From the NCBI GenBank assembly GCA_964627425.1, contig CAZVIY010000007.1, forward strand, positions 63,510 through 127,509: 64,000 nucleotides of DNA, written 5' to 3'. The notes under the pieces were generated by a model. That model made no database searches, was not told where the DNA came from, and worked only from the letters and a program-made list of their open reading frames with translations. Of the stretch, positions 1 through 64,000 are shown piece after piece (the stretch's first letter is position 1; every line of letters starts with the position of its first letter). Source of the stretch: an uncultured Gemmatimonadota bacterium. Its GTDB lineage: Bacteria > Gemmatimonadota > Gemmatimonadetes > Palauibacterales > Palauibacteraceae. Position numbers and translations under genes: made by a program.

Positions 1-388
1 ATTCCAGGAGCCCGGGCACCAGCCCCACGTTCTCGGCCACCGTGAAGTGGGGGAAGAGCCCCACCTCCTGGATGACGTAGCCCGTGCGTCGGCGGAGCTC
101 GATGGGGTCCCATCCGGTCACCGGCCGGCCGTCCACCCGGACCTGGCCCTCGTCGGCCTCCAGCAGACGGTTCACGAGCCGCAGGGCGCTGGATTTCCCG
201 GCGCCGCTCCGTCCCACCAGGACCAGGATCTCCCCCTCCTGGAGCTCCAGGCTCACCTCCCGGAGGACCACGGTCTCCCCGAACCGGAGGGAGACGTCCC
301 GGAACTCCACCACGGGATCCTCGGGCTTCTCGGGCTCCTTCGGCTCCACGGGCTCCTTCCTCTCCCGGGGCGGGACGTCGGGTCCCAC
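1..388 (-). CDS. ABC transporter ATP-binding protein, N-terminal part (OpuC/ProV-like osmoprotectant-type ATPase); partial, continues beyond window start
   Basis: Manual reverse-complement translation of 1-390 gives ...VEFRDVSLRFGETVVLREVSLELQEGEILVLVGRSGAGKSSALRLVNRLLEADEGQVRVDGRPVTGWDPIELRRRTGYVIQEVGLFPHFTVAENVGLVPGLLE, with Walker A GRSGAGKS and the OpuCA/ProV-type IQEVGLFPHFTVAENV motif. It is absent from the ORF track because it has no stop inside the window. The start is assigned to a GTG near 388 and is uncertain. Confidence 0.6.
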   Translation of the reverse strand, partial: MGPDVPPRERKEPVEPKEPEKPEDPVVEFRDVSLRFGETVVLREVSLELQEGEILVLVGRSGAGKSSALRLVNRLLEADEGQVRVDGRPVTGWDPIELRRRTGYVIQEVGLFPHFTVAENVGLVPGLLE

Positions 389-508
389 TCCGGCTCGACG
401 GATCGACCTGTGCAGGCGGAAAAGGTCGCCCGGGGGTGCGCCGTCGGCAAACGGCGGTGGCGGCCTTCGGGGAGAGCGGGGCTGGCACGTAGCGAGGAGG
501 AGCGACGG

Positions 509-1618
509 ATGAACGGACCGTCTGGAGCGTCGGGGGGATCCTCCGGGAGGCCAGGGGGATCCTCCGAGAGGCCGGAGGGATCGTCCGGGAAGCCCGGGGG
601 GTCGGGGGACGGGTTCTCGGGATCGGGACCGACGGGCGCGCCGAAGGGAGTCATCACCATCCGCTGGGAGCTGGACCCGGGGCGGCGGCGCCGGGAGCTG
701 GCCGCCGACGTGAGGGAGGGGCTGGGCTCCTCGCCGAAGACGATCCCGCCGAAGTACTTCTACGACGAGCGGGGCTCCGAGCTGTTCGTCCGGATCACCG
801 ACCTCCCGGAGTACTACCAGACGCGGACGGAGCGGGCGCTGCTGGAGGAGCACGCGGAGTCGCTGGTGGAGGAGGCGGCCCCCGGGGCCCTGGTGGAGTA
901 CGGTTCGGGGAGCGCGGGCAAGACCCGGATCCTCCTGGACGCCATGGCGGCGGCCGACCGGCTCCGGGGGTACGCTCCCATCGACGTGAGTCCCCGGCCC
1001 GTGGGTTCGGTCTCCCGGCAGGTGGCCGCCGACTACCCGGGCACCACGGTGGTCGGGGTGGTGGCCGACTTCGAGGAACCCATCTCCCTCCCGTTCGCCG
1101 ACCGTCCCCGGCTGGTGGCCTTCCTGGGGAGCACCATCGGGAACTTCCGGCAGGAGGAGGCGGCCGCCTTCCTGCGCCGGGCCCGGGCGGAGCTGGGCCC
1201 GGACGACGCCTTCCTCTGCGGCTTCGACCTGGTGAAGGACCGGGAGCGCCTCGTGGCCGCCTACGACGACGCCTCCGGCGTCACCGCCGAGTTCAACCGG
1301 AACGTGCTCCGGGTGATCAACCGGGAGCTGGACGCCGACTTCGATCCCGCGGCCTTCCGCCACGAGGCGCGGTGGGACGAGGAGCGGGCCCGCATCGAGA
1401 TGCACCTGGTCTCGGAGCGGGGGCAGGAGGTGCCGATCCGGGAGCTGGGGACCACCGTGGCGTTCCGGGAGGGCGAGTCGGTGCGCACCGAGCTGAGCCA
1501 CAAGTACACCCGGGAGACGGCGGCCGGCCTCCTGAGGGAAGGAGGCTTCCGACTGGATCGGTGGGAGACGGACCCGAAGGAGTGGTTCGCCCTGGGCCTG
1601 GCCAGGCCGGAGGACTGA
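509..1618 (+). CDS. egtD: L-histidine N-alpha-methyltransferase EgtD (ergothioneine biosynthesis) with a Gly/Ser-rich N-terminal extension
   Basis: The C-terminal 320 aa are collinear with mycobacterial EgtD (KYFYDERGSELFVRITDLPEYYQTRTE, GSGSAGKTRILLDA, FLGSTIGNF, AYDDASGVTAEFNRNVL). The ATG at 509 is preceded by AGGAGG at 493-498. The track ORF starting at 47 overlaps the divergent ABC gene and is likely too long. Confidence 0.85.
   Translation: MNGPSGASGGSSGRPGGSSERPEGSSGKPGGSGDGFSGSGPTGAPKGVITIRWELDPGRRRRELAADVREGLGSSPKTIPPKYFYDERGSELFVRITDLPEYYQTRTERALLEEHAESLVEEAAPGALVEYGSGSAGKTRILLDAMAAADRLRGYAPIDVSPRPVGSVSRQVAADYPGTTVVGVVADFEEPISLPFADRPRLVAFLGSTIGNFRQEEAAAFLRRARAELGPDDAFLCGFDLVKDRERLVAAYDDASGVTAEFNRNVLRVINRELDADFDPAAFRHEARWDEERARIEMHLVSERGQEVPIRELGTTVAFREGESVRTELSHKYTRETAAGLLREGGFRLDRWETDPKEWFALGLARPED
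541..606 (+). repeat. Imperfect tandem repeat (about 21-24 nt unit, ggatcctccgggaggccaggg-like, about 3 copies) encoding a GSSGRPGGSSERPEGSSGKPGG linker in the egtD N-terminus
   Basis: Direct reading of 541-606: ctccgggaggccagggggatcctccgagaggccggagggatcgtccgggaagcccgggggg. Confidence 0.6.
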
Positions 1619-1649
1619 CGCCGAGCGGCCTCCTACCCTCCTACGCGTC

Positions 1650-3032
1650 CTATGCTTCCTTCACCTCGGCGATGAGCTCGCCGAGCTGGTCGGCGGCGTC
1701 GCCGAAGTACATGAAGGTGTCGTCGCGGTAGAAGAGCGGGTTGTCGACGCCGGCGTAGCCGGGGTTCAGGCTCCGCTTGATGACGATCACCCGGTCCGCC
1801 CGGTCCACCTCCACGATGGGCATGCCGTAGAGGGGGCTGCCGGGCTCGTCTCGGGCCGAGGGGTTCACCACGTCGTTGGCGCCCACCACCACGGCCACGT
1901 CGGTGCGTTCGAGCTCGGGGTTGATGTCCTCGGCCTCGTAGAGCCTGGTGTAGGGCACGTCGGCCTCGGCCAGGAGCACGTTCATGTGGCCGGGCATCCG
2001 GCCGGCCACGGGGTGGATGGCGTAGCGCACGTCCACGCCCCGGGACTCCAGGAGCTGGCCCAGCTCCCGGAGCTTGTGCTGGGCCTGGGCCACCGCCAGG
2101 CCGTAGCCCGGGACGAAGACCACCCGCCGGGCGTAGGCCAGGAAGAGGGCGGCGTCCTCGCCGGTGACCTCGTTGGCCGTCTTCTCCCCCTCCTCCGCGG
2201 CGGCCCCGGCCGCGGCCTCGCCGCCGAAGGCGCCGAAGAGCACGTTGGCCAGGGACCGGTTCATGGCCCGGCACATGATGGCGGTGAGGATGAGGCCCGA
2301 GGCCCCCACCAGGGCGCCGCTGATGATGAGGGCCAGGTTGTTCAGGACGAAGCCGGCGGCCGAGGCGGCCAGCCCCGAGTAGGAGTTGAGCAGCGAGACC
2401 ACCACCGGCATGTCGGCGCCCCCGATGGGGATCACCACCAGGATCCCCAGCAGGAGCGTCAGGCCGGCGAAGACGGCGTATTCGGCGGTGCCGGGCTCGG
2501 AGACGCCGAGCCACACGCCCAGGGCCACGATGGCCGCCAGCAGCAGGGCGTTGGTGGTCCTCTGCAGCGGGTACTTCACGGCCCGCTCGGTCACGACGCC
2601 CTGGAGCTTGCCCCACGCCACCATGCTGCCGGAGAAGGTGACGGCGCCGATGAGGGTGCCCACGGCGATGGAGACCTCGCCGCCGGGGTTCAGCGTACCG
2701 CCGGCGGCCCATCCCATGTACTCCGAGGCGGCCACCAGGCCCGAGGCCCCGCCGCCGAAGCCGTTGAAGACGGCCACGGTCTGGGGCATGGCGGTCATCT
2801 CCACCGTCCGGGCCACCACCACGCCGATTCCCCCGCCGGCCACCAGGCCGACGATGATCCAGGTGTAGTCGACGATGGCCTCGTCGACCAGCGTGGCCAG
2901 GACGGCCACGAGCATCCCCAGGGCGGCCAGCGCGTTCCCCCGGGGGGCCGTCTCCGGCGAGGAGAGCCGCTGGAGACCCAGGATGAACAGGACCGCCGAG
3001 GCCAGGTAGGCCCAGGGGACCAGGGCGCTCAC
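1650..3032 (-). CDS. pntB: NAD(P) transhydrogenase subunit beta
   Basis: A 460-aa multi-pass membrane N-terminal half plus a C-terminal NADP(H)-binding domain (GYGLAVAQAQHKLRELGQLLESRGVDVRYAIHPVAGRMPGHMNVLLAEADVPY). Its start overlaps the stop of the upstream gene in ATGA fashion. Confidence 0.9.
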   Translation of the reverse strand: MSALVPWAYLASAVLFILGLQRLSSPETAPRGNALAALGMLVAVLATLVDEAIVDYTWIIVGLVAGGGIGVVVARTVEMTAMPQTVAVFNGFGGGASGLVAASEYMGWAAGGTLNPGGEVSIAVGTLIGAVTFSGSMVAWGKLQGVVTERAVKYPLQRTTNALLLAAIVALGVWLGVSEPGTAEYAVFAGLTLLLGILVVIPIGGADMPVVVSLLNSYSGLAASAAGFVLNNLALIISGALVGASGLILTAIMCRAMNRSLANVLFGAFGGEAAAGAAAEEGEKTANEVTGEDAALFLAYARRVVFVPGYGLAVAQAQHKLRELGQLLESRGVDVRYAIHPVAGRMPGHMNVLLAEADVPYTRLYEAEDINPELERTDVAVVVGANDVVNPSARDEPGSPLYGMPIVEVDRADRVIVIKRSLNPGYAGVDNPLFYRDDTFMYFGDAADQLGELIAEVKEA

Positions 3033-3370
3033 CGGGCCTCCTCTCCTCCGGCCGGGCCGCCGGCGTCCGGCTCCGATCCGGGCGTCCCCCTCTTCTTCCG
3101 AAACATCCGGAGCATGCGGTCGGTGACCATGAAGCCGCCCACGGCGTTGATGGTGGCCATGACCACGGCCAGCACGCCCAGGGTGGTGAAGAGGGCGCCT
3201 CCCCCGGAGCCCGCCACCACGAGGGCGCCGACGATGGCGATGCCGGAGATGGCGTTGGCGCCCGACATCAGGGGGGTGTGGAGGGTGGGCGGGACTTTAG
3301 TGATGATCTCGAAGCCCACGAAGAGGGCCAGGACGAAGACGTAGACGCCGATGATCAGGGTTCCGGTCAT
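3029..3370 (-). CDS. pntAB: NAD(P) transhydrogenase subunit alpha part 2 (membrane)
   Basis: A 113-aa hydrophobic protein (MTGTLIIGVYVFVLALFVGFEII...) lying between pntAA and pntB. This is the typical split-alpha arrangement. Confidence 0.85.
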   Translation of the reverse strand: MTGTLIIGVYVFVLALFVGFEIITKVPPTLHTPLMSGANAISGIAIVGALVVAGSGGGALFTTLGVLAVVMATINAVGGFMVTDRMLRMFRKKRGTPGSEPDAGGPAGGEEAR

Positions 3371-3441
3371 GGAGGGCTCCCGTTCATGGTCGGCGGCTCC
3401 CGTTCAGAGGGCTGACGCAGGCGGTCCCGCTTCGGATCGCA

Positions 3442-4662
3442 TCACGGCTCGTACCGCACGTTTCCGTCGTGGGTGACGCAGCAGGCGTCGATCACCTGGT
3501 CGTCGAAGTCCAGCGACAGCTCGCCCTCGGGGGCCAGCACGCCCAGCAGCGAGGTGAGGTTCCGGGCGTACATCTGGCTGGCGTGCTCGGGCAGGCTGGC
3601 AGGGAGGTTCAGGGGGCCGTGGATCACCACGCCGCCGTGCTCCACCGATGTCCCGGCCCGGGTGAGCTCGCAGTTGCCGCCGGACTCGGCCGCCAGGTCC
3701 ACCACGGCGGCCCCGGTGCGCATGGCCTCCACCGTCTCGGCGGAGATGAGGACGGGGGCCTTCCGGCCGGGGACGTTGGCCGTGGTGATCACCGCGTCGG
3801 CCGCGGCGGCGTGCTCGGCGACGAGCTCCCGCTCCCGGGCCTCCTTCTCCCGGGAGAGCTCGCCGGCGTAGCCGTCGGCGTCGGCCTCCGCCCCCTCGCC
3901 GAAGTCTTCGTCGATCTCCAGGAAGTCGGCCCCCAGGCTCTCCACCTGCTCCTTCACCTCGGGGCGGATGTCGAAGGCCTCCACTCGGGCGCCCAGCCGG
4001 CGGGAGGTGGCGATGGCCTGGAGGCCCGCCACGCCGGCGCCCAGCACCAGGACCCGGGCGGGCCGGACGGTGCCGGCGGCGGTGGTGAGCATGGGGAAGA
4101 ACTTGCCCACCGAGTTGGCGGCGATGAGGGCGGCCTTGTAGCCGGCCACCGTGGCCATGGAGGAGAGGGCGTCCATGCTCTGGGCCCGGCTGATCCGGGG
4201 CACGAGCTCCAGGGCGAAGGCGGTGATCTCTCGCGCGGCCAGAGCCTCGAGGCGCTCCGGGTCGGTCCGCGGGCGGAGGAAGCCCGCCAGCACGCTGCCC
4301 CGCGGGAGGGCGGCCAGGGGGTCCCCCGGCGCCCGGTCGGCGTCGGCGTCGGCGCCGCCGCCGTCGGCAGCCCGGTCCGCTCCGCCGCCACCGGAACGGG
4401 AGGCGCTCCCGGCGCCGCTGCTCCCGTCCTCCCACGGCGGGTTCACCCGGAGGACGACGTCGGCCCCGTCGTAGAGCTCCTCGCGGGCGACCACGGAGAC
4501 GTCGACCTCGGCGTACTCCGGGTCGGCGAAGCCCGCGGTCCGGCCCGCCCCCGCCTCCAGGCGGAACTCCAGGCCCCCGCCGCCGGCGCGGCGGGCGGCG
4601 TCGGGGGTGAGGGCCACCCGGGTCTCCCCGGGGGCCCGCTCCCTGGGGACGGCGACGATCAT
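3442..4662 (-). CDS. pntAA: NAD(P) transhydrogenase subunit alpha part 1 (NAD(H)-binding dI domain) with a Gly/Ala/Asp-rich insertion
   Basis: MIVAVPRERAPGETRVALTP..., Rossmann motif VLVLGAGVAGLQAI, and alanine dehydrogenase/PNT family similarity throughout. It has an internal low-complexity insert GSSGAGSASRSGGGGADRAADGGGADADADRAPGD. Confidence 0.85.
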   Translation of the reverse strand: MIVAVPRERAPGETRVALTPDAARRAGGGGLEFRLEAGAGRTAGFADPEYAEVDVSVVAREELYDGADVVLRVNPPWEDGSSGAGSASRSGGGGADRAADGGGADADADRAPGDPLAALPRGSVLAGFLRPRTDPERLEALAAREITAFALELVPRISRAQSMDALSSMATVAGYKAALIAANSVGKFFPMLTTAAGTVRPARVLVLGAGVAGLQAIATSRRLGARVEAFDIRPEVKEQVESLGADFLEIDEDFGEGAEADADGYAGELSREKEARERELVAEHAAAADAVITTANVPGRKAPVLISAETVEAMRTGAAVVDLAAESGGNCELTRAGTSVEHGGVVIHGPLNLPASLPEHASQMYARNLTSLLGVLAPEGELSLDFDDQVIDACCVTHDGNVRYEP

Positions 4663-4675
4663 CCGGGGGGGCTCG

Positions 4676-4885
4676 TCAGGACTCGAGCTCGAACCAGGCC
4701 TGCACCCTCGCCTGGTACTGGGAGACCCGGCCGTCCTCGACCCGGCCCCGGAGGTTCACCACCTCGAAGTAATGGATGTTCCGCATGGTCTCGGCGGCCC
4801 GCTCGATGGCGCTCTCGATGGCGGCCTCGTAGCTGTCGCTCGAGCGGCCTACGAGCTCGATGGACTTGTACGGCGTCTCCGACAT
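4676..4885 (-). CDS. Dodecin family flavin-binding protein
   Basis: A 69-aa protein MSETPYKSIELVGRSSDSYEAAIESAIERAAETMRNIHYFEVVNLRGRVEDGRVSQYQARVQAWFELES that is collinear with bacterial dodecins. Confidence 0.7.
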   Translation of the reverse strand: MSETPYKSIELVGRSSDSYEAAIESAIERAAETMRNIHYFEVVNLRGRVEDGRVSQYQARVQAWFELES

Positions 4886-5018
4886 GTCGGCCTCCTGGTC
4901 TGGTTCGCTCGTCCGTCCGTTCCGACCCTTTATGTTTGCATGATCAGGGCCGCTGGCCGAGGCTGCCAGTCCGTCGCCCGCCTCCGCTCATCGACGCGAG
5001 GGACCCGAGGACCGATCC

Positions 5019-5732
5019 ATGCCGCTGCTCACCAGACACCAGATGGGCGCCGCCCTGGTCGACGCTCTCCGGGCCGAGGGGCTGGGCGTCCGGGACCTGT
5101 TCCAGGGACGCCAGGAGCCCCTGTCCTGGTTCTTCCGGGGCGTGGCCTACGACCAGTCGGAGCTGGACATCCTGGAATCCGGGGCGGTGGAGACCCTCCA
5201 TGCTCCGTCGGCCCTGGTGGAACTGGCGGTGGACGAGATGGCCCTGGCCCTGGCCAACGTGGGGATCCCGGGGGTGGCCTCCTACCTCCGGCCGGGGGCC
5301 CGCGGCGAGACGCGCGACGAACCCGCCGATCCGGCGGAGGACCCCGTCGATCCCGCCGACCTGGAGCTGGATCCCGAGGCCATGCTGGGGGTGCTCAGCG
5401 TGGACGTGGCGCCGCCGGCCCTCTGGCTGGACCAGCGGGAGGCCGACCTCCGCTCCAACGAGGAGCTGGCCGAGCGGCTGTCGGGGGTGGCCGAGGACGC
5501 GGGACCGCAGGCCGACACGATGGAGGTCCACATCGAGGGGGCCCTGAGCGCCGAGGAGGGCTGGGCCACGGCTCCCGGACGGGTCCAGCCCAGCGGCGTC
5601 TCCGTCCATTTCACCTTCGACGTGCCCATGGTGGGGACCGACGAGCGGGCCCTGGCCAGAGAGTTCGAGGCCGTGGCCCGGACCTCGGCCTCGGCGCTGG
5701 AGGGCGTGCGGGAGGTCTTCCGGGAGGACTGA
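5019..5732 (+). CDS. Hypothetical protein (acidic, no recognisable domain)
   Basis: A 237-aa ORF on the strand opposite its neighbours, with clean codon usage and no competing gene on the other strand. No family was recognised. Confidence 0.4.
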   Translation: MPLLTRHQMGAALVDALRAEGLGVRDLFQGRQEPLSWFFRGVAYDQSELDILESGAVETLHAPSALVELAVDEMALALANVGIPGVASYLRPGARGETRDEPADPAEDPVDPADLELDPEAMLGVLSVDVAPPALWLDQREADLRSNEELAERLSGVAEDAGPQADTMEVHIEGALSAEEGWATAPGRVQPSGVSVHFTFDVPMVGTDERALAREFEAVARTSASALEGVREVFRED

Positions 5733-5792
5733 GGGGCGGGCGGCGGAGGGCGCCCCCGGGCGGGGCGACGGGGGCCGGGGGCGCCGACCGGA

Positions 5793-6584
5793 TCAGCTCC
5801 CCGGGGGCTGCACCCCCTGCTCCCGGAGCAGGCTGTCCAGGACGGCCCGGAAGCGGTCGACCGGCAGGGCCCCCTGCATGGAGAGGGAGCTCCCGTCCCG
5901 TCCCTGGATGGAGAAGAAGGGGGTGCCCTGGATGTTGGCCCGGGCGATGGCCCCGTAGTCCCGGATCATGAACGGGGCCGGCAGGTCGTGCACCAGGCAG
6001 GACCGGAAGCTCTCGCCGTCGATCCCCATCTCCTCGGCCCAGTCCACGAAGAGGTCCGTCGGCTGGCCGGCGCCCGTCCAGGCTCCCTGCTCCTCGAAGA
6101 GCCGGTCGTGCATGGGCCAGAACTTCCCCACGGCCCCGGCGCAGAAGGCGGCCTCGCCGGCGGGCCAGGCCCGGGCGTGGTTCGGGTTGGGGAAGACGTG
6201 CCACACGTACCGGAGGTGCCCTTCCTCCACGTAGTCGTCCTCCAGGGTGGGCCAGGTCTGCTGATAGAAGCGCTGGCAGTAGGGACACTCGAAGTCGGAG
6301 ATCTCGTGGACGGTCAGCGGCGCGGCGGTGTCGCCCAGCGTCCGGGCCCGGTCCGCCCGGGAACCCACCACGTCGGGGTCCGAGGGCACCACGGCGCCGT
6401 CGGCCTCCTGGGCCTGGCTCTCGCCCCCGGAGCAGGCCGCGGCGGGCAGGAGGAGGGCCGCTCCCAGGGCCAGGGCGCCGGCCAGGCGGACCGGGGCGAG
6501 CCGGACCGTGGAGAGGCCGCCGGCCAGGCGGGACGGGAGCGGGGCGTCGGGGACGCGGCGGGACGCGGGGGGATCGGCGGTCAT
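5793..6584 (-). CDS. DsbA-family thiol:disulfide oxidoreductase, probable lipoprotein
   Basis: Thioredoxin-fold CxxC active site (EISDFECPYCQRF), a signal peptide with an LLPAAAC lipobox-like cysteine, and DsbA-like length. Confidence 0.75.
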   Translation of the reverse strand: MTADPPASRRVPDAPLPSRLAGGLSTVRLAPVRLAGALALGAALLLPAAACSGGESQAQEADGAVVPSDPDVVGSRADRARTLGDTAAPLTVHEISDFECPYCQRFYQQTWPTLEDDYVEEGHLRYVWHVFPNPNHARAWPAGEAAFCAGAVGKFWPMHDRLFEEQGAWTGAGQPTDLFVDWAEEMGIDGESFRSCLVHDLPAPFMIRDYGAIARANIQGTPFFSIQGRDGSSLSMQGALPVDRFRAVLDSLLREQGVQPPGS

Positions 6585-6644
6585 GGGCGGGGCCTCCTCG
6601 GGGGGATCGGGGTCAGGGGGCTCGGGTCAGGGGCGTCGGATTCA

Positions 6645-7718
6645 CTATGCGGCGGGCTCCTTCCGGGCCGTGAGCAGGTGGCGGTCCTCGTCCACCGCCT
6701 CCCGGCGCAGGGAGCCGAGTCCCGCCGACTCCAGCCAGGATCGATACGCGTCCAGGCCGTGGGTGGTCCCCTCCGCGGTGTTCAGCAGCATGGTCACCGC
6801 GAACAGCGGGGCGAAGCTGGAGAGCCCCCGGACGAAGTCCATGATCGCCACCACGCCGCCGGGGCGCACCCGTTCGCCCAGCCGCTCCAGGAGCCGCCGG
6901 TTCGTGTCGGCGTCGAAGAGGTGGGTGATGTTGGCCAGGAGCACCACGTCGAAGGGTCCCTCGGGGAGCTCCTCCAGGAAGTCGCCTCCCACCAGGGACA
7001 GGCCCTCCACCCGGGCCAGCCCGTAGGCGTCGGCCACGTGGTCGATGACCTCCGGCCGGTCCATGAGCACCGCCTCCATCCCCCGTTCCGCGAAGCGCCG
7101 GGCGAAGGTGCCCGGGCCGCCACCCAGGTCCAGGGCCCGGCGGGGATCCTCCACCCGACGGAGGGCGCCCTCCACCACGCGCTCGACCATGGCCGGGTCC
7201 TTGTTGGCCATGGCGGCCTGGAACCGGGCGACCCGCTCCTCGTGGTCCGTCTCTTCGCCCTCCTGGCCCTCGTCGCCCGCGGGAGGACGCCCGGTCCGGA
7301 CGGCCTCCCCCAGGTCGTGGGCCCAGGTCCGGACGCTCCGGAGCCAGTGGCGGACCGAGTCGGCGGAGTGGTCCGGAGTGTCCCGGGACAGGAACCGGGC
7401 CCGGGCGCCGCCGGTGAGCCGGTAGGCCGGGCCCGGATCGTCGCGCTGGCTCACGTCCCGATCCCGGCCCGGGTCGTCACCGGGAGCCGCCCGCCGGACG
7501 GCGCCCAGCTCCTCCAGGGCGCCCAGGAGGATGGAGAGGCCCCGGGGGCTCCAGCCGGTCTCCCGGGCCAGGTCCCGGGCCGTGCGGGGCCCGTCGGCCA
7601 GGTGCTCGAAGAGGCCGAGCTCCAGCCCCCAGGCGGCCACCAGCGCCCACTCGGCGCCGCGCCGGAAGTCGAACAGGTTGCCGAGATCGGGCTCGGGGCC
7701 CCGGTCGCCGGCGCTCAT
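6645..7718 (-). CDS. Class I SAM-dependent O-methyltransferase (family 2, with N-terminal winged-helix dimerisation domain)
   Basis: The N-terminus is wHTH-like (TARDLARETGWSPRGLSILLGALEELGAV). SAM motif I is ALDLGGGPGTFARRFAE, followed by the downstream motifs FDVVLLANITHLF and GGVVAIMDFV. Confidence 0.7.
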   Translation of the reverse strand: MSAGDRGPEPDLGNLFDFRRGAEWALVAAWGLELGLFEHLADGPRTARDLARETGWSPRGLSILLGALEELGAVRRAAPGDDPGRDRDVSQRDDPGPAYRLTGGARARFLSRDTPDHSADSVRHWLRSVRTWAHDLGEAVRTGRPPAGDEGQEGEETDHEERVARFQAAMANKDPAMVERVVEGALRRVEDPRRALDLGGGPGTFARRFAERGMEAVLMDRPEVIDHVADAYGLARVEGLSLVGGDFLEELPEGPFDVVLLANITHLFDADTNRRLLERLGERVRPGGVVAIMDFVRGLSSFAPLFAVTMLLNTAEGTTHGLDAYRSWLESAGLGSLRREAVDEDRHLLTARKEPAA

Positions 7719-7746
7719 CGGCGGAATGGACGCGGCGATCCTCGGG

Positions 7747-8139
7747 TCAGCTCGGGAGCTGCCCGCCGCCCGCGGCGATGAGGTAGAAGATCAGGCAGGC
7801 GCCCAGCAGCGCCATGTTCTTCATGAACTGGGCCTGCTCCGTCTGGGCCTCCATGGGATCGTCGATGGCCCAGAACGCGTGCATCTTGATGGCGGCCACC
7901 CCCAGGAAGACGATGAGCAGCCACGTGCCCACGACCACGTAGCTCCACAGGAGGATGCTCAGCCCTCCGGCCAGGATCATGAGGCCGGTCACGGCCACCG
8001 CGACCTTCGGCGCGGGCACGCCCTTGGATTCGGCGTACTGGCTCATGGCGTCCATCTGCATGAAGTGCCCGAGACCGCTCATGATGAAGATGGCCGCGAA
8101 GAAGATCCGGCCGATCCAGAAGAGGATGTCTCCGTCCAT
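7747..8139 (-). CDS. DoxX family membrane protein
   Basis: The core MDGDILFWIGRIFFAAIFIMSGLGHF...KNMALLGACLIFYL is DoxX-like. The start is assigned to an internal ATG (131 aa) rather than the 151-aa track ORF. It is the first gene of a doxX / O-methyltransferase / dsbA-like operon. Confidence 0.7.
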   Translation of the reverse strand: MDGDILFWIGRIFFAAIFIMSGLGHFMQMDAMSQYAESKGVPAPKVAVAVTGLMILAGGLSILLWSYVVVGTWLLIVFLGVAAIKMHAFWAIDDPMEAQTEQAQFMKNMALLGACLIFYLIAAGGGQLPS

Positions 8140-8238
8140 GGTGTCAGGCTCCCTTGGATGTGAGTGTCGACGCGAACGGTGAGCTTGTGGCCCCCGCGGC
8201 ACGAAACGGGGCGCTCCCGGCGAGGGTTCCCGGCGGCG

Positions 8239-8592
8239 TCAACCCGCCTCCGGGGGCGGGAGCTCCTCCAGGAAGTCCACGGCGCGGCGGAGGTGGGGGA
8301 TCACGATGGACCCGCCCACCACCAGGGCCACCGAGAAGGCCTCGAAGATCTCCTCGTCGTCCAGGCCCTCCTCCCGGCACCGGATCAGGTGGTAGGAGAT
8401 GCAGTCGTCGCATCGGAGGACCATGGAGGCCACCAGGCCCATGAGCTCCTTGGTATCGGCCCCCAGGGCCCCTTCCTCGTAGGCCCTGCCGTCCAGGGCG
8501 AAGAAGCGGTTGACGGTGAGGTTCCCGGCCTCCCGGATCCGTTCGTTCAGCTCCTCACGCTGCTCCCGGAACTCCTCGAGCCGCTCGCTCAC
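8239..8592 (-). CDS. Carboxymuconolactone decarboxylase (CMD/AhpD-like) family protein
   Basis: Only the C-terminal 117 aa of the 916-aa track ORF are protein-like: VSERLEEFREQREELNERIREAGNLTVNRFFALDGRAYEEGALGADTKELMGLVASMVLRCDDCISYHL... with the CMD CxxC-type motif. The start is a GTG with a gggagagga RBS. The rest of the 916-aa ORF is an artefact. Confidence 0.65.
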   Translation of the reverse strand: MSERLEEFREQREELNERIREAGNLTVNRFFALDGRAYEEGALGADTKELMGLVASMVLRCDDCISYHLIRCREEGLDDEEIFEAFSVALVVGGSIVIPHLRRAVDFLEELPPPEAG

Positions 8593-8729
8593 GGTAGTCC
8601 TCTCCCTGGTTCGAGCCTCGTGGCGTCCGGCGAAGGGGGCGGCTCCCGCGTCCCCCGCTCCCGGGTGCACGATCGATGCCGACGTCGCTACGTTAAGGGG
8701 CCGTTGACCGCTCCCTCCACCTCCATCCC

Positions 8730-10748
8730 ATGACCGCCGACGTCGACCCCCAGTTCCTGGAGATCGTGGACGGCTGCCTCGAGGCCGTGGACGAGGAGAT
8801 CCACGCCGTGCGGGAGGAGCTGGAGCGTCGGGGCCTCCACGAGCCCCTCCAGGCCACCGGCGGCCGGATCCGGGAGAGCGAGACGGGCTCCGGGTTCCTC
8901 TACGAGTGGCGGCTGCCGGATCCAGGCGTGGACATCCGGGCCGACGACGCCGTGCGGGTCCGGGCGGGCGACGTGGAGGCCCTGGGCTTCGTGGTGGGGT
9001 TCCGCCGCTCCGAGGCCCGGGTGGGGGTGGCGGTGGGCGAGTGGATGGGGAGCGAGCCGGGGCCCGCCGAGCTGGAGTTCGACCCCACCTGGCTCCTGGC
9101 GGCCCTGGCCGACCGCCTGGAGGGCCTCCGGGAGGAGCCGGACCGCTACCACCCCGACACCCTCCTGCGCCTGTTCGGCCGGACGTATCCGGATCTGGGC
9201 CGGCGCGATCCCGAGCACGTGGACGTCTCCGCCCTGAACGAGTCCCAGCGGGACGCCCTGGCCCGGATCCTGGGCAGCGACGTCCACTTCGTGTGGGGCC
9301 CGCCGGGCACCGGCAAGACGCGGCTCCTGGGCGCGGTGGTGGCCGAGCTGGCCGCCGAGGGCCCGGTGCTGGTGGTCTCCGCCACCAACGGCGCCGTGGA
9401 CGAGGCGGCCGGGCGGGTGGCCGACGCCCTGGGCGAGGGTGCCATCGAGGGGAACCGGGTGGTCCGGGTGGGCGCCGAGTACAGCAGCACCGGGAACCGG
9501 GAGCTCTCCCTGGACGCGGCCCTGGAGCGGAGGCTCCGGGGCGGCCGGGTCCAGGAGGAGGTGGAGCGCCTGGAGGCCGAGCTCCTGTCGAGCTCCGACC
9601 GGTCCGGGCGGAGGTCGCGCCGGGGCGCCGGGGGAGGGTCCGACGGCGGCCCGCGCACCCTCCGGAGCCGGCACCGGCGGCTGGTGTCCCGGGCCCGCCG
9701 GAAGGGGAACGAGGAGGCGCTCCTGGAGCTCTCCACCCTGGGCCAGGAGATCGGCCGGGAGACCAGCGCCGTGCTGGCCGAGACCGACGTGCTGCTCTCC
9801 ACCTTCGCCCGGCTGGCGGCGTGGGACGAGCTGGCCCGGCTCCGGTTCCGGTCGGTGGTGGTGGACGAGGCCAGCACCTCGCCGCTGCCCTACGTGGCCC
9901 TGGCCGCCGCCCAGGCCTCCCACCGGGCCGTGGCCATCGGCGACTTCCAGCAGCTCCCGGCGGTGGTGAGCGCACGGACCGAGGTGGCCGAGCGGTGGAT
10001 GAGCCGGGACCCCTTCCGGGAGGCCGGCGTGGTGGACGACCCCGTGGGCGGGGAGATCGTGCTGCCCGGGGAGCACGACCGGCTCTGCGCCATGCTGGTG
10101 GAGCAGTACCGGATGGCGCCGTCGGTGCGGCGGCTGGTGAGCGACCTCTTCTACGACGGACGCCTCGTGGACGCCGCCGAGGTACTGGAGCGGGACCTCC
10201 CCGCCCGGTCCCTGGTGCTCCTGGACACCACCTCCCTGGACCCCTCGGTGGAGCGGGTGGAGGGCTCCCGGGCCAACGCCGAGCACGTGGAGGCGGTGGT
10301 GCGCTTCCTGGAGGCCGCCGCCGGGGCGGGCCTGTCGGACGTGGGCGTGGTGGCGCCGTACCGGGTCCAGTCCCGGAGGATCTGGAAGCTGGCCCGGTCC
10401 CGCCTGGGACGGGCGGCCCCCGGGGACCTGGAGGTGAGCACCATCCACAGGTTCCAGGGCCGGGAGAAGCGCGTGGTGGTCTTCGACACCGTGGACGCGC
10501 CGCCGGACCGGAGCTGGTTCCTCCACGAGGGCAAGAACCGGGACTTCCCCCGGCTGCTGAACGTGGCCCTCTCCCGGACCCGGGACATGCTGGTGGTGGC
10601 CGGGAGCCCGGAGGGACTGAAGCAGACCCTCCCCGAGAACGCCCTCCTGAACCGGGTCGTGGCGCGGATCCAGCGGGACGGCGCCGTGGTGGACGTGAAG
10701 GACGAGGAAGCCCTGAACGGCCTGTTCCGGGCCCCGGCGGCGGTGTAA
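8730..10748 (+). CDS. Superfamily 1 DNA/RNA helicase, Upf1/DNA2-like (AAA_11/AAA_12 domains)
   Basis: Walker A GPPGTGKT, motif II VVVDEAS, GDFQQLPAVV, QYRMAPSV and STIHRFQGREKRVVVFDTV, on a 672-aa protein with an N-terminal extension. Confidence 0.8.
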   Translation: MTADVDPQFLEIVDGCLEAVDEEIHAVREELERRGLHEPLQATGGRIRESETGSGFLYEWRLPDPGVDIRADDAVRVRAGDVEALGFVVGFRRSEARVGVAVGEWMGSEPGPAELEFDPTWLLAALADRLEGLREEPDRYHPDTLLRLFGRTYPDLGRRDPEHVDVSALNESQRDALARILGSDVHFVWGPPGTGKTRLLGAVVAELAAEGPVLVVSATNGAVDEAAGRVADALGEGAIEGNRVVRVGAEYSSTGNRELSLDAALERRLRGGRVQEEVERLEAELLSSSDRSGRRSRRGAGGGSDGGPRTLRSRHRRLVSRARRKGNEEALLELSTLGQEIGRETSAVLAETDVLLSTFARLAAWDELARLRFRSVVVDEASTSPLPYVALAAAQASHRAVAIGDFQQLPAVVSARTEVAERWMSRDPFREAGVVDDPVGGEIVLPGEHDRLCAMLVEQYRMAPSVRRLVSDLFYDGRLVDAAEVLERDLPARSLVLLDTTSLDPSVERVEGSRANAEHVEAVVRFLEAAAGAGLSDVGVVAPYRVQSRRIWKLARSRLGRAAPGDLEVSTIHRFQGREKRVVVFDTVDAPPDRSWFLHEGKNRDFPRLLNVALSRTRDMLVVAGSPEGLKQTLPENALLNRVVARIQRDGAVVDVKDEEALNGLFRAPAAV

Positions 10749-10750
10749 GC

Positions 10751-11194
10751 GTGCGAGCGGTGGTCCAGCGGGTGAGCCGGGCGGAGGTGCGCGTGGAGGG
10801 CCGGGTGGAGGGCGCGGTGGAGCGCGGCCTCCTGGTGCTGCTGGGCGTGGGGGAGGGCGACGACGCCGAGACGGCCGCGTGGATGGCCGAGAAGGTCTGT
10901 GGCCTCCGGATCTTCGCCGACGAGGACGGCCGGATGGACCGGGCGCTGGAGGACGTGGACGGCGGCCTGCTCGTGGTCCCCCAGTTCACCCTCTACGGCG
11001 ACGTCTCCCGGGGACGCCGGCCCTCCTTCGTGGAAGCGGCCGATCCGGGCCCCGCCGAGGAGCTGTACGGGGAGTTCGTGGCCCGGTGCCGGGAGCTGGC
11101 GCCGCGGGTGGAGACGGGCGTGTTCGGCGCCATGATGGAGGTGGACCTGGTGAACGACGGTCCGGTGACCCTCCTGGTGGAGCGGAGCCCGTGA
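10751..11194 (+). CDS. dtd: D-aminoacyl-tRNA deacylase
   Basis: VRAVVQRVSRAEVRVEG...LLVLLGVGEGDD...VVPQFTLYGDVSRGRRPSF...VNDGPVTL is collinear with E. coli Dtd over 147 aa. Confidence 0.8.
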   Translation: MRAVVQRVSRAEVRVEGRVEGAVERGLLVLLGVGEGDDAETAAWMAEKVCGLRIFADEDGRMDRALEDVDGGLLVVPQFTLYGDVSRGRRPSFVEAADPGPAEELYGEFVARCRELAPRVETGVFGAMMEVDLVNDGPVTLLVERSP

Positions 11195-11682
11195 GCCCCC
11201 GTCGCCCGTACCGCATCGGCGTCATCGGCTCCGGAGGCGCCGAGGGGGAGATGCTGGTGACGGCCCGGGCGGTGGGTCGGGAGCTGGGCCGCGCCGAGGC
11301 GATCCTGGTGTGCGGCGGCCTCGGGGGCGTCATGGCCGCCGCGGCCGACGGGGCCTCGGGCGAGGGGGCGCCGGTGCTGGGCATCCTGCCGGGGACCCGC
11401 GCCGCCGCCGCCGCCGAGGGCGTGTCCATCCCCATCCCCACGGGCATGGGCGAGGCGCGGAACAGCCTGGTGGTCCGGGCTTCGGAGTCGGTCATCGCCG
11501 TGGCCGGCGGATGGGGCACCCTGAACGAGGCCGCCCTGTGCCTGAAGCTGGGCATCCCCCTGGTGGGGATCATGGACACCCTGCCCGACTCGCTCCCCAT
11601 CGACCGGTTCCGGGATCCCACGGCGGCGGTGGCCCGGGCCCTGGAGCTGGCCGCCGAGGCCCGACGGGGGGACCGGGCGTGA
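11191..11682 (+). CDS. TIGR00725/LOG-like Rossmann-fold family protein
   Basis: YRIGVIGSGG...ILVCGGLGGVMAAAADGA...VAGGWGTLNEAALCLKLGIPLVGI. The GTG start overlaps the dtd stop (GTGA). Confidence 0.6.
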   Translation: MSPRRPYRIGVIGSGGAEGEMLVTARAVGRELGRAEAILVCGGLGGVMAAAADGASGEGAPVLGILPGTRAAAAAEGVSIPIPTGMGEARNSLVVRASESVIAVAGGWGTLNEAALCLKLGIPLVGIMDTLPDSLPIDRFRDPTAAVARALELAAEARRGDRA

Positions 11683-12131
11683 CGGCGGTCTACCTGTTCG
11701 CCGTCCTCCTGGCGGCCCTGGTGGCCGTGGGCCTGGTGGCGAGCCCGCTGCTGGAGCAGGAGCCCGTGGACGCCGAGGACGCACCGCCCGCCGAGCGCCG
11801 CGACGCCGAGATCGAGACCCTCCGAGAGGTGGAGTTCGAGTACCGGACCGGGAAGCTGTCGGAGGAGGACTACCGGGAGCTCCGGGCCCGTCACGCCGAA
11901 GCGGCGGTCCGGGCCCGCCGGGAGGCCGCCGAAGAAGAGGAGGGCGTTCCCGCCGAGGAGCCGGACCCCGGGGAGGACGGCCCCCGGGAGGTCGGATCGG
12001 ACGCCCCGGCGGCGGAGGCCGAGGAGGGCCCGGCCCTCCCCCGATGTCCCGAGTGCGGGGCCCGCGCCCGCCGCACCGGGGCCCGGTTCTGCAGCGAATG
12101 CGGGAGCGAGCTGGAGACACCCGGTGGGTGA
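11679..12131 (+). CDS. Membrane-anchored protein with C-terminal zinc-ribbon (CPECG...CSECG)
   Basis: An N-terminal TM helix (VTAVYLFAVLLAALVAVGLVASPLL), a charged linker, and C-terminal CxxC-x10-CxxC. GTGA overlap with the upstream gene and an overlap with the downstream ltaE start. Confidence 0.5.
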   Translation: MTAVYLFAVLLAALVAVGLVASPLLEQEPVDAEDAPPAERRDAEIETLREVEFEYRTGKLSEEDYRELRARHAEAAVRARREAAEEEEGVPAEEPDPGEDGPREVGSDAPAAEAEEGPALPRCPECGARARRTGARFCSECGSELETPGG

Positions 12132-13251
12132 GGGGAGCCCGGCCGACGGGGAGGCCGCGGGCCCGTCCGGAGGGGCGGACGCGGCGGGAGGCGCCGATCC
12201 CGCCGGCGACGGCGAAGCCCGGTTCGACGTGGACCTCCGGAGCGACACCGTCACCCGGCCCACCCGGGCCATGCGGCGCGCCATGGCGGAGGCCCCGGTG
12301 GGCGACGACGTCCTGGACGGCGACCCCACCACCCGGCGGCTGGAGGAGCGGACGGCGGAGCTCCTGGGGAAGGAGGCCGCCCTCTTCTTCCCCAGCGGGA
12401 CCCAGGCCAACCAGACCGCCCTCCGGGTCCACGCCTCGCCGGGCCGGGAGGTGGTCTGCGAGGCCGACGCCCACGTCTTCCACTACGAGCTGGCCGCGGC
12501 GGCCGAGCTCTCGGGGGTCCAGCTCCGGCCGGTCCCCTCCGAGCGGGGGCTCCCCGGGCCCGGGGCGTGGGAGGGGGCCATCCGGGGCGGCGACCGGTAC
12601 CACCCGCACACCGCCCTCCTGTGGACCGAGAACACCCACAACCTCCACGGGGGGACGGTCTTGCCGCTGGAGGGGCTCCGGGAGGTCCGGGAGCTGGCCG
12701 GGGAGCGGGGCCTGCCCGTGCACCTGGACGGCGCCCGTCTCTGGAACGCCTGCCGGGCGGCGGGTGTGGAGCCGGCGGCCTACGCGTCCACCGCCGACAC
12801 CGTGATGGTCTCGTTCTCCAAGGGCCTGGGCGCGCCGGTGGGCGCGGCGCTGGCGGGGCCGGCGGAGCTCGTGGAGCGGGCCTGGGTGGTGCGGAAGCGG
12901 CTGGGCGGGGGGATGCGCCAGAGCGGCGTCCTGGCGGCGGCGGCGCTGGTGGCCCTGGAGGAGGGCCGGGAGGCCCTGGCCGCCGACCACCGCCGGGCCC
13001 GCCGGCTCGCCGAGCTGTGCCGGGGGATCCCGGGCCTGGACGCCCCGGAGCCCGACACCAACATCGTGATGATCGAGGTGGTGGGCGACCAGGGGGTCGA
13101 CGCGCCCGCCCTCTCCCGGGCCCTGGAGGAGCGGGGTGTGGGCATCCTGGCCACCGGCTCCCGGACCCTCCGCGCCGTGACCCACCGGGACGTGGACGAC
13201 GCCGGCGTGGAGCGGGCCGCGGGCGAGCTGGCCGCCGCGCTGGGGGCTTAG
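12124..13251 (+). CDS. ltaE: Low-specificity L-threonine aldolase (PLP-dependent)
   Basis: FDVDLRSDTVTRPTRAMRRAMAEAPVGDDVLDGDPT...FFPSGTQANQ...VSFSKGLGAPVG...GGGMRQSGVLAAAAL is collinear with E. coli LtaE. Confidence 0.75.
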   Translation: MGEGSPADGEAAGPSGGADAAGGADPAGDGEARFDVDLRSDTVTRPTRAMRRAMAEAPVGDDVLDGDPTTRRLEERTAELLGKEAALFFPSGTQANQTALRVHASPGREVVCEADAHVFHYELAAAAELSGVQLRPVPSERGLPGPGAWEGAIRGGDRYHPHTALLWTENTHNLHGGTVLPLEGLREVRELAGERGLPVHLDGARLWNACRAAGVEPAAYASTADTVMVSFSKGLGAPVGAALAGPAELVERAWVVRKRLGGGMRQSGVLAAAALVALEEGREALAADHRRARRLAELCRGIPGLDAPEPDTNIVMIEVVGDQGVDAPALSRALEERGVGILATGSRTLRAVTHRDVDDAGVERAAGELAAALGA

Positions 13252-13540
13252 CCTCGTGGCGGCTCGCGGCTCGGCGCCACCGCGGACCTCGACGCGGGCT
13301 GCCTGCCGAGCCCGCCGTTGACGCCGCCGTGACGGGGCCCGCCACGGTAGGCGGGAGAGGCGGCCGGCGGGACGCGGTCCCCGGGCGGGGATCGTCGGCG
13401 CTCCGGGGGGTCCCGGGGGCGATTCGGGGCGACCCGAAGAAATTGCGAAAGTCCCGCCCGCCGGATAGCTTGGCACCGACCGGGAGGGAGCGCGTGAGAG
13501 CACCACGGACGAGTACTCAAGACACCGAGGCGATGATCAG

Positions 13541-17014
<3,474 letters not shown>

Positions 17015-17053
17015 GTCCCTCCCTCGCCCCTCTCCGCCCGCCGAGGCGACGCC

Positions 17054-17764
17054 GTGCCCACCGTCACCCGCCTGGAGCCGGAGGAAGCCGGCTCGGCGCG
17101 ACTGGTGGTGGCGCTGGACGGCGAGACCGTGGGCCGGGTCTCCGCCGGGCGCGCCGGCGAGATGGGCCTGCGTGAGGGGGCGTCGCTCTCGGCCGAGGAG
17201 GCCGACCTGGTTCGCTCCGAGGCCCGGAGCCTGGAGGCCCTGGACGCGGCGCTCCGGCTGCTGGCCACCCGCCCCCGGAGCCGCCGCGAGCTGGAGCGGA
17301 GGCTCGGGGCGAAGGGCTTCGAGGGCCGAGCCGTCGCCGCGGCGCTGGAGCGCTGCGACGAGATGGGATACCTGGACGACGTGGCCTTCGCCGCCTCCCA
17401 CACCCGCGACCGGATCCGGCTGAAGCCCCGGGGCAAGCTCCGTATCCTCGCGGAGCTGAGGGAGAAGGGGGTCTCCGAGGAGGACGCCCGGGCCGGCATC
17501 GAGCGGGCGTTCCAGGAGGAGGAGGCCACCGAGCGGGACCTGGCCGAGCGGGTGCTGGAGAAGAAGTGGCGTGATCCCGCCGACCGGGACCTCCGGAAGG
17601 AGCGTCGTCGGCTCTCCGGCCACCTGGAGCGCCGGGGCTTCCCCTTCCACCTCATCCGGGAGTTGGTGGACGACCGGATCGAGGAGGTCCGCCGCCGCCG
17701 GAGGGAGGGCGACCCCGGCGCCGGCCCGGAGCGCGGCCGCGAGGGCGGACATCCCCGCGGCTGA
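17054..17764 (+). CDS. recX: Recombination regulator RecX
   Basis: A 236-aa helical-repeat protein immediately downstream of recA, with RecX-like repeats (...RRELERRLGAKGF..., ...LRILAELREKGVSEEDARAGIERA...). Confidence 0.8.
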   Translation: MPTVTRLEPEEAGSARLVVALDGETVGRVSAGRAGEMGLREGASLSAEEADLVRSEARSLEALDAALRLLATRPRSRRELERRLGAKGFEGRAVAAALERCDEMGYLDDVAFAASHTRDRIRLKPRGKLRILAELREKGVSEEDARAGIERAFQEEEATERDLAERVLEKKWRDPADRDLRKERRRLSGHLERRGFPFHLIRELVDDRIEEVRRRRREGDPGAGPERGREGGHPRG

Positions 17765-17905
17765 GCCTCCGGCCGGGGGCCGCCCGCGGCCCCACCCGCC
17801 GCTCCGCAGGCCGAACCTCCCGGTCGCTTCGGGATATGTCACCCAGGCGCCTCCCGGCCGGCCGCGCCGGGGATCCTCTCACCTCCGCCGTCCCGAGCGA
17901 CCCAG

Positions 17906-20577
<2,672 letters not shown>

Positions 20578-20581
<4 letters not shown>

Positions 20582-20961
20582 CCCGGGACGGCGCCGGACG
20601 GGACCACCGATCGGGGGCCCGGGCCTGGATCCGGGAGCGGGCCGACGAGGGCCCCCGTCGCCTGGGCCGGGCGGTGGAGCGGATCGTGGCGGAAGTGCCG
20701 CCGGCCGACGGCGACCGGGGCCCCTGGGACGTCATGGCCCGGGGAGCGCTGCGCCAGCTCGAGGCCGTCCGGCCCGTGGCCGGCGACCGCGAGGCTGCGC
20801 TGGACCTTCTGGCCGCCGACGCGCTCCTCACCTACGCCTTCCAGTGCGCCGCCGAGGAGGGCGGGGACCTGGAGGAGATGGCCGAGCGCTGGGGCCCCCG
20901 CGGTCGGCTGGGCGAGGCGGTGGCCGAGGCCCGGCGCCGGACCCGCGAGGAGGAGGAATGA
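20578..20961 (+). CDS. Hypothetical protein (127 aa)
   Basis: A GTG start overlaps the alaS stop (GTGA), and its own stop overlaps the next gene's ATG (ATGA), which suggests operon membership. No recognisable domain (...DALLTYAFQCAAEEGGDLEEMAERWG...). It is not the expected ruvX/yqgF. Confidence 0.35.
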
Positions 20962-21662
20962 GCGCGGCCGGCCGCGGCGCCGCCGGCGGCTCCTCCGGGG
21001 GGCCCTCCGACAGCCCCAGCGGCTCCTCCGGGGGTCCCTCCGGGAGCTCCAGCGGCTCCTCCGACGCCTCCCCCGTAGGCTCGTTCCTGGAAGACCACCT
21101 CGGGAGCCTGGCCGCCCTGGCCGGGGAGTCGGCGGCCGAGCTGTCGGCGGGGGCCGATCGCTACGCGCGGTGGGTCCGGGAGACGCTGGAGGGCGGCGGC
21201 AAGCTGCTCTTCGCCGGAAACGGCGGGAGCGCAGCCCACGCCGAGCACGTGGCCGCCGAGTACCGGGTCCGGTACCGCCGCCGCCGCCGGCCGCTGCCCG
21301 CCCTCTCCCTGGCCGGCGAGAGCGCCGCCCTCACCGCCTCGGCCAACGACTTCGGCTACGAGGAGGTCTTCGCCCGGGCCGTGGAGGCCCTGGGCCGGCC
21401 CGGCGACCTGCTGGTGCTTCACTCCACCAGCGGCGGGTCGCCCAACGTGATCCGGGCCGCCGAGACGGCCTCGGAGCGGGGGATCCGGACGGTGGCCCTC
21501 ACCGGCCGGGGCGGCGGCGCCCTGGGGGAGGCGGTGGACCTGCTGCTGGCGGTGCCGTCGGAGGACACGGCCCGGATCCAGGAGATCCACCTGGCCCTGG
21601 AGCACGCCGTGGCCGACCGGGTGGACCGCTGGTTCGCTCAAGAGGCCGACGGCGATGAATAG
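20958..21662 (+). CDS. gmhA: SIS domain protein, phosphoheptose isomerase GmhA-like (DiaA-like), with Gly/Ser-rich N-terminal extension
   Basis: LLFAGNGGSAAHAEHVAAEY...LSLAGESAALTASANDFGYEEVF...LLVLHSTSGGSPNVIRAAETASERGIRTVALTGRGGG matches the GmhA/DiaA SIS fold. The ATG is preceded by GGAGGAGGA. The N-terminal roughly 40 aa are GGSSGGPSDSPSGSSGGPSGSSSGSSDAS. Confidence 0.65.
   Translation: MSAAGRGAAGGSSGGPSDSPSGSSGGPSGSSSGSSDASPVGSFLEDHLGSLAALAGESAAELSAGADRYARWVRETLEGGGKLLFAGNGGSAAHAEHVAAEYRVRYRRRRRPLPALSLAGESAALTASANDFGYEEVFARAVEALGRPGDLLVLHSTSGGSPNVIRAAETASERGIRTVALTGRGGGALGEAVDLLLAVPSEDTARIQEIHLALEHAVADRVDRWFAQEADGDE
20985..21065 (+). repeat. Imperfect tandem repeat (agcggctcctccgggggtccctccg-like unit, about 3 copies) encoding the Gly/Ser/Pro linker of the GmhA-like protein
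   Basis: Direct reading: cggctcctccggggggccctccgacagccccagcggctcctccgggggtccctccgggagctccagcggctcctccgacgcctcc. Confidence 0.55.
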
Positions 21663-21699
21663 ATGAGGGAGACATGACGGGAGCGACGGAGGGGCGACG

Positions 21700-22569
21700 A
21701 TGACCGACGGAACGACGGGAGACCACGAGACGGCGGTGCCGGCGGAGGACATCGGGGCCGCGCGGCTGCCGGGGCTGGCGGGCGCCCGGGCCCTGGTCAC
21801 CGGCGGATCCCGGGGGATCGGCCGGGCCACGGTCCGGATGCTGGCGCGCAGCGGTGCCGCCGTGGGCGTCTCCTACCACACGGCCCACGACGAGGCCGAG
21901 GCGGCCGTCCGGGAGGCGCGCCTGCTCCAGGAGGAGGGGCTCGGAGACGGCCCCTCTGCGCTCCCGGACGACCCGGAGCGCAGGGCGTGGCACCACGCCG
22001 GCGACCTGGGCCGGGAGGGCGACGTGGAGGACCTCTTCGCCGAGCTGGACGAGCGGTGGGACGGACTGGACGTGTTCGTGGGCAACGCCGGGATCTGGAA
22101 CCAGGAGCCCCGGCCCCTGGCGTCGCTGGAGCCGGAGGAGTGGGACGAGATGCACCGCGTGAACCTCCGCTCCATCTACCTCACCACCAGGGAGGCCGTC
22201 CGGCGCATGGGGGAGGGCGGCCGGGTGGTGCTGCTCTCCTCCACCGCGGGCCAGCGGGGCGAGCCGGACCACAGCCACTACGCCTCCACCAAGGGCGCCA
22301 TCGTCTCCTTCGCCAAGTCGCTGTCCGGCGAGCTGGGTCCCCGGGGCATCACCGTGAACGCCGTGGCGCCGGGATGGGTGGACACGGACATGAGCGCCTC
22401 CGTGCTCCGGGGCCCGGGCCGGCAGGAGGCGCTGGCGGAGATCCCCCTGGGCCGGATCGCCCGGGCCGAGGACGTGGCCGGCCCGGTCCTCTTCCTGGCC
22501 AGCGACCTGGCGCGCCACGTGACCGGCGAGGTGGTGAACGTGAACGGCGGCAGCGTGCTCCCCGGATGA
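21700..22569 (+). CDS. SDR family NAD(P)-dependent oxidoreductase (FabG-like)
   Basis: [13 protein letters not shown] (TGxxxGxG), NAG, the catalytic [15 protein letters not shown] (YxxxK), and the PG motif. Confidence 0.8.
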
Positions 22570-24167
22570 ACCACGGCCAGGGCGACGGGGCCGGGGATCG
22601 GCCCGGCCCGCCGGACGCGGACGACCGCCACTCGCGTCGGCCGGACGCCTCCGACCCGCGCCGGCCGCTGGAGGAGATCCGCCAGCGCGCCGAGGAAGAG
22701 GGAGAGCGGGGCACCTACAGCGCCGGAGGCGACGCCCCCGCGGCCCGCGGTCCGGCCGACGACGGGGAGTTCCCGGCCCGGGAGGAGGTGGACGACGGCA
22801 CCTTCGACCCGCCGCAGGCGCTCCACGAGATCGCCCGCACCCTGGAGAGCCGGGGCTACGAGGCCTGGGCCGTGGGCGGCGCCATCCGCGACTCGCTGCT
22901 GGGCCAGGGCGGCTCGGACTGGGACCTGGCCACCGACGCCCGGCCCCGGGATGTCCAGCGGATCTTCCCCCGCACCGTCCCCGTGGGCGTGGAGCACGGG
23001 ACGGTGGGCGTGCTGGGCGCCGACGAGGAGATGTACGAGGTGACCACCTTCCGGCGGGACGTGGAGACGGACGGGCGCCACGCCGTGGTGGAGTACGCCG
23101 GGGACATCGAGGAGGACCTGTCCCGGCGCGACTTCACGATCAACGCCGTGGCCTGGCGTCCCGCCACCAACGAGGTCCGGGACCCCTTCGGCGGCCGGCG
23201 GGACATGCAGGACCGCGTGCTCCGGGCGGTGGGGCGTCCCCGGGACCGGTTCGAAGAAGACTACCTGCGGGTGCTCCGGGGCATCCGGTTCGCCGGACGC
23301 TTCGGCCTCCGGATGGAGGAGGAGACGCGCCGGGCCCTGGACGGGGCCGCCGCCCACCTGGACGGCCTGTCGGCGGAACGGATCCGCGAGGAGCTCATGA
23401 AGGTGCTGGGCCACCGGGAGGCGTCGACGGCCCTCCGGCTGTACGCCGACGTCGGCGTGCTGGAGGAGTGGTTTCCGGAGCTGGTCGACGCCTACACGGG
23501 CGATCCCCGGCGGGAGATGTACCTGGCGGCGGTGGACGCGGTGGCGCCGAGCCGGCGGGTCCTCCGTCTGGTGCGCTGGATCCTGCCGGCGGCCGACGAC
23601 GCCGAGGGCCGCGTGGCGGCGGGCCGCGAGATCACCGACCGGCTCAAGTTCTCCAACCGCGTCCGGGACCGGGCCGCCCACCTCCTGGGGCACTACATGC
23701 CCCTGCTGAGCCCCACCGACTCGGCGGCGCAGGTGCGGGAGTGGATCGCCGAGGTGGGCCGGGACCAGGTCTACGACCTCTTCCGGCTCCACCTGGCCGA
23801 CGCCCGGGCGGTGGGGGCCGAGGAGAAGGGCCGCTACCTGGTGCACCTGTGGCGGCGGGTTCGCGAGGAGGCGCGGAAGGATCCTCCCCTCGCGCTGGGC
23901 GACCTGGCCGTGGACGGGAGCGACCTCATGGAGCTGGGGGTGAAGCAGGGCCCCGAGGTGGGGATCCTCCTGGACGAGCTCATGGCCCGGGTCATCGAGG
24001 AGCCGGAGCTGAACGACCGCGAGGAGCTCCTGGAGCTGGCCGAGGAGCTCAAGGAGATGGGCGCCCTCTCGGAGGCCCGCGGGAAGGGCTCCGGGCGGAC
24101 GCCGGACGACCCGGACGACGCGGGCCCCGTCCCCCCGGACGAGATCATCCCCGGCGACGGATCGTGA
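22566..24167 (+). CDS. cca: CCA tRNA nucleotidyltransferase / poly(A) polymerase family protein
   Basis: A pol-beta-like head [20 protein letters not shown]...[10 protein letters not shown] and a tRNA-NT C-terminal helical domain. The ATG overlaps the upstream stop (ATGA). A Pro/Asp-rich N-terminal extension of about 75 aa is present. Confidence 0.75.
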
Positions 24168-25594
24168 GCCCGGAGGAGCCGTCCCTGTTCGGGTCCGACG
24201 GGCCGGAGGGGGCCGGCGGCCGGGGCCTCCGCGGCGGCTCCGATCCCTTCCAGGTGGCCGACGACGCGCCCCTGGCCTCCCGGATGCGCCCCCGGACGCT
24301 GGAGGAGTTCGTGGGGCAGGAGAACGTGGTGGGGGAGGGGAGCGGGCTCCGGCGGCTCATCCGCCGGGACCGCGTCCCGAGCCTCATCCTCTGGGGGCCG
24401 CCGGGGAGCGGGAAGACCACCCTGGCCGCCGTGGTGGCACGGGCCACCGACGCCGCCTTCGTCCCCTTCAGCGCCGTCAGCGAGGGGGTGCCCCGCCTCC
24501 GCGAGGTCATGGCCGAGGCGAAGGAGCGCCGGCGGGCCACGGGGACGGACACCATCCTCTTCGTGGACGAGATCCACCGCTTCAACAAGGCCCAGCAGGA
24601 CGCGCTGCTGCCCCACGTGGAGGAGGGCACGGTGACCCTCATCGGCGCCACCACCGAGAACCCGAGCTTCGAGGTGGTGGGCCCGCTCCTGAGCCGCAGC
24701 CGGGTCTTCGTGCTGGAGGCGCTGGAGGCGGAGGAGGTGGCCGAGATCTGCCGCCGGGCGCTGGAGGACCGGGACCGGGGGCTCGGCGAACGGGAGCACG
24801 AGGTGGAGCCCGGGGCCCTGGAGCGGCTGTCGGTGGAGGCCGACGGCGACGCCCGGCGGGCGCTGAACGCCCTGGAGACGGCGGCGGAGCTGGCGGGCCC
24901 CGGGGGACGGATCACCACGGAGCACGTGGCCGAGGCCCTGCAGCGGCGCTTCCCCCGGTACGACAAGTCGGGCGAGGAGCACTACAACCTGATCTCGGCC
25001 CTCCACAAGGCCGTCCGCGGCTCCGATCCCGACGGCGCCCTCTACTGGCTGGCCCGCATGCTGGAGGCCGGCGAGGACCCGCTGTATCTGGCCCGGCGCC
25101 TGGTGCGGATGGCCGTGGAGGACGTGGGGCTGGCCGACCCCCGGGCGCTGGGGGCCTGCATGGCGGCCCGGGACGCCTACCACTTCCTGGGCTCCCCCGA
25201 GGGGGACCTGGCCCTGGCCCAGGCCGCCGTGTACCTGGCGGTGGCCCCCAAGTCGAACCGGGTCTACGAGGCCTTCGGCGAGGCCCGGGGGGCCGCCCGG
25301 GAGACGCCGGCCGAGGGGGTGCCGCTCCACATCCGGAACGCTCCCACCGAGCTCATGGACGATCTGGGCTACGGCGAGGGCTACCGCTACGATCACCACG
25401 AGGCCGACGGCGTGGCTCCCCAGCACTACCTGCCGGAGCCCCTCCGCGGGCGCCGCTTCTACCGGCCCGGGGACTCGGGCTGGGAGGCCCGGGTGGCCGA
25501 GCGGCTGCGGGAGATCCGCCGCCTCAGGGAGCAGGGAGCCGACGGAGAGGGGGAGCCGGGACCCCGCCCGGACGACGAGGGTAACGTCACCTGA
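24164..25594 (+). CDS. rarA: Replication-associated recombination protein A (AAA+ ATPase MgsA/RarA)
   Basis: [54 protein letters not shown], and the C-terminal MgsA helical and tetramerisation region ([25 protein letters not shown]). GTGA overlap with cca. Confidence 0.85.
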
Positions 25595-25660
25595 TGCTGC
25601 CAGAGCGGCATTTCTCGCGACGACGCGGACCCTGACACGGGAGGATCGACCCCGAGCGCG

Positions 25661-26962
25661 ATGTGGGAGACACCGGAGTCGGCGGCCTCGGAACGGGCGG
25701 TGCTGGTAGGGGCGCCCCCCCTGGACCGCCCCGAGCGGATCGTGGACGAGCACCTGGCGGAGCTCGAGCGGCTGGCCGACACGGCGGGCGCGGAGGTCGT
25801 CTCGGTGATGATCCAGCGCCTGGACTCCCCCCGTCCCGCCATGTACATCGGCTCGGGGAAGGCCGACGAGCTCGGCCGCCTCTGCGAGCGACGGGACGCC
25901 TCGCTGGTGATCTTCGACGAGGACCTGAGCCCCGCCCAGGGCACCGCCCTGGAGAAGCGGATCGACACGCGGGTCATGGACCGGACGGAGCTGATCCTCG
26001 ACATCTTCGCCCTCCGGGCCCGGACCTCCGAGGCGAAGCTCCAGGTGGAGCTGGCCCAGCTCCAGTACATGCGCCCCCGCCTGAAGCGCATGTGGACCCA
26101 CCTCTCCCGGATGGCCGGCGGCATCGGCGCCCGGGGCCCCGGTGAGCAGCAGATCGAGACGGACCGCCGGATCATCGACCGCCGCATCACGCGGCTCCGC
26201 GACGAGCTGGAGGGGATCCGGCAGTCCCGGGACACCCAGCGCAAGGGACGGGAGAACGAGTTCCAGGTGGCCCTGGTGGGCTACACCAACGCCGGGAAGT
26301 CCTCCATCCTCCGGGAGCTCACGGGGAGCGACCTGGTGGTGGAGGACCGTCTGTTCGCCACCCTGGACCCCGCCACCCGTCAGGTGGACCTGGGCGACGG
26401 CTACACCGCCCTGATCAGCGACACCGTGGGCTTCATCCGCAAGCTCCCCCACCATCTGGTGGCCTCGTTCCGGGCCACCCTGGAGGAGGTGGAGCAGGCC
26501 GACGTGCTGCTCCACGTGGTGGACGCCTCGGCGTCCAACTGGGAGCGGCAGGTGGAGGCCGTGAACGAGGTCCTGGGCGAGCTGGGCGGCGAAGAGGGCA
26601 GGGTGGTGCTGGTCTTCAACAAGATGGACCAGCTCACCCACTCCGAGGAGGAAGCCCTCCGGGAGCGGAGCGCCCGGATGCTCGGTTCCCGGGTCATGAC
26701 CTCGGTCCGCGAGGAGGAGGGGCTGGACGAGCTACGGTCGCTCCTCCGGGAACGGATCCGCTCCTCGCTCCCCACCGTGGAGCTCACCCTCCCCGCCGCC
26801 GACGGCCGGACCCTGGCCGAGGCCTACCGGGAGGGCGAGGTGCTGGACCAGCGCCAGGACGGCACCGACATCATCGTCACGGCCAGGGTCCCCGAGGCCC
26901 TGCTCGGCCGCTGGGAGAGCCAGGAGAACCTCCGGGTGAAGCGCCGCGAAGCCGCGGCGTGA
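25661..26962 (+). CDS. hflX: GTPase HflX
   Basis: The HflX N-domain (VLVGAPPLDRPERIVDEHLAELERLADTAGAEVV...) and G motifs VALVGYTNAGKSSILREL, DTVGF and NKMD. Confidence 0.9.
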   Translation: MWETPESAASERAVLVGAPPLDRPERIVDEHLAELERLADTAGAEVVSVMIQRLDSPRPAMYIGSGKADELGRLCERRDASLVIFDEDLSPAQGTALEKRIDTRVMDRTELILDIFALRARTSEAKLQVELAQLQYMRPRLKRMWTHLSRMAGGIGARGPGEQQIETDRRIIDRRITRLRDELEGIRQSRDTQRKGRENEFQVALVGYTNAGKSSILRELTGSDLVVEDRLFATLDPATRQVDLGDGYTALISDTVGFIRKLPHHLVASFRATLEEVEQADVLLHVVDASASNWERQVEAVNEVLGELGGEEGRVVLVFNKMDQLTHSEEEALRERSARMLGSRVMTSVREEEGLDELRSLLRERIRSSLPTVELTLPAADGRTLAEAYREGEVLDQRQDGTDIIVTARVPEALLGRWESQENLRVKRREAAA

Positions 26963-27915
26963 GCGACGAGGAAGGAGCGGCGGCCGGCGACCGGGAGGGG
27001 GACCCGCCCCGGGCCGTCCTCGTCGGTCCCGGCAGGATCGGCCTCACCCTGGCCGAGGCCCTCCAGGCCGCCGCCGCCCACGACGCCGTCCAGGTGACGG
27101 GCCGGGGCCGGGAGGCGCCGGCGTTCCTGGCCGGCCGGCCGGGCATCTCCTACCTGTCCGCCGACGACTGGCGCCCGCCCTCGGGTGCCGGCCCCCTGGA
27201 GGTCTTCTTCGCCGTTCCCGACGAAGCCCTGGAGCCGGCGGCCCGGGAGTGGGCCCGACGGCTCGACCGGGCGGGAGCGGCGCCGGCCCGGGCCTTCCAC
27301 ACCAGCGGCTCCCATCCGCCGGACGCCCTGGCTCCCCTCCGCGAGCTGGGAGCGTCGGTCGGGGTGATCCATCCCCTCCGGGCCGTCCCCGAGCCCCGGC
27401 CCGGGGCGCTCTCCGGGGCCTGGTTCGGCATCGCCGGACGGGAGGGGGGGCGGCGTCGGGCCCGGGAGCTGGCGGCCTCCCTGGGCGGCCGGACCCTGGA
27501 GATCCGGGCCGGCGCCTCGGCCCGGTACCACGCCGCCGCGGTCCTGGCCTCCAACCTCCTGGCGGGCTGCCTGCTGCTGGCCCGTCGCGAGATGGCGGCC
27601 GCCAGCGACGCTTCCCCCCGGGAAGTCCGGGCCGCCCTGGACGACCTGGCCCGGTCGGCGCTGGAGGCCGTGGAGGGAGAGGAGCGCGGCGGCGGGATCA
27701 CCGGCCCCCTGGCCCGGGGGGACCTGGAGACGGTGGGCCGACACCTGGCCTCCCTCGATTCCACGGCCCGCGACGCCTATGCTGCCCTGACCCGGGCCCT
27801 GGCCCGGGAGGGCCCGAGCCCGGAGACGGACGTTCGGGCCCGGCTGGAGGAGCTCACGGGCCGGGCCGACGCCGGCGCGAGCGACGCCACCAACGTCGAG
27901 GAAGGAGGGGACTGA
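26959..27915 (+). CDS. Rossmann-like DUF2520 domain protein (predicted NADP-dependent oxidoreductase)
   Basis: [16 protein letters not shown] is an N-terminal dinucleotide-binding motif, and the C-terminal DUF2520-like region contains HPLRAV...[10 protein letters not shown]. The GTG overlaps the hflX stop. Confidence 0.55.
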
Positions 27916-27919
27916 GCCC

Positions 27920-28651
27920 ATGCGGCTTCACATCAACGTGGACCACGTGGCCACGGTCCGGCAGGCCCGCCGGACCGACGAGCCCGATCCGGTGCGGGCG
28001 GCGCTCATCGCCGAGCTGGGCGGCGCCGACGGCATCACCGTGCACCTGCGGGAGGACCGGCGCCACGTCCAGGAGCGGGACGTGGAGCTCCTGCTGGAGA
28101 CGGTGACGACGCTGGTGAACCTGGAGCTGGCCGCCGACGACGAGGTGCTGGCCCTGGCCGAGCAGTGGCGACCGCACCAGGCCACCCTGGTGCCGGAGCG
28201 GCGCCAGGAGATCACCACCGAGGGCGGGCTCGACCTGTCGGGCGAGGCCGCCGACCGGATCGCCGGAGCCACCCGGCGGCTGAAGGAGGCCGGCATCCGG
28301 GTGGCGCTGTTCATCGATCCCGAGGAGTCGGCGGTGGCCCGGTCCGCGGAGATGGACGCCGACGCCGTGGAGCTCCACACCGGCGAGTACGCCAACGCCG
28401 GGGACGCGGCGGGCCGGGAGTGGGAGCTGGAGCGCCTGCGGCGGGCGGCGGAGGCCACGGCCCGGGCGGGGCTGGGCGTGCACCTGGGCCACGGCCTCAC
28501 CTACCGGAACGTGGAGCCCGTGGCCGCCATCCCCGAGGCCGAGGAGCTGAACATCGGCCACTCGGTGGTGAGCCGGGCCGTGATGGTGGGCATGGAGGAG
28601 GCGGTGCGGGAGATGGGCCGCCTGATCCGCGACGCCCGGCCGGCGGGCTGA
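27920..28651 (+). CDS. pdxJ: Pyridoxine 5'-phosphate synthase
   Basis: [51 protein letters not shown]...VNLELA...[18 protein letters not shown] is collinear with PdxJ. Confidence 0.9.
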
Positions 28652-28697
28652 GCGCGCCGTTTCCGATCCACGAGAGCGAACGCGTGGAGGCCCGCCG

Positions 28698-29792
28698 GTG
28701 AGGCGATGGGTGAAGGTGGCGGTGGGCCTGGTGGTCTCGGTCGGCCTGCTGTGGTGGGTCCTCCACGACGTCTCCCTGACCGAGCTGTTGCGGCGCGTCC
28801 GGCGGGCCGATCCCTGGCTCCTGACCGGCATGGTGGCCCTGGCCACCTTCGCCTTCGTCATCCGTGCCCTCCGGTGGCACGTCCTGCTGCTCCCCGGTCT
28901 CCCCGATTCCCGGTTCCACTCCCGGTGGTCGGCGGTGTGCGTAGGGTTCATGGCCAACAACATCCTCCCGGCGCGGCTGGGGGAGTTCGCCCGGGCGTAC
29001 GCCCTCTCCCGGAGCGAGCCCATCGGCACCTCGGGGGCCTTCGCCTCCATCGTGGTGGAGCGCGTGTTCGACGGCCTGGTGGTGGCCTTCTTCCTCTTCA
29101 TGGCCATGGCCTTCCCGGAGCTCCTGGGGGAGGGGGCCGAGACGGGGACCACCGTGCGGAACCTGGCCCTGGGCGGCGCCGCCGTCTTCGGCGCGGTCCT
29201 GGTGACGCTGGGCCTGCTGGTACGGAAGCCGGAGGCCAGCCTCCGGCTCTTCGAGGCCGTGGCGGGCCGCCTGCTCCCCGCCGACTGGGGGGAGCGGGCC
29301 ACCGAAACGCTGGCGAGCTTCATGGAGGGCCTGGGCGCGGTCCGCGACCTCGGCCTCTTCGTCCGGGCGGTGGCCTGGTCGTTGGCGCTCTGGTTGTGCA
29401 TGGCGGCCTCGGTGTGGCTGGGGCTCCTGGCCTTCGACATCCGGGGGCCCGGCTTCACCGGAGCGCTGCTGGTCCAGTCGGTCATCGCCTTCGCCGTGGC
29501 CCTCCCGTCCAGCCCCGGCTTCTTCGGTCCCTTCGAGGCCGGGGCCCGGATCAGCCTGGGGCTGTACGGCATCGATGCCACCAGCATCGCCAGCTTCGCC
29601 ATGGGCTACCACATCCTCACCTTCATCCCCGTGACGCTGCTGGGCCTCTGGTACCTGAACCGGCTGGGCCTGCGCTGGGCCGACGTGGAGCACAGCGACG
29701 AGCTGGTGGAGTCGGGCGCGGAGCGGGAGCCGCGGGCCGCGGGGGCCGCGACGGAGACCGAAGGTGGCTCCGTAGGAGGCGGGGATGGGTGA
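28698..29792 (+). CDS. Flippase-like / lysylphosphatidylglycerol-synthase-TM-region (UPF0104) family membrane protein
   Basis: A 364-aa polytopic membrane protein (LLWWVLHDV...FMANNILPARLGEFARAYAL...) with the LPG_synthase_TM-like pattern. Confidence 0.6.
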   Translation: MRRWVKVAVGLVVSVGLLWWVLHDVSLTELLRRVRRADPWLLTGMVALATFAFVIRALRWHVLLLPGLPDSRFHSRWSAVCVGFMANNILPARLGEFARAYALSRSEPIGTSGAFASIVVERVFDGLVVAFFLFMAMAFPELLGEGAETGTTVRNLALGGAAVFGAVLVTLGLLVRKPEASLRLFEAVAGRLLPADWGERATETLASFMEGLGAVRDLGLFVRAVAWSLALWLCMAASVWLGLLAFDIRGPGFTGALLVQSVIAFAVALPSSPGFFGPFEAGARISLGLYGIDATSIASFAMGYHILTFIPVTLLGLWYLNRLGLRWADVEHSDELVESGAEREPRAAGAATETEGGSVGGGDG

Positions 29793-30828
29793 GGACGGTG
29801 CCGCCCACGGGGGCGAGGGCCCGGAGGGGCCGGCGCTTCCGGCCCGGGCCAAGACGAACCTCCGCCTGCGCGTGTTCGGGCGGGACGCCTCGGGCTACCA
29901 CGGCCTGGAGACCCTCTTCCTCCGGCTGGAGCTGGCCGACACGGTGCGCCTCCGGGAGGGCCCGCCGGGCTCGGGGATCCGCCTCCGGCTGGAGGCGGGG
30001 GAGGGAATCGAGCTCGGCTCGGTGCCGGAGGGCCCGGAGAACCTCTGCCTCCGGGCGGCCCAGGCGTACCTGGAGGCGTCCCGGGAGGCCGGGGGGGACG
30101 CTACGGACCTGGTGATCGAGCTGGAGAAGCGGATCCCCGCCGGCGCCGGTCTGGGCGGCGGGAGCGCCGACGCGGCGGCGGTCCTCCGGCTCATGGACCG
30201 GCGGGCCGGCGGGGCCCTCTCCCGGGAGCGGATGTTCCGCCTGGCCGGCGAGCTGGGGAGCGACGTGCCCTTCGGCCTCCTGTCCTCGCCGGCGGCCCTG
30301 GGCTGGGGGCGCGGCGGCCGGCTCCTGCCCCTCCGCCCGCCGCCGGCGCGCCCGGCGCTGGTGGTGCTCCCCGGGCTGGGGATCTCCACCCCGGAGGCCT
30401 ACCGCTGGCTGGACGAGGACCGGTCGGCCGGGGCGGACGGAGCGTCGGACGGGAGCGGCGCGGGTGCCGCGGGCAGAGGAGAGGTCGGCGGAGAAGTCGG
30501 CGACCCCGCGTCCCGGGCCACGGCCCTCCCGCCGCCCGACGAGCTCCGCTGGTGGGAGAGCCTGGCGGAGCTGGCCGCCAACGACTTCGAGGGCCCCGTC
30601 TTCCGGCGCCACCCGGAGATCCGCGAGGCCCGGGATCTGGCCTCCGCCGGGGCCACGCTGGCCCTGCTCTCCGGCAGCGGCGACGCCGTGGTGGGGGTCT
30701 ACCCCGACGCCGGCGCCCGGGACCGCGCCGGGCGGAGGGTGGTAGAAGAGTGCGGATTCCGGGTCGTCAGGACCCGGACGGTCTCATCCTCGGCGGAGCT
30801 CGCCGCCGACCGCTGGCCCCTCGTCTAA
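29785..30828 (+). CDS. ispE: 4-(cytidine 5'-diphospho)-2-C-methyl-D-erythritol kinase with Gly-rich internal insertion
   Basis: GHMP kinase motifs AKTNLRLRV, IPAGAGLGGGSADAAAVL and SGSGDAVVGVY. The RBS is GTAGGAGG. The last 5 codons overlap the 5' end of tRNA-Gln. Confidence 0.8.
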   Translation: MGEDGAAHGGEGPEGPALPARAKTNLRLRVFGRDASGYHGLETLFLRLELADTVRLREGPPGSGIRLRLEAGEGIELGSVPEGPENLCLRAAQAYLEASREAGGDATDLVIELEKRIPAGAGLGGGSADAAAVLRLMDRRAGGALSRERMFRLAGELGSDVPFGLLSSPAALGWGRGGRLLPLRPPPARPALVVLPGLGISTPEAYRWLDEDRSAGADGASDGSGAGAAGRGEVGGEVGDPASRATALPPPDELRWWESLAELAANDFEGPVFRRHPEIREARDLASAGATLALLSGSGDAVVGVYPDAGARDRAGRRVVEECGFRVVRTRTVSSSAELAADRWPLV

Positions 30829-30884
30829 TGGCAAGACACCGGCCTTTGGAGCCGGCGATCCAGGTTCGAATCCTGGGGGGCCAA
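30814..30884 (+). tRNA. tRNA-Gln (anticodon UUG); CCA end not encoded
   Basis: Hand-folded cloverleaf: acceptor TGGCCCC/GGGGCCA (U1-A72 as in bacterial tRNA-Gln), D-stem GTCT/AGAC, anticodon stem CCGGC/GCCGG with loop CTTTGGA, T-arm CCAGG-TTCGAAT-CCTGG, and discriminator A followed by TGC. Confidence 0.8.
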
Positions 30885-30894
30885 TGCTGACGGA

Positions 30895-32262
30895 TCAGCC
30901 CCCCACCGCCGGCGTCCGCTCGCCGCCCTCCACGTAGACCACGCCGCCCTTCATGACGAAGTGCATGTCCCTCAGCGCTTCGGGGTCCTCCAGGGGGTCG
31001 CCCTCCACGGCGACGATGTCGGCCAGCATGCCGGGCTCGATGGCGCCGATCCGGTCCTCCATGCCCAACAGCCGGGCGTTCACGCCGGTGGCCGCCCGGA
31101 TGGCGTCCATCATGGGGTAGCCGGTCTCGGCCATATAGACGAACTCCCGGGCGTTCTCGCCGTGGGGGAAGACGCCGGCGTCGGTGCCGAAGGAGATGGG
31201 CACGCCGGCCCGCCACGCCCGGCCGAAGGTCTCCTGGATCTTCGGGCCCAGCTCCCGGGCCTTGGGCACCACCACCGCGGGATAGTAGCCCTCCACCTCG
31301 GCAAGCTCGGCCACCTCCTTGCCGGCGGTGATGGTGGGGACCAGGTAGCTGTCCCGCTCGACCATGAGCTCCATGGTCTCCTCGCTCATCAGCGTGCCGT
31401 GCTCGATGGTCTTCACGCCGGCCCGGACGGCGCGGGCCATCCCCTCGTCGCCGTGGGCGTGGGCCGCCACCTGCACGCCCCAGTCGGAGGCGGTCTCCAC
31501 GATGGTCCGGATCTCCTCCTCGGAGAACTGGGGCCGCTGGCCCTCCCGGGCCACGCTGAGGACGCCCCCGGTGGCGGTGATCTTGATCCAGTCCGCCCCC
31601 TGCTTGATCTGATGCCGCACACCTTTCCGGGCCTCGGCCACGCCGTCCACCACGCTCTGGTGGGGCCCCGGCTCGCCCATGAGGTCGCGGCGGTAGCCGT
31701 TGGTGGGGTCGGCGTGGCCGCCGGTCACCCCCAGGGCCTCGCCGGCGCTCACGATCCGGGGGCCCGCCACCCGTCCGGCGGCGACGGCCTGCCCGAGGGA
31801 CGTGTTCACCCCCGAGCCGCCCACGTCCCGGACGGTGGTGAAGCCGGCCTCCAGGGTCCGCCGGGCGAAGACCACGGAGCGGAAGGCCCGGTCCTCGGGG
31901 TTCAGCGTGAACTGCTCCAGGAACCGGTCCGGGTTGGTTTCCCCCTCCAGGTGGACGTGCATGTCGATGAGCCCCGGCATCACCGTGGCGTCGCTGAGGT
32001 CCACCAGCCGGTCGCCCTCGCCGGGCTCCGCGAACCCGTCCTCCACGGCGGCGATCTCGCCGTCCTCCACGACGACGGTCATCCCGGAGCGGGGCTCCTC
32101 GGACGTGCCGTCGATGAGGGTGCCGGCGTGGATGTAGGTGCTCTGGGCCGTCAGGGCGCCGGGGGCCAGGCACAGGAGGACGAAGCAGAGGACGGCCGCC
32201 ACGGAGGCGGGACGGATCGAGCGGGCGCACGTGACGGGGCCGCGCACGATGGAGCTGCGCAT
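30895..32262 (-). CDS. Secreted metal-dependent amidohydrolase family protein
   Basis: A signal peptide (VAAVLCFVLLCLAPGALTAQS), metal ligands PGLIDMHVHL, HAHGD and FGTDAG, and imidazolonepropionase / Xaa-Pro dipeptidase-like architecture. Confidence 0.8.
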   Translation of the reverse strand: MRSSIVRGPVTCARSIRPASVAAVLCFVLLCLAPGALTAQSTYIHAGTLIDGTSEEPRSGMTVVVEDGEIAAVEDGFAEPGEGDRLVDLSDATVMPGLIDMHVHLEGETNPDRFLEQFTLNPEDRAFRSVVFARRTLEAGFTTVRDVGGSGVNTSLGQAVAAGRVAGPRIVSAGEALGVTGGHADPTNGYRRDLMGEPGPHQSVVDGVAEARKGVRHQIKQGADWIKITATGGVLSVAREGQRPQFSEEEIRTIVETASDWGVQVAAHAHGDEGMARAVRAGVKTIEHGTLMSEETMELMVERDSYLVPTITAGKEVAELAEVEGYYPAVVVPKARELGPKIQETFGRAWRAGVPISFGTDAGVFPHGENAREFVYMAETGYPMMDAIRAATGVNARLLGMEDRIGAIEPGMLADIVAVEGDPLEDPEALRDMHFVMKGGVVYVEGGERTPAVGG

Positions 32263-32357
32263 GGTGGACCTCCGGGTGAGGGATCTGGGTTCGTCGCGAC
32301 CAGGAGACCGAAAAATGATAGGGGATCGCCCGCGGTCGGACCACGGGACTGCAGGGA

Positions 32358-32440
32358 GGGGGGCGGTCAGCGGGGACGGACAGCGGGGGGCGGACAGCGG
32401 GAGTCGGTCAGTGGGGCGCGGTCAGCGGGGGACGGACGGC
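32358..32440 (+). repeat. Intergenic G-rich tandem repeat, about 6 copies of a 14-nt unit CGG(A/T)CAGCGGGG(R)N
   Basis: Direct reading: gcggtcagcgggga cggacagcgggggg cggacagcgggagt cggtcagtggggcg cggtcagcggggga cggacggctgggg. It lies in the divergent promoter region between the amidohydrolase (-) and the PQQ dehydrogenase (+). Confidence 0.65.
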
Positions 32441-32565
32441 TGGGGCGAGGAATGCGAGGGGGGAGTGGCCCTCATAGATTGAGGGCCGGCGCGTTCCGTG
32501 CCCTCCCGGCCCGGCCGCCGTCTCGTCGCGCCCGCCGTTTCGATCCGATCAGCCGAGAGGTCGCC

Positions 32566-33972
32566 ATGCGCACCGTCGTCTCCCTCCTCGCCTCGCTCCT
32601 CCTCCTCGCCTGCACGGCCTCCGCCCAGGAGACCGACGATCCCTTCCCCGAGCCCATCGAGGCCGAGGAGGGCACGGTGGTGGTGGAGGTGGAGCACTTC
32701 GCTGCGATCCCCGACGCCGATGGCGAGCCGGCCCGGATGATGACCCTGGTCCACGAGCCCGGCACCGACCGCCTCTTCGTGAGCGACCAGCGGGGCACCC
32801 TGTACGTGCTGGACGAGGGCGGCGAGGTCGGGACGTACCTGGACGTGGACGACGCCCGGTGGGGCGTGGAGGTGGACGCCGGGTGGCGGGAGAAGGGCGT
32901 GCAGAACTTCGCCTTCCACCCACAGTTCGCCCAGGAGGGGGCGCCCGGCTACGGGAAGCTCTACGTGTGGACCGACACCCACCGGACCGACCCGGAGCCC
33001 GACTTCCGGCCCTCCGGCGGCGACGACTCCCACGACATGGTGCTCCTGGAGTTCACCGCGGCCGACGCCGGGGCCGCCTCTTACGACGGCGGCTCGCCCC
33101 GGGAGCTCATGCGCTTCGAGCAGCCCTACGGCAACCACAACGGGGGCGAGCTCACCTTCAATCCCCTGGCCGGGCCCGGCGATCCGGACTACGGCCTCCT
33201 CTACGTGGGGGTGGGCGACGGGGGCGCCGGCGGGGATCCCCACGACATGGCCCGGGACCCGTCCTCGGCCTTCGGGAAGGTGCTGCGGATCGACCCGCTG
33301 GGCTCCGACGGGGTCTCGGGAGAGTACGGCGTACCCCCGGACAACCCCTTCGTCGGCGACGAGGGCACCCTGGACGAGATCTATCTCCTGGGCCTGCGCA
33401 ACCCTCAGCACCTGGCGTGGGATCCCGCCGACGGCGCCATGTTCGTGGCCGACATCGGCCAGAACACGGTGGAGGAGGTGAGCCGGGCCGAGGCCGGCGA
33501 CGACCTGGGCTGGAACGAGTGGGAGGGCAGCTTCCGGTTCACCGGCTCGGTGAGCCTGGAGGACCCCCGGAGCGATCCCGAGGTCACGTACCCGGTGGCC
33601 GAGTACGACCAGGAGGACCCGCTGCTCATCGGCCGGGCCGCCGTCACCGGCCTCCACGTGGTCCGGGACGGAGCGGTCCCGGCGCTGGAGGGACAGCTGC
33701 TGTTCGGCGACCTGCCCAGCGGGGAGCTCTTCCACGTGGACGCCGACGACCTGCCCGACGGCGGCCAGGACGCCATCCGCCGGGTGCTGTTCGACCCGGG
33801 CGACGGCGAGCCCCGGACCCTGCGCGAGCTGGTGGAGGAGACGCGCCGGGAGCAGGGACGGGACGAGGCGGGCCGGGTGGACCTCCGGCTGGGCACGGCG
33901 CCCGACGGACGGATCTTCCTGCTGAACAAGCACGACGGGGTGCTCCGGGTGGTGGTCCCCGGGAGCGGGTGA
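32566..33972 (+). CDS. PQQ-dependent sugar dehydrogenase (soluble aldose/glucose dehydrogenase, SGDH family), secreted
   Basis: A signal peptide MRTVVSLLASLLLLACTASAQ, beta-propeller motifs PYGNHNGGELTFNP, GLLYVGVGDGG and LLGLRNPQHLAWD. The ATG has a GAGAGG RBS. Only the C-terminal 468 aa of the long track ORF are real. Confidence 0.75.
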   Translation: MRTVVSLLASLLLLACTASAQETDDPFPEPIEAEEGTVVVEVEHFAAIPDADGEPARMMTLVHEPGTDRLFVSDQRGTLYVLDEGGEVGTYLDVDDARWGVEVDAGWREKGVQNFAFHPQFAQEGAPGYGKLYVWTDTHRTDPEPDFRPSGGDDSHDMVLLEFTAADAGAASYDGGSPRELMRFEQPYGNHNGGELTFNPLAGPGDPDYGLLYVGVGDGGAGGDPHDMARDPSSAFGKVLRIDPLGSDGVSGEYGVPPDNPFVGDEGTLDEIYLLGLRNPQHLAWDPADGAMFVADIGQNTVEEVSRAEAGDDLGWNEWEGSFRFTGSVSLEDPRSDPEVTYPVAEYDQEDPLLIGRAAVTGLHVVRDGAVPALEGQLLFGDLPSGELFHVDADDLPDGGQDAIRRVLFDPGDGEPRTLRELVEETRREQGRDEAGRVDLRLGTAPDGRIFLLNKHDGVLRVVVPGSG

Positions 33973-34108
33973 GACGGGTTACCGGAACCGGGTGAGCCGG
34001 GTTCCCGCGAGCGGATAGACGCGTCCGTGGAGCCCGCCCACCGGGCCGGGCCGGCGGGAGGTCCCGGCGCCGGCGCCCGCCCGCCTCAGCCCCGGTCGCC
34101 CACCCGCC

Positions 34109-34795
34109 TCAGTCCCGGTCGTCCGCCCGCCCCAGCTCCCGGAGGAGCTCCCTGCGGGTGAGGCGCATGTTCCCCTCCAGGATCTCCAGGGCGCGGTCCC
34201 GCCGTCCCTCCGCCAGGGCGTCCACGAGCTCCCGGTGCTCCCGCACGGAGCGCTCGCCGTGGGAGGGGTCGGAGTAGTACCAGGTCTCCAGCCGCCGGAG
34301 CTGGGCCCGGAGGTCCTCCAGCAAGCGCCCCAGCCGCTCGTTCCCGCTCCGCTCGGCGATCAGTGCGTGGAACCGGTCGTTCCGGTCCACGGCCGCCGCC
34401 ACGTCCCCGGCCTCCACGGCCTCCCGCAGGCGGCCGTTGATCCGTCTGAGCTCCTCCAGGTCGCCGGCGTCCAGGCCGGGGAACGCCAGCCGCCCGGCCA
34501 GCACCTCCAGGGCCGCGACGATGGGGTAGAGCTCCAGGAGCCGGGAGAGGGACTCCTCGGGGACCCGGAACCCGCGGTGGGGGATCCGCTCCAGGAAGCC
34601 CTCCGAGGCCAGCCGGGCCAGGGCCTCCCGGACGGGCGTCCGGCTGACCCCGATCTCCTCGCTGAGCCCCTGCTCGCGGAAGAACCGGTCCTGGGGCACC
34701 TCCCCCTCCAGCAGGCGCCCCCTGACCTCCCGGTAGACCCGGTCCGCCAGGGTGGCGCCGGAGCCGCCGGTGGGTTCTCCTCTGGTCTCGTCCAT
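34109..34795 (-). CDS. GntR family transcriptional regulator (FadR/FCD subfamily)
   Basis: wHTH RFFREQGLSEEIGVSRTPVREALARLASEGFLERIPHRGFRV plus a C-terminal FCD helical domain. Only the C-terminal 228 aa of the 700-aa track ORF are real. Confidence 0.8.
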   Translation of the reverse strand: MDETRGEPTGGSGATLADRVYREVRGRLLEGEVPQDRFFREQGLSEEIGVSRTPVREALARLASEGFLERIPHRGFRVPEESLSRLLELYPIVAALEVLAGRLAFPGLDAGDLEELRRINGRLREAVEAGDVAAAVDRNDRFHALIAERSGNERLGRLLEDLRAQLRRLETWYYSDPSHGERSVREHRELVDALAEGRRDRALEILEGNMRLTRRELLRELGRADDRD

Positions 34796-34844
34796 TCGCG
34801 ATCCCCTGGGCCGTGGAACGTCCGGGTTGCGCCCGCCGGTGAGA

Positions 34845-34866
34845 TTGTATACATGTCGTACACGAT
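34845..34866. promoter_or_regulatory. Candidate GntR operators: two adjacent GT-N-AC palindromes (tTGTATACAt and tcGTACACga) in the GntR/mmsA divergent intergenic region
   Basis: Read at 34841-34870: gagattgtatacatgtcgtacacgatatgc. They fit the NyGT-N-ACNy pattern of FadR-type GntR regulators. Confidence 0.45.
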
Positions 34867-34966
34867 ATGCGAGGGGGGCGGACGATCGTCCTCCTCCGAG
34901 GGGCGCTCGAGGGAGCGCTCGCCCGAGGCAGAGCCAGCTCAGACGACCGCGTGCGCTGGAGGCGCC

Positions 34967-36445
34967 ATGACCATCGAATCCAGGGGGGGCGGCGAGGGGG
35001 GCGGCCCGGTCCCCAACTTCATCGACGGAGCGTGGACGCCCTCCGGATCCGGCGAATCGCTCCCGGTGGACGATCCCGCCACCGGCGAGCGGATCGCCTG
35101 CGTGCCCCTCTCCACGCCGGCCGAGGTCGGGGGAGCGGTGGAGGCGGCGGCCTCGGCGTTCCCGGACTGGCGCGAGACCCCCCCGGTGGAGCGGGCACGG
35201 GTCCTCTTCCGCCTGAAGGCCCTGCTGGAGGAGCACCACGAGGAGCTGGCCGAGAGCCTGACCCGGGAACACGGGAAGACGCGCCGGGAGAGCCGGGGCG
35301 AGATCCAGCGGGGGATCGAGAACGTCGAGCACGCCTGCGGCATCCCCTCCCTCATGATGGGCCGGAGCCTCGAGGACGTGGCCTCCGGCATCGACTGCCA
35401 GGAGTACCGCCAGCCCCTGGGCGTCTTCGCCGCCGTGACGCCCTACAACTTCCCCGTCATGATCCCGCTGTGGTTCTGGCCGTACGCCCTGGCCACAGGC
35501 AACACCTTCGTGCTGAAACCCAGCGAGCGGGACCCCGTCACCCACCAGCGCATCGTGGAGCTGGCGGCCGAGGCCGGCGTGCCCGACGGCGTGCTGAACG
35601 TGGTGCACGGCGACGCCGACGCGGCCACGGCGATCCTCGAGCACCCGGAGGTGGCGGGGGTCTCCTTCGTCGGATCCAGCCACGTGGCGCGGTCGGTCTA
35701 CGCGAAGGCGGCCGAGGAGGGCAAGCGGGTCCAGGCGCTGGGCGGCGCCAAGAACCACCTGGTGGTCATGCCCGACGCCGACATGGAGGCGGCGGCCGAC
35801 GCCATCACCTCCTCCATCTACGGCTCGGCGGGCCAGCGGTGTCTGGCCGGCAGCGTGGTGGTGGGGGTGGGCGACGCCTACGCCCCGGTCAGGGACCGGC
35901 TCCTGGAGCGCGCCTCCTCGCTCACCGTGGGCCACGGGCTGGAGGAGGGCGTGGACATGGGGCCCGTGATCTCGGGGCCCCACCGGGACCGGATCCGGCG
36001 CTACATCGAGGAGGGCGCCGATGAAGGGGCCCGGATCGCGCTGGACGGCCGCTCCCTGAAGGTGGAGGCGCACCCGGAGGGCCACTGGATCGGGCCCACC
36101 GTGCTGGAGGACGTGGACCCCGAGATGTCGGTGGGCCGCGAGGAGATCTTCGGGCCGGTGGCCGGCCTCACCCGGGCCGGCTCGGTGGCCGAGACGGTGG
36201 AGATCATCCACCGGGTGGAGTACGGCAACGCCACGTCCATCTTCACGGCCAGCGGCCGCGCCGCCCGGGAGTTCCGGTACCGGGCGGGGATCAGCATGAT
36301 CGGGGTGAACATCGGCGTGGCCGCCCCCATGGCCTTCTTCCCCTTCGGGGGCTCGCGGGGCTCCTTCTACGGCGACCTCAAAGCCCAGGGACGGGACGCC
36401 ATCGAGTTCTACACGGACAGGCGCGTGGTCATCTCCCGATGGTGA
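34967..36445 (+). CDS. mmsA: CoA-acylating methylmalonate/malonate-semialdehyde dehydrogenase
   Basis: Aldehyde dehydrogenase fold with the catalytic Cys in GSAGQRCLAGS and the MmsA-type C-terminus. The ATG is preceded by GGAGG. Only the C-terminal 492 aa of the 736-aa track ORF are real. Confidence 0.8.
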   Translation: MTIESRGGGEGGGPVPNFIDGAWTPSGSGESLPVDDPATGERIACVPLSTPAEVGGAVEAAASAFPDWRETPPVERARVLFRLKALLEEHHEELAESLTREHGKTRRESRGEIQRGIENVEHACGIPSLMMGRSLEDVASGIDCQEYRQPLGVFAAVTPYNFPVMIPLWFWPYALATGNTFVLKPSERDPVTHQRIVELAAEAGVPDGVLNVVHGDADAATAILEHPEVAGVSFVGSSHVARSVYAKAAEEGKRVQALGGAKNHLVVMPDADMEAAADAITSSIYGSAGQRCLAGSVVVGVGDAYAPVRDRLLERASSLTVGHGLEEGVDMGPVISGPHRDRIRRYIEEGADEGARIALDGRSLKVEAHPEGHWIGPTVLEDVDPEMSVGREEIFGPVAGLTRAGSVAETVEIIHRVEYGNATSIFTASGRAAREFRYRAGISMIGVNIGVAAPMAFFPFGGSRGSFYGDLKAQGRDAIEFYTDRRVVISRW

Positions 36446-37761
36446 ACGGAACGGTGGTGAACGGAACCGGGGGCGGCCTGGCGGAGGCCCACCGGGAGCG
36501 CCTGTTCCCCTGGGTGAAGCCCTACTACGAGGAGCCGATCCAGCTCGTGGAGGGTCGGGGGAGCCGGGTGCGGGACGCCGCCGGCCGGGAGTACCTGGAC
36601 CTGTTCGCGGGCATCCTCACCACCTCCATCGGCCACTGCCACCCGGCGGTGACGCGGAGCGTGTCGGAGCAGATGGAGCGCCTGGGTCACACCTCCACCC
36701 TGTACCTGACGGAGAACCAGGTCGGGGTGGCCCGGCGCCTGGCCCGGCTCACCCCCGACGGGGTCGGTCGTGCCTGCTTCACCAACAGCGGCACCGAGGC
36801 GGTGGAGACGGCGGTCATGGGGGCCCGGATCGCCACCGGCCGCGACGAGATCGTCGCCCTGCGGCACGCCTACTCGGGGCGGAGCCTCCTGGCCACCAAC
36901 ATCACCGGGCACGCCGCCTGGCGCCCCCTGTCGGCCTCGATCCCGGGGATCGTCCACGCGCGCTCGCCCTACCCCTACCGGTGCCCCGTGGGCTCCGGCG
37001 ACCCGGAGGCCTGCCTCGAGTTCTCCATCGACGACCTGGTGGAGGTCATCGAGACCACCACCAGCGGCCGGCCGGCGGGTCTCCTGGTGGAGCCCATCCA
37101 GGGGGTGGGGGGCTTCATCGTCCCACCCCCCGGCTACCTCCGCCGGGCGGCCGAGGTCATCCGGAGCTACGGCGGCCTCTTCATCTGCGACGAGGTGCAG
37201 ACGGGCTTCGGGCGCACCGGCGAGGAGTGGTTCGCCGCCGCGCACGAGGGGGTGGCGCCGGACGTCATGATCATGGCGAAGGGGATCGCCAACGGCTTCC
37301 CCGTGGGCGCCACGGTCGCCACCGACGAGGTGGCCGACGCCTGGACCGCCGCCTCCATCTCCACCTACGGCGGCAACCCCGTGGCCATGGCCGCGGCGGA
37401 GGCGACCCTGGACGTCATGGTCCAGGAGGACGTGCCGGCCCGCTCGGCCGCCCGGGGCCGCCAGCTCCGCGATGGCCTGGAGCGGCTGGAGCGGGAGCAC
37501 CCATGGATCGGGGAGGTCCGCGGCATGGGCCTGATGCAGGCCATGGAGCTGGTGGAGGACGGGGAGTCCCGCGACCCCGCGACCGACACGGCCCGCCGGC
37601 TCCTGGAGGCTGCGAAGGAGGAGGGGCTCCTGGTGGGCCTCGGGGGGCTCCACGGCCACGTGGTCCGGCTCGGCCCCTCCATGCTGATCTCCGAGGACGA
37701 GGTGGAGGAGGGGCTCCAGCGCCTGGGCCGGGCGTGCCGTCGGGTGGACGAGTCCGCGTGA
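36439..37761 (+). CDS. Class III (omega) aminotransferase, PLP-dependent
   Basis: The family pattern YLDLFAGILTTSIGHCHP, FICDEVQTGFGRTGE, PDVMIMAKGIANGFPVGA and STYGGNP. It overlaps the mmsA stop. Confidence 0.85.
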   Translation: MVNGTVVNGTGGGLAEAHRERLFPWVKPYYEEPIQLVEGRGSRVRDAAGREYLDLFAGILTTSIGHCHPAVTRSVSEQMERLGHTSTLYLTENQVGVARRLARLTPDGVGRACFTNSGTEAVETAVMGARIATGRDEIVALRHAYSGRSLLATNITGHAAWRPLSASIPGIVHARSPYPYRCPVGSGDPEACLEFSIDDLVEVIETTTSGRPAGLLVEPIQGVGGFIVPPPGYLRRAAEVIRSYGGLFICDEVQTGFGRTGEEWFAAAHEGVAPDVMIMAKGIANGFPVGATVATDEVADAWTAASISTYGGNPVAMAAAEATLDVMVQEDVPARSAARGRQLRDGLERLEREHPWIGEVRGMGLMQAMELVEDGESRDPATDTARRLLEAAKEEGLLVGLGGLHGHVVRLGPSMLISEDEVEEGLQRLGRACRRVDESA

Positions 37762-37822
37762 GCGGATCGGGGCCGGGCGCGACGGAGCGCGTCCGCGTGA
37801 GGCGGCCGCGGGGGGTCCGCCG

Positions 37823-37978
37823 GTGATCGCCGGGCTTCCCTGGGAGTCCTGGCTCCTGTTCCTGGTCTCGGTGGGCGCCGGCCTCTGGCTGGTGGCCGCC
37901 TTCCACCTCCGCCACCGGGAGGGCCGCGGACGCCGCCCCCGCCCGGACGGCGACGGCCCCCGCGGCGGCGGGAACTAG
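37823..37978 (+). CDS. Small membrane protein (51 aa), DUF3311-like partner of sodium:solute symporters
   Basis: Hand-translated VIAGLPWESWLLFLVSVGAGLWLVAAFHLRHREGRGRRPRPDGDGPRGGGN. It sits immediately upstream of the SSS transporter, which is a common arrangement. It is below the ORF-track size cut-off. Confidence 0.35.
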   Translation: MIAGLPWESWLLFLVSVGAGLWLVAAFHLRHREGRGRRPRPDGDGPRGGGN

Positions 37979-37993
37979 GGAGCGCGCGGGAGG

Positions 37994-39508
37994 ATGGGCG
38001 GCACGCCGACGATCATCGCCATCATGGTCGCCTACCTGGCGGTCCTGCTGGTCCTGGGGGTGTGGGGCGGCCGGGACTCCGACGACGTGGCCGGCTACTA
38101 CGTGGCCGGGAAGAAGCTCCCCTCCTGGGTCATCGCCTTCAGCTCGAACAGCACCGGCGAGAGCGCGTGGCTCCTGCTGGGCCTCACTGGCATGGGCTAC
38201 ATGGTGGGGATCCACGCCCTCTGGGTGGTGCTCGGGGAGGTGCTGGGGGTCACCCTGGCCTGGGTGTTCGTGGCGCGGCCGTTCAAGGAGTACACCGACC
38301 GCTACGACGCTATCACCATCCCCGACTACCTGGAGGAGCGGTTCCGGGACGGCTCCCACGTGCTCCGGCTGATCAGCGCGGCGGTGATCTTCTCCATGGT
38401 GGCCGCCTACACCGCCGCCCAGCTCACCGCCTCGGGGAAGGCCTTCGACTCGTTCCTGGGCACGGGCTACACGGCGGGAGTGCTGATCGGCGCCGCGGTG
38501 ATCCTGTTCTACACCACCGTCGGGGGGTTCAAGGCCGTCGCCTACAGCGACCTGCTGCAGGGCGTGCTCATGTTCGGGTGCCTCGTCGCCCTGCCGGTGG
38601 TGGGGATCGCCGCGGCGGGGGGCTGGTCGGGGCTGGTGGAGGGGCTGCGGGAGACGGACCCGAGCCTGCTGCTCCCGGGCGGGGGGCTCGGCGTCACGCC
38701 CGAGGGAGTGGCCAGCGTGCTGGGCTTCGTGGGCATCGGGATCGCCTTCCTGGGCTCCCCCCAGCTCCTGACCCGGTTCATCTCGGCCCGGGACCAGCGG
38801 AGCATCGTCGACGCCAGCCCCATCGCGGTGATCTGCATCGTGGTCTTCGACACGGGCGCCGTCTTCGCCGGGATGGCGGGACGGGTGCTCTTCCCCGGCC
38901 TCGCCGACTCGGAGACGATCTATCCGATGATGGCCACCGAGCTCTTTCCCGCCATCTTCGCCGGGATCTTCCTGGTGGTGGTGCTGGCCGCCATCATGTC
39001 CACGGTGGACTCGCTGCTCATCCTGGCCTCCTCGGCCGTGGTCCGCGACGTGGTCCAGCAGATCTACTCCCCCGGGCTCTCGGAGCGGCGGCTGTCGTGG
39101 TACGGCAAGCTCACCACGGTGGTCCTCGGGGCGGGAGCCCTGGCCCTGGCCCTGGGCGAGGTCCGGGTGATCTTCTGGTTCGTGCTCTTCGCGTGGTCCG
39201 GCCTCGCGTGTGCGTTCACGCCGGTGGTCCTGTGCTCGCTGTTCTGGAAGGGCACGACCCGGGCGGGGGCGATCTGGGGGATGATCGGCGGCTTCGTGAC
39301 GACGATCGTGTGGGTCGTGTTCTTCAAGGCCGGCTTCTACGACCTGTACGAGATGATCCCCGGCACGCTGGTGGGGCTGGCGCTCACGGTGGGGGTGAGC
39401 CTCCTCACCGAGCCGCCGGAAGGTGCCGCCCGGGAGCTGGAGGACGTGAGGCGCACGGTGGGTCCCGCGCTCCGGTCGGCGCGGGCGCCGGACGACGGGG
39501 GAAGATGA
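37994..39508 (+). CDS. Sodium:solute symporter family transporter (PutP/PanF-like)
   Basis: A 504-aa protein with about 13 TM segments and the SSS family pattern throughout (GYYVAGKKLPSWVIAFSSNSTGESAWLLLGLTG...). Confidence 0.85.
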   Translation: MGGTPTIIAIMVAYLAVLLVLGVWGGRDSDDVAGYYVAGKKLPSWVIAFSSNSTGESAWLLLGLTGMGYMVGIHALWVVLGEVLGVTLAWVFVARPFKEYTDRYDAITIPDYLEERFRDGSHVLRLISAAVIFSMVAAYTAAQLTASGKAFDSFLGTGYTAGVLIGAAVILFYTTVGGFKAVAYSDLLQGVLMFGCLVALPVVGIAAAGGWSGLVEGLRETDPSLLLPGGGLGVTPEGVASVLGFVGIGIAFLGSPQLLTRFISARDQRSIVDASPIAVICIVVFDTGAVFAGMAGRVLFPGLADSETIYPMMATELFPAIFAGIFLVVVLAAIMSTVDSLLILASSAVVRDVVQQIYSPGLSERRLSWYGKLTTVVLGAGALALALGEVRVIFWFVLFAWSGLACAFTPVVLCSLFWKGTTRAGAIWGMIGGFVTTIVWVVFFKAGFYDLYEMIPGTLVGLALTVGVSLLTEPPEGAARELEDVRRTVGPALRSARAPDDGGR

Positions 39509-39606
39509 GACGGTGGTACGGGACGAGATCGCGGGAGCGGCCAGGTAGCGCGGCAGGTCGGGACGCACCCCGCAGGGAGAGCAGCTCTCAGGATGGGAGG
39601 AGCGAC

Positions 39607-41397
39607 ATGACGGACCTTTCACGCAGGAGGTTCCTGGGGCTCGGAGCCCTCGGCGCCGCGGGCGCCGCCCTGGGCGGCGGGACGAACGGTGCGGCCGGGG
39701 CAGGGGCGTCGGGCGGGCCGGCCGGGGCAGGCACGGCGAGCGGGTCGACCGGAGCCGCCGGTCCGGGCGGGACGCCGCCCACGGAGCCGTCCTCGCCGGA
39801 CCTGGTGGCCCTGGGCGGGCGGGTCTACACCATCGACGACGACCGGCCCACCGCCGAGGCGTTCGCCGTCCGCGGCGACCGGTTCGTGGCCGTGGGGGGC
39901 ACCGAGGAGATCCGCGCCCTGGCGGGTCCGGAGACCGAAGTCCTGGACCTGCGGGGGCTCACGGTGACGCCCGGATTCATCGACGCTCACAGCCATCCGG
40001 CGGGGGCGGGACTGTCGCAGCTCCTCCACGTGAACGTGAACCTGGGGAGCATCGCCGAGATCCAGGAGGCGCTCCGGGCCCGGGCGGCCGAGACCCCACC
40101 GGGCGAGTGGGTCATCGGCGTCATGTACGACGACACGAAGCTCGAGGAGGGCCGGCCGGTCCGGAGGCGGGACCTGGACCGGGCCGTGCCGGACCATCCG
40201 GTGGAGGTCCGCCACCGGGGCGGCCACACCGCCGTCTACAACAGCCGGGCCTTCGAGCTCGCCGGCGTGACGGCCGACACCCCCGACCCCGAGGGAGGGA
40301 GGTTCTACCGGGAGGACGGGGAGCTCACGGGCAAGGTGGCCGAGGAGGCGCGCGGGGTGTTCTACGACCTGATCCCGTCCACCAGCACCCGGGAGCAGCG
40401 CCGCGAGGGCGTGGCCCTCATCTCCCGGCGGATGACGGCCGCCGGGCTCACCTCGGTCCACGACGTGTGGTGCGGCGCCGAGGACCTGACCGCCTACCAG
40501 GACGCCCGGCGGGCCGGCGAGCTCCGCTTCCGCACCTACCTGTTCCCGGGCGGGGGCACGGAGCTGTACTCCGCCCTCAAGACCGCGGGCGTCCGGACCG
40601 GCTTCGGCGACGAGTGGCTCCGGATCGGCGCGGTGAAGCACGCCGCCGACGGCTCGGCCTCGGAGCGCACCATGGCCATGAGCACGCCCTATCAGGGACG
40701 GCCGAACGACTACGGCATCCTCACCATGTCGCAGGAGGAGATCCACGAGGCGGTGGCCGACGCCGTCCGGCACGGCTTCCAGCTCGGCATCCACGCCAAC
40801 GGCGACGTGGCCATCGACCGCGTGCTGAACGCCTACGAGCGGGCCGAGCGCCGTGCCGACGAGCTGGGGCTGGGCCCCGATCCCCGGTTTCGCATCGAGC
40901 ACTGCTCCCTGGTGAATCCCGATCTGCTGGAGCGGATCGCGGCCGTGGGTGCCGTGCCCACCCCCTTCTACACCTACGTCCACTACCACGGCAACAAGTG
41001 GACGGAGTACGGGGAGGAGAAGATGCGGTGGATGTTCGCCCACCGCTCCTTCCTGGACCACGGGGTCCCGGTGGCGGCGGGGTCGGACTACCCGCCGGGG
41101 CCCTTCGACCCCATGATGGCCATCCAGAGCATGGTCACCCGGACCGACATGCAGGGACGGGTCTGGGGACCGAACCAGCGGATCGGCGTGCGGGAGGCGC
41201 TCCGCGTGGGCACGATCCACGGAGCCTACGCGTCGTTCGAGGAGCACCTGAAGGGCTCGATCACGCCCGGCAAGCTCGCCGACTTCACCGTCCTCCAGGA
41301 GGATCCCCATGAGGTGGACCCGGACCGGATCAAGGAGATCGAGGTGCTCCGTACGGTGGTGGGAGGGCGCACGGTCCACCCCGACCCCGAGGGCTGA
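39607..41397 (+). CDS. Amidohydrolase 3 (YtcJ-like) family metal-dependent hydrolase with Tat signal peptide
   Basis: Twin-arginine motif SRRRFLGLGALGAAGAA, then a Gly/Ala-rich linker, then PGFIDAHSHP, HANGD and SDYP metal-binding motifs. GGGAGG RBS. Confidence 0.8.
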   Translation: MTDLSRRRFLGLGALGAAGAALGGGTNGAAGAGASGGPAGAGTASGSTGAAGPGGTPPTEPSSPDLVALGGRVYTIDDDRPTAEAFAVRGDRFVAVGGTEEIRALAGPETEVLDLRGLTVTPGFIDAHSHPAGAGLSQLLHVNVNLGSIAEIQEALRARAAETPPGEWVIGVMYDDTKLEEGRPVRRRDLDRAVPDHPVEVRHRGGHTAVYNSRAFELAGVTADTPDPEGGRFYREDGELTGKVAEEARGVFYDLIPSTSTREQRREGVALISRRMTAAGLTSVHDVWCGAEDLTAYQDARRAGELRFRTYLFPGGGTELYSALKTAGVRTGFGDEWLRIGAVKHAADGSASERTMAMSTPYQGRPNDYGILTMSQEEIHEAVADAVRHGFQLGIHANGDVAIDRVLNAYERAERRADELGLGPDPRFRIEHCSLVNPDLLERIAAVGAVPTPFYTYVHYHGNKWTEYGEEKMRWMFAHRSFLDHGVPVAAGSDYPPGPFDPMMAIQSMVTRTDMQGRVWGPNQRIGVREALRVGTIHGAYASFEEHLKGSITPGKLADFTVLQEDPHEVDPDRIKEIEVLRTVVGGRTVHPDPEG

Positions 41398-42802
41398 GCG
41401 CGGCGGCCGTCTCGTCGGGGTCGCCATCGCGGCGGCCCTGACCTGCCTCGCGGGATCGACCGGGACGCTGGAGGCCGCGACGTCACCGGACACCACGGAC
41501 GTGAGCCCCCGGGCCCGGGACGTGGGCGTCCCCTTCCGGGGCACGCCGGGCCCCCTGAACGCCATCACCGACGTGGCGGGCGTCGAGGTGGGCCACTCGA
41601 CCATCGTCTCGGGGAGCGGACGCCTGGTGGTCGGGGAGGGGCCGGTCCGGACCGGCGTGACGGCGGTCCTTCCCCGGGGCCGGACGTCCTTCGATCCCGT
41701 CTTCGCCGCCTGGTTCCCGATGAACGGGAACGGCGAGATGACGGGCACCACCTGGATCGACGAGTCCGGCTTCCTGGAGGGGCCGGTCCTCATCACCAAC
41801 ACCCACAGCGTCGGGGTGGTGAGGGACGCCGCCATCCGCTGGAGCCGGGACCGCGGCGATCCGTCCCTCTGGGCCCTGCCGGTGGTGGCCGAGACCTGGG
41901 ACGGGGTGCTGAACGACCTCGACGGGTTCCACGTCGAGCCCCGCCACGTCTTCGAGGCCCTGGAGAACGCCTCCGGCGGCCCCGTGGAGGAGGGAGCCGT
42001 GGGCGGGGGCACCGGCATGATCTGCAACGGCTTCAAGGGCGGGATCGGCACCTCCTCCCGGGAGCTGCCGGCCGAGGCGGGCGGCCACACCGTCGGCGTG
42101 CTCGTACAGTGCAACTACGGCGACCGAGAGACGCTGCGCATCGCCGGCGTCCCCGTGGGCCGGGAGATCCGGGACCTCCGCACCTGCCGCGCCTCCGACG
42201 TGCAGGTGGTCCGGGAGTTCCTGCGCGACCTGCCCCGGTGCCCGGAGGAGGAGGACGGGGGCCGCTCGCCCGGACCGGCCGCGGCGGCGGGCGGAGCGGT
42301 GAGTGTGCCGGCCGAGGCGGCCCCCGGTGACGGGGCGACGTCTCCCGCGGCCGCGGCGCCCATGCCGTGGAGCGGCCGCGGCTCCATCATCATCGTGGTG
42401 GCCACCGACGCGCCGCTCCTGCCCCATCAGCTCGAGCGGCTGGTGAAGCGGGCGGCCCTGGGGATCGGGCGGGAGGGGAGCATCGCGAGCCACTACTCGG
42501 GGGACATCTTCGTGGCCTTCTCCACGGCCAACCCCGGGGCGGCTGACGAGGCGGCGAGCGAGGCCGGGTCGGTCCCCCTCACCATGCTCCCCAACGAGCG
42601 GCTGGACCCCCTCTTCCGGGCCACGGTGCAGGCCACCGAGGAGGCCGTCACCAACGCCATGCTCGCCGCCGAGACCATGACCGGCGCCGGCGACGTCCGG
42701 GTCCACGCCCTCCCCTCCGACCGGCTGCGGCGGATCCTGGAGGAGTACGGTCGGATCGACGAGGACCCGCGTCCGGACGCGGCCCCCGACGCTCCCGAAT
42801 GA
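41309..42802 (+). CDS. P1-family (S58) peptidase, DmpA/BapA-like aminopeptidase; start uncertain
   Basis: Conserved GPLNAITDVAGVEVGHST, GNGEMTG, ITNTHSVG and TGMICNGFKGGIGTSS. The only in-frame ATG is 41309, which gives an 89-nt overlap with the upstream gene and a long charged n-region followed by LVGVAIAAALTCLAGS. A Gly/Ala-rich insertion of about 60 aa is present. Confidence 0.65.
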   Translation: MRWTRTGSRRSRCSVRWWEGARSTPTPRAERGGRLVGVAIAAALTCLAGSTGTLEAATSPDTTDVSPRARDVGVPFRGTPGPLNAITDVAGVEVGHSTIVSGSGRLVVGEGPVRTGVTAVLPRGRTSFDPVFAAWFPMNGNGEMTGTTWIDESGFLEGPVLITNTHSVGVVRDAAIRWSRDRGDPSLWALPVVAETWDGVLNDLDGFHVEPRHVFEALENASGGPVEEGAVGGGTGMICNGFKGGIGTSSRELPAEAGGHTVGVLVQCNYGDRETLRIAGVPVGREIRDLRTCRASDVQVVREFLRDLPRCPEEEDGGRSPGPAAAAGGAVSVPAEAAPGDGATSPAAAAPMPWSGRGSIIIVVATDAPLLPHQLERLVKRAALGIGREGSIASHYSGDIFVAFSTANPGAADEAASEAGSVPLTMLPNERLDPLFRATVQATEEAVTNAMLAAETMTGAGDVRVHALPSDRLRRILEEYGRIDEDPRPDAAPDAPE

Positions 42803-42809
42803 GGAGAAC

Positions 42810-43883
42810 CTACCGGCTCCCGGCCGGCCCCGCGGCGAAGGCGCTCAGGTGCACGAGCCCGTCCCGCCATCCCTCTTCCTCCGCCAGCTCCGGATCGTCC
42901 AGCTCGCCGCCCACGACGCCGCCCGACAGCACGCGGTAGGCGCCCCGGCCCGGCGTGGGCACCTGGGTGAGCTCCGCGTCGGCGACCTGGATGAGCAGGT
43001 CCAGCGCGTCGGCCCGGTCGGCGGGATCCCGGTCGCCTCGGGCGTCGCCCCCCGCACCGCGTCCGGCGGCGCTCCCCGGCCCACCCTCCGAGCCGGCTTC
43101 CGCGCCGCCCCCGGAGCCGGTTCCTCGCCCGCTCTCCTCGCGTCGCTCCTCGCGGAGCATGTCCAGGAGGTAGCCCCGGAGGAGCTGCTCGTGGAGATCG
43201 CCGTAGAGGGCCGGCGCGCCGATCAGGTCCATGCCCAGGGGCCGGCGGCCCAGGAAGACGGCGAGTCCCACCTGCCCCTCCACGAGGGGGAAGGCGTCGC
43301 CGAGCTCCCCGAGGCGCCCCATCCACGTCCGGTAGGCCTCGCCCAGGTCGCCGGTGGAGGAGGAGGCGTCCAGCGTCCGGGCGATCCCGTCGATCTCCTC
43401 CCACACGGCGTGCTGGGCGCGGCCGAGCTCCGAGGGCGCGAACGCCGCCGGGTCGCCGGCGCCGGCGCCCGCCGCCCGCTCCGCCTCCACCTCCCGGGCC
43501 TTCCGCCGGACGGCCGTCGGCGAATGCTGCGGGGCGTGCTCGAAGCGTCCGCTGCGGAAGTGCCAGCGTCCCTGCTCCATGCAGGAGACGGGAAGCGTCG
43601 TGTCGGTGCGGGCCGGGAGCAGGATGGTGCGGCTCGTGGTGCGGTTCTGTTTGGCGCCCACGAGCTGCTCGCCGTCGAGCACCAGGACGTCACGCGGCCC
43701 GCTGTTCCGGGCCACCACCTCGCCCACGTTCCCCGATCCCATCTCGGTGACCTCCACCTCTCCCGCCTCGATGGCGTCCCGGAGCAGGCGGTAGGGCAGC
43801 TCCCGCTCGGTCGCCGCCACCAGGGGAAAGACGGTGAGTCCGGCGCGGCGCAGGGGGCGTCCCGCGTCGACGGTCTCCAGCAT
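42810..43883 (-). CDS. Conserved hypothetical protein with VLVLDGEQLVGAKQNR...PVSCMEQGRW core (possibly ARPP-1-like family)
   Basis: A 357-aa ORF. The N-terminal region resembles a family I recall as ARPP-1/DUF-type (GNVGEVVARN...VLVLDGEQLVGAKQNRTTSRTILLP...LPVSCMEQGRW). The C-terminus has a low-complexity Gly-rich stretch. The family assignment comes from memory only. Confidence 0.5.
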   Translation of the reverse strand: MLETVDAGRPLRRAGLTVFPLVAATERELPYRLLRDAIEAGEVEVTEMGSGNVGEVVARNSGPRDVLVLDGEQLVGAKQNRTTSRTILLPARTDTTLPVSCMEQGRWHFRSGRFEHAPQHSPTAVRRKAREVEAERAAGAGAGDPAAFAPSELGRAQHAVWEEIDGIARTLDASSSTGDLGEAYRTWMGRLGELGDAFPLVEGQVGLAVFLGRRPLGMDLIGAPALYGDLHEQLLRGYLLDMLREERREESGRGTGSGGGAEAGSEGGPGSAAGRGAGGDARGDRDPADRADALDLLIQVADAELTQVPTPGRGAYRVLSGGVVGGELDDPELAEEEGWRDGLVHLSAFAAGPAGSR

Positions 43884-44133
43884 GGCAGTCCTCCAGGTTC
43901 GGTTCGTGAGGACTGCCGATGGTAGGGAGGGGGTGTGACAGCGGACGGGCCAGGGGTGGCGAGCCGCCTCTTCCCCGGGTCGCGTTCGTCCGTTATTTTT
44001 TCCGGTGGGGAGCAGGCCGGATCTTCCGGGCGTCGCGCTCCACGGCCTCGGGAGCCGGACCGCGAACGGCCCGCCCTCGCTGGGGCGAGGCCGTCACCTT
44101 CCACCGGAGCGCGCCAGGTCCGGAGCGATCGCC

Positions 44134-46674
44134 ATGCCGAAAATCCGTCGCTGTCTCCCTTCCCTCGCCTCCCTCCTCGCGGCCGCTCTCGCATCGGGGT
44201 GCGGGGGAGACGGCGGGGCGAATCCGACCGACCCGTCCCCCTCCCCGTCGCCCGACGTCCACTCGGTGGCCGTGGCGCCCTCCGGGGCGAGCCTCGACGC
44301 GCTGGACGCCACCGCGTCGTTCACGGCCACCGCCCGGGACGACGCCGGGCGGACGATGACCGGGATCTCCTTCACCTGGTCCAGCACCGATCCGGAGGTG
44401 GCCACCGTCTCCGGCTCCGGCGTGGCGACCGCCCGGGCGAACGGAATCGCACGGATCGTCGCCCGGGCGGGCGGCGCGGCCGACACGGCCGTCCTGACCG
44501 TGGACCAGGTCGTGACCTCGGTGAGCGTCTCGCCGTCCAGCGTCACCATGGCCGTGGGCGAGACGGCGTCCCTGGCCGCCGAGCCGCAGGACGCCGGCGG
44601 ACACCCGGTGGCGGACGCCAGCGTCGCGTGGAGCTCGGGCGACCCGGGGGTCGTGGAGGTGGACGCCGGGGGGCGGGTGACGGCGAAGGCGGAGGGGACC
44701 GCGACGATCTCGGCGACCTCGGAGGGTCGGTCCGGCACATCGGAGATCACGGTGACCGACGGCTCCGGCACCGGGGCACCCCTCGTGGAAGGGATCTCCC
44801 CCGATCCCATGCCCGAAGGCGGCCAGGTCACGCTCCGGGGCCGGAACTTCGCGAGCTCGGCGTCCGGCAACACGGTCACCGTCGACGGGGTGGTCGCGCG
44901 GGTGGCCGCGGCCACGGCGACGGAGCTCACCGTGGAGGTGCCGCTCTTCGACTGCCTGCCGGCGAGGGTCGTGGAGGTGCGGGTGGAGACGGAGGAGGGC
45001 GCCGCGTCGGCCGCGGCCGGGCTCGAGCCGGACGAGCTCCCCGTGGCCCTCGCGGCCGGGAGCGAATCGGTCCTCTCCGATCCCCCCTCCGCCTGCCTCC
45101 AGTTCCCCGAGAGCGACGGCGACGAGCGGTACCTCCTGCTCGTGCAGTCGCTGTCCTCGGTGGTGGACGGCTTCACCTCGGTGAGGATCACCGCCGAAGC
45201 GGCGGACGGCGCGTCGGCCGCGTCCGCCGCTCCCCTTGCCCTCGCCGCGGCGCCGGACGACAGGGGGGGACCACGCCGCCCCCGGGAGGCCCGGATGCCG
45301 GACGTCCCGTCCTGGCTCCGGGAGCAGCGGGCCGCCGAGCCGCTCCTGCGCGAGTGGGAGCGCCGACACGTGGGAACCCGGAACGTCCTGCGGGAGAGCG
45401 GGCCGCCCGTCGCCGCCGAGGTCACCGGGAGCGTGGCCGTGGGCGACGAGGTCCGGGTCCGCGTGCCCGGGACCGGATCGGGGGATCTGTGCACCACCTT
45501 CACGGAGATCACCGGCCTGGTCCGTGCCGTCGGCGACCGGGCGATCCTGGTCTCCGACGTGGCCAACCCCTCGGGCGGGTTCACCGATGCCGACTACGGG
45601 GACTTCAGCGACTGGATCGACCAGCACATCGTCCCCACCCAGGTCGACTACTTCGGCTCGCCGTCGGACATCGACGGCAACGGGCGGATCGTGGCGGTCG
45701 TCTCCAAGGAGGTCAACGAGCACTGGGGATTCGTGGGGTTCGTGTGGACGGGGGACCTCCTCGCCCGGTCCGACTGCCCCGCGAGCGACGAGGGCGAGTT
45801 CTTCTACGCCAGGGCGCCGGATCCGACGGGCCAGCACGGGGACGTCTACGGGACGGACGTCGCCCGGGGCGCGATGCCGTTCGTCATGGCCCACGAGCTC
45901 ACCCACGTGATTCAGCAGAGCCGCCGGCTGACCATCGGGAAGCCGAAGCTGGACTCCTGGCTCTCCGAGGCGCAGGCCACGCTCTCCGAGGAGGTGGTGG
46001 GCCACGCGGTGACGGGACGCTCGCCGGGACTGAACTACGGCTTCGACGTCGCGGCCAACACGGCGGGCACCGACGAGATCGACTGGTACGTGAACGCGTT
46101 CGTCGACGTGCTGCACTACTTCGGGTTCGAGACCAGTTCGACCCGCGTCGCCGGCGCGCCGGAGCAGTGCGGCTGGCTCCGGTCCGACCCGTCCCCCTGC
46201 GCCGGTCGCGCGCTCTGGTACGGGGTGGGATGGAGCTTCCTGCGGTGGCTGTCGGATCACTGGGGACCGACCCACGTGGGCGGGGAGCGGGAGCTGAACC
46301 GGAGGATCGTCGACGGGGAGTCCAGCGGCTGGGGCGCCGTCGAGGCCGTCTCGGGCGAAGCTGCCGCCGACCTCCTGGCCCGGTGGGCGGCGGCGCTCTA
46401 CGTGGACGACCGGATCCCCGGAGCGTCCGCCCGCCTCACCCTCCCCAGCTGGAACCTCCAGGACATGGAGGAGAGCGTCGTCCGGACCGCCCATCTCCAG
46501 CCCTACGAGCTCCCCTTCGGCGACTGGCAGGCCACGGGGACCGTCCGGTCGAGCTCCGCCGCCTACCTCGCCCTCGAGGGACCGGGGCGGGAGGCCACGG
46601 CGATCCGGGTCCGGGACGGTGCCGACGGCCCGCTCCCGCCGCACGTGCAGGTCGTGCTGGTGCGTCTCCGTTAG
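44134..46674 (+). CDS. Lipoprotein with tandem Big_2/Ig-like domains and a C-terminal HExxH zinc-metallopeptidase-like domain
   Basis: A lipoprotein signal MPKIRRCLPSLASLLAAALASGC; three Big_2-like repeats (...SFTATARDDAGRTMTGISFTWSSTDPEVATVSGSGVATARANGIARIVA..., ...VAWSSGDPGVVEVDAGGRVTAKAEGTATISA...); an IPT-like segment; then HELTHVIQ plus a downstream Glu. The start is chosen at the ATG with the lipobox. Confidence 0.65.
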   Translation: MPKIRRCLPSLASLLAAALASGCGGDGGANPTDPSPSPSPDVHSVAVAPSGASLDALDATASFTATARDDAGRTMTGISFTWSSTDPEVATVSGSGVATARANGIARIVARAGGAADTAVLTVDQVVTSVSVSPSSVTMAVGETASLAAEPQDAGGHPVADASVAWSSGDPGVVEVDAGGRVTAKAEGTATISATSEGRSGTSEITVTDGSGTGAPLVEGISPDPMPEGGQVTLRGRNFASSASGNTVTVDGVVARVAAATATELTVEVPLFDCLPARVVEVRVETEEGAASAAAGLEPDELPVALAAGSESVLSDPPSACLQFPESDGDERYLLLVQSLSSVVDGFTSVRITAEAADGASAASAAPLALAAAPDDRGGPRRPREARMPDVPSWLREQRAAEPLLREWERRHVGTRNVLRESGPPVAAEVTGSVAVGDEVRVRVPGTGSGDLCTTFTEITGLVRAVGDRAILVSDVANPSGGFTDADYGDFSDWIDQHIVPTQVDYFGSPSDIDGNGRIVAVVSKEVNEHWGFVGFVWTGDLLARSDCPASDEGEFFYARAPDPTGQHGDVYGTDVARGAMPFVMAHELTHVIQQSRRLTIGKPKLDSWLSEAQATLSEEVVGHAVTGRSPGLNYGFDVAANTAGTDEIDWYVNAFVDVLHYFGFETSSTRVAGAPEQCGWLRSDPSPCAGRALWYGVGWSFLRWLSDHWGPTHVGGERELNRRIVDGESSGWGAVEAVSGEAAADLLARWAAALYVDDRIPGASARLTLPSWNLQDMEESVVRTAHLQPYELPFGDWQATGTVRSSSAAYLALEGPGREATAIRVRDGADGPLPPHVQVVLVRLR

Positions 46675-47660
46675 GGGGTACGGGCGGGGCCGACCCGCCG
46701 GGCTTCCTCCCTCACCCTCTCCCGGACGGCCGGGGGGTCGACGACCCGGGCGTCGGCGCCGTACTGGAGCACGTGCCGCACCACCCAGTCCGGGTCCGAG
46801 ACGTCGTAGGTGACCTCGACGCTCCCGTCCTCCCGCTCCTCCACCGGGCCGCGCTCGCGGATCCAGGGCGCCACCCGGGGGGAGTAGCGGACGGTGACCT
46901 CCCGGTCGTCGTGGCCCCGGTAGACCCGGCCGTCCTTCAGGTAGCGGGCCGGATCGAAGCCGTCGGGGACGGTGAAGGCCTCGCCGGTGAGCTCTACCTC
47001 GAGGGTCCGGTCCAGCCGGAAGCACCGCACGCCCTCGACCCGGTGGCAGCGGGAGACGGCGTACCAGTGGCCGTCGGCGTAGGCCATGACGTAGGGCTCC
47101 ACCAGCCGCCACTCGGGTCCGTCGGCCGAGGGCTTCAGGTACCGGATCCGGCAGCGCCGCCGGCGCCGGGCCGCCCGGAAGAGCGCCTCCTGGACCCCGT
47201 CCTCGTGGGCTGAGGGCGCGTCGTCCTCCAGGGCCATGAGCTCCTCCAGCTCGTCGGCGCCGGAGACGGCGAGCTCCCGCTCCAGTCGCCGCGCCAGGTC
47301 CAGGTGGCCCCGGGGGGAGCCGCTCCCGCCGCCCCCGGCGGAGATGGCGTGGGCCCGGAGCCCCACGGCCAGGGCCACCGCCTCGCGGGGCGTGAGCTTC
47401 ACGGGGCGCCGGAACTCGCCGGCCGTCCACACGGAGACCCGCCCCTCCTCGATGGCGATCTGGAGGTGGTCGGCCATGCCCGGTCCCTGGTAGTGGGCCC
47501 GGGTGGTCACCTCCTGCAGGTCACGGATCAGGTCCCGCTCGGCCACGTCCAGGGCCGCGGCCAGATCCCGGAGCTCGGCCCCGCCCTCCCGGGCGGCCGC
47601 CGGGAGCAGGTGGAGCACGCGCTCCAGCCGCTCCTCCGCCGGGCCGCGCCCGCCGCTCAC
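46671..47660 (-). CDS. HTH-WYL domain transcriptional regulator (PafC-like)
   Basis: N-terminal HTH (ERLERVLHLLPAAAREGGAELRDLAAALDVAERDL) and C-terminal WYL region (RRCRIRYLKPSADGPEWRLVEPYVMAYADGHWYAVSRCH). The GTG start overlaps the stop of the upstream WYL gene (GTGA). Only the last 329 aa of the 736-aa track ORF are real. Confidence 0.7.
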   Translation of the reverse strand: MSGGRGPAEERLERVLHLLPAAAREGGAELRDLAAALDVAERDLIRDLQEVTTRAHYQGPGMADHLQIAIEEGRVSVWTAGEFRRPVKLTPREAVALAVGLRAHAISAGGGGSGSPRGHLDLARRLERELAVSGADELEELMALEDDAPSAHEDGVQEALFRAARRRRRCRIRYLKPSADGPEWRLVEPYVMAYADGHWYAVSRCHRVEGVRCFRLDRTLEVELTGEAFTVPDGFDPARYLKDGRVYRGHDDREVTVRYSPRVAPWIRERGPVEEREDGSVEVTYDVSDPDWVVRHVLQYGADARVVDPPAVRERVREEARRVGPARTP

Positions 47661-48814
47661 GGTCCCTCCCGGTGGAGGGCCACCACCTTCTCGGCCGTCT
47701 CGGCGAGCCGGCGCTCGAGGGAGGCGGGCCGGATCACCTCGGCCTCGCCCCGGAAGGTGAGCAGCCAGCGGACGAAGGGGCCCACCTGGTAGACGCGGAA
47801 CCGGCGGACGTCGGAGCCGCCCGGCTCCTGGTCCACCAGCTCGCCGCGCCCGTTCCGGGCCACCTGCAGCGAGGAAGGGAAGTGGAAGCGGATCAGCGCC
47901 TCCACGGGCTCCTCCTCCTCGCGGTCCCCCAGCTCCCAGGCCTCGCGGTCCAGGTGGTCGGCCACCCGGAAATCGCCGGGGATCTCGTAGTCGGGCGTCT
48001 TGGGCTTCCTGGAGTTCGGTTCGAGCTCCTCCATCCGGTCCACCCGGAAGACCCGGAGGTCGCCGTCCCGGGTCGCGTCGGATCCCACCAGGTACCAGTG
48101 CCCGTGCTGGAAGAAGAGGCCGTAGGCGGCCACGTCGCGCCCGGAGGTCTCGCCGCGGTAGATGGCGTGGTAGTCGAAGCGCACGCGCTTCCGGGCCAGG
48201 AGGGCGTCGGAGAGGGTCCGGAGGCGCCCGGTCAGCTCGGCCGCTTCGGGATCGTCCGGGTAGAGCACGGGCGTCTCGGGGAGGTCGGCGTCGGCCAGGT
48301 CGAAGCTGAGCTTGCGGAGCGCCGAGCGGGCCTCCCGCCGCAGGGGGAAGGAGGGGAGTTCCGCCACACGCTTCAGGGCGTCCAGGGCCAGGGCCGCCTC
48401 GTCCTCGGCCAGCGTCACCTCCGGGTCGCCGGGGTCCGCCCGCCGGGCGTCTTCCTCCGGATCGCTCCCGTCCCCGCTCCCCGCCTCCCCGGCCCGGGAC
48501 GCCAGGCGCAGGTAGGGCAGGTAGAAGTCCCGGCGGGCGATGCGGTAGCCCTCCGTCTGCTCCATGCCGTAGTTGATGGTGTACGGGACGGTATCCAGCG
48601 GGATGCCGAGCTCCCGGAGCTCGTCCTTGTCCCGCTCGAACATCCGCCGGGCGGAGGCCCGGTCCGTCTCGTCCCCCGTCTCCCACTTCTCGGCGTAGGC
48701 GGGCACCCCCTCCATGATGCGGTCCACCGCCACCGGGAGCCGGCGGCTCACGAGGAAGGTGATCAGGTCGAGCCAGCGCTGGAGCTTCGTGGGCGTGGTC
48801 ATGGCGGGGAACAA
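47657..48814 (-). CDS. HTH-WYL domain transcriptional regulator (PafB-like)
   Basis: N-terminal HTH (KLQRWLDLITFLVSRRLPVAVDRIMEGV), the WYL domain (RVRFDYHAIYRGETSGRDVAAYGLFFQHGHWYLVGSDATRDGDLRVFRVDRM), and a WCX-like C-terminus. Confidence 0.7.
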   Translation of the reverse strand: MFPAMTTPTKLQRWLDLITFLVSRRLPVAVDRIMEGVPAYAEKWETGDETDRASARRMFERDKDELRELGIPLDTVPYTINYGMEQTEGYRIARRDFYLPYLRLASRAGEAGSGDGSDPEEDARRADPGDPEVTLAEDEAALALDALKRVAELPSFPLRREARSALRKLSFDLADADLPETPVLYPDDPEAAELTGRLRTLSDALLARKRVRFDYHAIYRGETSGRDVAAYGLFFQHGHWYLVGSDATRDGDLRVFRVDRMEELEPNSRKPKTPDYEIPGDFRVADHLDREAWELGDREEEEPVEALIRFHFPSSLQVARNGRGELVDQEPGGSDVRRFRVYQVGPFVRWLLTFRGEAEVIRPASLERRLAETAEKVVALHREGP

Positions 48815-48922
48815 GGTGAGCCTGCGGGCGGCGGCGTGCCAGTACGCTCGGGCTTTCCACCGGCGTCAGGGGCGGGGACACCGCCCGCGGCGCCGTCCGG
48901 CCCGGGGATCCGGCTCACGGGA

Positions 48923-49252
48923 TCACCGCAGCAGGACGAGGCCGCCGGAGAGGACGTCGATGGTGACCCGCTCGTAGCCCTCGGGAAACTCCCGCTCGGC
49001 GATCTCCCGGTCGGTCTCCACGACCCACACGCGGGAGACCTCGTCCCGGTCCGCCGTCCAGGTCCAGAACTCCCCGGGCTCGATCCTGTCGTGGAAGGAC
49101 CCAGAGGAGACGAAGGCCGTGCCCTGGCTGGCGTTGCTGGCCTCGATCCGCACCCCGTCCTGGGGCGCGGCGAGCCATTCCAGCGCCGAACAGGCGGACA
49201 GGGGGAGGAGGAGCGCCAGGACCAGCGCCAGGACGAGCGTCCGGCTCGACAT
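48923..49252 (-). CDS. Small hypothetical lipoprotein (109 aa)
   Basis: The internal ATG has an AGGAGG RBS 6 nt upstream. The signal peptide MSSRTLVLALVLALLLPLSAC carries a lipobox. The 143-aa track ORF is probably too long. Confidence 0.4.
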   Translation of the reverse strand: MSSRTLVLALVLALLLPLSACSALEWLAAPQDGVRIEASNASQGTAFVSSGSFHDRIEPGEFWTWTADRDEVSRVWVVETDREIAEREFPEGYERVTIDVLSGGLVLLR

Positions 49253-49496
49253 GGAGGCCTCCTGTGGTTGGCGGGTCCCTGACCCCGACTGCCGCGGATC
49301 GGCCGCGGGGAGGGGCCGACGGATCGAACTCACGATAGGAGGCCGCTCTGACATCCGCAGGTGGGATCCGCCGCCGCTCCGCCCTCGCGGCGGATCGGAG
49401 CTTTGGAAGGCAGGGGACCCGGCACCGCAGCCCGGTGTAGCGAATACGTAGCCATTTCATATCACCCCCTGGCGGGGACGGTCGGAGGGCGTCGAC

Positions 49497-49790
49497 ATGC
49501 GCGTCATCAGCACGAGGGATCTACGCAACACGCCCGGCAAGGTCCGGGAGATGCTCGAGGAGGAGGACCTGGTCCTCACCTCCGGCAGCACACCCATCGC
49601 CTATCTCACGGGGATCGGCGAGGGAGAGCGGATCGAAGAGGTGGCCGCCGCCATCCGGAAAGCGCGGGCTCAGCTCGCGGTGCACCGGATGCGGCGGGAC
49701 GCGCAGGAGGAGGGACTCGACCAGCTCACCCCGGAGGAGATCGAGGAGGAGATCCGGGCCGTTCGTGAGGGCCGCCCAGGGGCCCCTTGA
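49497..49790 (+). CDS. Type II antitoxin (VapB/Phd-like) of the downstream PIN toxin
   Basis: A 97-aa acidic protein. Its stop overlaps the start of the PIN gene (TTGA/GTG). A small-antitoxin-like N-terminus (MRVISTRDLRNTPGKVREMLEEEDLVLT). Confidence 0.6.
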   Translation: MRVISTRDLRNTPGKVREMLEEEDLVLTSGSTPIAYLTGIGEGERIEEVAAAIRKARAQLAVHRMRRDAQEEGLDQLTPEEIEEEIRAVREGRPGAP

Positions 49791-50197
49791 GGATCGTGGT
49801 GGACACGAACGTGGTGGTCTCGGGGCTCCTCAGCCCCCACGGACCGCCCGGCCGGATCGTCGACGGGATCGTGGACGGGCGACTCACTCCCCTGTACGAC
49901 GACCGGATCTTCGACGAATACCGGAGGGTCCTCCGCCGGGACCGATTCCCCTTCGCTCCCGGCGACGTGGGTGCCCTGCTGGAGCAGGTCCAGGCCGCGG
50001 GAGAGCACGTGACGCCCGAGCCGTGGGCGGGCGAGCTCTCCGATCCGGACGACCGGCCGTTCCTGGAGGTGGCCCTCACCGGGCGGGCCCGGGCGCTGGT
50101 GACCGGGAACCGCCGTGACTTCGAGCCGAGGCGCGGGACCCATTCCGTGACGGTCCTCTCCCCCCGGGAGCTCGTGGAACGTATGCGGAGGGCGTGA
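49787..50197 (+). CDS. PIN domain toxin (VapC-like, TIGR00305-type)
   Basis: RIVVDTNVVVSGLLSP..., conserved acidic residues (D..., PDDRPFLEVAL, TGN) and a 136-aa length. Confidence 0.7.
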   Translation: MRIVVDTNVVVSGLLSPHGPPGRIVDGIVDGRLTPLYDDRIFDEYRRVLRRDRFPFAPGDVGALLEQVQAAGEHVTPEPWAGELSDPDDRPFLEVALTGRARALVTGNRRDFEPRRGTHSVTVLSPRELVERMRRA

Positions 50198-50209
50198 GGG
50201 GGGGCGCGC

Positions 50210-52570
50210 TTACCCTTCCTCCTCCCGGTTCCGCTCCTTCAGGGTCTCGATGAGTCGGGAGGCGGTGCCCTCGCGCCCCCCGGTGAGCTCCGCGTAGCTC
50301 TCCGCTCCCACCAGGGCGCAGGCCTCGGGCTCGGCCAGCCCGGCCTCCTCGGCCAGGTCCTCGATGAACTCGAGCTGCTTCTCGCTCGGCGGGCGACGCT
50401 CCCGGAGCTCCTCGATGAGGGCGCTTGCGGTGCCGTCGCTGCCGCCGGTGAGCTCGGAGAAGTCGTCGGCGTCCACGAGCCCCGCGGCCTCGGCCTCCGT
50501 GAGGCCCTGCTCCTCGGCCAGGCTCTCGATGAACGCGAGCTGCTTCTCCGAGGCGGGAGGGCCGCTCCCCTCGGTCTCCGACTGGAGCCGGTCGATGAGC
50601 TCGCTGATCTCCTCTCCCGACAGCTCCTCGAGATCGTCGGCGCCGCGCTCCCGCAGGAGCTCCTCCTGGCGCTCCTCGGCCACCCCGCGCATGAGGCTCT
50701 CGGCCAGGGCCAGCTGCCGCGGCGTCGGGCGCTCCCGACGGCGCTTCAGGGCCACGTTGTGCATGCCCCGGAACTGATCCCGGAAGCTCTCCCACACGGC
50801 GGCTGCCGGCTGCTCGCCCTCCTCGATCCCGTCCAGGGTCTCCTCCATCTCGGCGGTGAAGTCGGGATAGAAGACGTCGATCTCCAGGTCGTCGAGCTCC
50901 ACGCCGTCGGGGAGCCGGTCCGGCAGGGACTCGTCCTCTTCCACCGGGCCGTAGTAGGGCACGACCCGCGTCCAGAGCGTGCGCCCCTTCTCGGTGGGCA
51001 CGAGCTCCGAGCCGTCCTCCTCCACGTAGGTCCGCTCCAGCAGCTTCTCCACCGTGGGGGCGTAGGTGGAGGGACGGCCGATGCCCTCCTCCCGCATCTT
51101 CCGGATCAGCGTGTGCTGGCGGTAGCGGGCCGGCGGCTTCGTCTCGTCCTCGATGAGCCGCGGGTTCTCGGCGTCTTCCTCCGGGGGCTCCAGCCGGTGG
51201 ACGGCGCCGGGCTCCAGGGCGTCGGTGGGCGGGCTCGTGGCGGGCGGGGACCGCAGGCCGTCGTAGGCGGCCTCCCACCCGGGATGGACCCGCCAGCGGG
51301 CGGTCCCCTGGAGCGGCCGGTCGAAGCCCTCCACCCCGGCCGTCAGCACCGCCTTCTCGTAGCGGGACCGGGACATCTGGCTGGCGGCGAACCGGGCCCA
51401 GATCAGCCGGTACAGCCGCTCCTCGCTCCCTTCCAGCCCGTCGGGACGGTCGACGCCGGGGCGGGTGGGGCGGATGGCCTCGTGGGCGTCCTGCACCGCC
51501 CCCGAGTCGTCGGATCCGGCCACCCCGGGGCCCAGGTGATCCCCGCCCCAACGCTCCTCGATCAGGGCCCGGACCCGGCGACGTGCGTCCTTCCCGGTCC
51601 GGGTGGAGTCGGTGCGGATGTAGGTGATGTGCCCGTTGTTGTAGAGGTCGCCGGCCACGGCCATGGTGTGTCCGGGGCGCCAGCCCAGCCGGGAGCCCGC
51701 CGCGCTCAGCAGGGCCTCGGTGGTGAACGGGGCCTTCGGCTTCCGCGTGTAGCTCCCCCGCTCCACGTCGTCCACCGTCACCTCGCCGGCCGCCTCGAGG
51801 GCGTCGGCCGCGCGACGGGCCAGCTCGCCGTCGTGGGTGCGGTCGGGCCGGAAGTTCCCCTCGTCGATCCACGCGTCCGGGTCGTCCTTCTCGTGGAAGT
51901 GGACCTGGTAGGTGATGCCCTCGGCGTCGGCCAGCACCCGGAAGTAGGGGACCGGGACGAAGGCCTCGCGCTCGAGCTCGCGCTCCACCACGAAGCCCAG
52001 GGTGGGCGTCTGGACCCGGCCCATCGACGAGGAGCCGGTGAACCACGACTTGCTGAACTTGGAGGCCCGGAAGCCCACCAGGCGGTCCAGGAACTTCCGC
52101 ACCTTGGCCGAGTCCACCAGGTTCGGGTCGATGGGGCGGGGGTCCTCCAGCGCCTCGCGGACCGCCTCCTCGGTGATCTCCTGGAAGGTGATCCGGTGGA
52201 TCTCGCCCCGGCCCTCCAGGATCTCGGCCAGGCGCCAGGCGATGAACTCCCCCTCCCGGTCGGGGTCGGTGGCCAGGTAGAACCGGTCCACACCGCGCCG
52301 CTCCGCTTCCTCCAGGACCTGGTCCATCAGCTCCCGGGAACCCTCGGTCCAATCCCACGGCGGCTCGGGGAGCTTCCCGTCCTCCGACGTCCACCACATG
52401 GCCTTCCGGCCCTGCTTCCCCTCGGTGGGCAGGTCCTGGACGTGGCCCATGCAGGCGCGCACCAGGAAGTCCTCGCCCAGGTACTTCTCGATGGTGCGGG
52501 CCTTGGCCTTCGACTCGACGAGCAGGAGGTTCACGTGCGGTCCTCTCGGGTCCTCGGGTGCGTGATTCAC
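50210..52570 (-). CDS. Type IA DNA topoisomerase (Topo I/III-like) with two C-terminal ~55-aa tandem repeats
   Basis: Toprim LLLVESKAKARTIEKYLG, TDPDREGE, the catalytic Tyr region GHITYIRTDSTR, and topoisomerase domains 2-4. The C-terminus has two repeats SEKQL(A/E)FIE(S/D)LAEE(Q/A)GL...ELTGG(S/R)(D/E)GTAS(A/R)LIE(E/T)L(R/K)ER, lacks the Zn-ribbon and is short (786 aa). Whether it is the housekeeping topA is unclear. Confidence 0.85.
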   Translation of the reverse strand: MNHAPEDPRGPHVNLLLVESKAKARTIEKYLGEDFLVRACMGHVQDLPTEGKQGRKAMWWTSEDGKLPEPPWDWTEGSRELMDQVLEEAERRGVDRFYLATDPDREGEFIAWRLAEILEGRGEIHRITFQEITEEAVREALEDPRPIDPNLVDSAKVRKFLDRLVGFRASKFSKSWFTGSSSMGRVQTPTLGFVVERELEREAFVPVPYFRVLADAEGITYQVHFHEKDDPDAWIDEGNFRPDRTHDGELARRAADALEAAGEVTVDDVERGSYTRKPKAPFTTEALLSAAGSRLGWRPGHTMAVAGDLYNNGHITYIRTDSTRTGKDARRRVRALIEERWGGDHLGPGVAGSDDSGAVQDAHEAIRPTRPGVDRPDGLEGSEERLYRLIWARFAASQMSRSRYEKAVLTAGVEGFDRPLQGTARWRVHPGWEAAYDGLRSPPATSPPTDALEPGAVHRLEPPEEDAENPRLIEDETKPPARYRQHTLIRKMREEGIGRPSTYAPTVEKLLERTYVEEDGSELVPTEKGRTLWTRVVPYYGPVEEDESLPDRLPDGVELDDLEIDVFYPDFTAEMEETLDGIEEGEQPAAAVWESFRDQFRGMHNVALKRRRERPTPRQLALAESLMRGVAEERQEELLRERGADDLEELSGEEISELIDRLQSETEGSGPPASEKQLAFIESLAEEQGLTEAEAAGLVDADDFSELTGGSDGTASALIEELRERRPPSEKQLEFIEDLAEEAGLAEPEACALVGAESYAELTGGREGTASRLIETLKERNREEEG

Positions 52571-52786
52571 GGCGACGGGGCAGGGGGGCGTTCCGCGAAT
52601 TCCCGCCCCGGTATCGGTCTCTCACACCGTGAAGGCCTCGTCGATCCGAACGCAACGCTCGGGGCGACTCAGGGGGACCTCCTCGCCGGGTCGGGCTTGA
52701 CGGGGTGTGTAGCGTGTAGTAAATAATACACGATCGACGGAGAGATAGAGACGGAAGAAGACGGGGACCCCGGCCCCAGGACGACC

Positions 52787-53137
52787 ATGAGCCTCGGCCA
52801 GTACATCCGATCGCGCAGGGAGGAGCTGCGAGAGGACGACCCGAGCTATTCGCTCCGGCAGGTGGCCGAGCGCGTCGGGATCGAGCCCTCGTACCTGAGC
52901 AAGGTGGAGCGGGACATCGGCTCGCCGCCCTCCGAGGAGACGCTGGTGAAGCTCGCCCGGGAGCTGGACGTGGATGCCGACGTGCTGCTGGCCATGGCCG
53001 GGAAGGTCTCCTCCGACCTGCGGGAGGTGATCCGGAAGCGGCCGAAGCTGTTCGGTCGGCTGATCCGGGAGATGAAGGAGATGCCCGACCACGCGGTGCT
53101 CCGGGTGGTGCGGGAGGTACGGGACGGACGCTGGTGA
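52787..53137 (+). CDS. XRE family HTH transcriptional regulator
   Basis: SLRQVAERVGIEPSYLSKVERDIGSPPSEETLVKLARELDVDADVLL is a canonical HTH_XRE. Confidence 0.75.
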   Translation: MSLGQYIRSRREELREDDPSYSLRQVAERVGIEPSYLSKVERDIGSPPSEETLVKLARELDVDADVLLAMAGKVSSDLREVIRKRPKLFGRLIREMKEMPDHAVLRVVREVRDGRW

Positions 53138-53220
53138 AGGGCGAACGCCGGAGGGAAGTGCCAGCGGAGCACGCCGGAGAGAGACGCCAGACAGGAATTC
53201 CAGGAGAGGAGGGACGTTCG

Positions 53221-54258
53221 ATGATCGAGCTGACCGACGACGCGCTCGAGTTCTCGTTTCCCGAGGTGCACCCGAATGCCCGGCTCAGCGTGGGCTTCCA
53301 GCGCACGCTCCGGATCCCCGACGACGGCTCCGACTACCCGCTCCCGCCGGGGCTGGGCCGGTTCCCGGTGCGCCACGTGGACGACCACGCCTCGCGGGTG
53401 CCCGACCGGTGGCTGCGGCGCGGCGGCGTCATGCTCCCCATGTACCGGGTCGAGGCCCTGTGGCTGCACTTCGGCCGGGGGGCCGGGGGCCACGGCTACG
53501 GCGGCCGGGCCTATCCGTTCGCCCTCAAGGTGGCCGCGGGGAAGGTAAACGCCGTGACGGGGGAGCCGTGGGAGGACGGCCTGCACCGCGACCCCCAGGA
53601 CTACCTGGTGGCCCCGCCCCAGCCCTGGCTGGACGGCTACTGCGTGGAGGAGGGCACGATCCGCCAGTTCGTGGCCATGGAGCTGGGCGCGGGCTACTCG
53701 GCCGAGGAACAGCTCACGGGCGAGGCGGAGCACGGCGGGCTCCAGATCATCGCCTACCCGATGAAGCGGGAGGTCTGGGAGCGGAAGTTCGGGCCGCGCG
53801 AGGAGCGGACCGACTACGCCCTCCGCACGTCCGTCCAGGCCGATGCCGCCCCGTCGGCAGCCATGGACATGGGCCTGGGGGCCGGCGGCCGGATGCGCCA
53901 GGAGCTCTACGACGACCCCCACGCCTTCGAGGACTGGGACCTGAGGCACTCGAGCCGCTGCTTCGTGCACCTGACGAACGCCCTGGTCTGGCGGGCGGTG
54001 ACGGGGCAGGCGCCTCCCACCACGCCGCCGACCTCGGAGGAGTACACCGAGGCCGGCCTCCCCTGGTTCGACTACTACGCCGGCGACCGGGAGGCGCTGG
54101 AGGGATCGGAGGAGCTGGCCCGGCTGAAGAGCGTCCTGGGGATCGCCCGGGAGAAGCGCGACGTAGCGCTCCCGGAGAACGAGTCCGTGGATCCGGAGCG
54201 GGTGATCGGGCTTCGGGAAGGGCTGGCGGAGGACCAGGTGCGGGAGGGGACGTTCTGA
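53221..54258 (+). CDS. Hypothetical protein (345 aa) downstream of and co-oriented with the XRE regulator; alternative GTG start at 53134 overlaps the XRE stop
   Basis: ATG 53221 is preceded by AGGAGGG. No family was recognised (MIELTDDALEFSFPEVHPNARLSVGFQRTLRIPDDGSDYPLPPGLGRFPV...). Confidence 0.45.
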   Translation: MIELTDDALEFSFPEVHPNARLSVGFQRTLRIPDDGSDYPLPPGLGRFPVRHVDDHASRVPDRWLRRGGVMLPMYRVEALWLHFGRGAGGHGYGGRAYPFALKVAAGKVNAVTGEPWEDGLHRDPQDYLVAPPQPWLDGYCVEEGTIRQFVAMELGAGYSAEEQLTGEAEHGGLQIIAYPMKREVWERKFGPREERTDYALRTSVQADAAPSAAMDMGLGAGGRMRQELYDDPHAFEDWDLRHSSRCFVHLTNALVWRAVTGQAPPTTPPTSEEYTEAGLPWFDYYAGDREALEGSEELARLKSVLGIAREKRDVALPENESVDPERVIGLREGLAEDQVREGTF

Positions 54259-54316
54259 GGGGACGTTCCGGGCCGTCCGGGCAGGGCGCCGCGGGGCGGA
54301 CGGGGCCCCGGTCTCC

Positions 54317-54922
54317 TCAGCGACGGGGAAATCCCTCCGACTCGCGGACCCGGCGGGCCTGCCAGAGGTGCCGCCGCTCGTGGGCGGCCACGATCCGGAA
54401 GGCCGAGCCCAGGTCGAACCTCACGAACTGGGCGAAGGGCGAGGCCATCCGGATGCGGCCGAGGTCCAGTCCGTCGGCGGCCCGGAGCCGGTCCTCCAGC
54501 GCCGGGCGGAGGGCGAGGAAATCGGAGAGGGAGCTCCCGCCCTCGTGCGTCTCGGATCCGTCGGCTTCCGGGTTCCGGGGGCGGATGCGCCCCGGAGCGG
54601 GGATTCCGAGGCCGGGCGGCGGCTCCAGGAACCGGACCAGCCAGCGGCCCACGAGGCTCCGCCGGCCCGGCCCGTCGGCGAGGAGCCCCCGCCGCCGGCC
54701 CTCGTCGATGGCCCCGTCCAGGGCTTCCAGGTACGCTTCGCCCGTTCGGACCAGGTGATCCAGGCACTCGCCCACCGACCACCGCTCCGGCGCGGGCCGC
54801 CACCAGAGCTGATCGGGGGTGAGCGCGGACGCGAGCTCCTCCGCCTCTTCTCCCGTGGACCGGAACTCACGCCAGCTCGCCGCCAGCTCTTCGGATCGGA
54901 GGTCGGGTCGGGGACGCTGCAC
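54317..54922 (-). CDS. DinB/YfiT-like (DinB_2) family protein
   Basis: A four-helix-bundle DinB family pattern: WSVGECLDHLVRTGEAYLEAL...AAHERRHLWQARRV. Confidence 0.55.
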   Translation of the reverse strand: MQRPRPDLRSEELAASWREFRSTGEEAEELASALTPDQLWWRPAPERWSVGECLDHLVRTGEAYLEALDGAIDEGRRRGLLADGPGRRSLVGRWLVRFLEPPPGLGIPAPGRIRPRNPEADGSETHEGGSSLSDFLALRPALEDRLRAADGLDLGRIRMASPFAQFVRFDLGSAFRIVAAHERRHLWQARRVRESEGFPRR

Positions 54923-54932
54923 GGGTCGGGCC

Positions 54933-56465
54933 TCAGGAAGCTCCGGAGGAGTGCGTCCCGGCGCCGTTCGGCCCGGCGCCGTTCGGCCCGGAGACCGGGA
55001 CCCTGACCACGAACCGGGTCCCCTCGCCCCGCTCGCTCTCCGCCGTGATCCGGCCGCCGTGGTCCCGGACCACCTGCCGGGCGATGGCCAGGCCCACCCC
55101 CGTTCCGAGGGCGTCCCGGGCCTCCCCGCTCCGGACGTAGGGCTCGAAGATCCTCTCCAGCTCCTCCGGAGCGATGCCGGGGCCGGTGTCCCGGACCTCG
55201 AGGCTCACCCACCGGGCGTCGCCGGAGCGCGGGGGCTCGTCCGCCGGGCCGTCTTCCCCGGCCGCCGCGATCCGGAGCTCCACCGCGTCGCCGCGGTCGA
55301 TGTACTTGAACGCGTTGTCCAGCAGGTTGCCCAGTACCAGGTCCCGCAGCCGCTCCTCGTCGGCCCGAATCACGCGGGGGGCGTCGGCGTCGACCTCCAC
55401 CCGGTACTCCGCCTCCTTCTGGCGGGCCGCCGCGGAGAACGCCTGACGGAGAGCCGTGGCCAGGTCCTCCACGTGGGTCTCACGGAAATCCAGGTCCAGG
55501 GCCCCGGCCTCCGCACGGGTCAGGCGGATGAGCTGGTCGATCTGCCCGGTCAGCTCTTCCATCTGCTCCCGGACCTCGTCCAGCACCTCACGCTGCTCCT
55601 CGTTCACCGGGCCGAACTCCCCCTCCCGGAGCATCTCGCCGTAGCCCAGGGCCACCGACACGGGCGTCTTGAGCTTGTGGCTGGCGGCGGAGAGGAACTC
55701 CGCCTTGAGCCGGTTCAGCTCCTCCAGCTTCTCGGTCATGAACCGGAAGGCCCGGTTGAGGGAGCCGAGCTCGTCGTCGCGGTCGTACTCGAGCTCTTCC
55801 GGCGCCTGGAGCCCGCCCTCGGCCGCCCGGGCCATGGCCGACTGAAGGAGGCTCACGGGGCGGGTCACCGTCCGTGCGATCCCCCCGCCGACCAGGAAGG
55901 CGAGCAGCAGCGCCCCGAGCAGGGCGATGGTGGTGGTGCCGGTGGCCGAGGAGACGAGCCGCTCGGCCCGTCGCGCGGACTCGGCGCTCCGGGTCCGTAC
56001 CACGGCGTCGAGCTCCGCGAGGACGGGGTCGGCGCGGAACAGGAGGCTGGAGAGCCCCCGGAAGGCGACGGTGGCCTCGGACAGGTTCCCTTCGGCCACG
56101 AGCGTACCCACCTGGTAGGCGGCCGTCCGGACCGCCCGGGCCAGGTCCAGGGACGGCCGGGCCGCCTCCCCGTAGCCGGTCTGGCGGAGGTGGCCCGCCG
56201 CCACGGCGGTGGCCGACAGGGCCCGCGCGAGCCTGTCCCTGGCGGCCGGCGATCCGGTGGCCACGTAGCCGCGGGCGGCCAGGTCCAGATCGCCCAGCGC
56301 GGAGCGCATCTCCTCCACCGCCGAGCCGGCCGCGGCGTGGCGCTCGCGGATCGTCACCGCCACGTCCCGTGCGCCGTCGAGCTGGGAGAGGGCGTATACG
56401 GCGGGCACCGCCATGATGAGGGTGGCCGAGAGGACGGCCAGGACGAGGCGGGTCCGGACGGTCAC
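54933..56465 (-). CDS. Sensor histidine kinase (TM-HAMP-HisKA-HATPase_c)
   Basis: H-box EFLSAASHKLKTPVS, N-box LLDNAFKY, and G-boxes DTGPGI and GTGVGLAIA. The C-terminal tail carries a duplicated GPNGA. Confidence 0.85.
   Translation of the reverse strand: MTVRTRLVLAVLSATLIMAVPAVYALSQLDGARDVAVTIRERHAAAGSAVEEMRSALGDLDLAARGYVATGSPAARDRLARALSATAVAAGHLRQTGYGEAARPSLDLARAVRTAAYQVGTLVAEGNLSEATVAFRGLSSLLFRADPVLAELDAVVRTRSAESARRAERLVSSATGTTTIALLGALLLAFLVGGGIARTVTRPVSLLQSAMARAAEGGLQAPEELEYDRDDELGSLNRAFRFMTEKLEELNRLKAEFLSAASHKLKTPVSVALGYGEMLREGEFGPVNEEQREVLDEVREQMEELTGQIDQLIRLTRAEAGALDLDFRETHVEDLATALRQAFSAAARQKEAEYRVEVDADAPRVIRADEERLRDLVLGNLLDNAFKYIDRGDAVELRIAAAGEDGPADEPPRSGDARWVSLEVRDTGPGIAPEELERIFEPYVRSGEARDALGTGVGLAIARQVVRDHGGRITAESERGEGTRFVVRVPVSGPNGAGPNGAGTHSSGAS
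54961..54990. repeat. Perfect 15-bp tandem duplication (cggcgccgttcggcc x2) in the 3' end of the histidine kinase gene
   Basis: Read directly: cccggcgccgttcggcccggcgccgttcggcccgg. It encodes GPNGAGPNGAG on the minus strand. Confidence 0.6.
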
Positions 56466-56478
56466 CGGCGTCTCCCCC

Positions 56479-57141
56479 TCAGTGCCTACCGCCGGAGCCC
56501 TCGAGGAGCTCCCGCAGCCGCTCCACCTCCCTGGCGAGGGAATCGACCCGCGTCCGGAGCGCCCGATTCCGGACCCCCAGCGTCCGGTGCCGGTCCCCCA
56601 GGGCCCGGCGTCTCAGGGTCGGCGGTTCCCCCGCCTCGGCGAGGGAGGACTCCTCGACGCCGCAGTTCTCGGCATTGCCGCTGGGGCGGAGGGCGGCTTC
56701 CGCCTCCCCGGCCCCGGTCGGCGACAGGTCGAGGGCCGACAGGTAGAGGGCCCGGGCCAGCCGATCGGCCCAGACGGACCGGCCGGGGGTGCGGATCAGA
56801 CGGGCCGCGGCGGCGGCCGCCCGGGCGGGATCGCCCTCCTCCTGCACGCCCGTCGGAACCGCTGACTCCGCCACGTAGAGGAGGAGGGCCCGCTCGCCCA
56901 GCGGCGAGACGCCGCACCGGCGCCACACGCTCAGGAGATGCTCGCGGGCGTCGTCGTCGCTCTGGCCGCTGGCGAGCTCTTCCACCGCCCGGTCGAAGCT
57001 CTCGGCGGGCGACAGTCCGCCCGTCGCGGCGCCACCGCCGCAGGCGGCGAGCAGCACGCATCCCCCGAGGAGGCCCGCCACCGTGAGCCCACGCTCCCAC
57101 CCTCGAAGCCGTCCTGCTGGTCGATCCCTCTCGGCGGTCAC
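56479..57141 (-). CDS. Hypothetical lipoprotein with C-terminal coiled coil, encoded between the sensor kinase and the response regulator
   Basis: LLGGCVLLAACGG lipobox, and a C-terminal coiled coil LRTRVDSLAREVERLRELLEG. Its start overlaps the stop of the response regulator gene. Confidence 0.45.
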   Translation of the reverse strand: MTAERDRPAGRLRGWERGLTVAGLLGGCVLLAACGGGAATGGLSPAESFDRAVEELASGQSDDDAREHLLSVWRRCGVSPLGERALLLYVAESAVPTGVQEEGDPARAAAAAARLIRTPGRSVWADRLARALYLSALDLSPTGAGEAEAALRPSGNAENCGVEESSLAEAGEPPTLRRRALGDRHRTLGVRNRALRTRVDSLAREVERLRELLEGSGGRH

Positions 57142-58217
57142 GCTGCCTGTCCTTCCGTACCCGGAAAGCCACCGTCGGCCACGGCGTCGAAGAACGCCTC
57201 GGCGACCCTCGGCTGAAATTTCGTACCCACCAGCCTCCGGATCTCCTCCAGGGCTTCCGGCACCGGCGCCGCCTCCTTGTAGACCCGCTCGTGGGTCAGG
57301 GAGTCGAAGACGTCGGCGACGGACACGATCCTGGCGCTCAGCGGGATGGCCTCGCCTTCCAGGCCGTCGGGATACCCGCTGCCGTCCCAGTTCTCGTGGT
57401 GTGATCGGGCGATCTCCGCCGCGGTCTCGAGCACCGGGAACCGGCTGTCCGAGAGTATCTGCTCGCCGATCAGGGTGTGCCTCTTCATGGCCTGGTACTC
57501 CTCGTCGGTCAGGGGACCTGGCTTCAGGAGGATCTGGTCGGAGATCCCGATCTTTCCGACGTCGTGGAGCGGAGCGGCGCGCCTCAGCGTGTCGAGCTCG
57601 TCGTCTTCCAGGCCCAGGCGACGGCCGATCCTGTACGCCATCTCGCCCACCCGCCGGGTGTGAGCTCCGGTGTCGTCGTCACGGTACTCGGCGGCCAACG
57701 CAAGGCGCTCCAGGAGCTCGATCCTGGCCGCCTCCAGCTCGGCGGTCCGCTCCTGGACCTTCTCCTCCAGGCGCTCGTTGGTCCGCTCGAGGACCCGCTG
57801 GAGGCGCCGGGTCTCGAGCTGGTTCCGGACCCGGTAGCGGAGCTCGGAGGGGCTGACGGGCTTGGCGACGAAATCGTTCGCTCCCCGGTCGAAGACGTCC
57901 TTCTTCGTCTCACGGCTCGTATCGGAGGTGAGGACGATCACGGGCAGATAGGACCGATCCGACCGGGCCGCGCTCAGGCGATCCAACACCTGGAAGCCGC
58001 TCATCCCCGGCATCTGGAGGTCGAGCACCACGAGGTCCGGCACGTCCGCGGTGATGGCCTCCGTGGCCCGTGCCGGATCGCTCCAGCACTCCACGTTCTC
58101 GTAGCCCGCGTTCTCGAGGAGCCGCCGGACCATCCGCAACAGGGCCTCGTCGTCGTCCACGAGGACGATCCTCGACTCGACCACCGGCACGGCGGTCCCG
58201 GAGCTCCGTTCCGTCAT
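57138..58217 (-). CDS. Response regulator with HD-GYP phosphodiesterase output domain (RpfG-like)
   Basis: REC domain (VLVDDDEALLRMVRRLL...DLVVLDLQMPGMSG, with D and K positions), then an HD-GYP domain (HTRRVGEMAYRIGRRL...PLHDVGKIGI...HHENWDGSGYPDGL). Confidence 0.85.
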   Translation of the reverse strand: MTERSSGTAVPVVESRIVLVDDDEALLRMVRRLLENAGYENVECWSDPARATEAITADVPDLVVLDLQMPGMSGFQVLDRLSAARSDRSYLPVIVLTSDTSRETKKDVFDRGANDFVAKPVSPSELRYRVRNQLETRRLQRVLERTNERLEEKVQERTAELEAARIELLERLALAAEYRDDDTGAHTRRVGEMAYRIGRRLGLEDDELDTLRRAAPLHDVGKIGISDQILLKPGPLTDEEYQAMKRHTLIGEQILSDSRFPVLETAAEIARSHHENWDGSGYPDGLEGEAIPLSARIVSVADVFDSLTHERVYKEAAPVPEALEEIRRLVGTKFQPRVAEAFFDAVADGGFPGTEGQAA

Positions 58218-58465
58218 ACGGTACCTGGGGTGGAAGCGGCGAATGAAGAGGCCAGCTCAGGTAGGATAGCTGGCGGCGCGGGTCGAATACAGTACCGCCA
58301 TCGACCGGAGATTGGTCCGCCTGGCCGGACTCCGATCCGTCCCGTGAGCCTCACTTCCCGACGATCGGCCCTCCAGGAGGACCCGTGGTGGAGAAGGGGA
58401 GGGGGGCGGCACGTCGCACCATCGCGGTCGTGTCGCTCAGTGACCATTGGGTGACAGGAGTAGCT

Positions 58466-58888
58466 CTAGCCCCCAAGGATCCTGAGTACCTCGGCGGGCG
58501 GTTTGATCGGAATGCCGGAGAACTCGCCCAGGTCGAGCAGATGGGCGTCTCCGGAAGCCACCCAATCGGCTTCGGCCGAAACGGCACACTCCAGGACTCT
58601 GTTGTCGTCAGGATCTTCCTCGATGACCTTCAGATGGGTCGAAGGACGCACGATACGGGCGTGATGAACCACATCCCCGACGAAGGCGGTGACATCCGAC
58701 TCCTCCAGTTGGAGTTTCGGATAGCGAAGGACTCGCCCCAGTTCATTGATCAGCTCGGGAGATGTCGCGAGCTGTACTTGCCCGGTTCGACACAGGTGGT
58801 AGAGACGATGCGGCACCCCACGCCAGGCGACTGCTGATACGAGTACGTTCGTGTCCAGTACAGCTACTGGTCGTTCTCGCGGGCCCAC
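58466..58888 (-). CDS. PIN domain toxin (VapC-like, TIGR00305-type)
   Basis: VAVLDTNVLVSAVAWRG... with the conserved acidic residues. The GTG start overlaps the 3' end of the upstream antitoxin by 25 nt. Confidence 0.7.
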   Translation of the reverse strand: MGPRERPVAVLDTNVLVSAVAWRGVPHRLYHLCRTGQVQLATSPELINELGRVLRYPKLQLEESDVTAFVGDVVHHARIVRPSTHLKVIEEDPDDNRVLECAVSAEADWVASGDAHLLDLGEFSGIPIKPPAEVLRILGG

Positions 58889-59139
58889 CGGATGGCCTCC
58901 TCCACATCCTCCTGGGTAAGGCCCTGTTCCTCGAAACGCTCAGCAATCCGGGCAGCCAGCCTTTCGAAGTCCTCCACCGGTCCCGCGGCCTTGCGGAGCT
59001 CAGCCTTTCCCTCCCGAACAGTCCAGAACACGACGTCCCCTTCCCCCAGGTCGAGCTGGTCACGCACCGACTTGGGAATCGTGGTTTGCCCCTTGGAACT
59101 GACCTTCGTGGTAGGTGGGCGCACAGAATCAGGAGACAT
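58864..59139 (-). CDS. AbrB/MazE/SpoVT-family antitoxin
   Basis: SSKGQTTIPKSVRDQLDLGEGDVVFW is the swapped-hairpin AbrB-type DNA-binding domain. A 91-aa protein with an acidic C-terminus. Confidence 0.7.
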   Translation of the reverse strand: MSPDSVRPPTTKVSSKGQTTIPKSVRDQLDLGEGDVVFWTVREGKAELRKAAGPVEDFERLAARIAERFEEQGLTQEDVEEAIRWARENDQ

Positions 59140-59183
59140 GCTTCCCCTCCGGCCGATAGGAACCTCTTTACTTTCTTACTTTT

Positions 59184-59191
59184 TTACGTAA
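59184..59191. promoter_or_regulatory. Palindrome TTACGTAA in the AT-rich region about 45 nt upstream of the AbrB-type antitoxin start; candidate autoregulatory operator or promoter element
   Basis: Read at 59171-59200: ctttcttacttttttacgtaacgggatacg. Confidence 0.3.
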
Positions 59192-59414
59192 CGGGATACG
59201 AATGGTTCCCATCAGGGGCGCGATTGGCGGACCGGCTGAACAGCTCATTGGCGGGCAGGGACGCCCTCTGGTTTCCGCAACGCCGTTCCGGCGACCGTGA
59301 GCGTGGAGTGGAAAGCTCGCGTCCCTCTAGGAGTTGGGTGACAGCGACGCTCAGTACAGCTTGCACGACTCAAAGGTAGATGTTGGAGGCGACCACGACC
59401 TGAATCTTCACGAT

Positions 59415-60263
59415 TCAGACTGAAACTCGGTCCTTTTCCTGCTCTCCGAGCCTTTGACCCAATAGCTCGAGAAACCGAGCCACCGGGAAGTCGAAGCTCT
59501 CCGCGAATTCACGGGCGGCCCCTGCGGTGAGGCGGGACGCTCCAGTCTCCAGTCTCCGGACCTGCCGTTCGCCCAGCCCGGAAATGTCCTTCTGGCGAAG
59601 TCCCCTCTCCTCCCGCATGGCCCGGAGGACGGCACCCGTATCCTCCTCGGCGATGCGCTCGATCTCCACGTCGGCCAGGTAGGTCGGATCCAACGCCTGC
59701 AACAGCGACGAGACTCCGAGATCCACGTCCATCTCGGGCCAGCGCAGGTAAGAGCCATCGGGGTCGATCTCGAATTCCTGGAGCGCTTCCCTTCCGCGGT
59801 CAGCGAGGGAGGGCACCTGGTCTCTCGGAAACGACCGCACGGTCAAATCTCCGAGTACGAGCACGAGCTCGTCACCGACGGCGTACGCGTCAACGATCCC
59901 CTCTTCGGGTAGCTGCCTCTTCTGGGCAACCAGGAGGCGTCTGAGGGCCCCGGCGTCGCGGGTCACATGCAGCCTCTGATCCGGCTTGTGGAGCCGCAGG
60001 AGGGTGGGAAGCCGCATGAGGGCGGGAACGGGCACGTCGGTGAAGACCAGATAGAACGTCTCGGTGTCGACCCATTCCGGGACCGGGCCTTCTGGATGCC
60101 GGATGATCTCCGACGCCGTGGCCACAACGACGCCTCCAGCCTCCACATCCTCGCTCAGGCCCCGGTCGAGGAGCGGACGGAGCTGCTCCGGTAGATCCGC
60201 CAGCTCGCGAGCGATCGCGCTCGTCCAGAGGCGCGGGCCCGGGGAAGGGTTCCTCCTACTCAT
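59415..60263 (-). CDS. DUF2442 domain(s) fused to a C-terminal XRE-type HTH
   Basis: A central segment matches DUF2442 (IVDAYAVGDELVLVLGDLTVRSFPRDQVPSL...LQEFEIDPDGSYLRWPEMDVDLGVSSLL), with a possible degenerate second copy N-terminal to it. The C-terminus is an HTH (LRAMREERGLRQKDISGLGERQVRRLETGASRLTAGAAREFAESF). Confidence 0.55.
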   Translation of the reverse strand: MSRRNPSPGPRLWTSAIARELADLPEQLRPLLDRGLSEDVEAGGVVVATASEIIRHPEGPVPEWVDTETFYLVFTDVPVPALMRLPTLLRLHKPDQRLHVTRDAGALRRLLVAQKRQLPEEGIVDAYAVGDELVLVLGDLTVRSFPRDQVPSLADRGREALQEFEIDPDGSYLRWPEMDVDLGVSSLLQALDPTYLADVEIERIAEEDTGAVLRAMREERGLRQKDISGLGERQVRRLETGASRLTAGAAREFAESFDFPVARFLELLGQRLGEQEKDRVSV

Positions 60264-60363
60264 CGGGAGCTACGTTTCCAGATCGCACCCGGGGACATCG
60301 AAGCACACGACCCTGGGCACGGTACCCTAGCCGGACTGCCGCCGTTCACGAGATGACGCGAGC

Positions 60364-60591
60364 TCATCCGGTCGGTGGATGGGGATCGTGCCCATAGGAG
60401 CGCCGATCACGAATTCGGCCGTCCCGACCGTGGACCAGGAGCTCCGCGCCCTGGTTCTTCGCGATGCGGCGTGCGGCCCGGATCGCCTCCTCCTGGGTGG
60501 CGAAGCGCCGCGTGTCGCGGCGGCTCCCCTCCTTCCGCACCGCCCACTCTCCCTTGCGAGGGACGACGTGCTGATTCGGGCTTCGAGCCAT
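60364..60591 (-). CDS. DUF2188 domain protein
   Basis: QHVVPRKGEWAVRKEGSRRDTRRFATQEEAIRAARRIAKNQGAELLVHGRDGRIRDRRSYGHDPHPP is collinear with DUF2188 family members. Confidence 0.65.
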   Translation of the reverse strand: MARSPNQHVVPRKGEWAVRKEGSRRDTRRFATQEEAIRAARRIAKNQGAELLVHGRDGRIRDRRSYGHDPHPPTG

Positions 60592-60612
60592 CAGGGTTCC
60601 CCAGCTTTCTCG

Positions 60613-60656
60613 AGCGACCGGACACCTTCGTTATTTAAATTACAATACATGTCCGG
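60613..60656. other. Perfect 9-bp inverted repeat GACCGGACA...TGTCCGGTC flanking a 25-nt AT-rich spacer (stem-loop; a possible terminator for the DUF2188 gene, or an operator)
   Basis: Read at 60611-60660: agcgaccggacaccttcgttatttaaattacaatacatgtccggtcaagg. Confidence 0.5.
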
Positions 60657-60887
60657 TCAAGGGTCCGTGGCCAGGGGCGCGTAATGGGCGACGGGATCAG
60701 ATGAGCCACTGGGGTTGACTTCCGGTTGATTGCTTGGCCCAGAGTGCCGGCAGACCCTCAGTCTTGCATCAGCTGATGCCTTAACATTGGCGAACCGGGT
60801 CGACAAGACCGGGTAGAAATGGATCGACTACAGCGGGCGCGCTTTCTTCACGCTGAGGGGTAGGACGCTCAGGAGGCGGAGGGTGAG

Positions 60888-61103
60888 ATGGATCCTCTAT
60901 CTGAGCTCAAAGAGCTCACTGCGAGCGAGCGCTTACAACTCGTGCAGGATCTCTGGGACAGCATCGCCGCTGAACCCAACTCGGTCTCGGTTACAGAGGC
61001 CCAGAAGGAAGAGCTCGACCGACGTTTTGATGCCCACCCAACCGACGACCGGGATGACATCTCCTGGTCAGAAGTGAGGGAACGCCTCCAGGATGAATCG
61101 TGA
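60888..61103 (+). CDS. Putative addiction module antitoxin (TIGR02574-like)
   Basis: MDPLSELKELTASERLQLVQDLWDSIAAEP...TEAQKEELDRRFDAHPTDDRDDISWSEVRERL. A GGAGG RBS lies upstream. Confidence 0.6.
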   Translation: MDPLSELKELTASERLQLVQDLWDSIAAEPNSVSVTEAQKEELDRRFDAHPTDDRDDISWSEVRERLQDES

Positions 61104-61216
61104 ATCGGCCGGTCCGCTCCGGCCGGAAGCCGAACATGAGATCCGGGAAGCATTCCGGCACGGCGCTACAATCTGATTGCTGTCGATGGGGTAGCCCAAG
61201 AACGGATAGTTTACGA

Positions 61217-61528
61217 ATGGTGATCGTCCGATCAGTGCACGACGTTCCGATCCGACTTACCCGGGAGCGTTGGGAACACATCGCGGGTAGACATCCGGAA
61301 ATGAGAGGCCAACGCAATCGGGTTCTTGAAACTGTCGCAGAGCCTGACCTCATCCAGCAGGGAGACGGTGGGGAGCTTCTTGCCGTGCGGCGATTTCCGG
61401 ACACACCTTTGACGGAGAAGTACCTCGTCGTTCCCTACCGCAAAACAGAGCCGGGCGACGGCTTCATCATCACCGCGTACCTGACGAACCAACCCTCCAC
61501 TCGGAGACCGGTGCTATGGAAGCGTTGA
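61217..61528 (+). CDS. DUF4258-like protein (putative toxin partner of DUF2283); possible alternative GTG start at 61100 overlapping the upstream antitoxin stop
   Basis: MVIVRSVHDVPIRLTRERWEHIAGRHPEM...AEPDLIQQGDGGELLAVRRF...KYLVVPYRKTEPGDGFIITAYLTNQP. Its 3' end overlaps the start of the DUF2283 gene by 13 nt. The 61100 start would add 39 low-complexity residues. Confidence 0.5.
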   Translation: MVIVRSVHDVPIRLTRERWEHIAGRHPEMRGQRNRVLETVAEPDLIQQGDGGELLAVRRFPDTPLTEKYLVVPYRKTEPGDGFIITAYLTNQPSTRRPVLWKR

Positions 61529-61737
61529 AGATCCTCGACAAACCGCGATCCATTACCTGGGAGTACGATGAGGAAGGAGACGTACTCTATCTTTCCGTTG
61601 GTGAGCCTAAACCAGCGGTAAGCGTCGATTTAGGAGAAGGTATCATCGCTCGATACGATCAGGAGTCCCGCGAGGTCGTCGGCATTACTGTCCTCGGGCT
61701 ACGCGAGCGACTTGTGAACGAGCTGGAGGAGGCATAG
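61516..61737 (+). CDS. DUF2283 domain protein
   Basis: ITWEYDEEGDVLYLSVGEPKPAVSVDLGEGIIARYDQESREVVGITVLGL has the canonical DUF2283 pattern. Confidence 0.7.
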   Translation: MEALKILDKPRSITWEYDEEGDVLYLSVGEPKPAVSVDLGEGIIARYDQESREVVGITVLGLRERLVNELEEA

Positions 61738-61876
61738 CTCGGTTTTCCCGACCACTGTCGACCAACACCAGTTGGACGACATTGTGAATAGGCACCGGAA
61801 ATGAGGAATCGGTACCAGGTTGAAGCTGCGATGATAGCTAGGCGCATCCTCCAGTGAACTACAACTGGAGGGCCGC

Positions 61877-62209
61877 ATGGATTACCAGAAAGTCATCGCC
61901 GTGCTACTGAATCAGGAGCAGTTTGGTGAGGCGGAGCTCTCAGCAGCTCTCAACGTACCGCTAACTCGCATGCTCCAGCCGTTCATGAGCGAAGGCTCTG
62001 ACGGCTATGCCGAACCGCCGGACGGCTGGAGGGACGCCCTAGCAAACTTGGTGGAGGAAAAGGCGACAGCGTATCAGGTAGACAAGTTTCTAAAATCACT
62101 GGCCTCCGAAGCTGAGTCATCTCCCAGAGTTTCAGACATCCAGCCTGAAAAAAAGGACCGGGCAGAGCACCTCTATACGCTCGCTCGGATCATCAGAGAC
62201 GCCGACTAG
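61877..62209 (+). CDS. Hypothetical protein (110 aa), low-GC
   Basis: An ORF in the low-GC island with no recognisable domain. It is followed by a GCCGAC-TAGA-GTCGGC hairpin that includes its stop codon. Confidence 0.35.
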   Translation: MDYQKVIAVLLNQEQFGEAELSAALNVPLTRMLQPFMSEGSDGYAEPPDGWRDALANLVEEKATAYQVDKFLKSLASEAESSPRVSDIQPEKKDRAEHLYTLARIIRDAD

Positions 62210-62834
62210 AGTCGGCAGCCCCATTCCACCTCATTCAGCCGTCATCAAGGCTTTCCGCAGCCAGGAACCTGGGCGTCCCTCACCGCGAACTTCAGCGAGT
62301 TGGACCGGATGTTCCTAGCGACCACGGCACGTAGCTAAATTCCGGTGACTGCGTACCAATCTCGTAGAGATTCGGTACTGCATAGAAATGCAACTGCCCC
62401 ACTCAACTGACACAGTCTAAGTTGAACCGTCACAACCTATCTCGGAGCAGGGCTCCTCCTGAGCCTCATGTAGGAGCCTCCTGCGTGGCAGGCATGGCAT
62501 CGACCGATCCCGTCCTACACCTCTCATTCACTGGCTTGGGGGGGTTATTAGATAGGACGGCTCAAGTACCATCCCCCACCTCGCGATGCGCGTTGATCAC
62601 AGTCGCGCCGTCGCAAAACGCCGCCTCCTCAACAGTCGCGTACAGCGGAAGTCAGGCACTTCGCCTTCAAAGTACAATATCTGAGAATAAGTAGAGTCAT
62701 GATTCGATCTACAGTATCGCATTCCACTGCTTGGCAAAGGCTAACGCGAGGACCCGCTGTCTTCCCACATCCGCATCAGCTAGTCTTGTATTTCTTCTCT
62801 GAAGGTACCGTCCATCAAAGGGGGGCTACTGGTA

Positions 62835-64000
62835 ATGAGCGAGCCTGAATCCTTCGACGGAGGTAATCCAACCGCCCTTCGTGTTGACGCGCCTCTTGCA
62901 CATCCGTCTCAGGATCGCCTTGGGAGGAGCCCCTTCGCACGAGCACTTGCGGATGCAATAGCGGACATTCCGGCTGAAGAGAGCTTCGTTTTTGGCCTGC
63001 AGGGGCCATGGGGTGCTGGGAAGACGTCAGTAATCAACTTCGTGCTTGCATACCTACGGGAATCAGAGGGAGAGGCGCCTCCTATCCTTCCGGTTCAATT
63101 CAACCCGTGGTGGTTTTCTGGAACTGAGGACCTACTACGCCAGTTCTTCGCTCAGATTCTTGCAGCTCTCAACGAACAGTCGAAGGGTGACAAGTATGAA
63201 AGCTTGGTGGAGCATCTTCGGCTCTTCTCAGCACTGCTTTCTCCAGCCGAATTCATACCGGCGGTGTCTGTTCCCGCACAGCTACTCAAAGGAGCTGTAG
63301 ACTGGAGTTCAGAGAAATTTGGGGTAGCAGCAGAGCGCGAGCGAGATATCCATAAAATTCGAGACAACATCGATCAGATATTATTATCAGAAAGCATCCG
63401 GCTCTTAATCGTAATTGATGATTTGGATCGCTGTTCCGGTAAGGAAATCCGCCAGATGATGCAACTTGTCAAAGCGATCGCCGACTTCCCCAATACGATT
63501 TATTTGCTGGCCTATGAACACTCCGCCGTTTCCTCAGCGTTAAGTGTGCCTTCGCAGAACCGCGGGGAAGAGTTCTTGGCGAAGATCGTCCAGGCTCCCT
63601 TTGACCTTCCTCCATGCAATAAAATCTCACTGCGCAGGCTCCTCGTTGAGGAGCTCAACGCGCTGATTGCCGATACACCTGACGAGCTTTTCGATAACCG
63701 TCAATGGCAAAACATCTTCTATGATGGCTTGGAAGCACTTTTAACCACCCCCCGTGATCTCACACGATTTCTAAATGCAGTCCGTGCAACGTATCCGGCC
63801 GTTCGCGATGAAGTCGAAGCCGCTGATTTCTTGGGCATTCAAGCACTTCGAGTGTTTGCACCAGATTTTCACCGGGAAGTTGCCAATTCCAAGACGCTAC
63901 TCACAGGCACGGTTAGAGCTGGGCAGGAAGCAAGGGATCGTCTTCGCGAAGGCTATGATGAGCTATCGAGGTTACTGCCTGAGGAGAGTAAGCAGCCAAT
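62835..64000 (+). CDS. KAP-family P-loop NTPase, N-terminal about 388 aa; continues beyond window end
   Basis: Hand-translated from ATG 62835: MSEPESFDGGNPTALRVDAPLAHPSQDRLGRSPFARALADAIADIPAEESFVFGLQGPWGAGKTSVINFVLAYL... LLIVIDDLDRC ... with Walker A GPWGAGKTS and a KAP-type Walker B. An in-frame stop lies upstream at 62781. GC content is about 50%. Confidence 0.75.
   Translation, partial: MSEPESFDGGNPTALRVDAPLAHPSQDRLGRSPFARALADAIADIPAEESFVFGLQGPWGAGKTSVINFVLAYLRESEGEAPPILPVQFNPWWFSGTEDLLRQFFAQILAALNEQSKGDKYESLVEHLRLFSALLSPAEFIPAVSVPAQLLKGAVDWSSEKFGVAAERERDIHKIRDNIDQILLSESIRLLIVIDDLDRCSGKEIRQMMQLVKAIADFPNTIYLLAYEHSAVSSALSVPSQNRGEEFLAKIVQAPFDLPPCNKISLRRLLVEELNALIADTPDELFDNRQWQNIFYDGLEALLTTPRDLTRFLNAVRATYPAVRDEVEAADFLGIQALRVFAPDFHREVANSKTLLTGTVRAGQEARDRLREGYDELSRLLPEESKQP

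What the first reader, a model, noticed from the sequence alone, without database searches (positions are those of the whole stretch)
34109..42802. GntR-controlled locus combining a DmpA/BapA-like aminopeptidase, Tat-amidohydrolase, Na+/solute symporter, omega-transaminase and malonate-semialdehyde dehydrogenase: candidate beta-peptide or beta-amino-acid catabolic pathway
The P1 (S58) peptidase family includes beta-aminopeptidases (BapA, DmpA) that release N-terminal beta-amino acids. Beta-alanine and beta-aminoisobutyrate are degraded by an omega-aminotransferase and then by the CoA-acylating semialdehyde dehydrogenase MmsA. All of these are encoded contiguously on one strand here, together with an SSS transporter (plus its small DUF3311-like partner) and a secreted YtcJ-type amidohydrolase. 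A FadR-type GntR regulator is divergent from the locus. Two GT-N-AC operator-like palindromes lie in the intergenic region. Together these would make a complete uptake / hydrolysis / transamination / oxidation route.
Basis: inference. Interest (0 to 1): 0.55.

Follow-up and report, generated by a model that had tools for sequence, protein, structure and literature searches.

The report
Conserved operon for scavenging beta-alanine conjugates
A repressor-controlled operon, conserved in several soil-type (probably Gemmatimonadota) genomes, pairs two exported amide-cutting enzymes with an importer and the two enzymes that burn beta-alanine; this suggests, without proving, a natural job for "beta-aminopeptidases", which are known mainly from tests on synthetic substrates.

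Summary
At 34109-42802 a divergent FadR-type GntR gene faces six same-strand genes:
- a CoA-acylating (methyl)malonate-semialdehyde dehydrogenase
- a class-III aminotransferase
- a 51-aa membrane peptide
- a Na+/solute symporter
- a Tat-signal YtcJ-type amidohydrolase
- a signal-peptide S58 peptidase

The S58 protein's nearest solved relatives are BapA and DmpA (E about 1e-99). Its catalytic residues are kept and its motifs are DmpA-like.

The same architecture recurs at 57-82% protein identity in six other loci. Three of them add beta-lactamase-fold hydrolases and a TonB receptor, two of these also a SusD-like gene. A TTGTATAC operator box is conserved in all five regulator-operon spacers.

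Among 78 species-level loci of this S58 clade, a class-III aminotransferase lies within 3 kb in 25, and these aminotransferases belong to several subfamilies.

Best reading (about 0.5): beta-alanine, or a similar small beta-amino acid, is released from amide conjugates in the periplasm. It is then imported, transaminated and oxidised to acetyl-CoA.

The substrate is inferred, not shown. The aminotransferase cannot be assigned to a substrate. Either hydrolase can be absent or replaced. The small ORF is not DUF3311.

I rate it a new variant of known kinds, of moderate interest.

The parts
34109..34795 (-). FadR-subfamily GntR regulator (228 aa), divergent from the operon
   Evidence: Pfam GntR (56.7 bits) plus FCD (93 bits). 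The start equals the public annotation. Orthologues at 58-70% identity sit at the same divergent position in L001, L084, L085 and L086.
34845..34866 (.). Operator-like double box TTGTATACA-TG-TCGTACACGA in the 171-bp spacer between the regulator and the operon
   Evidence: GTATAC is at 34847 and GTACAC at 34858. GTATAC occurs twice in the whole 64-kb window. A TTGTATAC(A/G) or TTGTACACA box is conserved in the equivalent spacer of L001, L084, L085 and L086 while the flanks diverge. In L084-L086 it directly follows a TTGACA-17 nt-TAAnnT promoter-like site.
34967..36445 (+). CoA-acylating (methyl)malonate-semialdehyde dehydrogenase (492 aa)
   Evidence: TIGR01722 MMSDH at 581 bits against a cutoff of 448.5. 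SSADH TIGR01780 reaches only 276 bits against 646. The sequence contains AGQRCLAGS, which I take to hold the catalytic Cys (inference). JGI names a cluster mate malonate-/methylmalonate-semialdehyde dehydrogenase.
36439..37761 (+). Class-III (omega) aminotransferase (440 aa); overlaps the ALDH stop by 7 nt
   Evidence: Pfam Aminotran_3 at 320 bits. No NCBIfam cutoff is reached (best is PRK08117, 342 bits against 574). The best PDB relatives are GabT enzymes, with caprolactam racemase and an AGXT2-like phospholyase scoring nearly as high.
37823..37978 (+). Conserved single-TM small ORF (51 aa, VIAGLPWESWLL...), ending 15 nt before the SSS gene
   Evidence: The GC3 signal is coding in this frame. 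The motif (M/V)IAGLPWxxWLL is present at the same position in L001, L084, L085 and L086. No Pfam match reaches gathering score and DUF3311 is not hit.
37994..39508 (+). Na+/solute symporter (SSS family, 504 aa)
   Evidence: Pfam SSF at 264 bits. Nearest curated models are PutP (359 bits, cutoff 515.5) and PanF (224 bits, cutoff 328), both below cutoff. Orthologues at 71-82% identity occur in five loci.
39607..41397 (+). Tat-signal YtcJ-type metal amidohydrolase (596 aa)
   Evidence: Amidohydro_3 at 363 bits over positions 1-472 of 472. The sequence shows an SRRRFLGLG N-terminus and an HSH metal motif. Only uncharacterised PDB relatives were found (3icj, E 2.5e-35). Orthologues at 65-78% identity lie in the same operon in L017, L084, L085, L086 and L088.
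41309..42802 (+). Exported DmpA/BapA-type S58 (P1) Ntn-hydrolase aminopeptidase (497 aa from ATG 41309; the public annotation starts at GTG 41501, 433 aa)
   Evidence: Peptidase_S58 at 382 bits. PDB: BapA 3n2w E 1.2e-99, DmpA 1b65 E 2.1e-98. The clade profile scores DmpA at 414.7 bits and BapA at 403.3 bits. The nucleophile Ser359 follows GRG, and E195, S397 and D399 align to BapA E133, S288 and E290. ATG 41309 has an AGGAGG 6 nt upstream and adds a hydrophobic signal segment. All 21 aligned homologues carry a signal peptide and four invariant Cys.

Best explanation
This is a GntR-repressed operon that harvests a small beta-amino acid, most probably beta-alanine, from amide-linked conjugates.

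Proposed steps:
1. Two exported hydrolases act in the periplasm. The S58 Ntn-hydrolase removes an N-terminal beta-alanyl (or other small) residue from peptides or amides. The Tat-exported YtcJ-type metallo-amidohydrolase cleaves a complementary amide, such as an N-acyl or C-terminal linkage.
2. The freed amino acid enters through the Na+/solute symporter, probably helped by the conserved 51-aa membrane peptide.
3. The class-III aminotransferase converts it to malonate (or methylmalonate) semialdehyde.
4. The CoA-acylating dehydrogenase oxidises and decarboxylates that to acetyl-CoA (or propionyl-CoA).
5. Without inducer, the FadR-type GntR protein sits on the TTGTATAC boxes at the operon promoter.

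Shown here: gene content, export signals, family membership, conserved synteny and the operator footprint.
Inferred: the substrate identity, the division of labour between the two hydrolases, co-transcription and repression.
For: - Family assignments, with the ALDH above the MMSDH cutoff and far below the SSADH cutoff.
- The nearest solved relatives of the S58 protein are the two characterised beta-aminopeptidase-type enzymes, and the catalytic residues are kept.
- In published carnosine-synthesis kinetics, DmpA handles a beta-alanyl acyl donor much better than BapA: Km 0.48 vs 23 mM (PMC9570944).
- Same-strand genes have gaps of -7, +61, +15, +98 and -89 nt, with no terminator-like site.
- The same architecture occurs in L001, L084, L085 and L086, rearranged in L017 and variant in L088, at 57-82% identity.
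- The operator box is conserved in 5 of 5 spacers.
- Among 78 species-representative loci of this S58 clade, a class-III aminotransferase lies within 10 kb in 34, within 3 kb in 25, and adjacent on the same strand in 12.
- These aminotransferases come from at least five subfamilies. One is an AptA-type omega-aminotransferase at 715 bits (cutoff 500). One locus also has a second MMSDH. This pattern is non-orthologous replacement.
- The transporter is likewise replaced by an APC permease in other loci.
- In P. aeruginosa, bapF sits with a divergent regulator and a permease, and beta-alanine scavenging has been proposed for it (PMC13344977).
- A secreted Amidohydro_3 enzyme that frees taurine from conjugates for catabolism is a precedent for the amidohydrolase role (PMC13081902).
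Against: - No substrate has been tested.
- By my recollection, not checked here, DmpA-type enzymes also cleave L-alpha and D-Ala substrates. The S58 motifs here are DmpA-like, not BapA-like.
- The aminotransferase reaches no curated cutoff, and its closest solved relatives are GABA transaminases.
- The symporter is closest to proline and pantothenate carriers.
- L001 lacks the amidohydrolase, and L088 has Asparaginase_2 where S58 sits.
- More distant amidohydrolase orthologues (L089, L090) are not linked to these genes.
- More than half of the sampled S58 loci have no aminotransferase within the DNA held, up to 10 kb each side where the contig allows.
- The extended loci carry S12 hydrolases that resemble D-stereospecific peptidases, which fits D-peptide use as well.
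Confidence: 0.5

Rival explanations
1. This is general or D-amino-acid peptide scavenging. The S58 enzyme works as a DmpA-style L-aminopeptidase / D-Ala amidase on ordinary or cell-wall-derived peptides, together with other periplasmic peptidases. The aminotransferase and MMSDH handle a side product, for example valine-derived methylmalonate semialdehyde, and are not the sink for the S58 product.
For: - The S58 motifs are DmpA-like.
- The extended loci L084-L086 add PF00144 hydrolases whose best solved relatives are D-stereospecific peptidases and amidases: Pab87 (2qmi), alkaline D-peptidase, D-amino acid amidase and DAP.
- In other phyla the S58 gene lies among S9, M61, M14 and M28 peptidases.
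- JGI labels many homologues D-aminopeptidase.
Against: - By my knowledge of these pathways, standard alpha- or D-amino acids are not substrates for a class-III aminotransferase plus MMSDH pair. Yet that pair is the invariant core of the operon.
- Class-III aminotransferases of several subfamilies recur next to this S58 clade.
- No D-amino-acid dehydrogenase or racemase was seen in the operon.
Confidence: 0.2
2. The logic is the same but the monomer differs. The hydrolases free another omega- or beta-amino compound from N-acyl or peptide conjugates: beta-aminoisobutyrate, 3-aminobutyrate, GABA, or a taurine/hypotaurine-like amine. The amidohydrolase is the key liberating enzyme and S58 is accessory.
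For: - The aminotransferase is unassigned and closest to GabT. JGI names it 4-aminobutyrate aminotransferase.
- Characterised YtcJ/Amidohydro_3 relatives are an epsilon-lysine acylase and a taurine-specific bile-salt hydrolase.
- The amidohydrolase, not S58, is retained in L088.
- TIGR01722 members also act on methylmalonate semialdehyde (family description).
Against: - The ALDH fails the succinate-semialdehyde (276 against 646 bits) and sulfoacetaldehyde (233 against 700 bits) dehydrogenase models. This argues against GABA and against a route through sulfoacetaldehyde dehydrogenase.
- L001 keeps S58 and lacks the amidohydrolase.
- 3-Aminobutyrate would give a ketone and need no ALDH (inference).
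Confidence: 0.15
3. The genes are merely neighbours with no shared pathway.
For: Several S58-clade loci and distant amidohydrolase orthologues lack the other genes.
Against: - Gene order is kept in six further loci at only 57-82% protein identity.
- Coding regions overlap or abut.
- There is one divergent regulator with a conserved operator.
Confidence: 0.03

Closest known systems
DmpA (Ochrobactrum anthropi, PDB 1b65) and BapA (Sphingosinicella, PDB 3n2w), beta-aminopeptidases of MEROPS family P1 / Pfam S58
   Same: - Full-length S58 domain, with E about 1e-99 to both.
- Self-cleavage site with a Ser nucleophile, and a conserved Glu/Ser/Ser-Gly-Asp set.
- A signal peptide precedes the point where the deposited BapA chain begins.
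   Different: - Forms its own clade of roughly 50-60% identity to the solved enzymes over the aligned blocks (my estimate from the alignments).
- Has four invariant Cys and an extra Cys-flanked loop before the cleavage site. In the window copy there is also a roughly 20-residue longer Ala/Pro-rich stretch.
- Motifs are DmpA-type (G|S, NGNGEMTG, SGD), not BapA-type (N|S, NGTGEWTG, SGE).
- Embedded in a catabolic operon.
P. aeruginosa bapF locus (PA1484 regulator, PA1485 permease, PA1486 BapF)
   Same: A divergent regulator plus a transporter plus an S58 beta-alanyl aminopeptidase. Beta-alanine scavenging has been proposed for it (PMC13344977).
   Different: The locus here also carries the two catabolic enzymes, an exported amidohydrolase and a small membrane peptide. 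Its transporter is SSS, not the predicted amino-acid permease. The purpose implied is catabolism rather than CoA-precursor supply.
Beta-alanine catabolism of Pseudomonas: omega-transaminase plus malonate-semialdehyde dehydrogenase. The gene names bauABCD and the LysR regulator are from my own knowledge. PMC4907197 appeared in the search list but was not read.
   Same: The aminotransferase followed by CoA-acylating MMSDH chemistry. The ALDH meets TIGR01722.
   Different: The aminotransferase is of a different, unassigned class-III subfamily. The regulator is GntR/FadR-type. The transporter is SSS. The exported hydrolases are part of the same operon.
Nylon-oligomer degradation set: NylB (beta-lactamase fold), NylC (Ntn hydrolase), NylD (class-III aminotransferase), NylE (ALDH). 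Recalled from my own knowledge, not from a tool.
   Same: The extended loci L084-L086 combine PF00144 hydrolases, an Ntn hydrolase, a class-III aminotransferase and a semialdehyde dehydrogenase. This is the same logic of depolymerising, transaminating and oxidising an omega-amino-acid amide.
   Different: The clade profile returned only DmpA/BapA-type entries and ThnT from the PDB, and no entry named as a nylon hydrolase, even at E <= 10. The ALDH is C3-specific MMSDH, not an adipate-semialdehyde type. This is analogy only.
Secreted metal-dependent bile-salt hydrolase of Bilophila (Amidohydro_3) and Streptomyces epsilon-lysine acylases (YtcJ-like)
   Same: An exported Amidohydro_3/YtcJ-family enzyme that frees an amino compound from an N-acyl amide. 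In Bilophila the freed taurine feeds catabolism.
   Different: The only solved relatives found are uncharacterised.

Membership tests
Peptidase family P1 / Pfam S58 (DmpA/BapA beta-aminopeptidases) | Full-length Peptidase_S58 domain | tested here: met
   PF03576 at 382 bits, residues 84-461, profile positions 1-303 of 307.
Peptidase family P1 / Pfam S58 (DmpA/BapA beta-aminopeptidases) | Autoproteolytic site with a Ser nucleophile that starts the beta chain (G|S in DmpA, N|S in BapA) | tested here: met
   GRG|S359-IIIVVATDAPL aligns to DmpA ERG|S-IIVVLATDLPL and to BapA KN|S250. It is invariant in 22 clade members. Cleavage itself was not observed.
Peptidase family P1 / Pfam S58 (DmpA/BapA beta-aminopeptidases) | Catalytic and amino-group-binding residues (BapA E133, S288, E290; DmpA Y146, N218, recalled from the structure papers) | tested here: met
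   E195, S397, D399, W197 (Y in most clade members) and N269 occupy these columns. Which residues are catalytic is from memory.
Peptidase family P1 / Pfam S58 (DmpA/BapA beta-aminopeptidases) | Preference for N-terminal beta-amino acids | not testable with these tools
   Needs enzyme assays. Motifs resemble DmpA, which by my recollection is not beta-exclusive.
CoA-acylating (methyl)malonate-semialdehyde dehydrogenase (TIGR01722) | Score above the curated cutoff over the full length | tested here: met
   581.1 bits against 448.5, positions 2-477 of 477. All other ALDH models are below their cutoffs.
CoA-acylating (methyl)malonate-semialdehyde dehydrogenase (TIGR01722) | CoA-dependent oxidative decarboxylation of malonate or methylmalonate semialdehyde | not testable with these tools
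   Biochemical assay needed.
Pseudomonas-type beta-alanine catabolon (Bau) | Beta-alanine:pyruvate omega-transaminase of the BauA type | tested here: inconclusive
   The window aminotransferase reaches no NCBIfam cutoff. Its best PDB relatives are GabT enzymes, with omega-transaminases further down the list.
Pseudomonas-type beta-alanine catabolon (Bau) | LysR regulator and APC-type permease | tested here: not met
   The regulator is GntR+FCD and the transporter is SSF.
FadR subfamily of GntR regulators | N-terminal GntR winged helix plus C-terminal FCD domain | tested here: met
   PF00392 at 56.7 bits and PF07729 at 93 bits.
FadR subfamily of GntR regulators | Palindromic GT-N-AC type operator near the regulated promoter | tested here: met
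   A TTGTATACA / GTACAC box is conserved in five orthologous spacers. Binding was not tested.
YtcJ-like Amidohydro_3 metallohydrolases | Full-length Amidohydro_3 domain with an HxH metal motif | tested here: met
   PF07969 at 363 bits, positions 1-472 of 472. DAHSHP is seen in the sequence.
Tat-exported proteins | Twin-arginine S/T-R-R-x-F-L motif before a hydrophobic segment | tested here: met
   MTDLSRRRFLGLGALGAAGA. L088 has TRRRFLELG. The L085 and L086 orthologues lack the RR pair.
Sodium:solute symporter family; PutP or PanF equivalogs | SSF domain; equivalog cutoffs for proline or pantothenate carriers | tested here: not met
   The SSF domain is present at 264 bits. PutP reaches 359 bits against 515.5 and PanF 224 bits against 328. 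It is an SSS member but not a PutP or PanF equivalog.
DUF3311 small partner of SSS transporters | Match to the DUF3311 profile | tested here: not met
   No DUF3311 hit at E <= 1 for three orthologous small ORFs. The ORF is conserved as (M/V)IAGLPWxxWLL.
Nylon-oligomer hydrolase NylC type | Detectable sequence relationship to NylC structures | tested here: not met
   A profile search of the PDB at E <= 10 returned only DmpA, BapA, two D-aminopeptidase entries and ThnT.

The most novel reading that the evidence does not exclude
The locus, especially in its extended form with a TonB-dependent receptor (plus SusD in two of three loci) and S12 hydrolases (L084-L086), is a polysaccharide-utilisation-locus-like system for natural beta-alanyl conjugates, beta-linked peptides or polyamides. 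Candidate substrates are carnosine-type dipeptides, beta-alanyl-amines of arthropod cuticle, N-acyl-beta-alanines, or beta-linked residues that accumulate in aged soil organic nitrogen. If so, it would give the first physiological role and natural substrate class for DmpA/BapA-type beta-aminopeptidases. It would also reveal an unrecognised nitrogen and carbon niche of Gemmatimonadota and Acidobacteriota.
Probability: 0.3. Interest if true: 0.65.

Novelty: new variant of a known kind. Interest (0 to 1): 0.45.

Why it matters
To my knowledge, beta-aminopeptidases were found and studied with synthetic beta-peptides and chromogenic probes, and their natural substrates and role are still unclear. 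In the library searched, only a June 2026 preprint proposes a role, beta-alanine scavenging for P. aeruginosa bapF.

This operon physically joins such an enzyme to uptake and to the two enzymes of beta-alanine breakdown. It does so under one repressor, repeatedly, in abundant but little-studied soil phyla. That gives a concrete, testable hypothesis: the inducer, the operator, four enzymes to assay, and a conserved small membrane peptide.

It also points to a possible route by which soil bacteria recover non-protein amino acids from amide-bound organic matter. If the substrate turns out to be ordinary peptides, the locus is an unremarkable peptide-scavenging operon.

Tried and rejected
- **Actinomycete origin.** I assumed this from the 74% G+C. 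The closest named relatives of the S58 and amidohydrolase proteins are Gemmatimonadota, Longimicrobium and Acidobacteriota MAG proteins, so I dropped it. The source genome itself could not be looked up.
- **DUF3311 identity of the small ORF.** No match.
- **NylC membership.** Not detected. Kept only as an analogy.
- **Consensus promoter/terminator scan of 33900-43950.** Nothing found. This is uninformative for this phylum.
- **Generic inverted-repeat search of the spacer.** It found only GC-rich imperfect repeats and missed the short AT-rich boxes. Alignment and a motif search found them.
- **Upstream Amidohydro_1 (30895-32262) and GSDH (32566-33972), and downstream ARPP-1 gene.** These are not conserved with the operon in the six related loci and were left out.
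- **PutP, PanF, GabT and SSADH assignments.** All are below curated cutoffs.
- **Rfam scan.** Only a tRNA, no riboswitch.
- **Distant amidohydrolase orthologues (L089, L090).** They do not share the context.
- **Not run.** Structure prediction and fold search were skipped. The solved relatives of the amidohydrolase are uncharacterised, and the S58 relatives were already clear from sequence.

Full report
**Observation**

The window is about 74% G+C, so mechanical ORF lists are dominated by shadow frames. A third-position G+C frame plot, with start codons chosen by their upstream context, gives one minus-strand gene and six plus-strand genes between 34109 and 42802. Profile searches assign them as follows:
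- GntR + FCD, 34109-34795 (-)
- CoA-acylating methylmalonate/malonate-semialdehyde dehydrogenase, 34967-36445 (TIGR01722, 581 bits against a cutoff of 448.5)
- class-III aminotransferase, 36439-37761
- a 51-codon ORF, 37823-37978
- sodium:solute symporter, 37994-39508
- full-length Amidohydro_3 protein, 39607-41397, beginning MTDLSRRRFLGLG
- Peptidase_S58 protein ending at 42802

Five of these proteins, with exactly these starts, exist in the public protein collection on a 138-kb NCBI contig. The plus-strand genes overlap or are at most 98 nt apart, and no terminator-like site lies inside.

There are three corrections. The gene order is dehydrogenase first and peptidase last. The small ORF is not DUF3311. 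The peptidase start is uncertain. The public annotation uses GTG 41501, which begins where the deposited (mature) BapA chain begins and leaves no signal peptide. ATG 41309 has an AGGAGG 6 nt upstream and supplies a hydrophobic export segment. All 21 aligned homologues have a signal peptide.

**The peptidase**

Its best solved relatives are the beta-peptidyl aminopeptidase BapA (3n2w, E 1.2e-99) and DmpA (1b65, E 2.1e-98). Two proteins annotated as D-aminopeptidases follow. A profile of the clade scores DmpA at 414.7 bits and BapA at 403.3 bits. The only other PDB hit is the distant ThnT, and no entry named as a nylon hydrolase appears even at E <= 10.

- Ser359, after GRG, aligns with the nucleophile Ser250.
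- E195, S397 and D399 align with BapA E133, S288 and E290.
- The motifs NGNGEMTGT, ITNTHS, G|S and SGD are those of DmpA rather than BapA.
- The clade also has four invariant cysteines and an extra Cys-flanked loop before the cleavage site, which fits life outside the cytoplasm.

However, by my recollection DmpA-type enzymes are not exclusive for beta-amino acids. Published carnosine-synthesis kinetics do show DmpA handling a beta-alanyl acyl donor far better than BapA (Km 0.48 vs 23 mM; PMC9570944).

**Comparative genomics**

Homologues of the peptidase and the amidohydrolase are overwhelmingly from Gemmatimonadota, Longimicrobium and Acidobacteriota MAGs. The window is therefore probably from Gemmatimonadota, not an actinomycete. 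Its own record could not be retrieved.

Locus by locus:

| Locus | Architecture |
|---|---|
| L001 (Gemmatimonadota MAG) | GntR(-) / ALDH-AT-SSF-S58, no amidohydrolase |
| L084, L085, L086 | Full window architecture including a small ORF before SSF. Continue with one or two beta-lactamase-fold (PF00144) genes and a TonB-dependent receptor, plus a SusD-like gene in L085 and L086 |
| L017 | S58-ALDH-AT-amidohydrolase |
| L088 | PF00144-ALDH-AT-SSF-amidohydrolase, then a Tat-signal Asparaginase_2 Ntn hydrolase where S58 would be |

Orthologues are 57-82% identical to the window proteins, so the order has survived substantial divergence. The small ORF is conserved as (M/V)IAGLPWxxWLL in five loci.

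In all five spacers with a divergent GntR gene there is a TTGTATAC(A/G) or TTGTACACA box. In L084-L086 it directly follows a TTGACA-17 nt-TAAnnT site. In the window and L001 there are two tandem boxes. GTATAC occurs only twice in the 64-kb window.

**Wider association**

I retrieved 80 species-representative genome loci that encode this S58 clade. An S58 ORF could be called in 78 of them.
- A class-III aminotransferase ORF lies within 10 kb in 34 loci, within 3 kb in 25, and directly upstream on the same strand in 12.
- The density is about 5 per 100 kb. That is far above the few copies per genome I would expect (my estimate, not measured here).
- These aminotransferases belong to different subfamilies: an AptA-type omega-aminotransferase (715 bits, cutoff 500), PRK07483-type, PRK06062-type next to a second MMSDH (557 bits), PRK05769-type and GabT-type.
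- The transporter is also replaced. An APC permease sits between the aminotransferase and S58 in Steroidobacteraceae loci. A different exported amidohydrolase follows S58 in Acidobacteriota-type loci.

Replacement of each partner by a non-orthologous equivalent argues that the S58 product is an omega/beta-type amine that is imported and transaminated.

The same loci are also rich in ordinary exported peptidases (S9, M61, M14, M28). More than half have no aminotransferase within the DNA held. The loci are the 80 best of more than 594 hits and are not phylogenetically independent.

**Mechanism proposed**

Shown: two exported amide hydrolases, a Na+-coupled importer with a conserved small partner, an aminotransferase, a dehydrogenase that meets the MMSDH model but not the succinate-semialdehyde or sulfoacetaldehyde dehydrogenase models, and a FadR-type regulator with a conserved operator.

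Inferred: in the periplasm the S58 enzyme removes an N-terminal beta-alanyl (or similar small) residue, and the YtcJ-type enzyme cuts a complementary amide. The free beta-alanine is imported, transaminated to malonate semialdehyde and converted to acetyl-CoA. GntR represses until an inducer appears.

The role suggested for the amidohydrolase rests only on analogy. Characterised members of its family include Streptomyces epsilon-lysine acylases and a secreted Bilophila enzyme that frees taurine from bile-salt conjugates to feed taurine catabolism. Its solved relatives are uncharacterised. I put about 0.5 on this reading.

**Rivals**

1. A general or D-peptide scavenging locus in which S58 acts DmpA-like on alpha- or D-Ala substrates. 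This is supported by the S12 hydrolases of L084-L086, whose best solved relatives are D-stereospecific peptidases and amidases. It does not explain why the aminotransferase-MMSDH pair is the invariant core. Confidence about 0.2.
2. The same logic with another amine, such as beta-aminoisobutyrate or GABA. This is possible because the aminotransferase is unassigned and most like GabT. The dehydrogenase profile argues against GABA and against a route through sulfoacetaldehyde dehydrogenase. Confidence about 0.15.
3. Chance adjacency, which conserved synteny and the shared operator make very unlikely.

**Comparison with the known**

The peptidase is a member of family P1/S58 by every sequence criterion testable here. 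Substrate preference is untested. The dehydrogenase is a TIGR01722 member.

The locus resembles the P. aeruginosa bapF unit of divergent regulator, permease and S58 enzyme. A June 2026 preprint proposes beta-alanine scavenging for that unit. The locus also resembles the Pseudomonas beta-alanine catabolon in chemistry. It is not a member of either: the regulator, transporter and aminotransferase families differ, and it joins hydrolysis, uptake and catabolism in one operon.

The extended loci parallel the nylon-oligomer toolkit (beta-lactamase-fold hydrolase, Ntn hydrolase, class-III aminotransferase, semialdehyde dehydrogenase). This is recalled from my own knowledge and is analogy only.

Full-text searches found no paper that links an S58 enzyme to an aminotransferase/MMSDH operon.

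**Verdict**

It is a new variant built from known parts rather than a new kind of system.

Its value is that it offers a testable physiological role for beta-aminopeptidases and a possible beta-amino-acid recovery route in soil phyla. Its weakness is that the substrate is wholly inferred and the hydrolase complement varies between loci. Interest 0.45.

Noticed in passing
window 13541-17014 (+): The recA gene encodes a 1157-aa product. Two intein-splicing stretches and two LAGLIDADG homing-endonuclease domains interrupt the RecA core. It coincides with a local G+C dip to 66.6% at 14001-16000. A double-intein RecA in a probable Gemmatimonadota genome may deserve its own look.
   Followed up: partly
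window 58000-64000: G+C falls from about 74% to 53-63%. There are few long ORFs. One encodes a DUF2442 + HTH_31 protein (59415-60263, -) and others have no family. This is possibly a foreign island or a mis-join at the end of the window.
   Followed up: partly
window 30814-30884 (+): tRNA-Gln (anticodon TTG), found by both Rfam and ARAGORN. It is the only RNA gene detected in the window.
   Followed up: yes
window 30895-32262 (-) and 32566-33972 (+): An Amidohydro_1 hydrolase and a GSDH-family dehydrogenase, both with signal peptides, lie just upstream of the GntR gene. They are not conserved with the operon. However, a distantly related Amidohydro_1 gene (26-29% identity in L005 and L014) lies directly after S58 in Acidobacteriota-type loci L005, L014, L018, L030 and L077.
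   Followed up: partly
L003 10001-12319: A 772-aa protein with two tandem S58 domains (56% and 59% identical to the window enzyme). It lies next to a 1159-aa protein with Tricorn N-terminal, PD40 and Amidohydro_1 domains.
   Followed up: no
L088 10965-12041: In an otherwise orthologous operon, the S58 slot is occupied by an Asparaginase_2 (isoaspartyl-peptidase-type) Ntn hydrolase with a Tat-like signal, followed by an M28 peptidase. This hints that the shared theme is beta-linked N-terminal residues.
   Followed up: partly
L015, L020, L022 (Steroidobacteraceae and related Gammaproteobacteria MAGs), about 2500-14000: A different S58 neighbourhood: AT-ALDH-CoA-transferase A/B-AT-APC permease-S58, then a convergent M14 carboxypeptidase.
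   Followed up: partly
window 42810-43883 (-), 46671-47660 (-) and 47657-48814 (-): An ARPP-1 domain protein lies directly after the operon, 7 nt from the S58 stop on the opposite strand. Further on, after a Big_2 surface protein, are two adjacent WYL/WCX regulators, one of which also has a PafC-type HTH. They are unrelated to the operon in the other loci.
   Followed up: no

What the first reader, a model, noticed from the sequence alone, without database searches (positions are those of the whole stretch)
46671..48814. Tandem, translationally coupled HTH-WYL regulator pair resembling PafB/PafC, 30 kb from the intein-containing recA
Two adjacent minus-strand genes (385 aa and 329 aa) each have an N-terminal HTH and a C-terminal WYL domain. 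They are joined by a GTGA stop/start overlap. This is the hallmark of the actinobacterial PafBC heterodimer, which activates the LexA-independent DNA-damage regulon (including recA) through the RecA-NDp promoter. Here they are not next to a pafA (Pup ligase) gene. Tandem WYL pairs are also used as sensors or regulators of defence systems (BrxR/CapW-like proteins and the Caulobacter regulator DriD). No obvious LexA/Cheo box was seen upstream of recA. The recA promoter may therefore depend on this pair.
Basis: partly seen in the sequence, partly recalled or inferred. Interest (0 to 1): 0.55.

Follow-up and report, generated by a model that had tools for sequence, protein, structure and literature searches.

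The report
PafBC DNA-damage regulator pair in Gemmatimonadota
Two overlapping genes encode true counterparts of the mycobacterial DNA-damage activator PafB/PafC, but in a Gemmatimonadota bacterium, away from any proteasome genes, and preceded by the same unusual promoter type that PafBC uses in mycobacteria.

Summary
Two minus-strand genes, 47657..48802 (381 aa from the ATG at 48802, not 385 aa) and 46671..47660 (329 aa), share a GTGA stop/start overlap. Both have the wHTH-WYL-WCX domain order.

Sequence profiles and a structure model assign the upstream gene to PafB and the downstream gene to PafC. BrxR, CapW and DriD match far less well.

The host is not an actinobacterium. The closest homologues of the pair and of RecA are all from Gemmatimonadota (Longimicrobiales). 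The tandem pair is conserved across that phylum.

The PafB residues that read the GTC triplet, and the arginines that bind single-stranded DNA, are conserved.

The published PafBC promoter geometry (tGTCgg-N10-tAnnnT) is strongly enriched around these genes in 80 related loci. It lies upstream of pafBC operons, addB-addA, ARPP-1 and VWA genes. The 64-kb window has exactly two instances. One precedes a lipoprotein-pafB-pafC operon (49353..49332). The other precedes an ARPP-1 gene (43940..43919).

recA has a sigma-70-like promoter overlapped by a conserved direct repeat (CGAA-N7-CGAA), which may be a repressor operator.

Verdict: a new member of a known kind, in an unexpected phylum, uncoupled from pafA and probably autoregulated.

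The parts
47657..48802 (-). pafB-like gene: 381 aa, winged HTH - linker - WYL - WCX. It carries the DNA-reading head (R53 and R57) and the main arginines that bind single-stranded DNA.
   Evidence: - Pfam finds WYL (2e-19) and WCX (6.6e-9).
- phmmer's best full-length matches are M. smegmatis PafB chains 9fnd_X and 7p5x_AY.
- The family profile A1 hits PafB at 5e-29 and PafC at 2.7e-9.
- The AlphaFold model has pLDDT 81, and its top Foldseek hit is 9fnd_X at 5e-18.
- The start at ATG 48802 rests on alignment A1 and the identical 381-aa protein P0001.
46671..47660 (-). pafC-like gene: 329 aa, HTH_PafC - WYL - WCX. It is the predicted partner that contacts sigma factor domain 4.
   Evidence: - Pfam finds HTH_PafC (2.6e-16), WYL and WCX.
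- phmmer gives PafC (7p5x_AX) 6.8e-18 against PafB 5e-4.
- Profile A2 gives PafC 1.9e-33 over its full length, against PafB 6e-16.
47657..47660 (-). GTGA stop/start overlap. The pafC start codon (GTG) overlaps the pafB stop codon (TGA), giving translational coupling.
   Evidence: The overlap is read directly. In 62 related loci with a complete pafC, 48 have the pafC start overlapping the pafB stop (1-34 nt, mostly 8 or 4), directly abutting it, or one base after it.
49332..49353 (-). PafBC-type hybrid promoter: TGTCAGAG-CGGCCTCC-TATCGT. The -26 element (TGTCAG) is at 49353-49348 and the -10 (TATCGT) at 49337-49332. There is no -35 element. It is the predicted promoter of the lipoprotein-pafB-pafC operon.
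   Evidence: - It has one mismatch to the actinobacterial RecA-NDp consensus.
- It is the top PWM hit in the window, at 29.1 bits.
- It is one of only 2 matches to TGTC-N12-TAnnnT in 64 kb, against 0.27 expected.
- The -10 ends 80 nt upstream of the ATG at 49252.
- No sigma-70-type promoter, and no terminator outside coding sequence, lies between it and pafB.
- Equivalent sites precede pafBC operons in the closest relatives L167 and L168 and in many other loci.
48923..49252 (-). Small lipoprotein ORF of 109 aa (MSSRTLVLALVLALLLPLSAC...). It lies between the promoter and pafB and is probably the first gene of the operon.
   Evidence: An AGGAGG Shine-Dalgarno sequence precedes the ATG at 49252, and the protein has a lipobox-type signal peptide. 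It has no Pfam hit. It has no counterpart in the 80 related loci, so it is specific to this lineage.
43919..43940 (-). Second PafBC-type promoter: TGTCACAC-CCCCTCCC-TACCAT, upstream of the ARPP-1 gene.
   Evidence: - It is the second of the 2 TGTC-N12-TAnnnT matches in the window, with PWM score 13.5.
- The -10 ends 36 nt upstream of the ATG at 43883, which has a GGAGG Shine-Dalgarno sequence.
- The same TGTCA(C/G)ACCCCC...TAnnnT variant precedes ARPP-1 and VWA genes in 18 related loci.
- It also precedes the ARPP-1 orthologue in the closest relative, L167, where the 5' UTR is conserved too.
42810..43883 (-). ARPP-1 family gene, a predicted member of the local regulon.
   Evidence: Pfam finds ARPP-1 at 6e-65. 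ARPP-1 lies next to pafBC in about 17 of the 80 related loci, and directly downstream of pafC in L167.
It holds a direct repeat CCGAAGAAATTGCGAA (13434-13449), a -35 TTGCGA (13443-13448), a GTC triplet (13451-13453) and a -10 TAGCTT (13466-13471).
   Evidence: - The sequence is.
- The best PWM score in the recA upstream region is 0.6, so there is no full PafBC -26 element.
- It holds the only exact TTCG-N7-TTCGG match in the window.
- The block GACCCGAAsAAATTGCGAA is conserved at recA of six other Gemmatimonadota loci.
- The GTC register relative to the -10 is not constant across them.

Best explanation
The two genes encode a heterodimeric PafB/PafC transcription activator of a Gemmatimonadota bacterium.

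**Inferred mechanism, by homology with the mycobacterial system.** Single-stranded DNA made during DNA damage binds the arginine-lined groove of the WYL domains, mainly that of PafB. The activated heterodimer then inserts between the housekeeping sigma factor and the DNA ('sigma adaptation'). The PafB winged HTH reads the GTC triplet of a -26 element through R53 and R57. The PafC HTH contacts sigma domain 4. RNA polymerase can then start at promoters that have a -10 (TAnnnT) but no -35.

**Predicted targets.** In this window they are the pair's own operon (lipoprotein-pafB-pafC, site 49353..49332) and the ARPP-1 gene (site 43940..43919). In related genomes the same promoter type also precedes addB-addA (a helicase-nuclease for double-strand-break resection), VWA genes and an uncharacterised 415-aa gene that heads many pafBC operons.

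**Differences from mycobacteria.** The pair is not linked to pafA or the proteasome locus, and it appears to activate its own transcription.

**Shown here:** gene structure, orthology, conserved functional residues, and enrichment and placement of the motif.

**Inferred only:** heterodimer formation, activation by single-stranded DNA, sigma adaptation and the actual regulon.
For: **Orthology.**
- Reciprocal assignment of gene 1 to PafB and gene 2 to PafC holds by phmmer, by family profiles and by fold search.
- The two window paralogues resemble each other only in the WYL core (32 bits). The B/C split is therefore old and not a local duplication.

**Conservation of the pair.**
- 298 species genomes encode a relative. 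The best 80 are nearly all labelled Gemmatimonadota.
- pafC follows pafB in 78 of 80 loci.
- Stop and start overlap or abut in 48 of 62 loci.

**Functional residues** (numbering from PMC8635444 and PMC11804915, mapped with the and alignments and the invariant lists).
- PafB R46 and R50 correspond to R53 and R57, both invariant. The local motif RRMFERDK matches SRMFERDK in M. smegmatis.
- The backbone contacts K5, R8, A43, K52, R56 and Y76 are kept.
- PafB WYL residues R181, Y196, R204, R208, R211 and R214 correspond to R222, Y237, R245, R250, R253 and R256.
- PafC R201 and R204 correspond to R215 and R218.

**Promoter motif.** The geometry was defined beforehand in actinobacteria as tGTCgg(N10)tA(N3)T (PMC8635444).
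- In 1.06 Mb of related loci, TGTCRGNG-N8-TANNNT occurs 20 times against 0.55 expected. 17 of the 20 are on the pafBC strand.
- TGTC-N12-TAnnnT occurs 98 times against about 13 expected. 67 of the 98 lie just upstream of pafB, the 415-aa gene, addB, ARPP-1 or VWA.
- 23 of 74 loci have a site within 250 nt upstream of pafB. The controls give 2 (reverse strand) and 0 (inside pafB).
- The window has 2 sites against 0.27 expected, both at promoter distance from start codons near the pair.
- The closest relatives have perfect-consensus sites ahead of pafBC.

**Functional link to repair.** addB-addA (PDDEXK_1 and UvrD domains) lies next to pafBC in about 20 loci and carries the motif. AdnAB belongs to the mycobacterial PafBC regulon (PMC8223512).
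Against: - Nothing here shows binding, activation or damage-induced expression.
- The motif statistics come from loci chosen because they contain pafBC. They show association with pafBC neighbourhoods, not a genome-wide regulon.
[quoted passage not shown] The wing is also 3 residues longer.
- PafC D62, the contact to sigma domain 4, is Q67 here.
- Part of the site set uses a variant (TGTCACACCCCC...) that another factor could read.
- recA, the archetypal target, lacks a convincing site in this window.
- NCBIfam has no model hit for either protein.
Confidence: 0.72

Rival explanations
1. The pair is the main activator of recA in this genome, acting through a RecA-NDp-type promoter in place of LexA control.
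For: - The minimal published consensus (GTC...tA...T) is met at 13451-13471.
- recA promoters of two named Gemmatimonadota relatives carry good -26 elements in the same register: aGTCGGAG-N8-TATACT (PWM 21.6) and aGTCACAG-N8-TATGAT (PWM 15.9).
- recA is under dual control in mycobacteria (PMC8223512).
Against: - The window's recA site scores 0.6 on the lineage PWM.
- GTC-N12-TAnnnT is not enriched in the window: 5 found against 4.06 expected.
- The promoter has a good -35 (TTGCGA) at 17-nt spacing, which PafBC promoters characteristically lack.
- In three related recA promoters the GTC is shifted by 1 nt relative to the -10. Its conservation may therefore belong to the overlapping direct-repeat operator.
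Confidence: 0.2
2. The pair is a defence-system sensor or regulator of the BrxR/CapW type. It would control a neighbouring immunity or toxin-antitoxin module, for example the Phd/PIN pair at 49497-50197.
For: PADLOC's generic Cas-associated WYL models hit both proteins. A Phd/PIN toxin-antitoxin pair lies 0.7 kb away.
Against: - CapW and BrxR are only weak profile matches (1e-3 to 4e-7), against 5e-29 and 1.9e-33 for PafB and PafC.
- The pair is conserved across the phylum in varied contexts.
- The toxin-antitoxin pair, the topoisomerase and the XRE gene are not found next to pafBC in any of the 80 related loci.
- The recurrent neighbours are addAB, ARPP-1 and VWA, not BREX, CBASS or CRISPR.
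Confidence: 0.03
3. The proteins are PafBC orthologues, but the TGTC-N12-TAnnnT elements are read by some other factor, for example an alternative sigma factor. The pair's true targets would then be elsewhere.
For: The TGTCACACCCCC subclass differs from the actinobacterial consensus at positions 6 and 8. There are no binding data.
Against: - The geometry matches PafBC exactly: a hexamer, 10 nt, then the -10. It is too short for a -35/-10 pair.
- GTC is invariant, and so are the residues that read it (R53 and R57).
- The sites cluster at pafBC operons themselves.
- Only 2 sites occur in 64 kb, so this is not a general promoter type.
Confidence: 0.08

Closest known systems
Mycobacterial/actinobacterial PafBC (M. 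smegmatis PafB/PafC, PDB 7P5X and 9FND; Arthrobacter aurescens fused PafBC, PDB 6SJ9)
   Same: - Two paralogous wHTH-WYL-WCX proteins, in the gene order pafB then pafC, co-translated.
- Best sequence, profile and fold matches.
- The same GTC-reading arginines in HTH-B.
- The same WYL arginines for single-stranded DNA.
- The same promoter geometry, tGTCgg-N10-tAnnnT.
- A link to a helicase-nuclease for double-strand-break resection (AdnAB there, AddAB here).
   Different: - A different phylum (Gemmatimonadota).
- Not adjacent to pafA or the Pup-proteasome locus.
- A PafBC-type promoter ahead of its own operon, which predicts autoregulation. Mycobacterial PafBC levels do not change on damage (PMC8223512, PMC10693628).
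- PafB has a longer, low-complexity linker (about residues 103-127 and 172-184, low pLDDT).
- Wing residue W70 is replaced by Met, and PafC D62 by Gln.
- A frequent site variant, TGTCACACCCCC.
- recA here lacks a clear site.
- Only about 24% sequence identity.
DriD (Caulobacter crescentus; PDB 8TP8, 9PFQ)
   Same: It is a wHTH-WYL-WCX activator of an SOS-independent DNA-damage response and senses single-stranded DNA in the WYL domain. It is the next-best structural and profile match.
   Different: DriD is a single-gene homodimer. Here there are two diverged paralogues with distinct HTH domains. The profile scores are far weaker (1.3e-7 and 9e-16, against 5e-29 and 1.9e-33 for PafB and PafC).
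BrxR / CapW defence-associated WYL repressors (PDB 7QFZ, 7T8K, 7TB6, 9C5G)
   Same: They share the wHTH-WYL-WCX architecture. CapW also senses single-stranded DNA.
   Different: They are single-gene homodimeric repressors encoded beside BREX or CBASS systems. No such system is present here or in the related loci, and similarity is weak.

Membership tests
PafBC | Two paralogous wHTH-WYL-WCX proteins encoded in tandem, pafB upstream of pafC, in one transcription unit | tested here: met
   The domains are shown. The arrangement is conserved in 78 of 80 related loci, and stop and start overlap or abut in 48 of 62.
PafBC | Each subunit is closest to its own actinobacterial counterpart (B to B, C to C) | tested here: met
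   Profile A1 gives PafB 5e-29 against PafC 2.7e-9. Profile A2 gives PafC 1.9e-33 against PafB 6e-16. The Pfam HTH_PafC model hits gene 2 only. The top Foldseek hit for gene 1 is PafB chain 9fnd_X.
PafBC | HTH-B residues that read the GTC triplet (R46, R50) and contact the DNA backbone (K5, R8, S40, K52, R56, Y76) | tested here: met
   The alignment maps R46 to R53 and R50 to R57, both invariant in A1. K6, R9, K59, R63 and Y86 are kept, and S40 becomes T46. The residue list is from PMC8635444.
PafBC | WYL-domain residues that bind single-stranded DNA (PafB R181, Y196, R204, R208, R211, R214; PafC R201, R204) | tested here: met
   The PafB residues map to R222, Y237, R245, R250, R253 and R256. 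The PafC residues map to R215 and R218, both invariant in A2. The residue list is from PMC11804915. Of the PafC WCX residues W250, Y254 and Y255, only the Trp is kept (W266).
PafBC | Cognate hybrid promoters tGTCgg-N10-tAnnnT (a -26 element plus a -10, with no -35) in the genome | tested here: met
   The window has 2 sites against 0.27 expected, both at promoter distance. Related loci have 20 against 0.55 expected (strict pattern) and 98 against about 13 (loose pattern), concentrated upstream of pafBC, addB, ARPP-1 and VWA.
PafBC | recA carries the RecA-NDp / PafBC promoter | tested here: inconclusive
   The window's recA has only the minimal GTC...TA...T pattern, with PWM score 0.6, plus a sigma-70-like -35. 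Two relatives have good sites, and three have the GTC shifted by 1 nt.
PafBC | Genetic linkage to pafA and the Pup-proteasome locus | tested here: not met
   No Pup-ligase or proteasome domain was found among the large ORFs of the window scanned against Pfam. None of the recurrent neighbour clusters that were identified in the 80 loci (addAB, ARPP-1, VWA, an OMP) is one; the 415-aa gene has no Pfam hit and several smaller clusters were not scanned. Whether the genome has these genes elsewhere could not be tested. This is a contextual feature, not a biochemical one.
PafBC | Contacts to RNA polymerase: HTH-B wing W70, and HTH-C D62 (Asp or Glu) | tested here: not met
   W70 aligns with M80, in a wing that is 3 residues longer. 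D62 aligns with Q67.
PafBC | Heterodimer formation, activation by single-stranded DNA, and sigma adaptation at RNA polymerase | not testable with these tools
   These need biochemistry or genetics.
BrxR/CapW defence regulators | A single-gene homodimeric WYL repressor encoded beside a BREX, CBASS or other defence system | tested here: not met
   Here there are two diverged paralogues. No defence system recurs in the synteny. Profile matches are only 1e-3 to 4e-7.
DriD | A single-gene homodimeric WYL activator | tested here: not met
   The arrangement is a tandem heteromeric pair, and DriD scores far below PafB and PafC.

The most novel reading that the evidence does not exclude
PafBC and its sigma-adaptation promoters would not be an actinobacterial invention tied to the Pup-proteasome system. 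Instead they would be an older, two-subunit DNA-damage activator that also operates in Gemmatimonadota, a Gram-negative phylum. There it would be autoregulated. It would drive addAB and an ARPP-1/VWA gene set. It would work beside a second, lineage-specific damage operator (TTCG-N7-TTCGG) that marks recA and some pafBC promoters. This would be a two-branch response parallel to LexA plus PafBC in mycobacteria.
Probability: 0.55. Interest if true: 0.65.

Novelty: new member of a known kind. Interest (0 to 1): 0.55.

Why it matters
PafBC is described in the literature as the mycobacterial or actinobacterial master activator of the LexA-independent DNA-damage response. Sigma adaptation is described as a mycobacterial mechanism, genetically tied to the Pup-proteasome locus. 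No paper in the searchable library mentions PafBC together with Gemmatimonadota.

This locus shows three things conserved in another phylum without that linkage:
- the two-subunit regulator;
- the residues that read DNA and sense single-stranded DNA;
- the -26/-10 promoter architecture.

That gives an independent lineage in which to test which features of sigma adaptation are essential. For example, the W70 and D62 contacts are not conserved. RbpA, a factor used in the mycobacterial in vitro assays, is described as actinobacteria-specific (PMC11804915).

It also predicts a compact, testable regulon: pafBC itself, addAB, ARPP-1 and VWA. And it supplies a candidate promoter code for annotating DNA-damage genes in a poorly studied, mostly uncultured phylum.

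Tried and rejected
- **NCBIfam.** Neither protein gave a hit, so no PafB or PafC equivalog call was possible.
- **Pfam HTH models.** None hits the N-terminus of gene 1, even at E<5. The HTH had to be shown through the PDB alignment and the structure model.
- **Exact-sequence look-ups of the window's own proteins.** They returned no contig. The genome could therefore not be extended, and pafA, prcAB and lexA elsewhere in it could not be checked.
- **Strict RecA-NDp scan at recA.** No hit.
  - It served mainly as a positive control. Many of these loci, probably actinobacterial, carry TGTCRGTG-N8-TAGCGT ahead of recA.
  - Named Gemmatimonadota recA loci had to be fetched one at a time.
- The direct repeat therefore could not be tied to a LexA gene.
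- **Defence-regulator reading (BrxR/CapW).** Rejected on similarity and synteny.
- **Local duplication as the origin of the pair.** Rejected, because the two paralogues share only 32 bits of similarity.

Full report
**1. What is in the sequence**

The region holds two adjacent minus-strand genes. The downstream gene runs 46671..47660 and is 329 aa from a GTG start. The upstream gene ends with TGA at 47659-47657. This overlaps the GTG at 47660-47658, giving the reported GTGA junction.

A 22-member family alignment begins at the ATG at 48802, with consensus MxxxITKLQRWLDL. A 100% identical 381-aa protein is also on record. I therefore take 47657..48802 (381 aa).

The window has about 72-75% G+C over most of its length.

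**2. Domains and family**

Pfam finds WYL and WCX in both proteins and HTH_PafC in the downstream one only. NCBIfam finds nothing. PADLOC finds only generic Cas-associated WYL models.

Against all PDB sequences:
- The upstream protein's best full-length matches are M. smegmatis PafB (9fnd_X, 7p5x_AY). Residues 4-102 align to the PafB winged HTH.
- The downstream protein matches PafC (7p5x_AX) at 6.8e-18, against 5e-4 for PafB. It aligns to the PafC half of the fused Arthrobacter PafBC.

Family profiles sharpen the assignment:

| Query profile | PafB | PafC | DriD | CapW | BrxR |
|---|---|---|---|---|---|
| Upstream family (A1) | 5e-29 | 2.7e-9 | 1.3e-7 | 1e-3 | not listed |
| Downstream family (A2) | 6e-16 | 1.9e-33 (full length) | 9e-16 | 8e-7 | 4e-7 |

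An AlphaFold model of the upstream protein has mean pLDDT 81 and shows a winged HTH, a WYL domain and a WCX domain. Its top Foldseek hit in the PDB is PafB in the RNA polymerase complex (9fnd_X, 5e-18). The fused PafBC, DriD, PafC, CapW and BrxR follow.

The two window proteins resemble each other only in the WYL core (32 bits). They are old paralogues, each orthologous to its actinobacterial counterpart.

**3. Organism and conservation**

Homologues of the upstream protein at 53-74% identity are named, where a name exists, Longimicrobiales, Gemmatimonadota or Gemmatimonadetes. JGI labels many of them 'proteasome accessory factor B'.

A scan of one genome per species found relatives in 298 genomes. 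The best 80 loci are almost all labelled Gemmatimonadota. The nearest RecA proteins (83-93% identity) are also from Gemmatimonadota. The host is therefore a Gemmatimonadota bacterium, probably Longimicrobiales, and not an actinobacterium.

In 78 of the 80 loci a pafC-like gene follows pafB. In 48 of 62 loci with a complete pafC, the pafC start overlaps the pafB stop (most often by 8 or 4 nt), abuts it or starts one base after it.

**4. Functional residues**

Residue roles come from the cryo-EM papers, and I mapped them with the and alignments.

In M. smegmatis, the PafB HTH reads the GTC triplet through R46 and R50. K5, R8, S40, K52, R56 and Y76 contact the backbone. The PafC HTH contacts sigma domain 4 (PMC8635444). 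In the window protein:
- R46 and R50 correspond to R53 and R57, within RRMFERDK (SRMFERDK in M. smegmatis). Both are invariant in the family.
- K6, R9, K59, R63 and Y86 are kept, and S40 becomes T46.
- The wing-tip W70 is M80.
- PafC D62 is Q67.

The residues needed for binding single-stranded DNA come from PMC11804915. All are present and invariant or nearly so:
- PafB R181, Y196, R204, R208, R211 and R214 correspond to R222, Y237, R245, R250, R253 and R256.
- PafC R201 and R204 correspond to R215 and R218.

**5. The promoter motif**

The published in vivo consensus is tGTCgg(N10)tA(N3)T. It consists of a -26 element plus a housekeeping -10, with no -35 (PMC8635444).

*In the window.*
- The classical form, TGTCRGTG-N8-TANNNT with at most 1 mismatch, has one hit: 49353..49332 on the minus strand.
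- The loose form, TGTC-N12-TAnnnT, has exactly two hits against 0.27 expected.
  - TGTCAGAG-CGGCCTCC-TATCGT (49353..49332). Its -10 ends 80 nt upstream of the ATG (49252) of a small lipoprotein ORF that precedes pafB.
  - TGTCACAC-CCCCTCCC-TACCAT (43940..43919). Its -10 ends 36 nt upstream of the ATG (43883) of an ARPP-1 family gene.
- No sigma-70-type promoter, and no terminator outside coding sequence, lies between the first site and pafB.

*In the 80 related loci (1.06 Mb).*
- TGTCRGNG-N8-TANNNT occurs 20 times against 0.55 expected from first-order Markov simulations. 17 of the 20 are on the pafBC strand.
- The loose form occurs 98 times against about 13 expected. 67 of the 98 lie just upstream of pafB, a 415-aa gene that heads many pafBC operons, addB, ARPP-1 or VWA genes.
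- 23 of 74 loci have a site within 250 nt upstream of pafB. The reverse-strand control gives 2 and the control inside pafB gives 0.

*In the two closest relatives.*
- L168 has TGTCGGTG-N8-TATCAT 74 nt before pafB.
- L167 has TGTCAGTG-N8-TACATT before a 926-aa gene that is followed by pafBC.
- L167 also has TGTCAGAC-CCCCTCCC-TAAACT before its ARPP-1 gene, with a conserved 5' UTR.

The motif was defined in another phylum before this analysis, so the test is not circular. The loci were chosen around pafBC, however. The result therefore shows association with pafBC neighbourhoods and not a genome-wide regulon.

**6. Synteny**

Recurrent neighbours of pafBC are as follows:
- addB-addA (PDDEXK_1 and UvrD domains), in about 20 loci, directly upstream or downstream on the same strand;
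- ARPP-1, in about 17 loci;
- a VWA protein, in about 12 loci;
- the unannotated 415-aa gene, in 19 loci.

None of the window's other neighbours recurs. These are the Big_2 protein, the Phd/PIN pair, the type IA topoisomerase and the XRE regulator. The large ORFs of the window that were scanned against Pfam show no Pup ligase, proteasome or LexA domain.

AdnAB, the mycobacterial counterpart of AddAB, belongs to the PafBC regulon. Mycobacterial PafBC levels do not change on DNA damage (PMC8223512, PMC10693628). A PafBC-type promoter ahead of pafBC itself is therefore a difference from mycobacteria.

**7. recA**

recA (13541..17014) contains two inteins. Its upstream region has no match to the lineage PWM, with a best score of 0.6.

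It reads GACCCGAAGAAATTGCGAAAGTCCCGCCCGCCGGATAGCTT. This contains a -35 TTGCGA and a -10 TAGCTT at 17-nt spacing.

The block GACCCGAAsAAATTGCGAA is conserved at recA in six further Gemmatimonadota loci. It contains a direct repeat, CGAA-N7-CGAA (TTCG-N7-TTCGG on the other strand). The window's only exact match to that repeat is this site.

The same repeat occurs elsewhere:
- at the recA or aminotransferase-recA promoters of all named Gemmatimonadota loci fetched, in either orientation;
- immediately after the -10 of about ten PafBC-type promoters.

This is the pattern expected for a repressor operator of an SOS-like branch.

A GTC triplet sits in the PafBC register at recA in the window and in L165 and L166. 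The latter two have good -26 elements, with PWM scores of 15.9 and 21.6. In L161, L169 and L171 the GTC is 1 nt closer to the -10. GTC-N12-TAnnnT is not enriched in the window.

PafBC control of recA in this genome is therefore not supported by the sequence, though it is not excluded.

**8. Comparison with known systems and novelty**

The pair meets the biochemical and architectural criteria of PafBC that can be tested in silico. It fails the contextual one (linkage to pafA) and two RNA-polymerase contact residues.

It is not BrxR/CapW-like or DriD-like in gene organisation or in degree of similarity.

Database pipelines already label some homologues 'proteasome accessory factor B'. No paper in the searchable library mentions PafBC together with Gemmatimonadota. 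The reviews I read treat PafBC as actinobacterial and tied to the proteasome locus.

I rate it a new member of a known kind in an unexpected phylum. Its distinctive points are the lack of proteasome linkage, the predicted autoregulation, a C-rich site variant and a compact local regulon.

Noticed in passing
window 13434-13452 (+); also L161-L166, L169-L171, L081-L086, L090, L125, L134, and next to PafBC-type promoters in L009, L017, L019, L020, L030, L031, L038, L041, L043, L048, L072: A conserved direct repeat, yTTCG-N7-TTCGG (CCGAA-N7-CGAAr on the other strand), marks the recA or aminotransferase-recA promoters of Gemmatimonadota. It also sits directly after the -10 of several PafBC-type promoters. 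It may be a lineage-specific SOS-like operator, and it resembles the alphaproteobacterial GTTC-N7-GTTC LexA box. The window's only exact match is at recA.
   Followed up: partly
window 13541-17014 (+): recA carries two inteins. One is inserted after ...KIGVMFG and before SPETTSGG. The other is inserted after ...RVKVVKNK and before [11 protein letters not shown] recall these as the two insertion sites known separately in M. leprae and M. tuberculosis RecA. The closest RecA homologues (344-363 aa) have no intein.
   Followed up: no
related loci, e.g. L080 5533-11941, L057, L074, L021, L022, L024, L046, L059, L066: addB-addA (a PD-(D/E)XK nuclease plus a UvrD-type helicase) lies directly beside pafBC on the same strand in about 20 Gemmatimonadota genomes. 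It often has its own TGTCRG..TAnnnT promoter. The window itself has no addAB.
   Followed up: partly
related loci, e.g. L080 1128-2375, and L167 2618-5398: An uncharacterised gene of about 415 aa, with no Pfam hit, heads the pafBC operon in 19 genomes and sits behind a PafBC-type promoter. In the closest relative, L167, a different 926-aa gene with no Pfam hit takes that place. In the window the place is taken by a 109-aa lipoprotein. The first gene of the operon is therefore variable.
   Followed up: no
window 50210-52570 (-) and 52727-53137 (+): A 786-aa type IA topoisomerase (Toprim and Topoisom_bac domains) has a C-terminal tail of acidic repeats (...SEKQLxFIExLAEE...). A small XRE/HTH_3 regulator is transcribed divergently from it. 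Neither has a PafBC-type site, and neither recurs next to pafBC in other genomes.
   Followed up: no
window 49497-50197 (+): A Phd/YefM-like antitoxin (97 aa) and a PIN_3 toxin (136 aa) have overlapping stop and start codons. They lie between the pafBC promoter and the topoisomerase gene.
   Followed up: no
window 2-1618 (+): An EgtD-like histidine-specific methyltransferase (Methyltransf_33, 2e-108) lies at the window edge. In mycobacteria the ergothioneine genes belong to the PafBC regulon. Its promoter is outside the window and could not be checked.
   Followed up: no
window 58000-64000: G+C drops from about 73% to 53-63% over the last 6 kb of the window. This may be foreign or otherwise atypical DNA. 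One GTC-N12-TAnnnT match (59393..59373, minus strand) lies in it.
   Followed up: no
L092, L094, L095, L102, L104, L112, L119, L121, L133, L138, L149, L160 (metagenomic recA loci): Many recA loci at 70-75% identity to the window's RecA carry TGTCRGTG-N8-TAGCGT 60-150 nt upstream. They are presumably actinobacterial and serve as a positive control for the scan. Several others (L099, L127, L136, L158) carry the C-rich form TGTCGGACCCC...TAnGGT. Their taxonomy is unknown.
   Followed up: no

What the first reader, a model, noticed from the sequence alone, without database searches (positions are those of the whole stretch)
62835..64000. KAP-family P-loop NTPase at the island edge (cut off by the window)
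KAP NTPases (Walker A GPWGAGKTS, Walker B LLIVIDDLDRC) are recurrent components of phage-defence islands and are often embedded among TA modules. This gene is the largest in the low-GC island. It has the island's lowest GC, at about 50%. It follows a 625-bp stretch with no ORF. Its C-terminal effector or partner genes lie beyond 64 kb.
Basis: partly seen in the sequence, partly recalled or inferred. Interest (0 to 1): 0.55.

Follow-up and report, generated by a model that had tools for sequence, protein, structure and literature searches.

The report
PifA-like defence ATPase carried by a casposon
The cut-off gene is a real KAP-family ATPase, a distant full-length relative of the F-plasmid phage-exclusion protein PifA. 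It is the first cargo gene inside a self-replicating Cas1/PolB transposon (a casposon) whose relatives carry other anti-phage systems in the same slot.

Summary
Window 62835-64000 (+) encodes the first 388 residues of a KAP P-loop NTPase (Pfam PF07693, E=6e-57) with intact Walker A and B motifs.

A public contig that matches the window's last 3066 bases without a mismatch extends the sequence by about 11 kb. The protein is 729 aa. It matches the PADLOC PifA profile end to end (E=4e-104) and aligns with F-plasmid PifA over its whole length (22% identity, E=1e-29).

Its stop overlaps by 8 nt the start of a 301-aa EVE-HNH nuclease of VcaM4I type, a modification-dependent restriction enzyme. This family occurs alone elsewhere and was never found next to KAP relatives.

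Further on lie a PolB with a CDTDS motif, a small HNH gene, helix-turn-helix genes and a casposase-like Cas1. These are the core genes of a casposon.

Sibling strains lack the whole segment. In relatives the same slot holds type I restriction-modification (RM), Dsr1, Pycsar or AbiE genes.

Verdict: a new member of known kinds, PifA-family defence cargo on a bacterial casposon. The right end of the element was not available, and no function has been tested.

The parts
62835..64000 (+). First 388 codons of a 729-aa PifA-family KAP P-loop NTPase. The gene continues to window-equivalent 65024 (L086 1901-4090).
   Evidence: Translation. Pfam KAP_NTPase E=6.4e-57. PADLOC PifA E=1.1e-74 for the fragment and 3.6e-104 for the full length, covering profile positions 4-675 of 720. 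The extension contig is identical over the 3066-bp overlap.
63003..63029 (+). Walker A / P-loop, GPWGAGKTS (residues 57-65)
   Evidence: The W59, G60, G62, K63 columns are at least 90% conserved among 22 family members.
63402..63434 (+). Walker B, LLIVIDDLDRC (residues 190-200)
   Evidence: D195, D196, D198 and R199 are invariant in alignments A1 and A6.
62817..62825 (+). Ribosome-binding-like AAAGGGGGG, ending 9 nt before the ATG
   Evidence: Read directly from the sequence. Inference only.
62542..62556 (+). Probable left terminal repeat motif of the casposon, GGGTTATTAGATAGG, read inward. The KAP start codon lies 293 nt inside it.
   Evidence: 14 of 15 bases match L096 15612-15626, which is a casposon terminus. 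These are the only two places with the pattern among 177 loci. GGGTTAnTAGA is shared in register with both arms of the 26-bp perfect inverted repeat of the L096 element. It also matches single sites within 45 nt of the Cas1-side ends of L095 and L178, in the inverted orientation.
62557..62834 (+). Subterminal non-coding leader between the terminal motif and the KAP start
   Evidence: No ORF with a family match and no Rfam match. Sigma-70-like sites are not above chance.
61769..61782 (.). Breakpoint where sibling-strain contigs stop matching the window
   Evidence: L084 and L085 are 99.8% identical to the window up to 61781. They then carry a different sequence that the two share with each other.
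61877..62209 (+). 110-aa ORF of unknown function. It lies in the strain-specific segment but outside the casposon terminal motif.
   Evidence: No Pfam match. The exact protein is found on one assembled contig only.

Best explanation
The ORF is the N-terminal half of a 729-aa, soluble, PifA-family KAP P-loop NTPase.

Shown:
- It has intact Walker A and B motifs, and a KAP domain followed by a roughly 400-residue, mostly helical C-terminal region.
- It aligns over its full length with F-plasmid PifA.
- It is the first gene after a terminal repeat motif that related casposons share.
- Its stop overlaps the start of an EVE-HNH nuclease gene.
- The same strain-specific segment holds PolB, a small HNH gene, helix-turn-helix genes and a casposase-type Cas1.
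- Related casposons carry known defence genes in the same slot.

Inferred:
- The gene is anti-phage or anti-mobile-element cargo that the casposon brought into a toxin-antitoxin (TA)-rich, low-GC island of a 73%-GC bacterial chromosome.
- By analogy with PifA, with the KAP defence proteins tested in Enterococcus, and with its STAND/RdrA-like fold, the C-terminal region probably senses a phage product. NTP binding or hydrolysis would then switch or oligomerise the protein, and infection would be blocked or the cell shut down.
- The neighbouring EVE-HNH enzyme most likely acts on its own, cutting DNA that carries modified cytosines. The pair would then cover different phages.
For: - KAP identity.
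- Homology to F PifA: BLASTP E=1e-29, residues 17-668 against 13-693.
- Relatives are mostly 700-790 aa measured stop to stop and are scattered across bacteria and archaea, as expected for horizontally moved defence genes.
- The AlphaFold model has mean pLDDT 87. Its best solved-structure matches are RADAR RdrA rings, followed by ORC/Cdc6, Apaf-1 and Avs4.
- Extension: 0 mismatches over 3066 bp.
- Casposon core: Cas1 Pfam E=1.4e-37, and the best PDB match by sequence is 6opm, E=1.9e-24 against 1e-16 for CRISPR Cas1. Catalytic-type E172, H255, D267 and E270 are invariant. PolB has Exo I, motif A DFLSMYP and motif C CDTDS. The 134-aa gene carries an HNH motif.
- The same gene order is found in L096, L095 and L178.
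- PolB is present in 27 of 28 related loci that have enough flank.
- Relatives have terminal inverted repeats and 14-15-bp target duplications.
- Terminal motif at 62542.
- Sibling strains lack the segment.
- Defence genes sit in the same slot in 4 of 6 relatives, and are common in the cargo overall.
- KAP proteins with uncharacterised C-terminal regions protect against phage and need the Walker B motif (PMC13552941).
- An archaeal casposon carrying a KAP ATPase is already on record (PMC4046053).
Against: - The right end of this element is not in any sequence I could reach, so its inverted repeat and target duplication are unverified. Cas1 runs off the contig.
- A profile built from eight more distant relatives' termini did not detect the left end. 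The motif match rests on three closer relatives.
- Sibling strains already diverge 760 bp to the left of the motif, which a simple insertion does not explain.
- None of 83 related Cas1 loci carries a KAP gene, so the cargo role rests on position, not recurrence.
- Identity to PifA is only 22%, PifA's own mechanism is unsettled, and no phage or host is known for this organism.
Confidence: 0.7

Rival explanations
1. KAP and the EVE-HNH protein form one two-gene system. The NTPase would sense infection and license or recruit the nuclease, as RdrA works with RdrB in RADAR.
For: The two genes overlap by 8 nt (ATGGCTAG), which suggests co-transcription and translational coupling. Both are unique to this element among the loci sampled. 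The KAP model's best fold match is RdrA, an ATPase that works with a separate effector.
Against: No EVE-HNH homologue occurs in 80 loci of KAP relatives, by single-sequence or profile search. Genes downstream of those relatives are unrelated to one another: GHKL ATPase, helicase, methylase, Fic, RhuM. Four contexts of EVE-HNH homologues contain no KAP. The EVE-HNH architecture is that of VcaM4I, which is active on its own (PMC7897488, title and abstract).
Confidence: 0.15
2. The KAP gene lies outside the mobile element. It would be an ordinary defence-island gene next to a casposon, and the GGGTTATTAGATAGG match would be coincidental or an internal repeat.
For: The right terminus was not seen. 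The terminus profile from distant relatives found nothing. The sibling-strain breakpoint is at 61769-61782, not at 62542. GC differs between KAP (about 52%) and the core (about 63%).
Against: The motif occurs only here and at a casposon terminus among 177 loci. Its variants sit at the very ends of L095 and L178 in the expected orientation. Relatives have 0.6-4.6 kb of variable genes between that terminus and PolB. The KAP gene is in any case part of the strain-specific segment.
Confidence: 0.1
3. The KAP NTPase serves the casposon itself, for example as an ATP-dependent regulator of integration or replication.
For: It lies directly beside the terminus. One archaeal casposon (MetMah-C1) also encodes a KAP ATPase (PMC4046053). 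The fold resembles ORC/Cdc6-type initiators.
Against: None of 83 related Cas1 loci encodes a KAP protein, whereas PolB, the small HNH gene and the 167-aa protein recur. The protein belongs to a family found mostly outside casposons.
Confidence: 0.05

Closest known systems
PifA of the E. coli F plasmid (phage T7 exclusion)
   Same: Same length class (729 against 741 aa). The two align end to end (E=1e-29) with a KAP domain plus a long helical C-terminal region. Both are carried by a mobile element, and this protein matches the PADLOC PifA profile.
   Different: Identity is only 22%. No pifC-like repressor gene lies upstream. The carrier is a casposon in a high-GC environmental bacterium rather than a conjugative plasmid. 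The trigger and phenotype are unknown.
KAP NTPase defence proteins tested in Enterococcus (EF_KAP and three metagenomic proteins; PMC13552941)
   Same: KAP domain followed by a C-terminal region of unknown function. Defence needs the Walker B motif and the C-terminal region.
   Different: EF_KAP is predicted to have transmembrane helices. This protein has none above threshold: the highest 19-residue hydropathy window scores 1.39. Sequence relationship was not tested.
QatA of the Qat system, and PADLOC candidate PDC-S20
   Same: KAP-type NTPase domain.
   Different: Matches are weak and partial. QatA in NCBIfam scores 60 bits against a cutoff of 600. No QatB, QatC or QatD genes are present.
RdrA of the RADAR system
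   Same: Best fold match of the full-length model, aligned over the whole length.
   Different: TM-score is only about 0.3 and there is no sequence-level match. No RdrB deaminase gene is present.
Casposons of families 2 and 3 (Krupovic et al. 2014), including MetMah-C1, which carries a KAP ATPase
   Same: Cas1 with a C-terminal helix-turn-helix, PolB of the CDTDS group, a small HNH gene, helix-turn-helix genes, and terminal inverted repeats with 14-15-bp duplications in relatives.
   Different: This lineage is bacterial, abundant in soil metagenomes, and rich in recognised anti-phage systems. Family assignment by phylogeny was not done.
Pipolins (PolB-encoding defence islands)
   Same: A self-replicating element whose variable part holds exchangeable defence systems (PMC11551731).
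   Different: Integration here is by Cas1 rather than a tyrosine recombinase, and the PolB belongs to a different group. That study reported a lower defence-gene share in its 48 reference casposons than in pipolins.
VcaM4I (EVE-HNH modification-dependent restriction enzyme), for the neighbouring gene
   Same: Full-length fold match, E=1.4e-9, with an N-terminal EVE/PUA-like domain and a C-terminal HNH.
   Different: About 15% identity. Specificity is unknown.

Membership tests
KAP family P-loop NTPase (PF07693) | Profile match above Pfam's curated cutoff, over the whole domain | tested here: met
   193.5 bits against a cutoff of 20. Residues 31-321 match profile positions 1-291 of 293. The full-length protein gives the same result.
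KAP family P-loop NTPase (PF07693) | Walker A and Walker B motifs intact | tested here: met
   GPWGAGKT at residue 57 and LLIVIDDLDR at residue 190. These columns are conserved in the family.
KAP family P-loop NTPase (PF07693) | Transmembrane helices inserted between Walker A and B. From my own knowledge of Aravind et al. 2004, many KAP proteins have these but not all. | tested here: not met
   The highest Kyte-Doolittle 19-residue window scores 1.39, at residues 130-148. Residues 141-164 are the low-confidence part of the model. The feature is optional, so this does not exclude membership.
PifA family (PADLOC PDLC02361) | Full-length profile match that is far better than to other KAP defence families | tested here: met
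   E=3.6e-104, residues 14-675 against profile positions 4-675 of 720. The next families score E=1e-12.
PifA family (PADLOC PDLC02361) | Pairwise homology to the characterised F-plasmid PifA, including the C-terminal region | tested here: met
   E=1e-29, 22% identity over 703 aligned columns.
PifA family (PADLOC PDLC02361) | Exclusion of phage triggered by specific phage proteins | not testable with these tools
   Needs cloning and phage challenge.
PifA family (PADLOC PDLC02361) | pifC-type repressor gene directly upstream, as in F | tested here: not met
   No ORF with a family match lies between the terminal motif (62542) and the start codon. In F, pifC directly precedes pifA. PADLOC lists only a PifA model, so I treat this as a feature of F rather than of the family.
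Casposon | Cas1 homologue of casposase type, not part of a CRISPR-Cas locus | tested here: met
   Pfam Cas_Cas1 E=1.4e-37. The best PDB match is 6opm, which from my own knowledge is the M. mazei casposase. There is a C-terminal helix-turn-helix extension. The 14-kb contig has no repeat array and no Cas2 match. The gene is cut off at the contig end.
Casposon | Family B DNA polymerase linked to Cas1 | tested here: met
   A 997-aa PolB lies 2.6 kb from Cas1. It has motif A and motif C CDTDS, the group that includes the A. boonei casposon PolB (PMC7544198). Linkage holds in 27 of 28 related loci.
Casposon | Small HNH endonuclease and helix-turn-helix genes in the core (families 2 and 3) | tested here: met
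   The 134-aa protein has CLLCG...EEHHV...N...CRNCH...H and is conserved in relatives. The matching gene in L096 and L178 hits HTH_17.
Casposon | Terminal inverted repeats | tested here: inconclusive
   A left terminal motif shared with three related elements is present. The right end is not available. Relatives have clear inverted repeats of 15-137 nt.
Casposon | Target-site duplication of 14-15 bp | not testable with these tools
   Needs the right flank. Duplications are seen in relatives L108, L113, L119, L131, L146, L173 and L174.
EVE-HNH modification-dependent restriction enzyme (neighbouring gene) | N-terminal EVE/PUA-like reader fold plus C-terminal HNH motif | tested here: met
   Model mean pLDDT is 89. 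The top match is VcaM4I over the full length, followed by EVE, YTH, ASCH and McrB-N domains. Pfam HNH scores 29.9 bits against a cutoff of 21.4. The HNH cysteines and histidines are invariant.
EVE-HNH modification-dependent restriction enzyme (neighbouring gene) | Cleavage that depends on modified bases | not testable with these tools
   Needs enzyme assays.
QatABCD system | QatA equivalog score, and QatB/C/D neighbours | tested here: not met
   60.3 bits against a cutoff of 600. The neighbours are unrelated.

The most novel reading that the evidence does not exclude
This lineage of bacterial casposons may act as a self-replicating, Cas1-integrated vehicle for exchangeable anti-phage cassettes, with slots on both sides of a fixed PolB/HNH/Cas1 core. 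It has at least 577 Cas1 relatives in soil-type metagenomes. The window would then show one such cassette, PifA-like KAP plus EVE-HNH, caught as a recent strain-specific insertion. A further possibility within this reading is that the overlapping KAP and EVE-HNH genes work as a coupled sensor-nuclease pair not yet described.
Probability: 0.4. Interest if true: 0.65.

Novelty: new member of a known kind. Interest (0 to 1): 0.45.

Why it matters
The gene itself would be labelled PifA by standard defence finders, so the original finding is sound but ordinary. The added value is the carrier.

Casposons are mainly known from archaea and a handful of bacteria, and they are studied as the ancestors of CRISPR adaptation. 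Here an apparently intact bacterial casposon is polymorphic between near-identical strains and delivers two defence genes. Its relatives carry Hachiman, Pycsar, Dsr1, restriction-modification (RM), AbiE and ApeA-type genes.

That would put casposons next to pipolins, satellites and integrative elements as movers of immune genes. It would also give a natural setting for studying PifA-type proteins, whose mechanism is still unknown.

Tried and rejected
- Searching GTDB species representatives for the source genome gave only relatives of at most 47% identity.
- Looking up a host protein to reach the 138-kb NCBI contig failed because that contig is not indexed. The right end of the element therefore stayed out of reach.
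- An inverted-repeat search within the 14-kb contig found no terminal pair.
- A profile of the termini of eight more distant relatives found nothing significant in window plus extension; the best hit had E=4.7. The motif at 62542 was found only by comparison with the closer relatives.
- No tRNA gene is available as an integration site.
- No Rfam family matches 57-64 kb.
- Promoter and terminator scans were not above chance.
- Pipolin was considered because of the weak DNA_pol_B_2 hit. It was rejected once Cas1, the CDTDS motif and the inverted repeats of relatives were seen.
- I considered that the 301-aa HNH might be the casposon core nuclease. I rejected this because the conserved core HNH is the 134-aa gene, and the 301-aa family occurs outside casposons.
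- Aravind et al. 2004 is not held in the paper library.
- The host taxon was not determined.

Full report
**1. The observation**

Window 62835-64000 (+) is an open frame of 388 codons that runs off the window. It begins at the first start codon after an in-frame stop at 62781-62783 and is preceded by AAAGGGGGG. Pfam gives KAP_NTPase at E=6.4e-57 over 291 of 293 profile positions. Other P-loop families (AAA_16, NACHT-like, STAND) stay at or below their cutoffs. GC falls from about 0.73 to 0.51 at the end of the window. The 625-bp stretch upstream has only short ORFs; the one scanned has no family match, and the stretch has no Rfam match.

**2. Extending the sequence**

An exact-protein look-up of the small gene at 61877-62209 returned a 13,991-bp assembled contig, Logan SRR9010616_253018 (L081/L086). 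Its first 3066 bases equal window 60935-64000 without a mismatch. Window coordinate = L086 coordinate + 60934. The same proteins are also recorded on a 138,459-bp NCBI contig that I could not fetch. Everything said below about DNA beyond 64000 rests on L086.

**3. What the protein is**

- The complete protein is 729 aa.
- It matches the PADLOC PifA profile from position 4 to 675 of 720 (E=3.6e-104). The next families, PDC-S20 and QatA, reach only about 1e-12. NCBIfam QatA scores 60 bits against a cutoff of 600.
- A direct comparison with PifA of the F plasmid (L177, the gene after pifC) aligns residues 17-668 with 13-693 at 22% identity, E=1e-29.
- The closest proteins in public data are only 47% identical.
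- Relatives are mostly 700-790 aa measured stop to stop. They occur in many bacterial phyla and in archaea, and on over a thousand plasmid records.
- No segment reaches the usual hydropathy threshold for a membrane helix. The insert between the Walker motifs, where many KAP proteins carry such helices, is the low-confidence part of the model.
- The AlphaFold model has mean pLDDT 87 and pTM 0.80. It shows a P-loop domain followed by a long, mostly helical region. Its best solved-structure matches are RADAR RdrA rings, then ORC/Cdc6, Apaf-1 and Avs4. All have low TM-scores, as expected for multi-domain proteins.

**4. The gene behind it**

The KAP stop codon overlaps the start of a 301-aa gene by 8 nt (ATGGCTAG).

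- Its C-terminus is an HNH domain. Pfam scores 29.9 bits against a cutoff of 21.4, and the only PDB match by sequence is the HNH of McrA.
- Its model (pLDDT 89) matches the EVE-HNH enzyme VcaM4I over the full length (E=1.4e-9). After that it matches EVE, YTH, ASCH and McrB-N reader domains.
- About 65 homologues cover at least 90% of its length, so the whole architecture is conserved.

Is it a KAP partner? The evidence says no.

- None of 80 loci encoding KAP relatives has a homologue, by single-sequence or profile search.
- The genes that follow those relatives differ from one another: GHKL ATPase, large helicase, N6 methylase, Fic, RhuM.
- Four contexts of EVE-HNH homologues contain no KAP gene. 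They look like ordinary defence or integrative regions.

I conclude that it is an autonomous type IV restriction-like enzyme that happens to share an operon with KAP.

**5. The element**

After two unknown genes in a 45-50% GC stretch, L086 carries the following:

- a 997-aa PolB on the minus strand;
- two conserved small genes (134 aa and 167 aa) and an 87-aa gene, all on the minus strand;
- divergently, a 418-aa gene and a Cas1 gene that runs off the contig.

Evidence on each component:

- **Cas1.** Pfam gives E=1.4e-37. Its best PDB match by sequence is 6opm (E=1.9e-24), ahead of CRISPR Cas1 proteins at 1e-16. From my own knowledge 6opm is the Methanosarcina mazei casposase. Homologues are 510-530 aa with a C-terminal zinc-ribbon/helix-turn-helix extension, and the acidic and histidine residues expected of the active site are invariant.
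- **PolB.** It has an Exo I motif, motif A DFLSMYP and motif C AFCDTDS. This places it in the 'PolB_CDTDS' group, which includes the Aciduliprofundum casposon polymerase (PMC7544198).
- **Small HNH.** The 134-aa protein carries a compact HNH motif.

Cas1, PolB, a small HNH and helix-turn-helix genes are the core described for casposon families 2 and 3 (PMC4046053). There is no repeat array and no Cas2 match on the contig.

**6. Relatives confirm a mobile family**

- Three closer relatives (L096, L095, L178; Cas1 47-59% identical) have the same gene order.
- A metagenome scan found at least 577 Cas1 relatives.
- Of 28 loci with at least 6 kb on the PolB side, 27 keep the PolB.
- Many loci show inverted terminal repeats 10-17 kb apart. 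Seven show 14-15-bp direct duplications of the flank.

**7. Where this element starts**

The string GGGTTATTAGATAGG at window 62542-62556 matches 14 of 15 bases at L096 15612-15626, which is a casposon terminus. The pattern occurs nowhere else in 177 loci. Its first eleven bases, GGGTTAnTAGA, are shared in register with both arms of the 26-bp perfect inverted repeat of the L096 element. They are also shared with single sites lying within 45 nt of the Cas1-side ends of L095 and L178, in the opposite orientation, as a terminal inverted repeat requires.

Independently, contigs from sibling strains (99.8% identical over 3 kb) stop matching at 61769-61782 and continue with other DNA. The whole region is therefore strain-specific.

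**8. What the slot holds in relatives**

In ten relatives bounded by inverted repeats, the 65 non-core ORFs include:

- Hachiman HamA and HamB;
- Pycsar cyclases;
- Dsr1/SIR2;
- type I and IIG restriction-modification (RM) genes;
- SAVED-TIR;
- viperin-like proteins;
- a Schlafen helicase;
- ApeA;
- AbiEii.

The slot between the terminus and PolB is where KAP sits here. I tested ten ORFs from that slot in six elements. Four of the elements have defence matches:

- type I S and M subunits in L119;
- Dsr1 in L146;
- PDC-S58/ApeA plus AbiEii in L173;
- a Pycsar cyclase in L113.

No relative carries KAP or EVE-HNH.

**9. How it most likely works**

Shown: gene content, order, homology, fold, strain polymorphism, and the nature of the slot.

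Inferred:

- A casposon integrated through its Cas1 and replicated by its PolB delivered a two-gene defence cassette.
- KAP acts as a single-protein sensor-switch. The C-terminal region would recognise a phage product, as PifA responds to T7 gene 1.2 and gene 10 products (Schmitt et al. 1991, cited in PMC13552941).
- The P-loop would drive a conformational or oligomeric change.
- The outcome would be a block to infection or shutdown of the cell.

Experimental work on other KAP proteins shows that defence needs the Walker B motif and the C-terminal region, and that not all act by abortive infection. EVE-HNH would cut DNA with modified cytosines.

**10. Comparison and novelty**

The protein is a new, distant member of the PifA family. 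The element is a member of the casposon superfamily. A KAP ATPase in an archaeal casposon and Sir2-like genes in three others were noted in 2014. A 2024 survey of 48 reference casposons found a lower share of defence genes in them than in pipolins. What looks under-described is how large this bacterial lineage is and how rich in recognised defence systems. I did not place it in the published phylogenies.

**11. Open points**

- The right end is missing.
- The 760 bp between the sibling breakpoint and the terminal motif are unexplained.
- In L096 and L095, two termini face each other across exactly 14 nt.
- The host organism is unidentified.

Noticed in passing
window 58466-61737: A run of small toxin-antitoxin-type genes at 62-64% GC, between the 73%-GC host DNA and the strain-specific segment. 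It holds PIN_3 (58466-58888, -) with a MazE/AbrB-type antitoxin (58864-59139, -), DUF2442 plus HTH (59415-60263, -), DUF2188 (60364-60591, -), Unstab_antitox (60888-61103, +), and a 103-aa gene with a weak RelE-like nuclease match followed by DUF2283 (61516-61737, +). Sibling strains share this region.
   Followed up: partly
window 61769-62540, compared with L084 3016-3915 and L085: This 760-bp segment, with a 110-aa ORF, is absent from sibling strains yet lies outside the casposon terminal motif. The junctions carry look-alike short strings: CACCAGTTGGACGACA, CACGGCTTGGACGCCA and CACTGGCTTGGGG. A second insertion, a recombination tract and a cassette exchange are all possible.
   Followed up: partly
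L096 15586-15626; L095 right end (about 12097-12135): Two casposon termini face each other across exactly 14 nt, the size of the target duplication. In L096 the second element carries a 92%-identical inverted partial copy of Cas1 (882 nt). This suggests repeated insertion at one target, or a junction product.
   Followed up: partly
L097-L176 (JGI metagenome contigs), L094-L096, L178: A large family of bacterial Cas1-PolB elements, mostly on JGI metagenome contigs, with at least 577 Cas1 relatives. They have inverted repeats of 15-137 nt, several starting GGGGATAG/GGGATAGG next to a TTGAC-like target. Their cargo includes Hachiman, Pycsar, Dsr1, restriction-modification, ApeA, AbiE, SAVED-TIR and viperin-like genes.
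   Followed up: partly
L094 (ENA contig ctg257973l): A Cas1 of this clade (51% identical) sits next to a TIR-TPR protein and several IS (rve) transposase genes, with no PolB within the 10 kb upstream. This is probably a decayed or rearranged element.
   Followed up: no
L086 5076-6505 (window-equivalent 66010-67439): Two minus-strand genes (169/214 aa and 251 aa) lie in the lowest-GC stretch, 45-50%. They have no match in Pfam or PADLOC and no homologue in related casposons. The 251-aa protein has a hydrophobic stretch (residues 57-107). They may be further unrecognised cargo.
   Followed up: no
window 57138-58217 (-): The last clearly host-like gene before the GC drop is a response regulator with an HD-GYP-type HD_5 domain. 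It follows a histidine kinase-like ORF at 54933-56465 (-).
   Followed up: no
tool behaviour: The window's own 729-aa KAP protein and its Cas1 neighbour exist in the protein collection or on the NCBI contig. They were not returned when their fragments were used as queries, so a 'best hit 47%' understates what is held.
   Followed up: no
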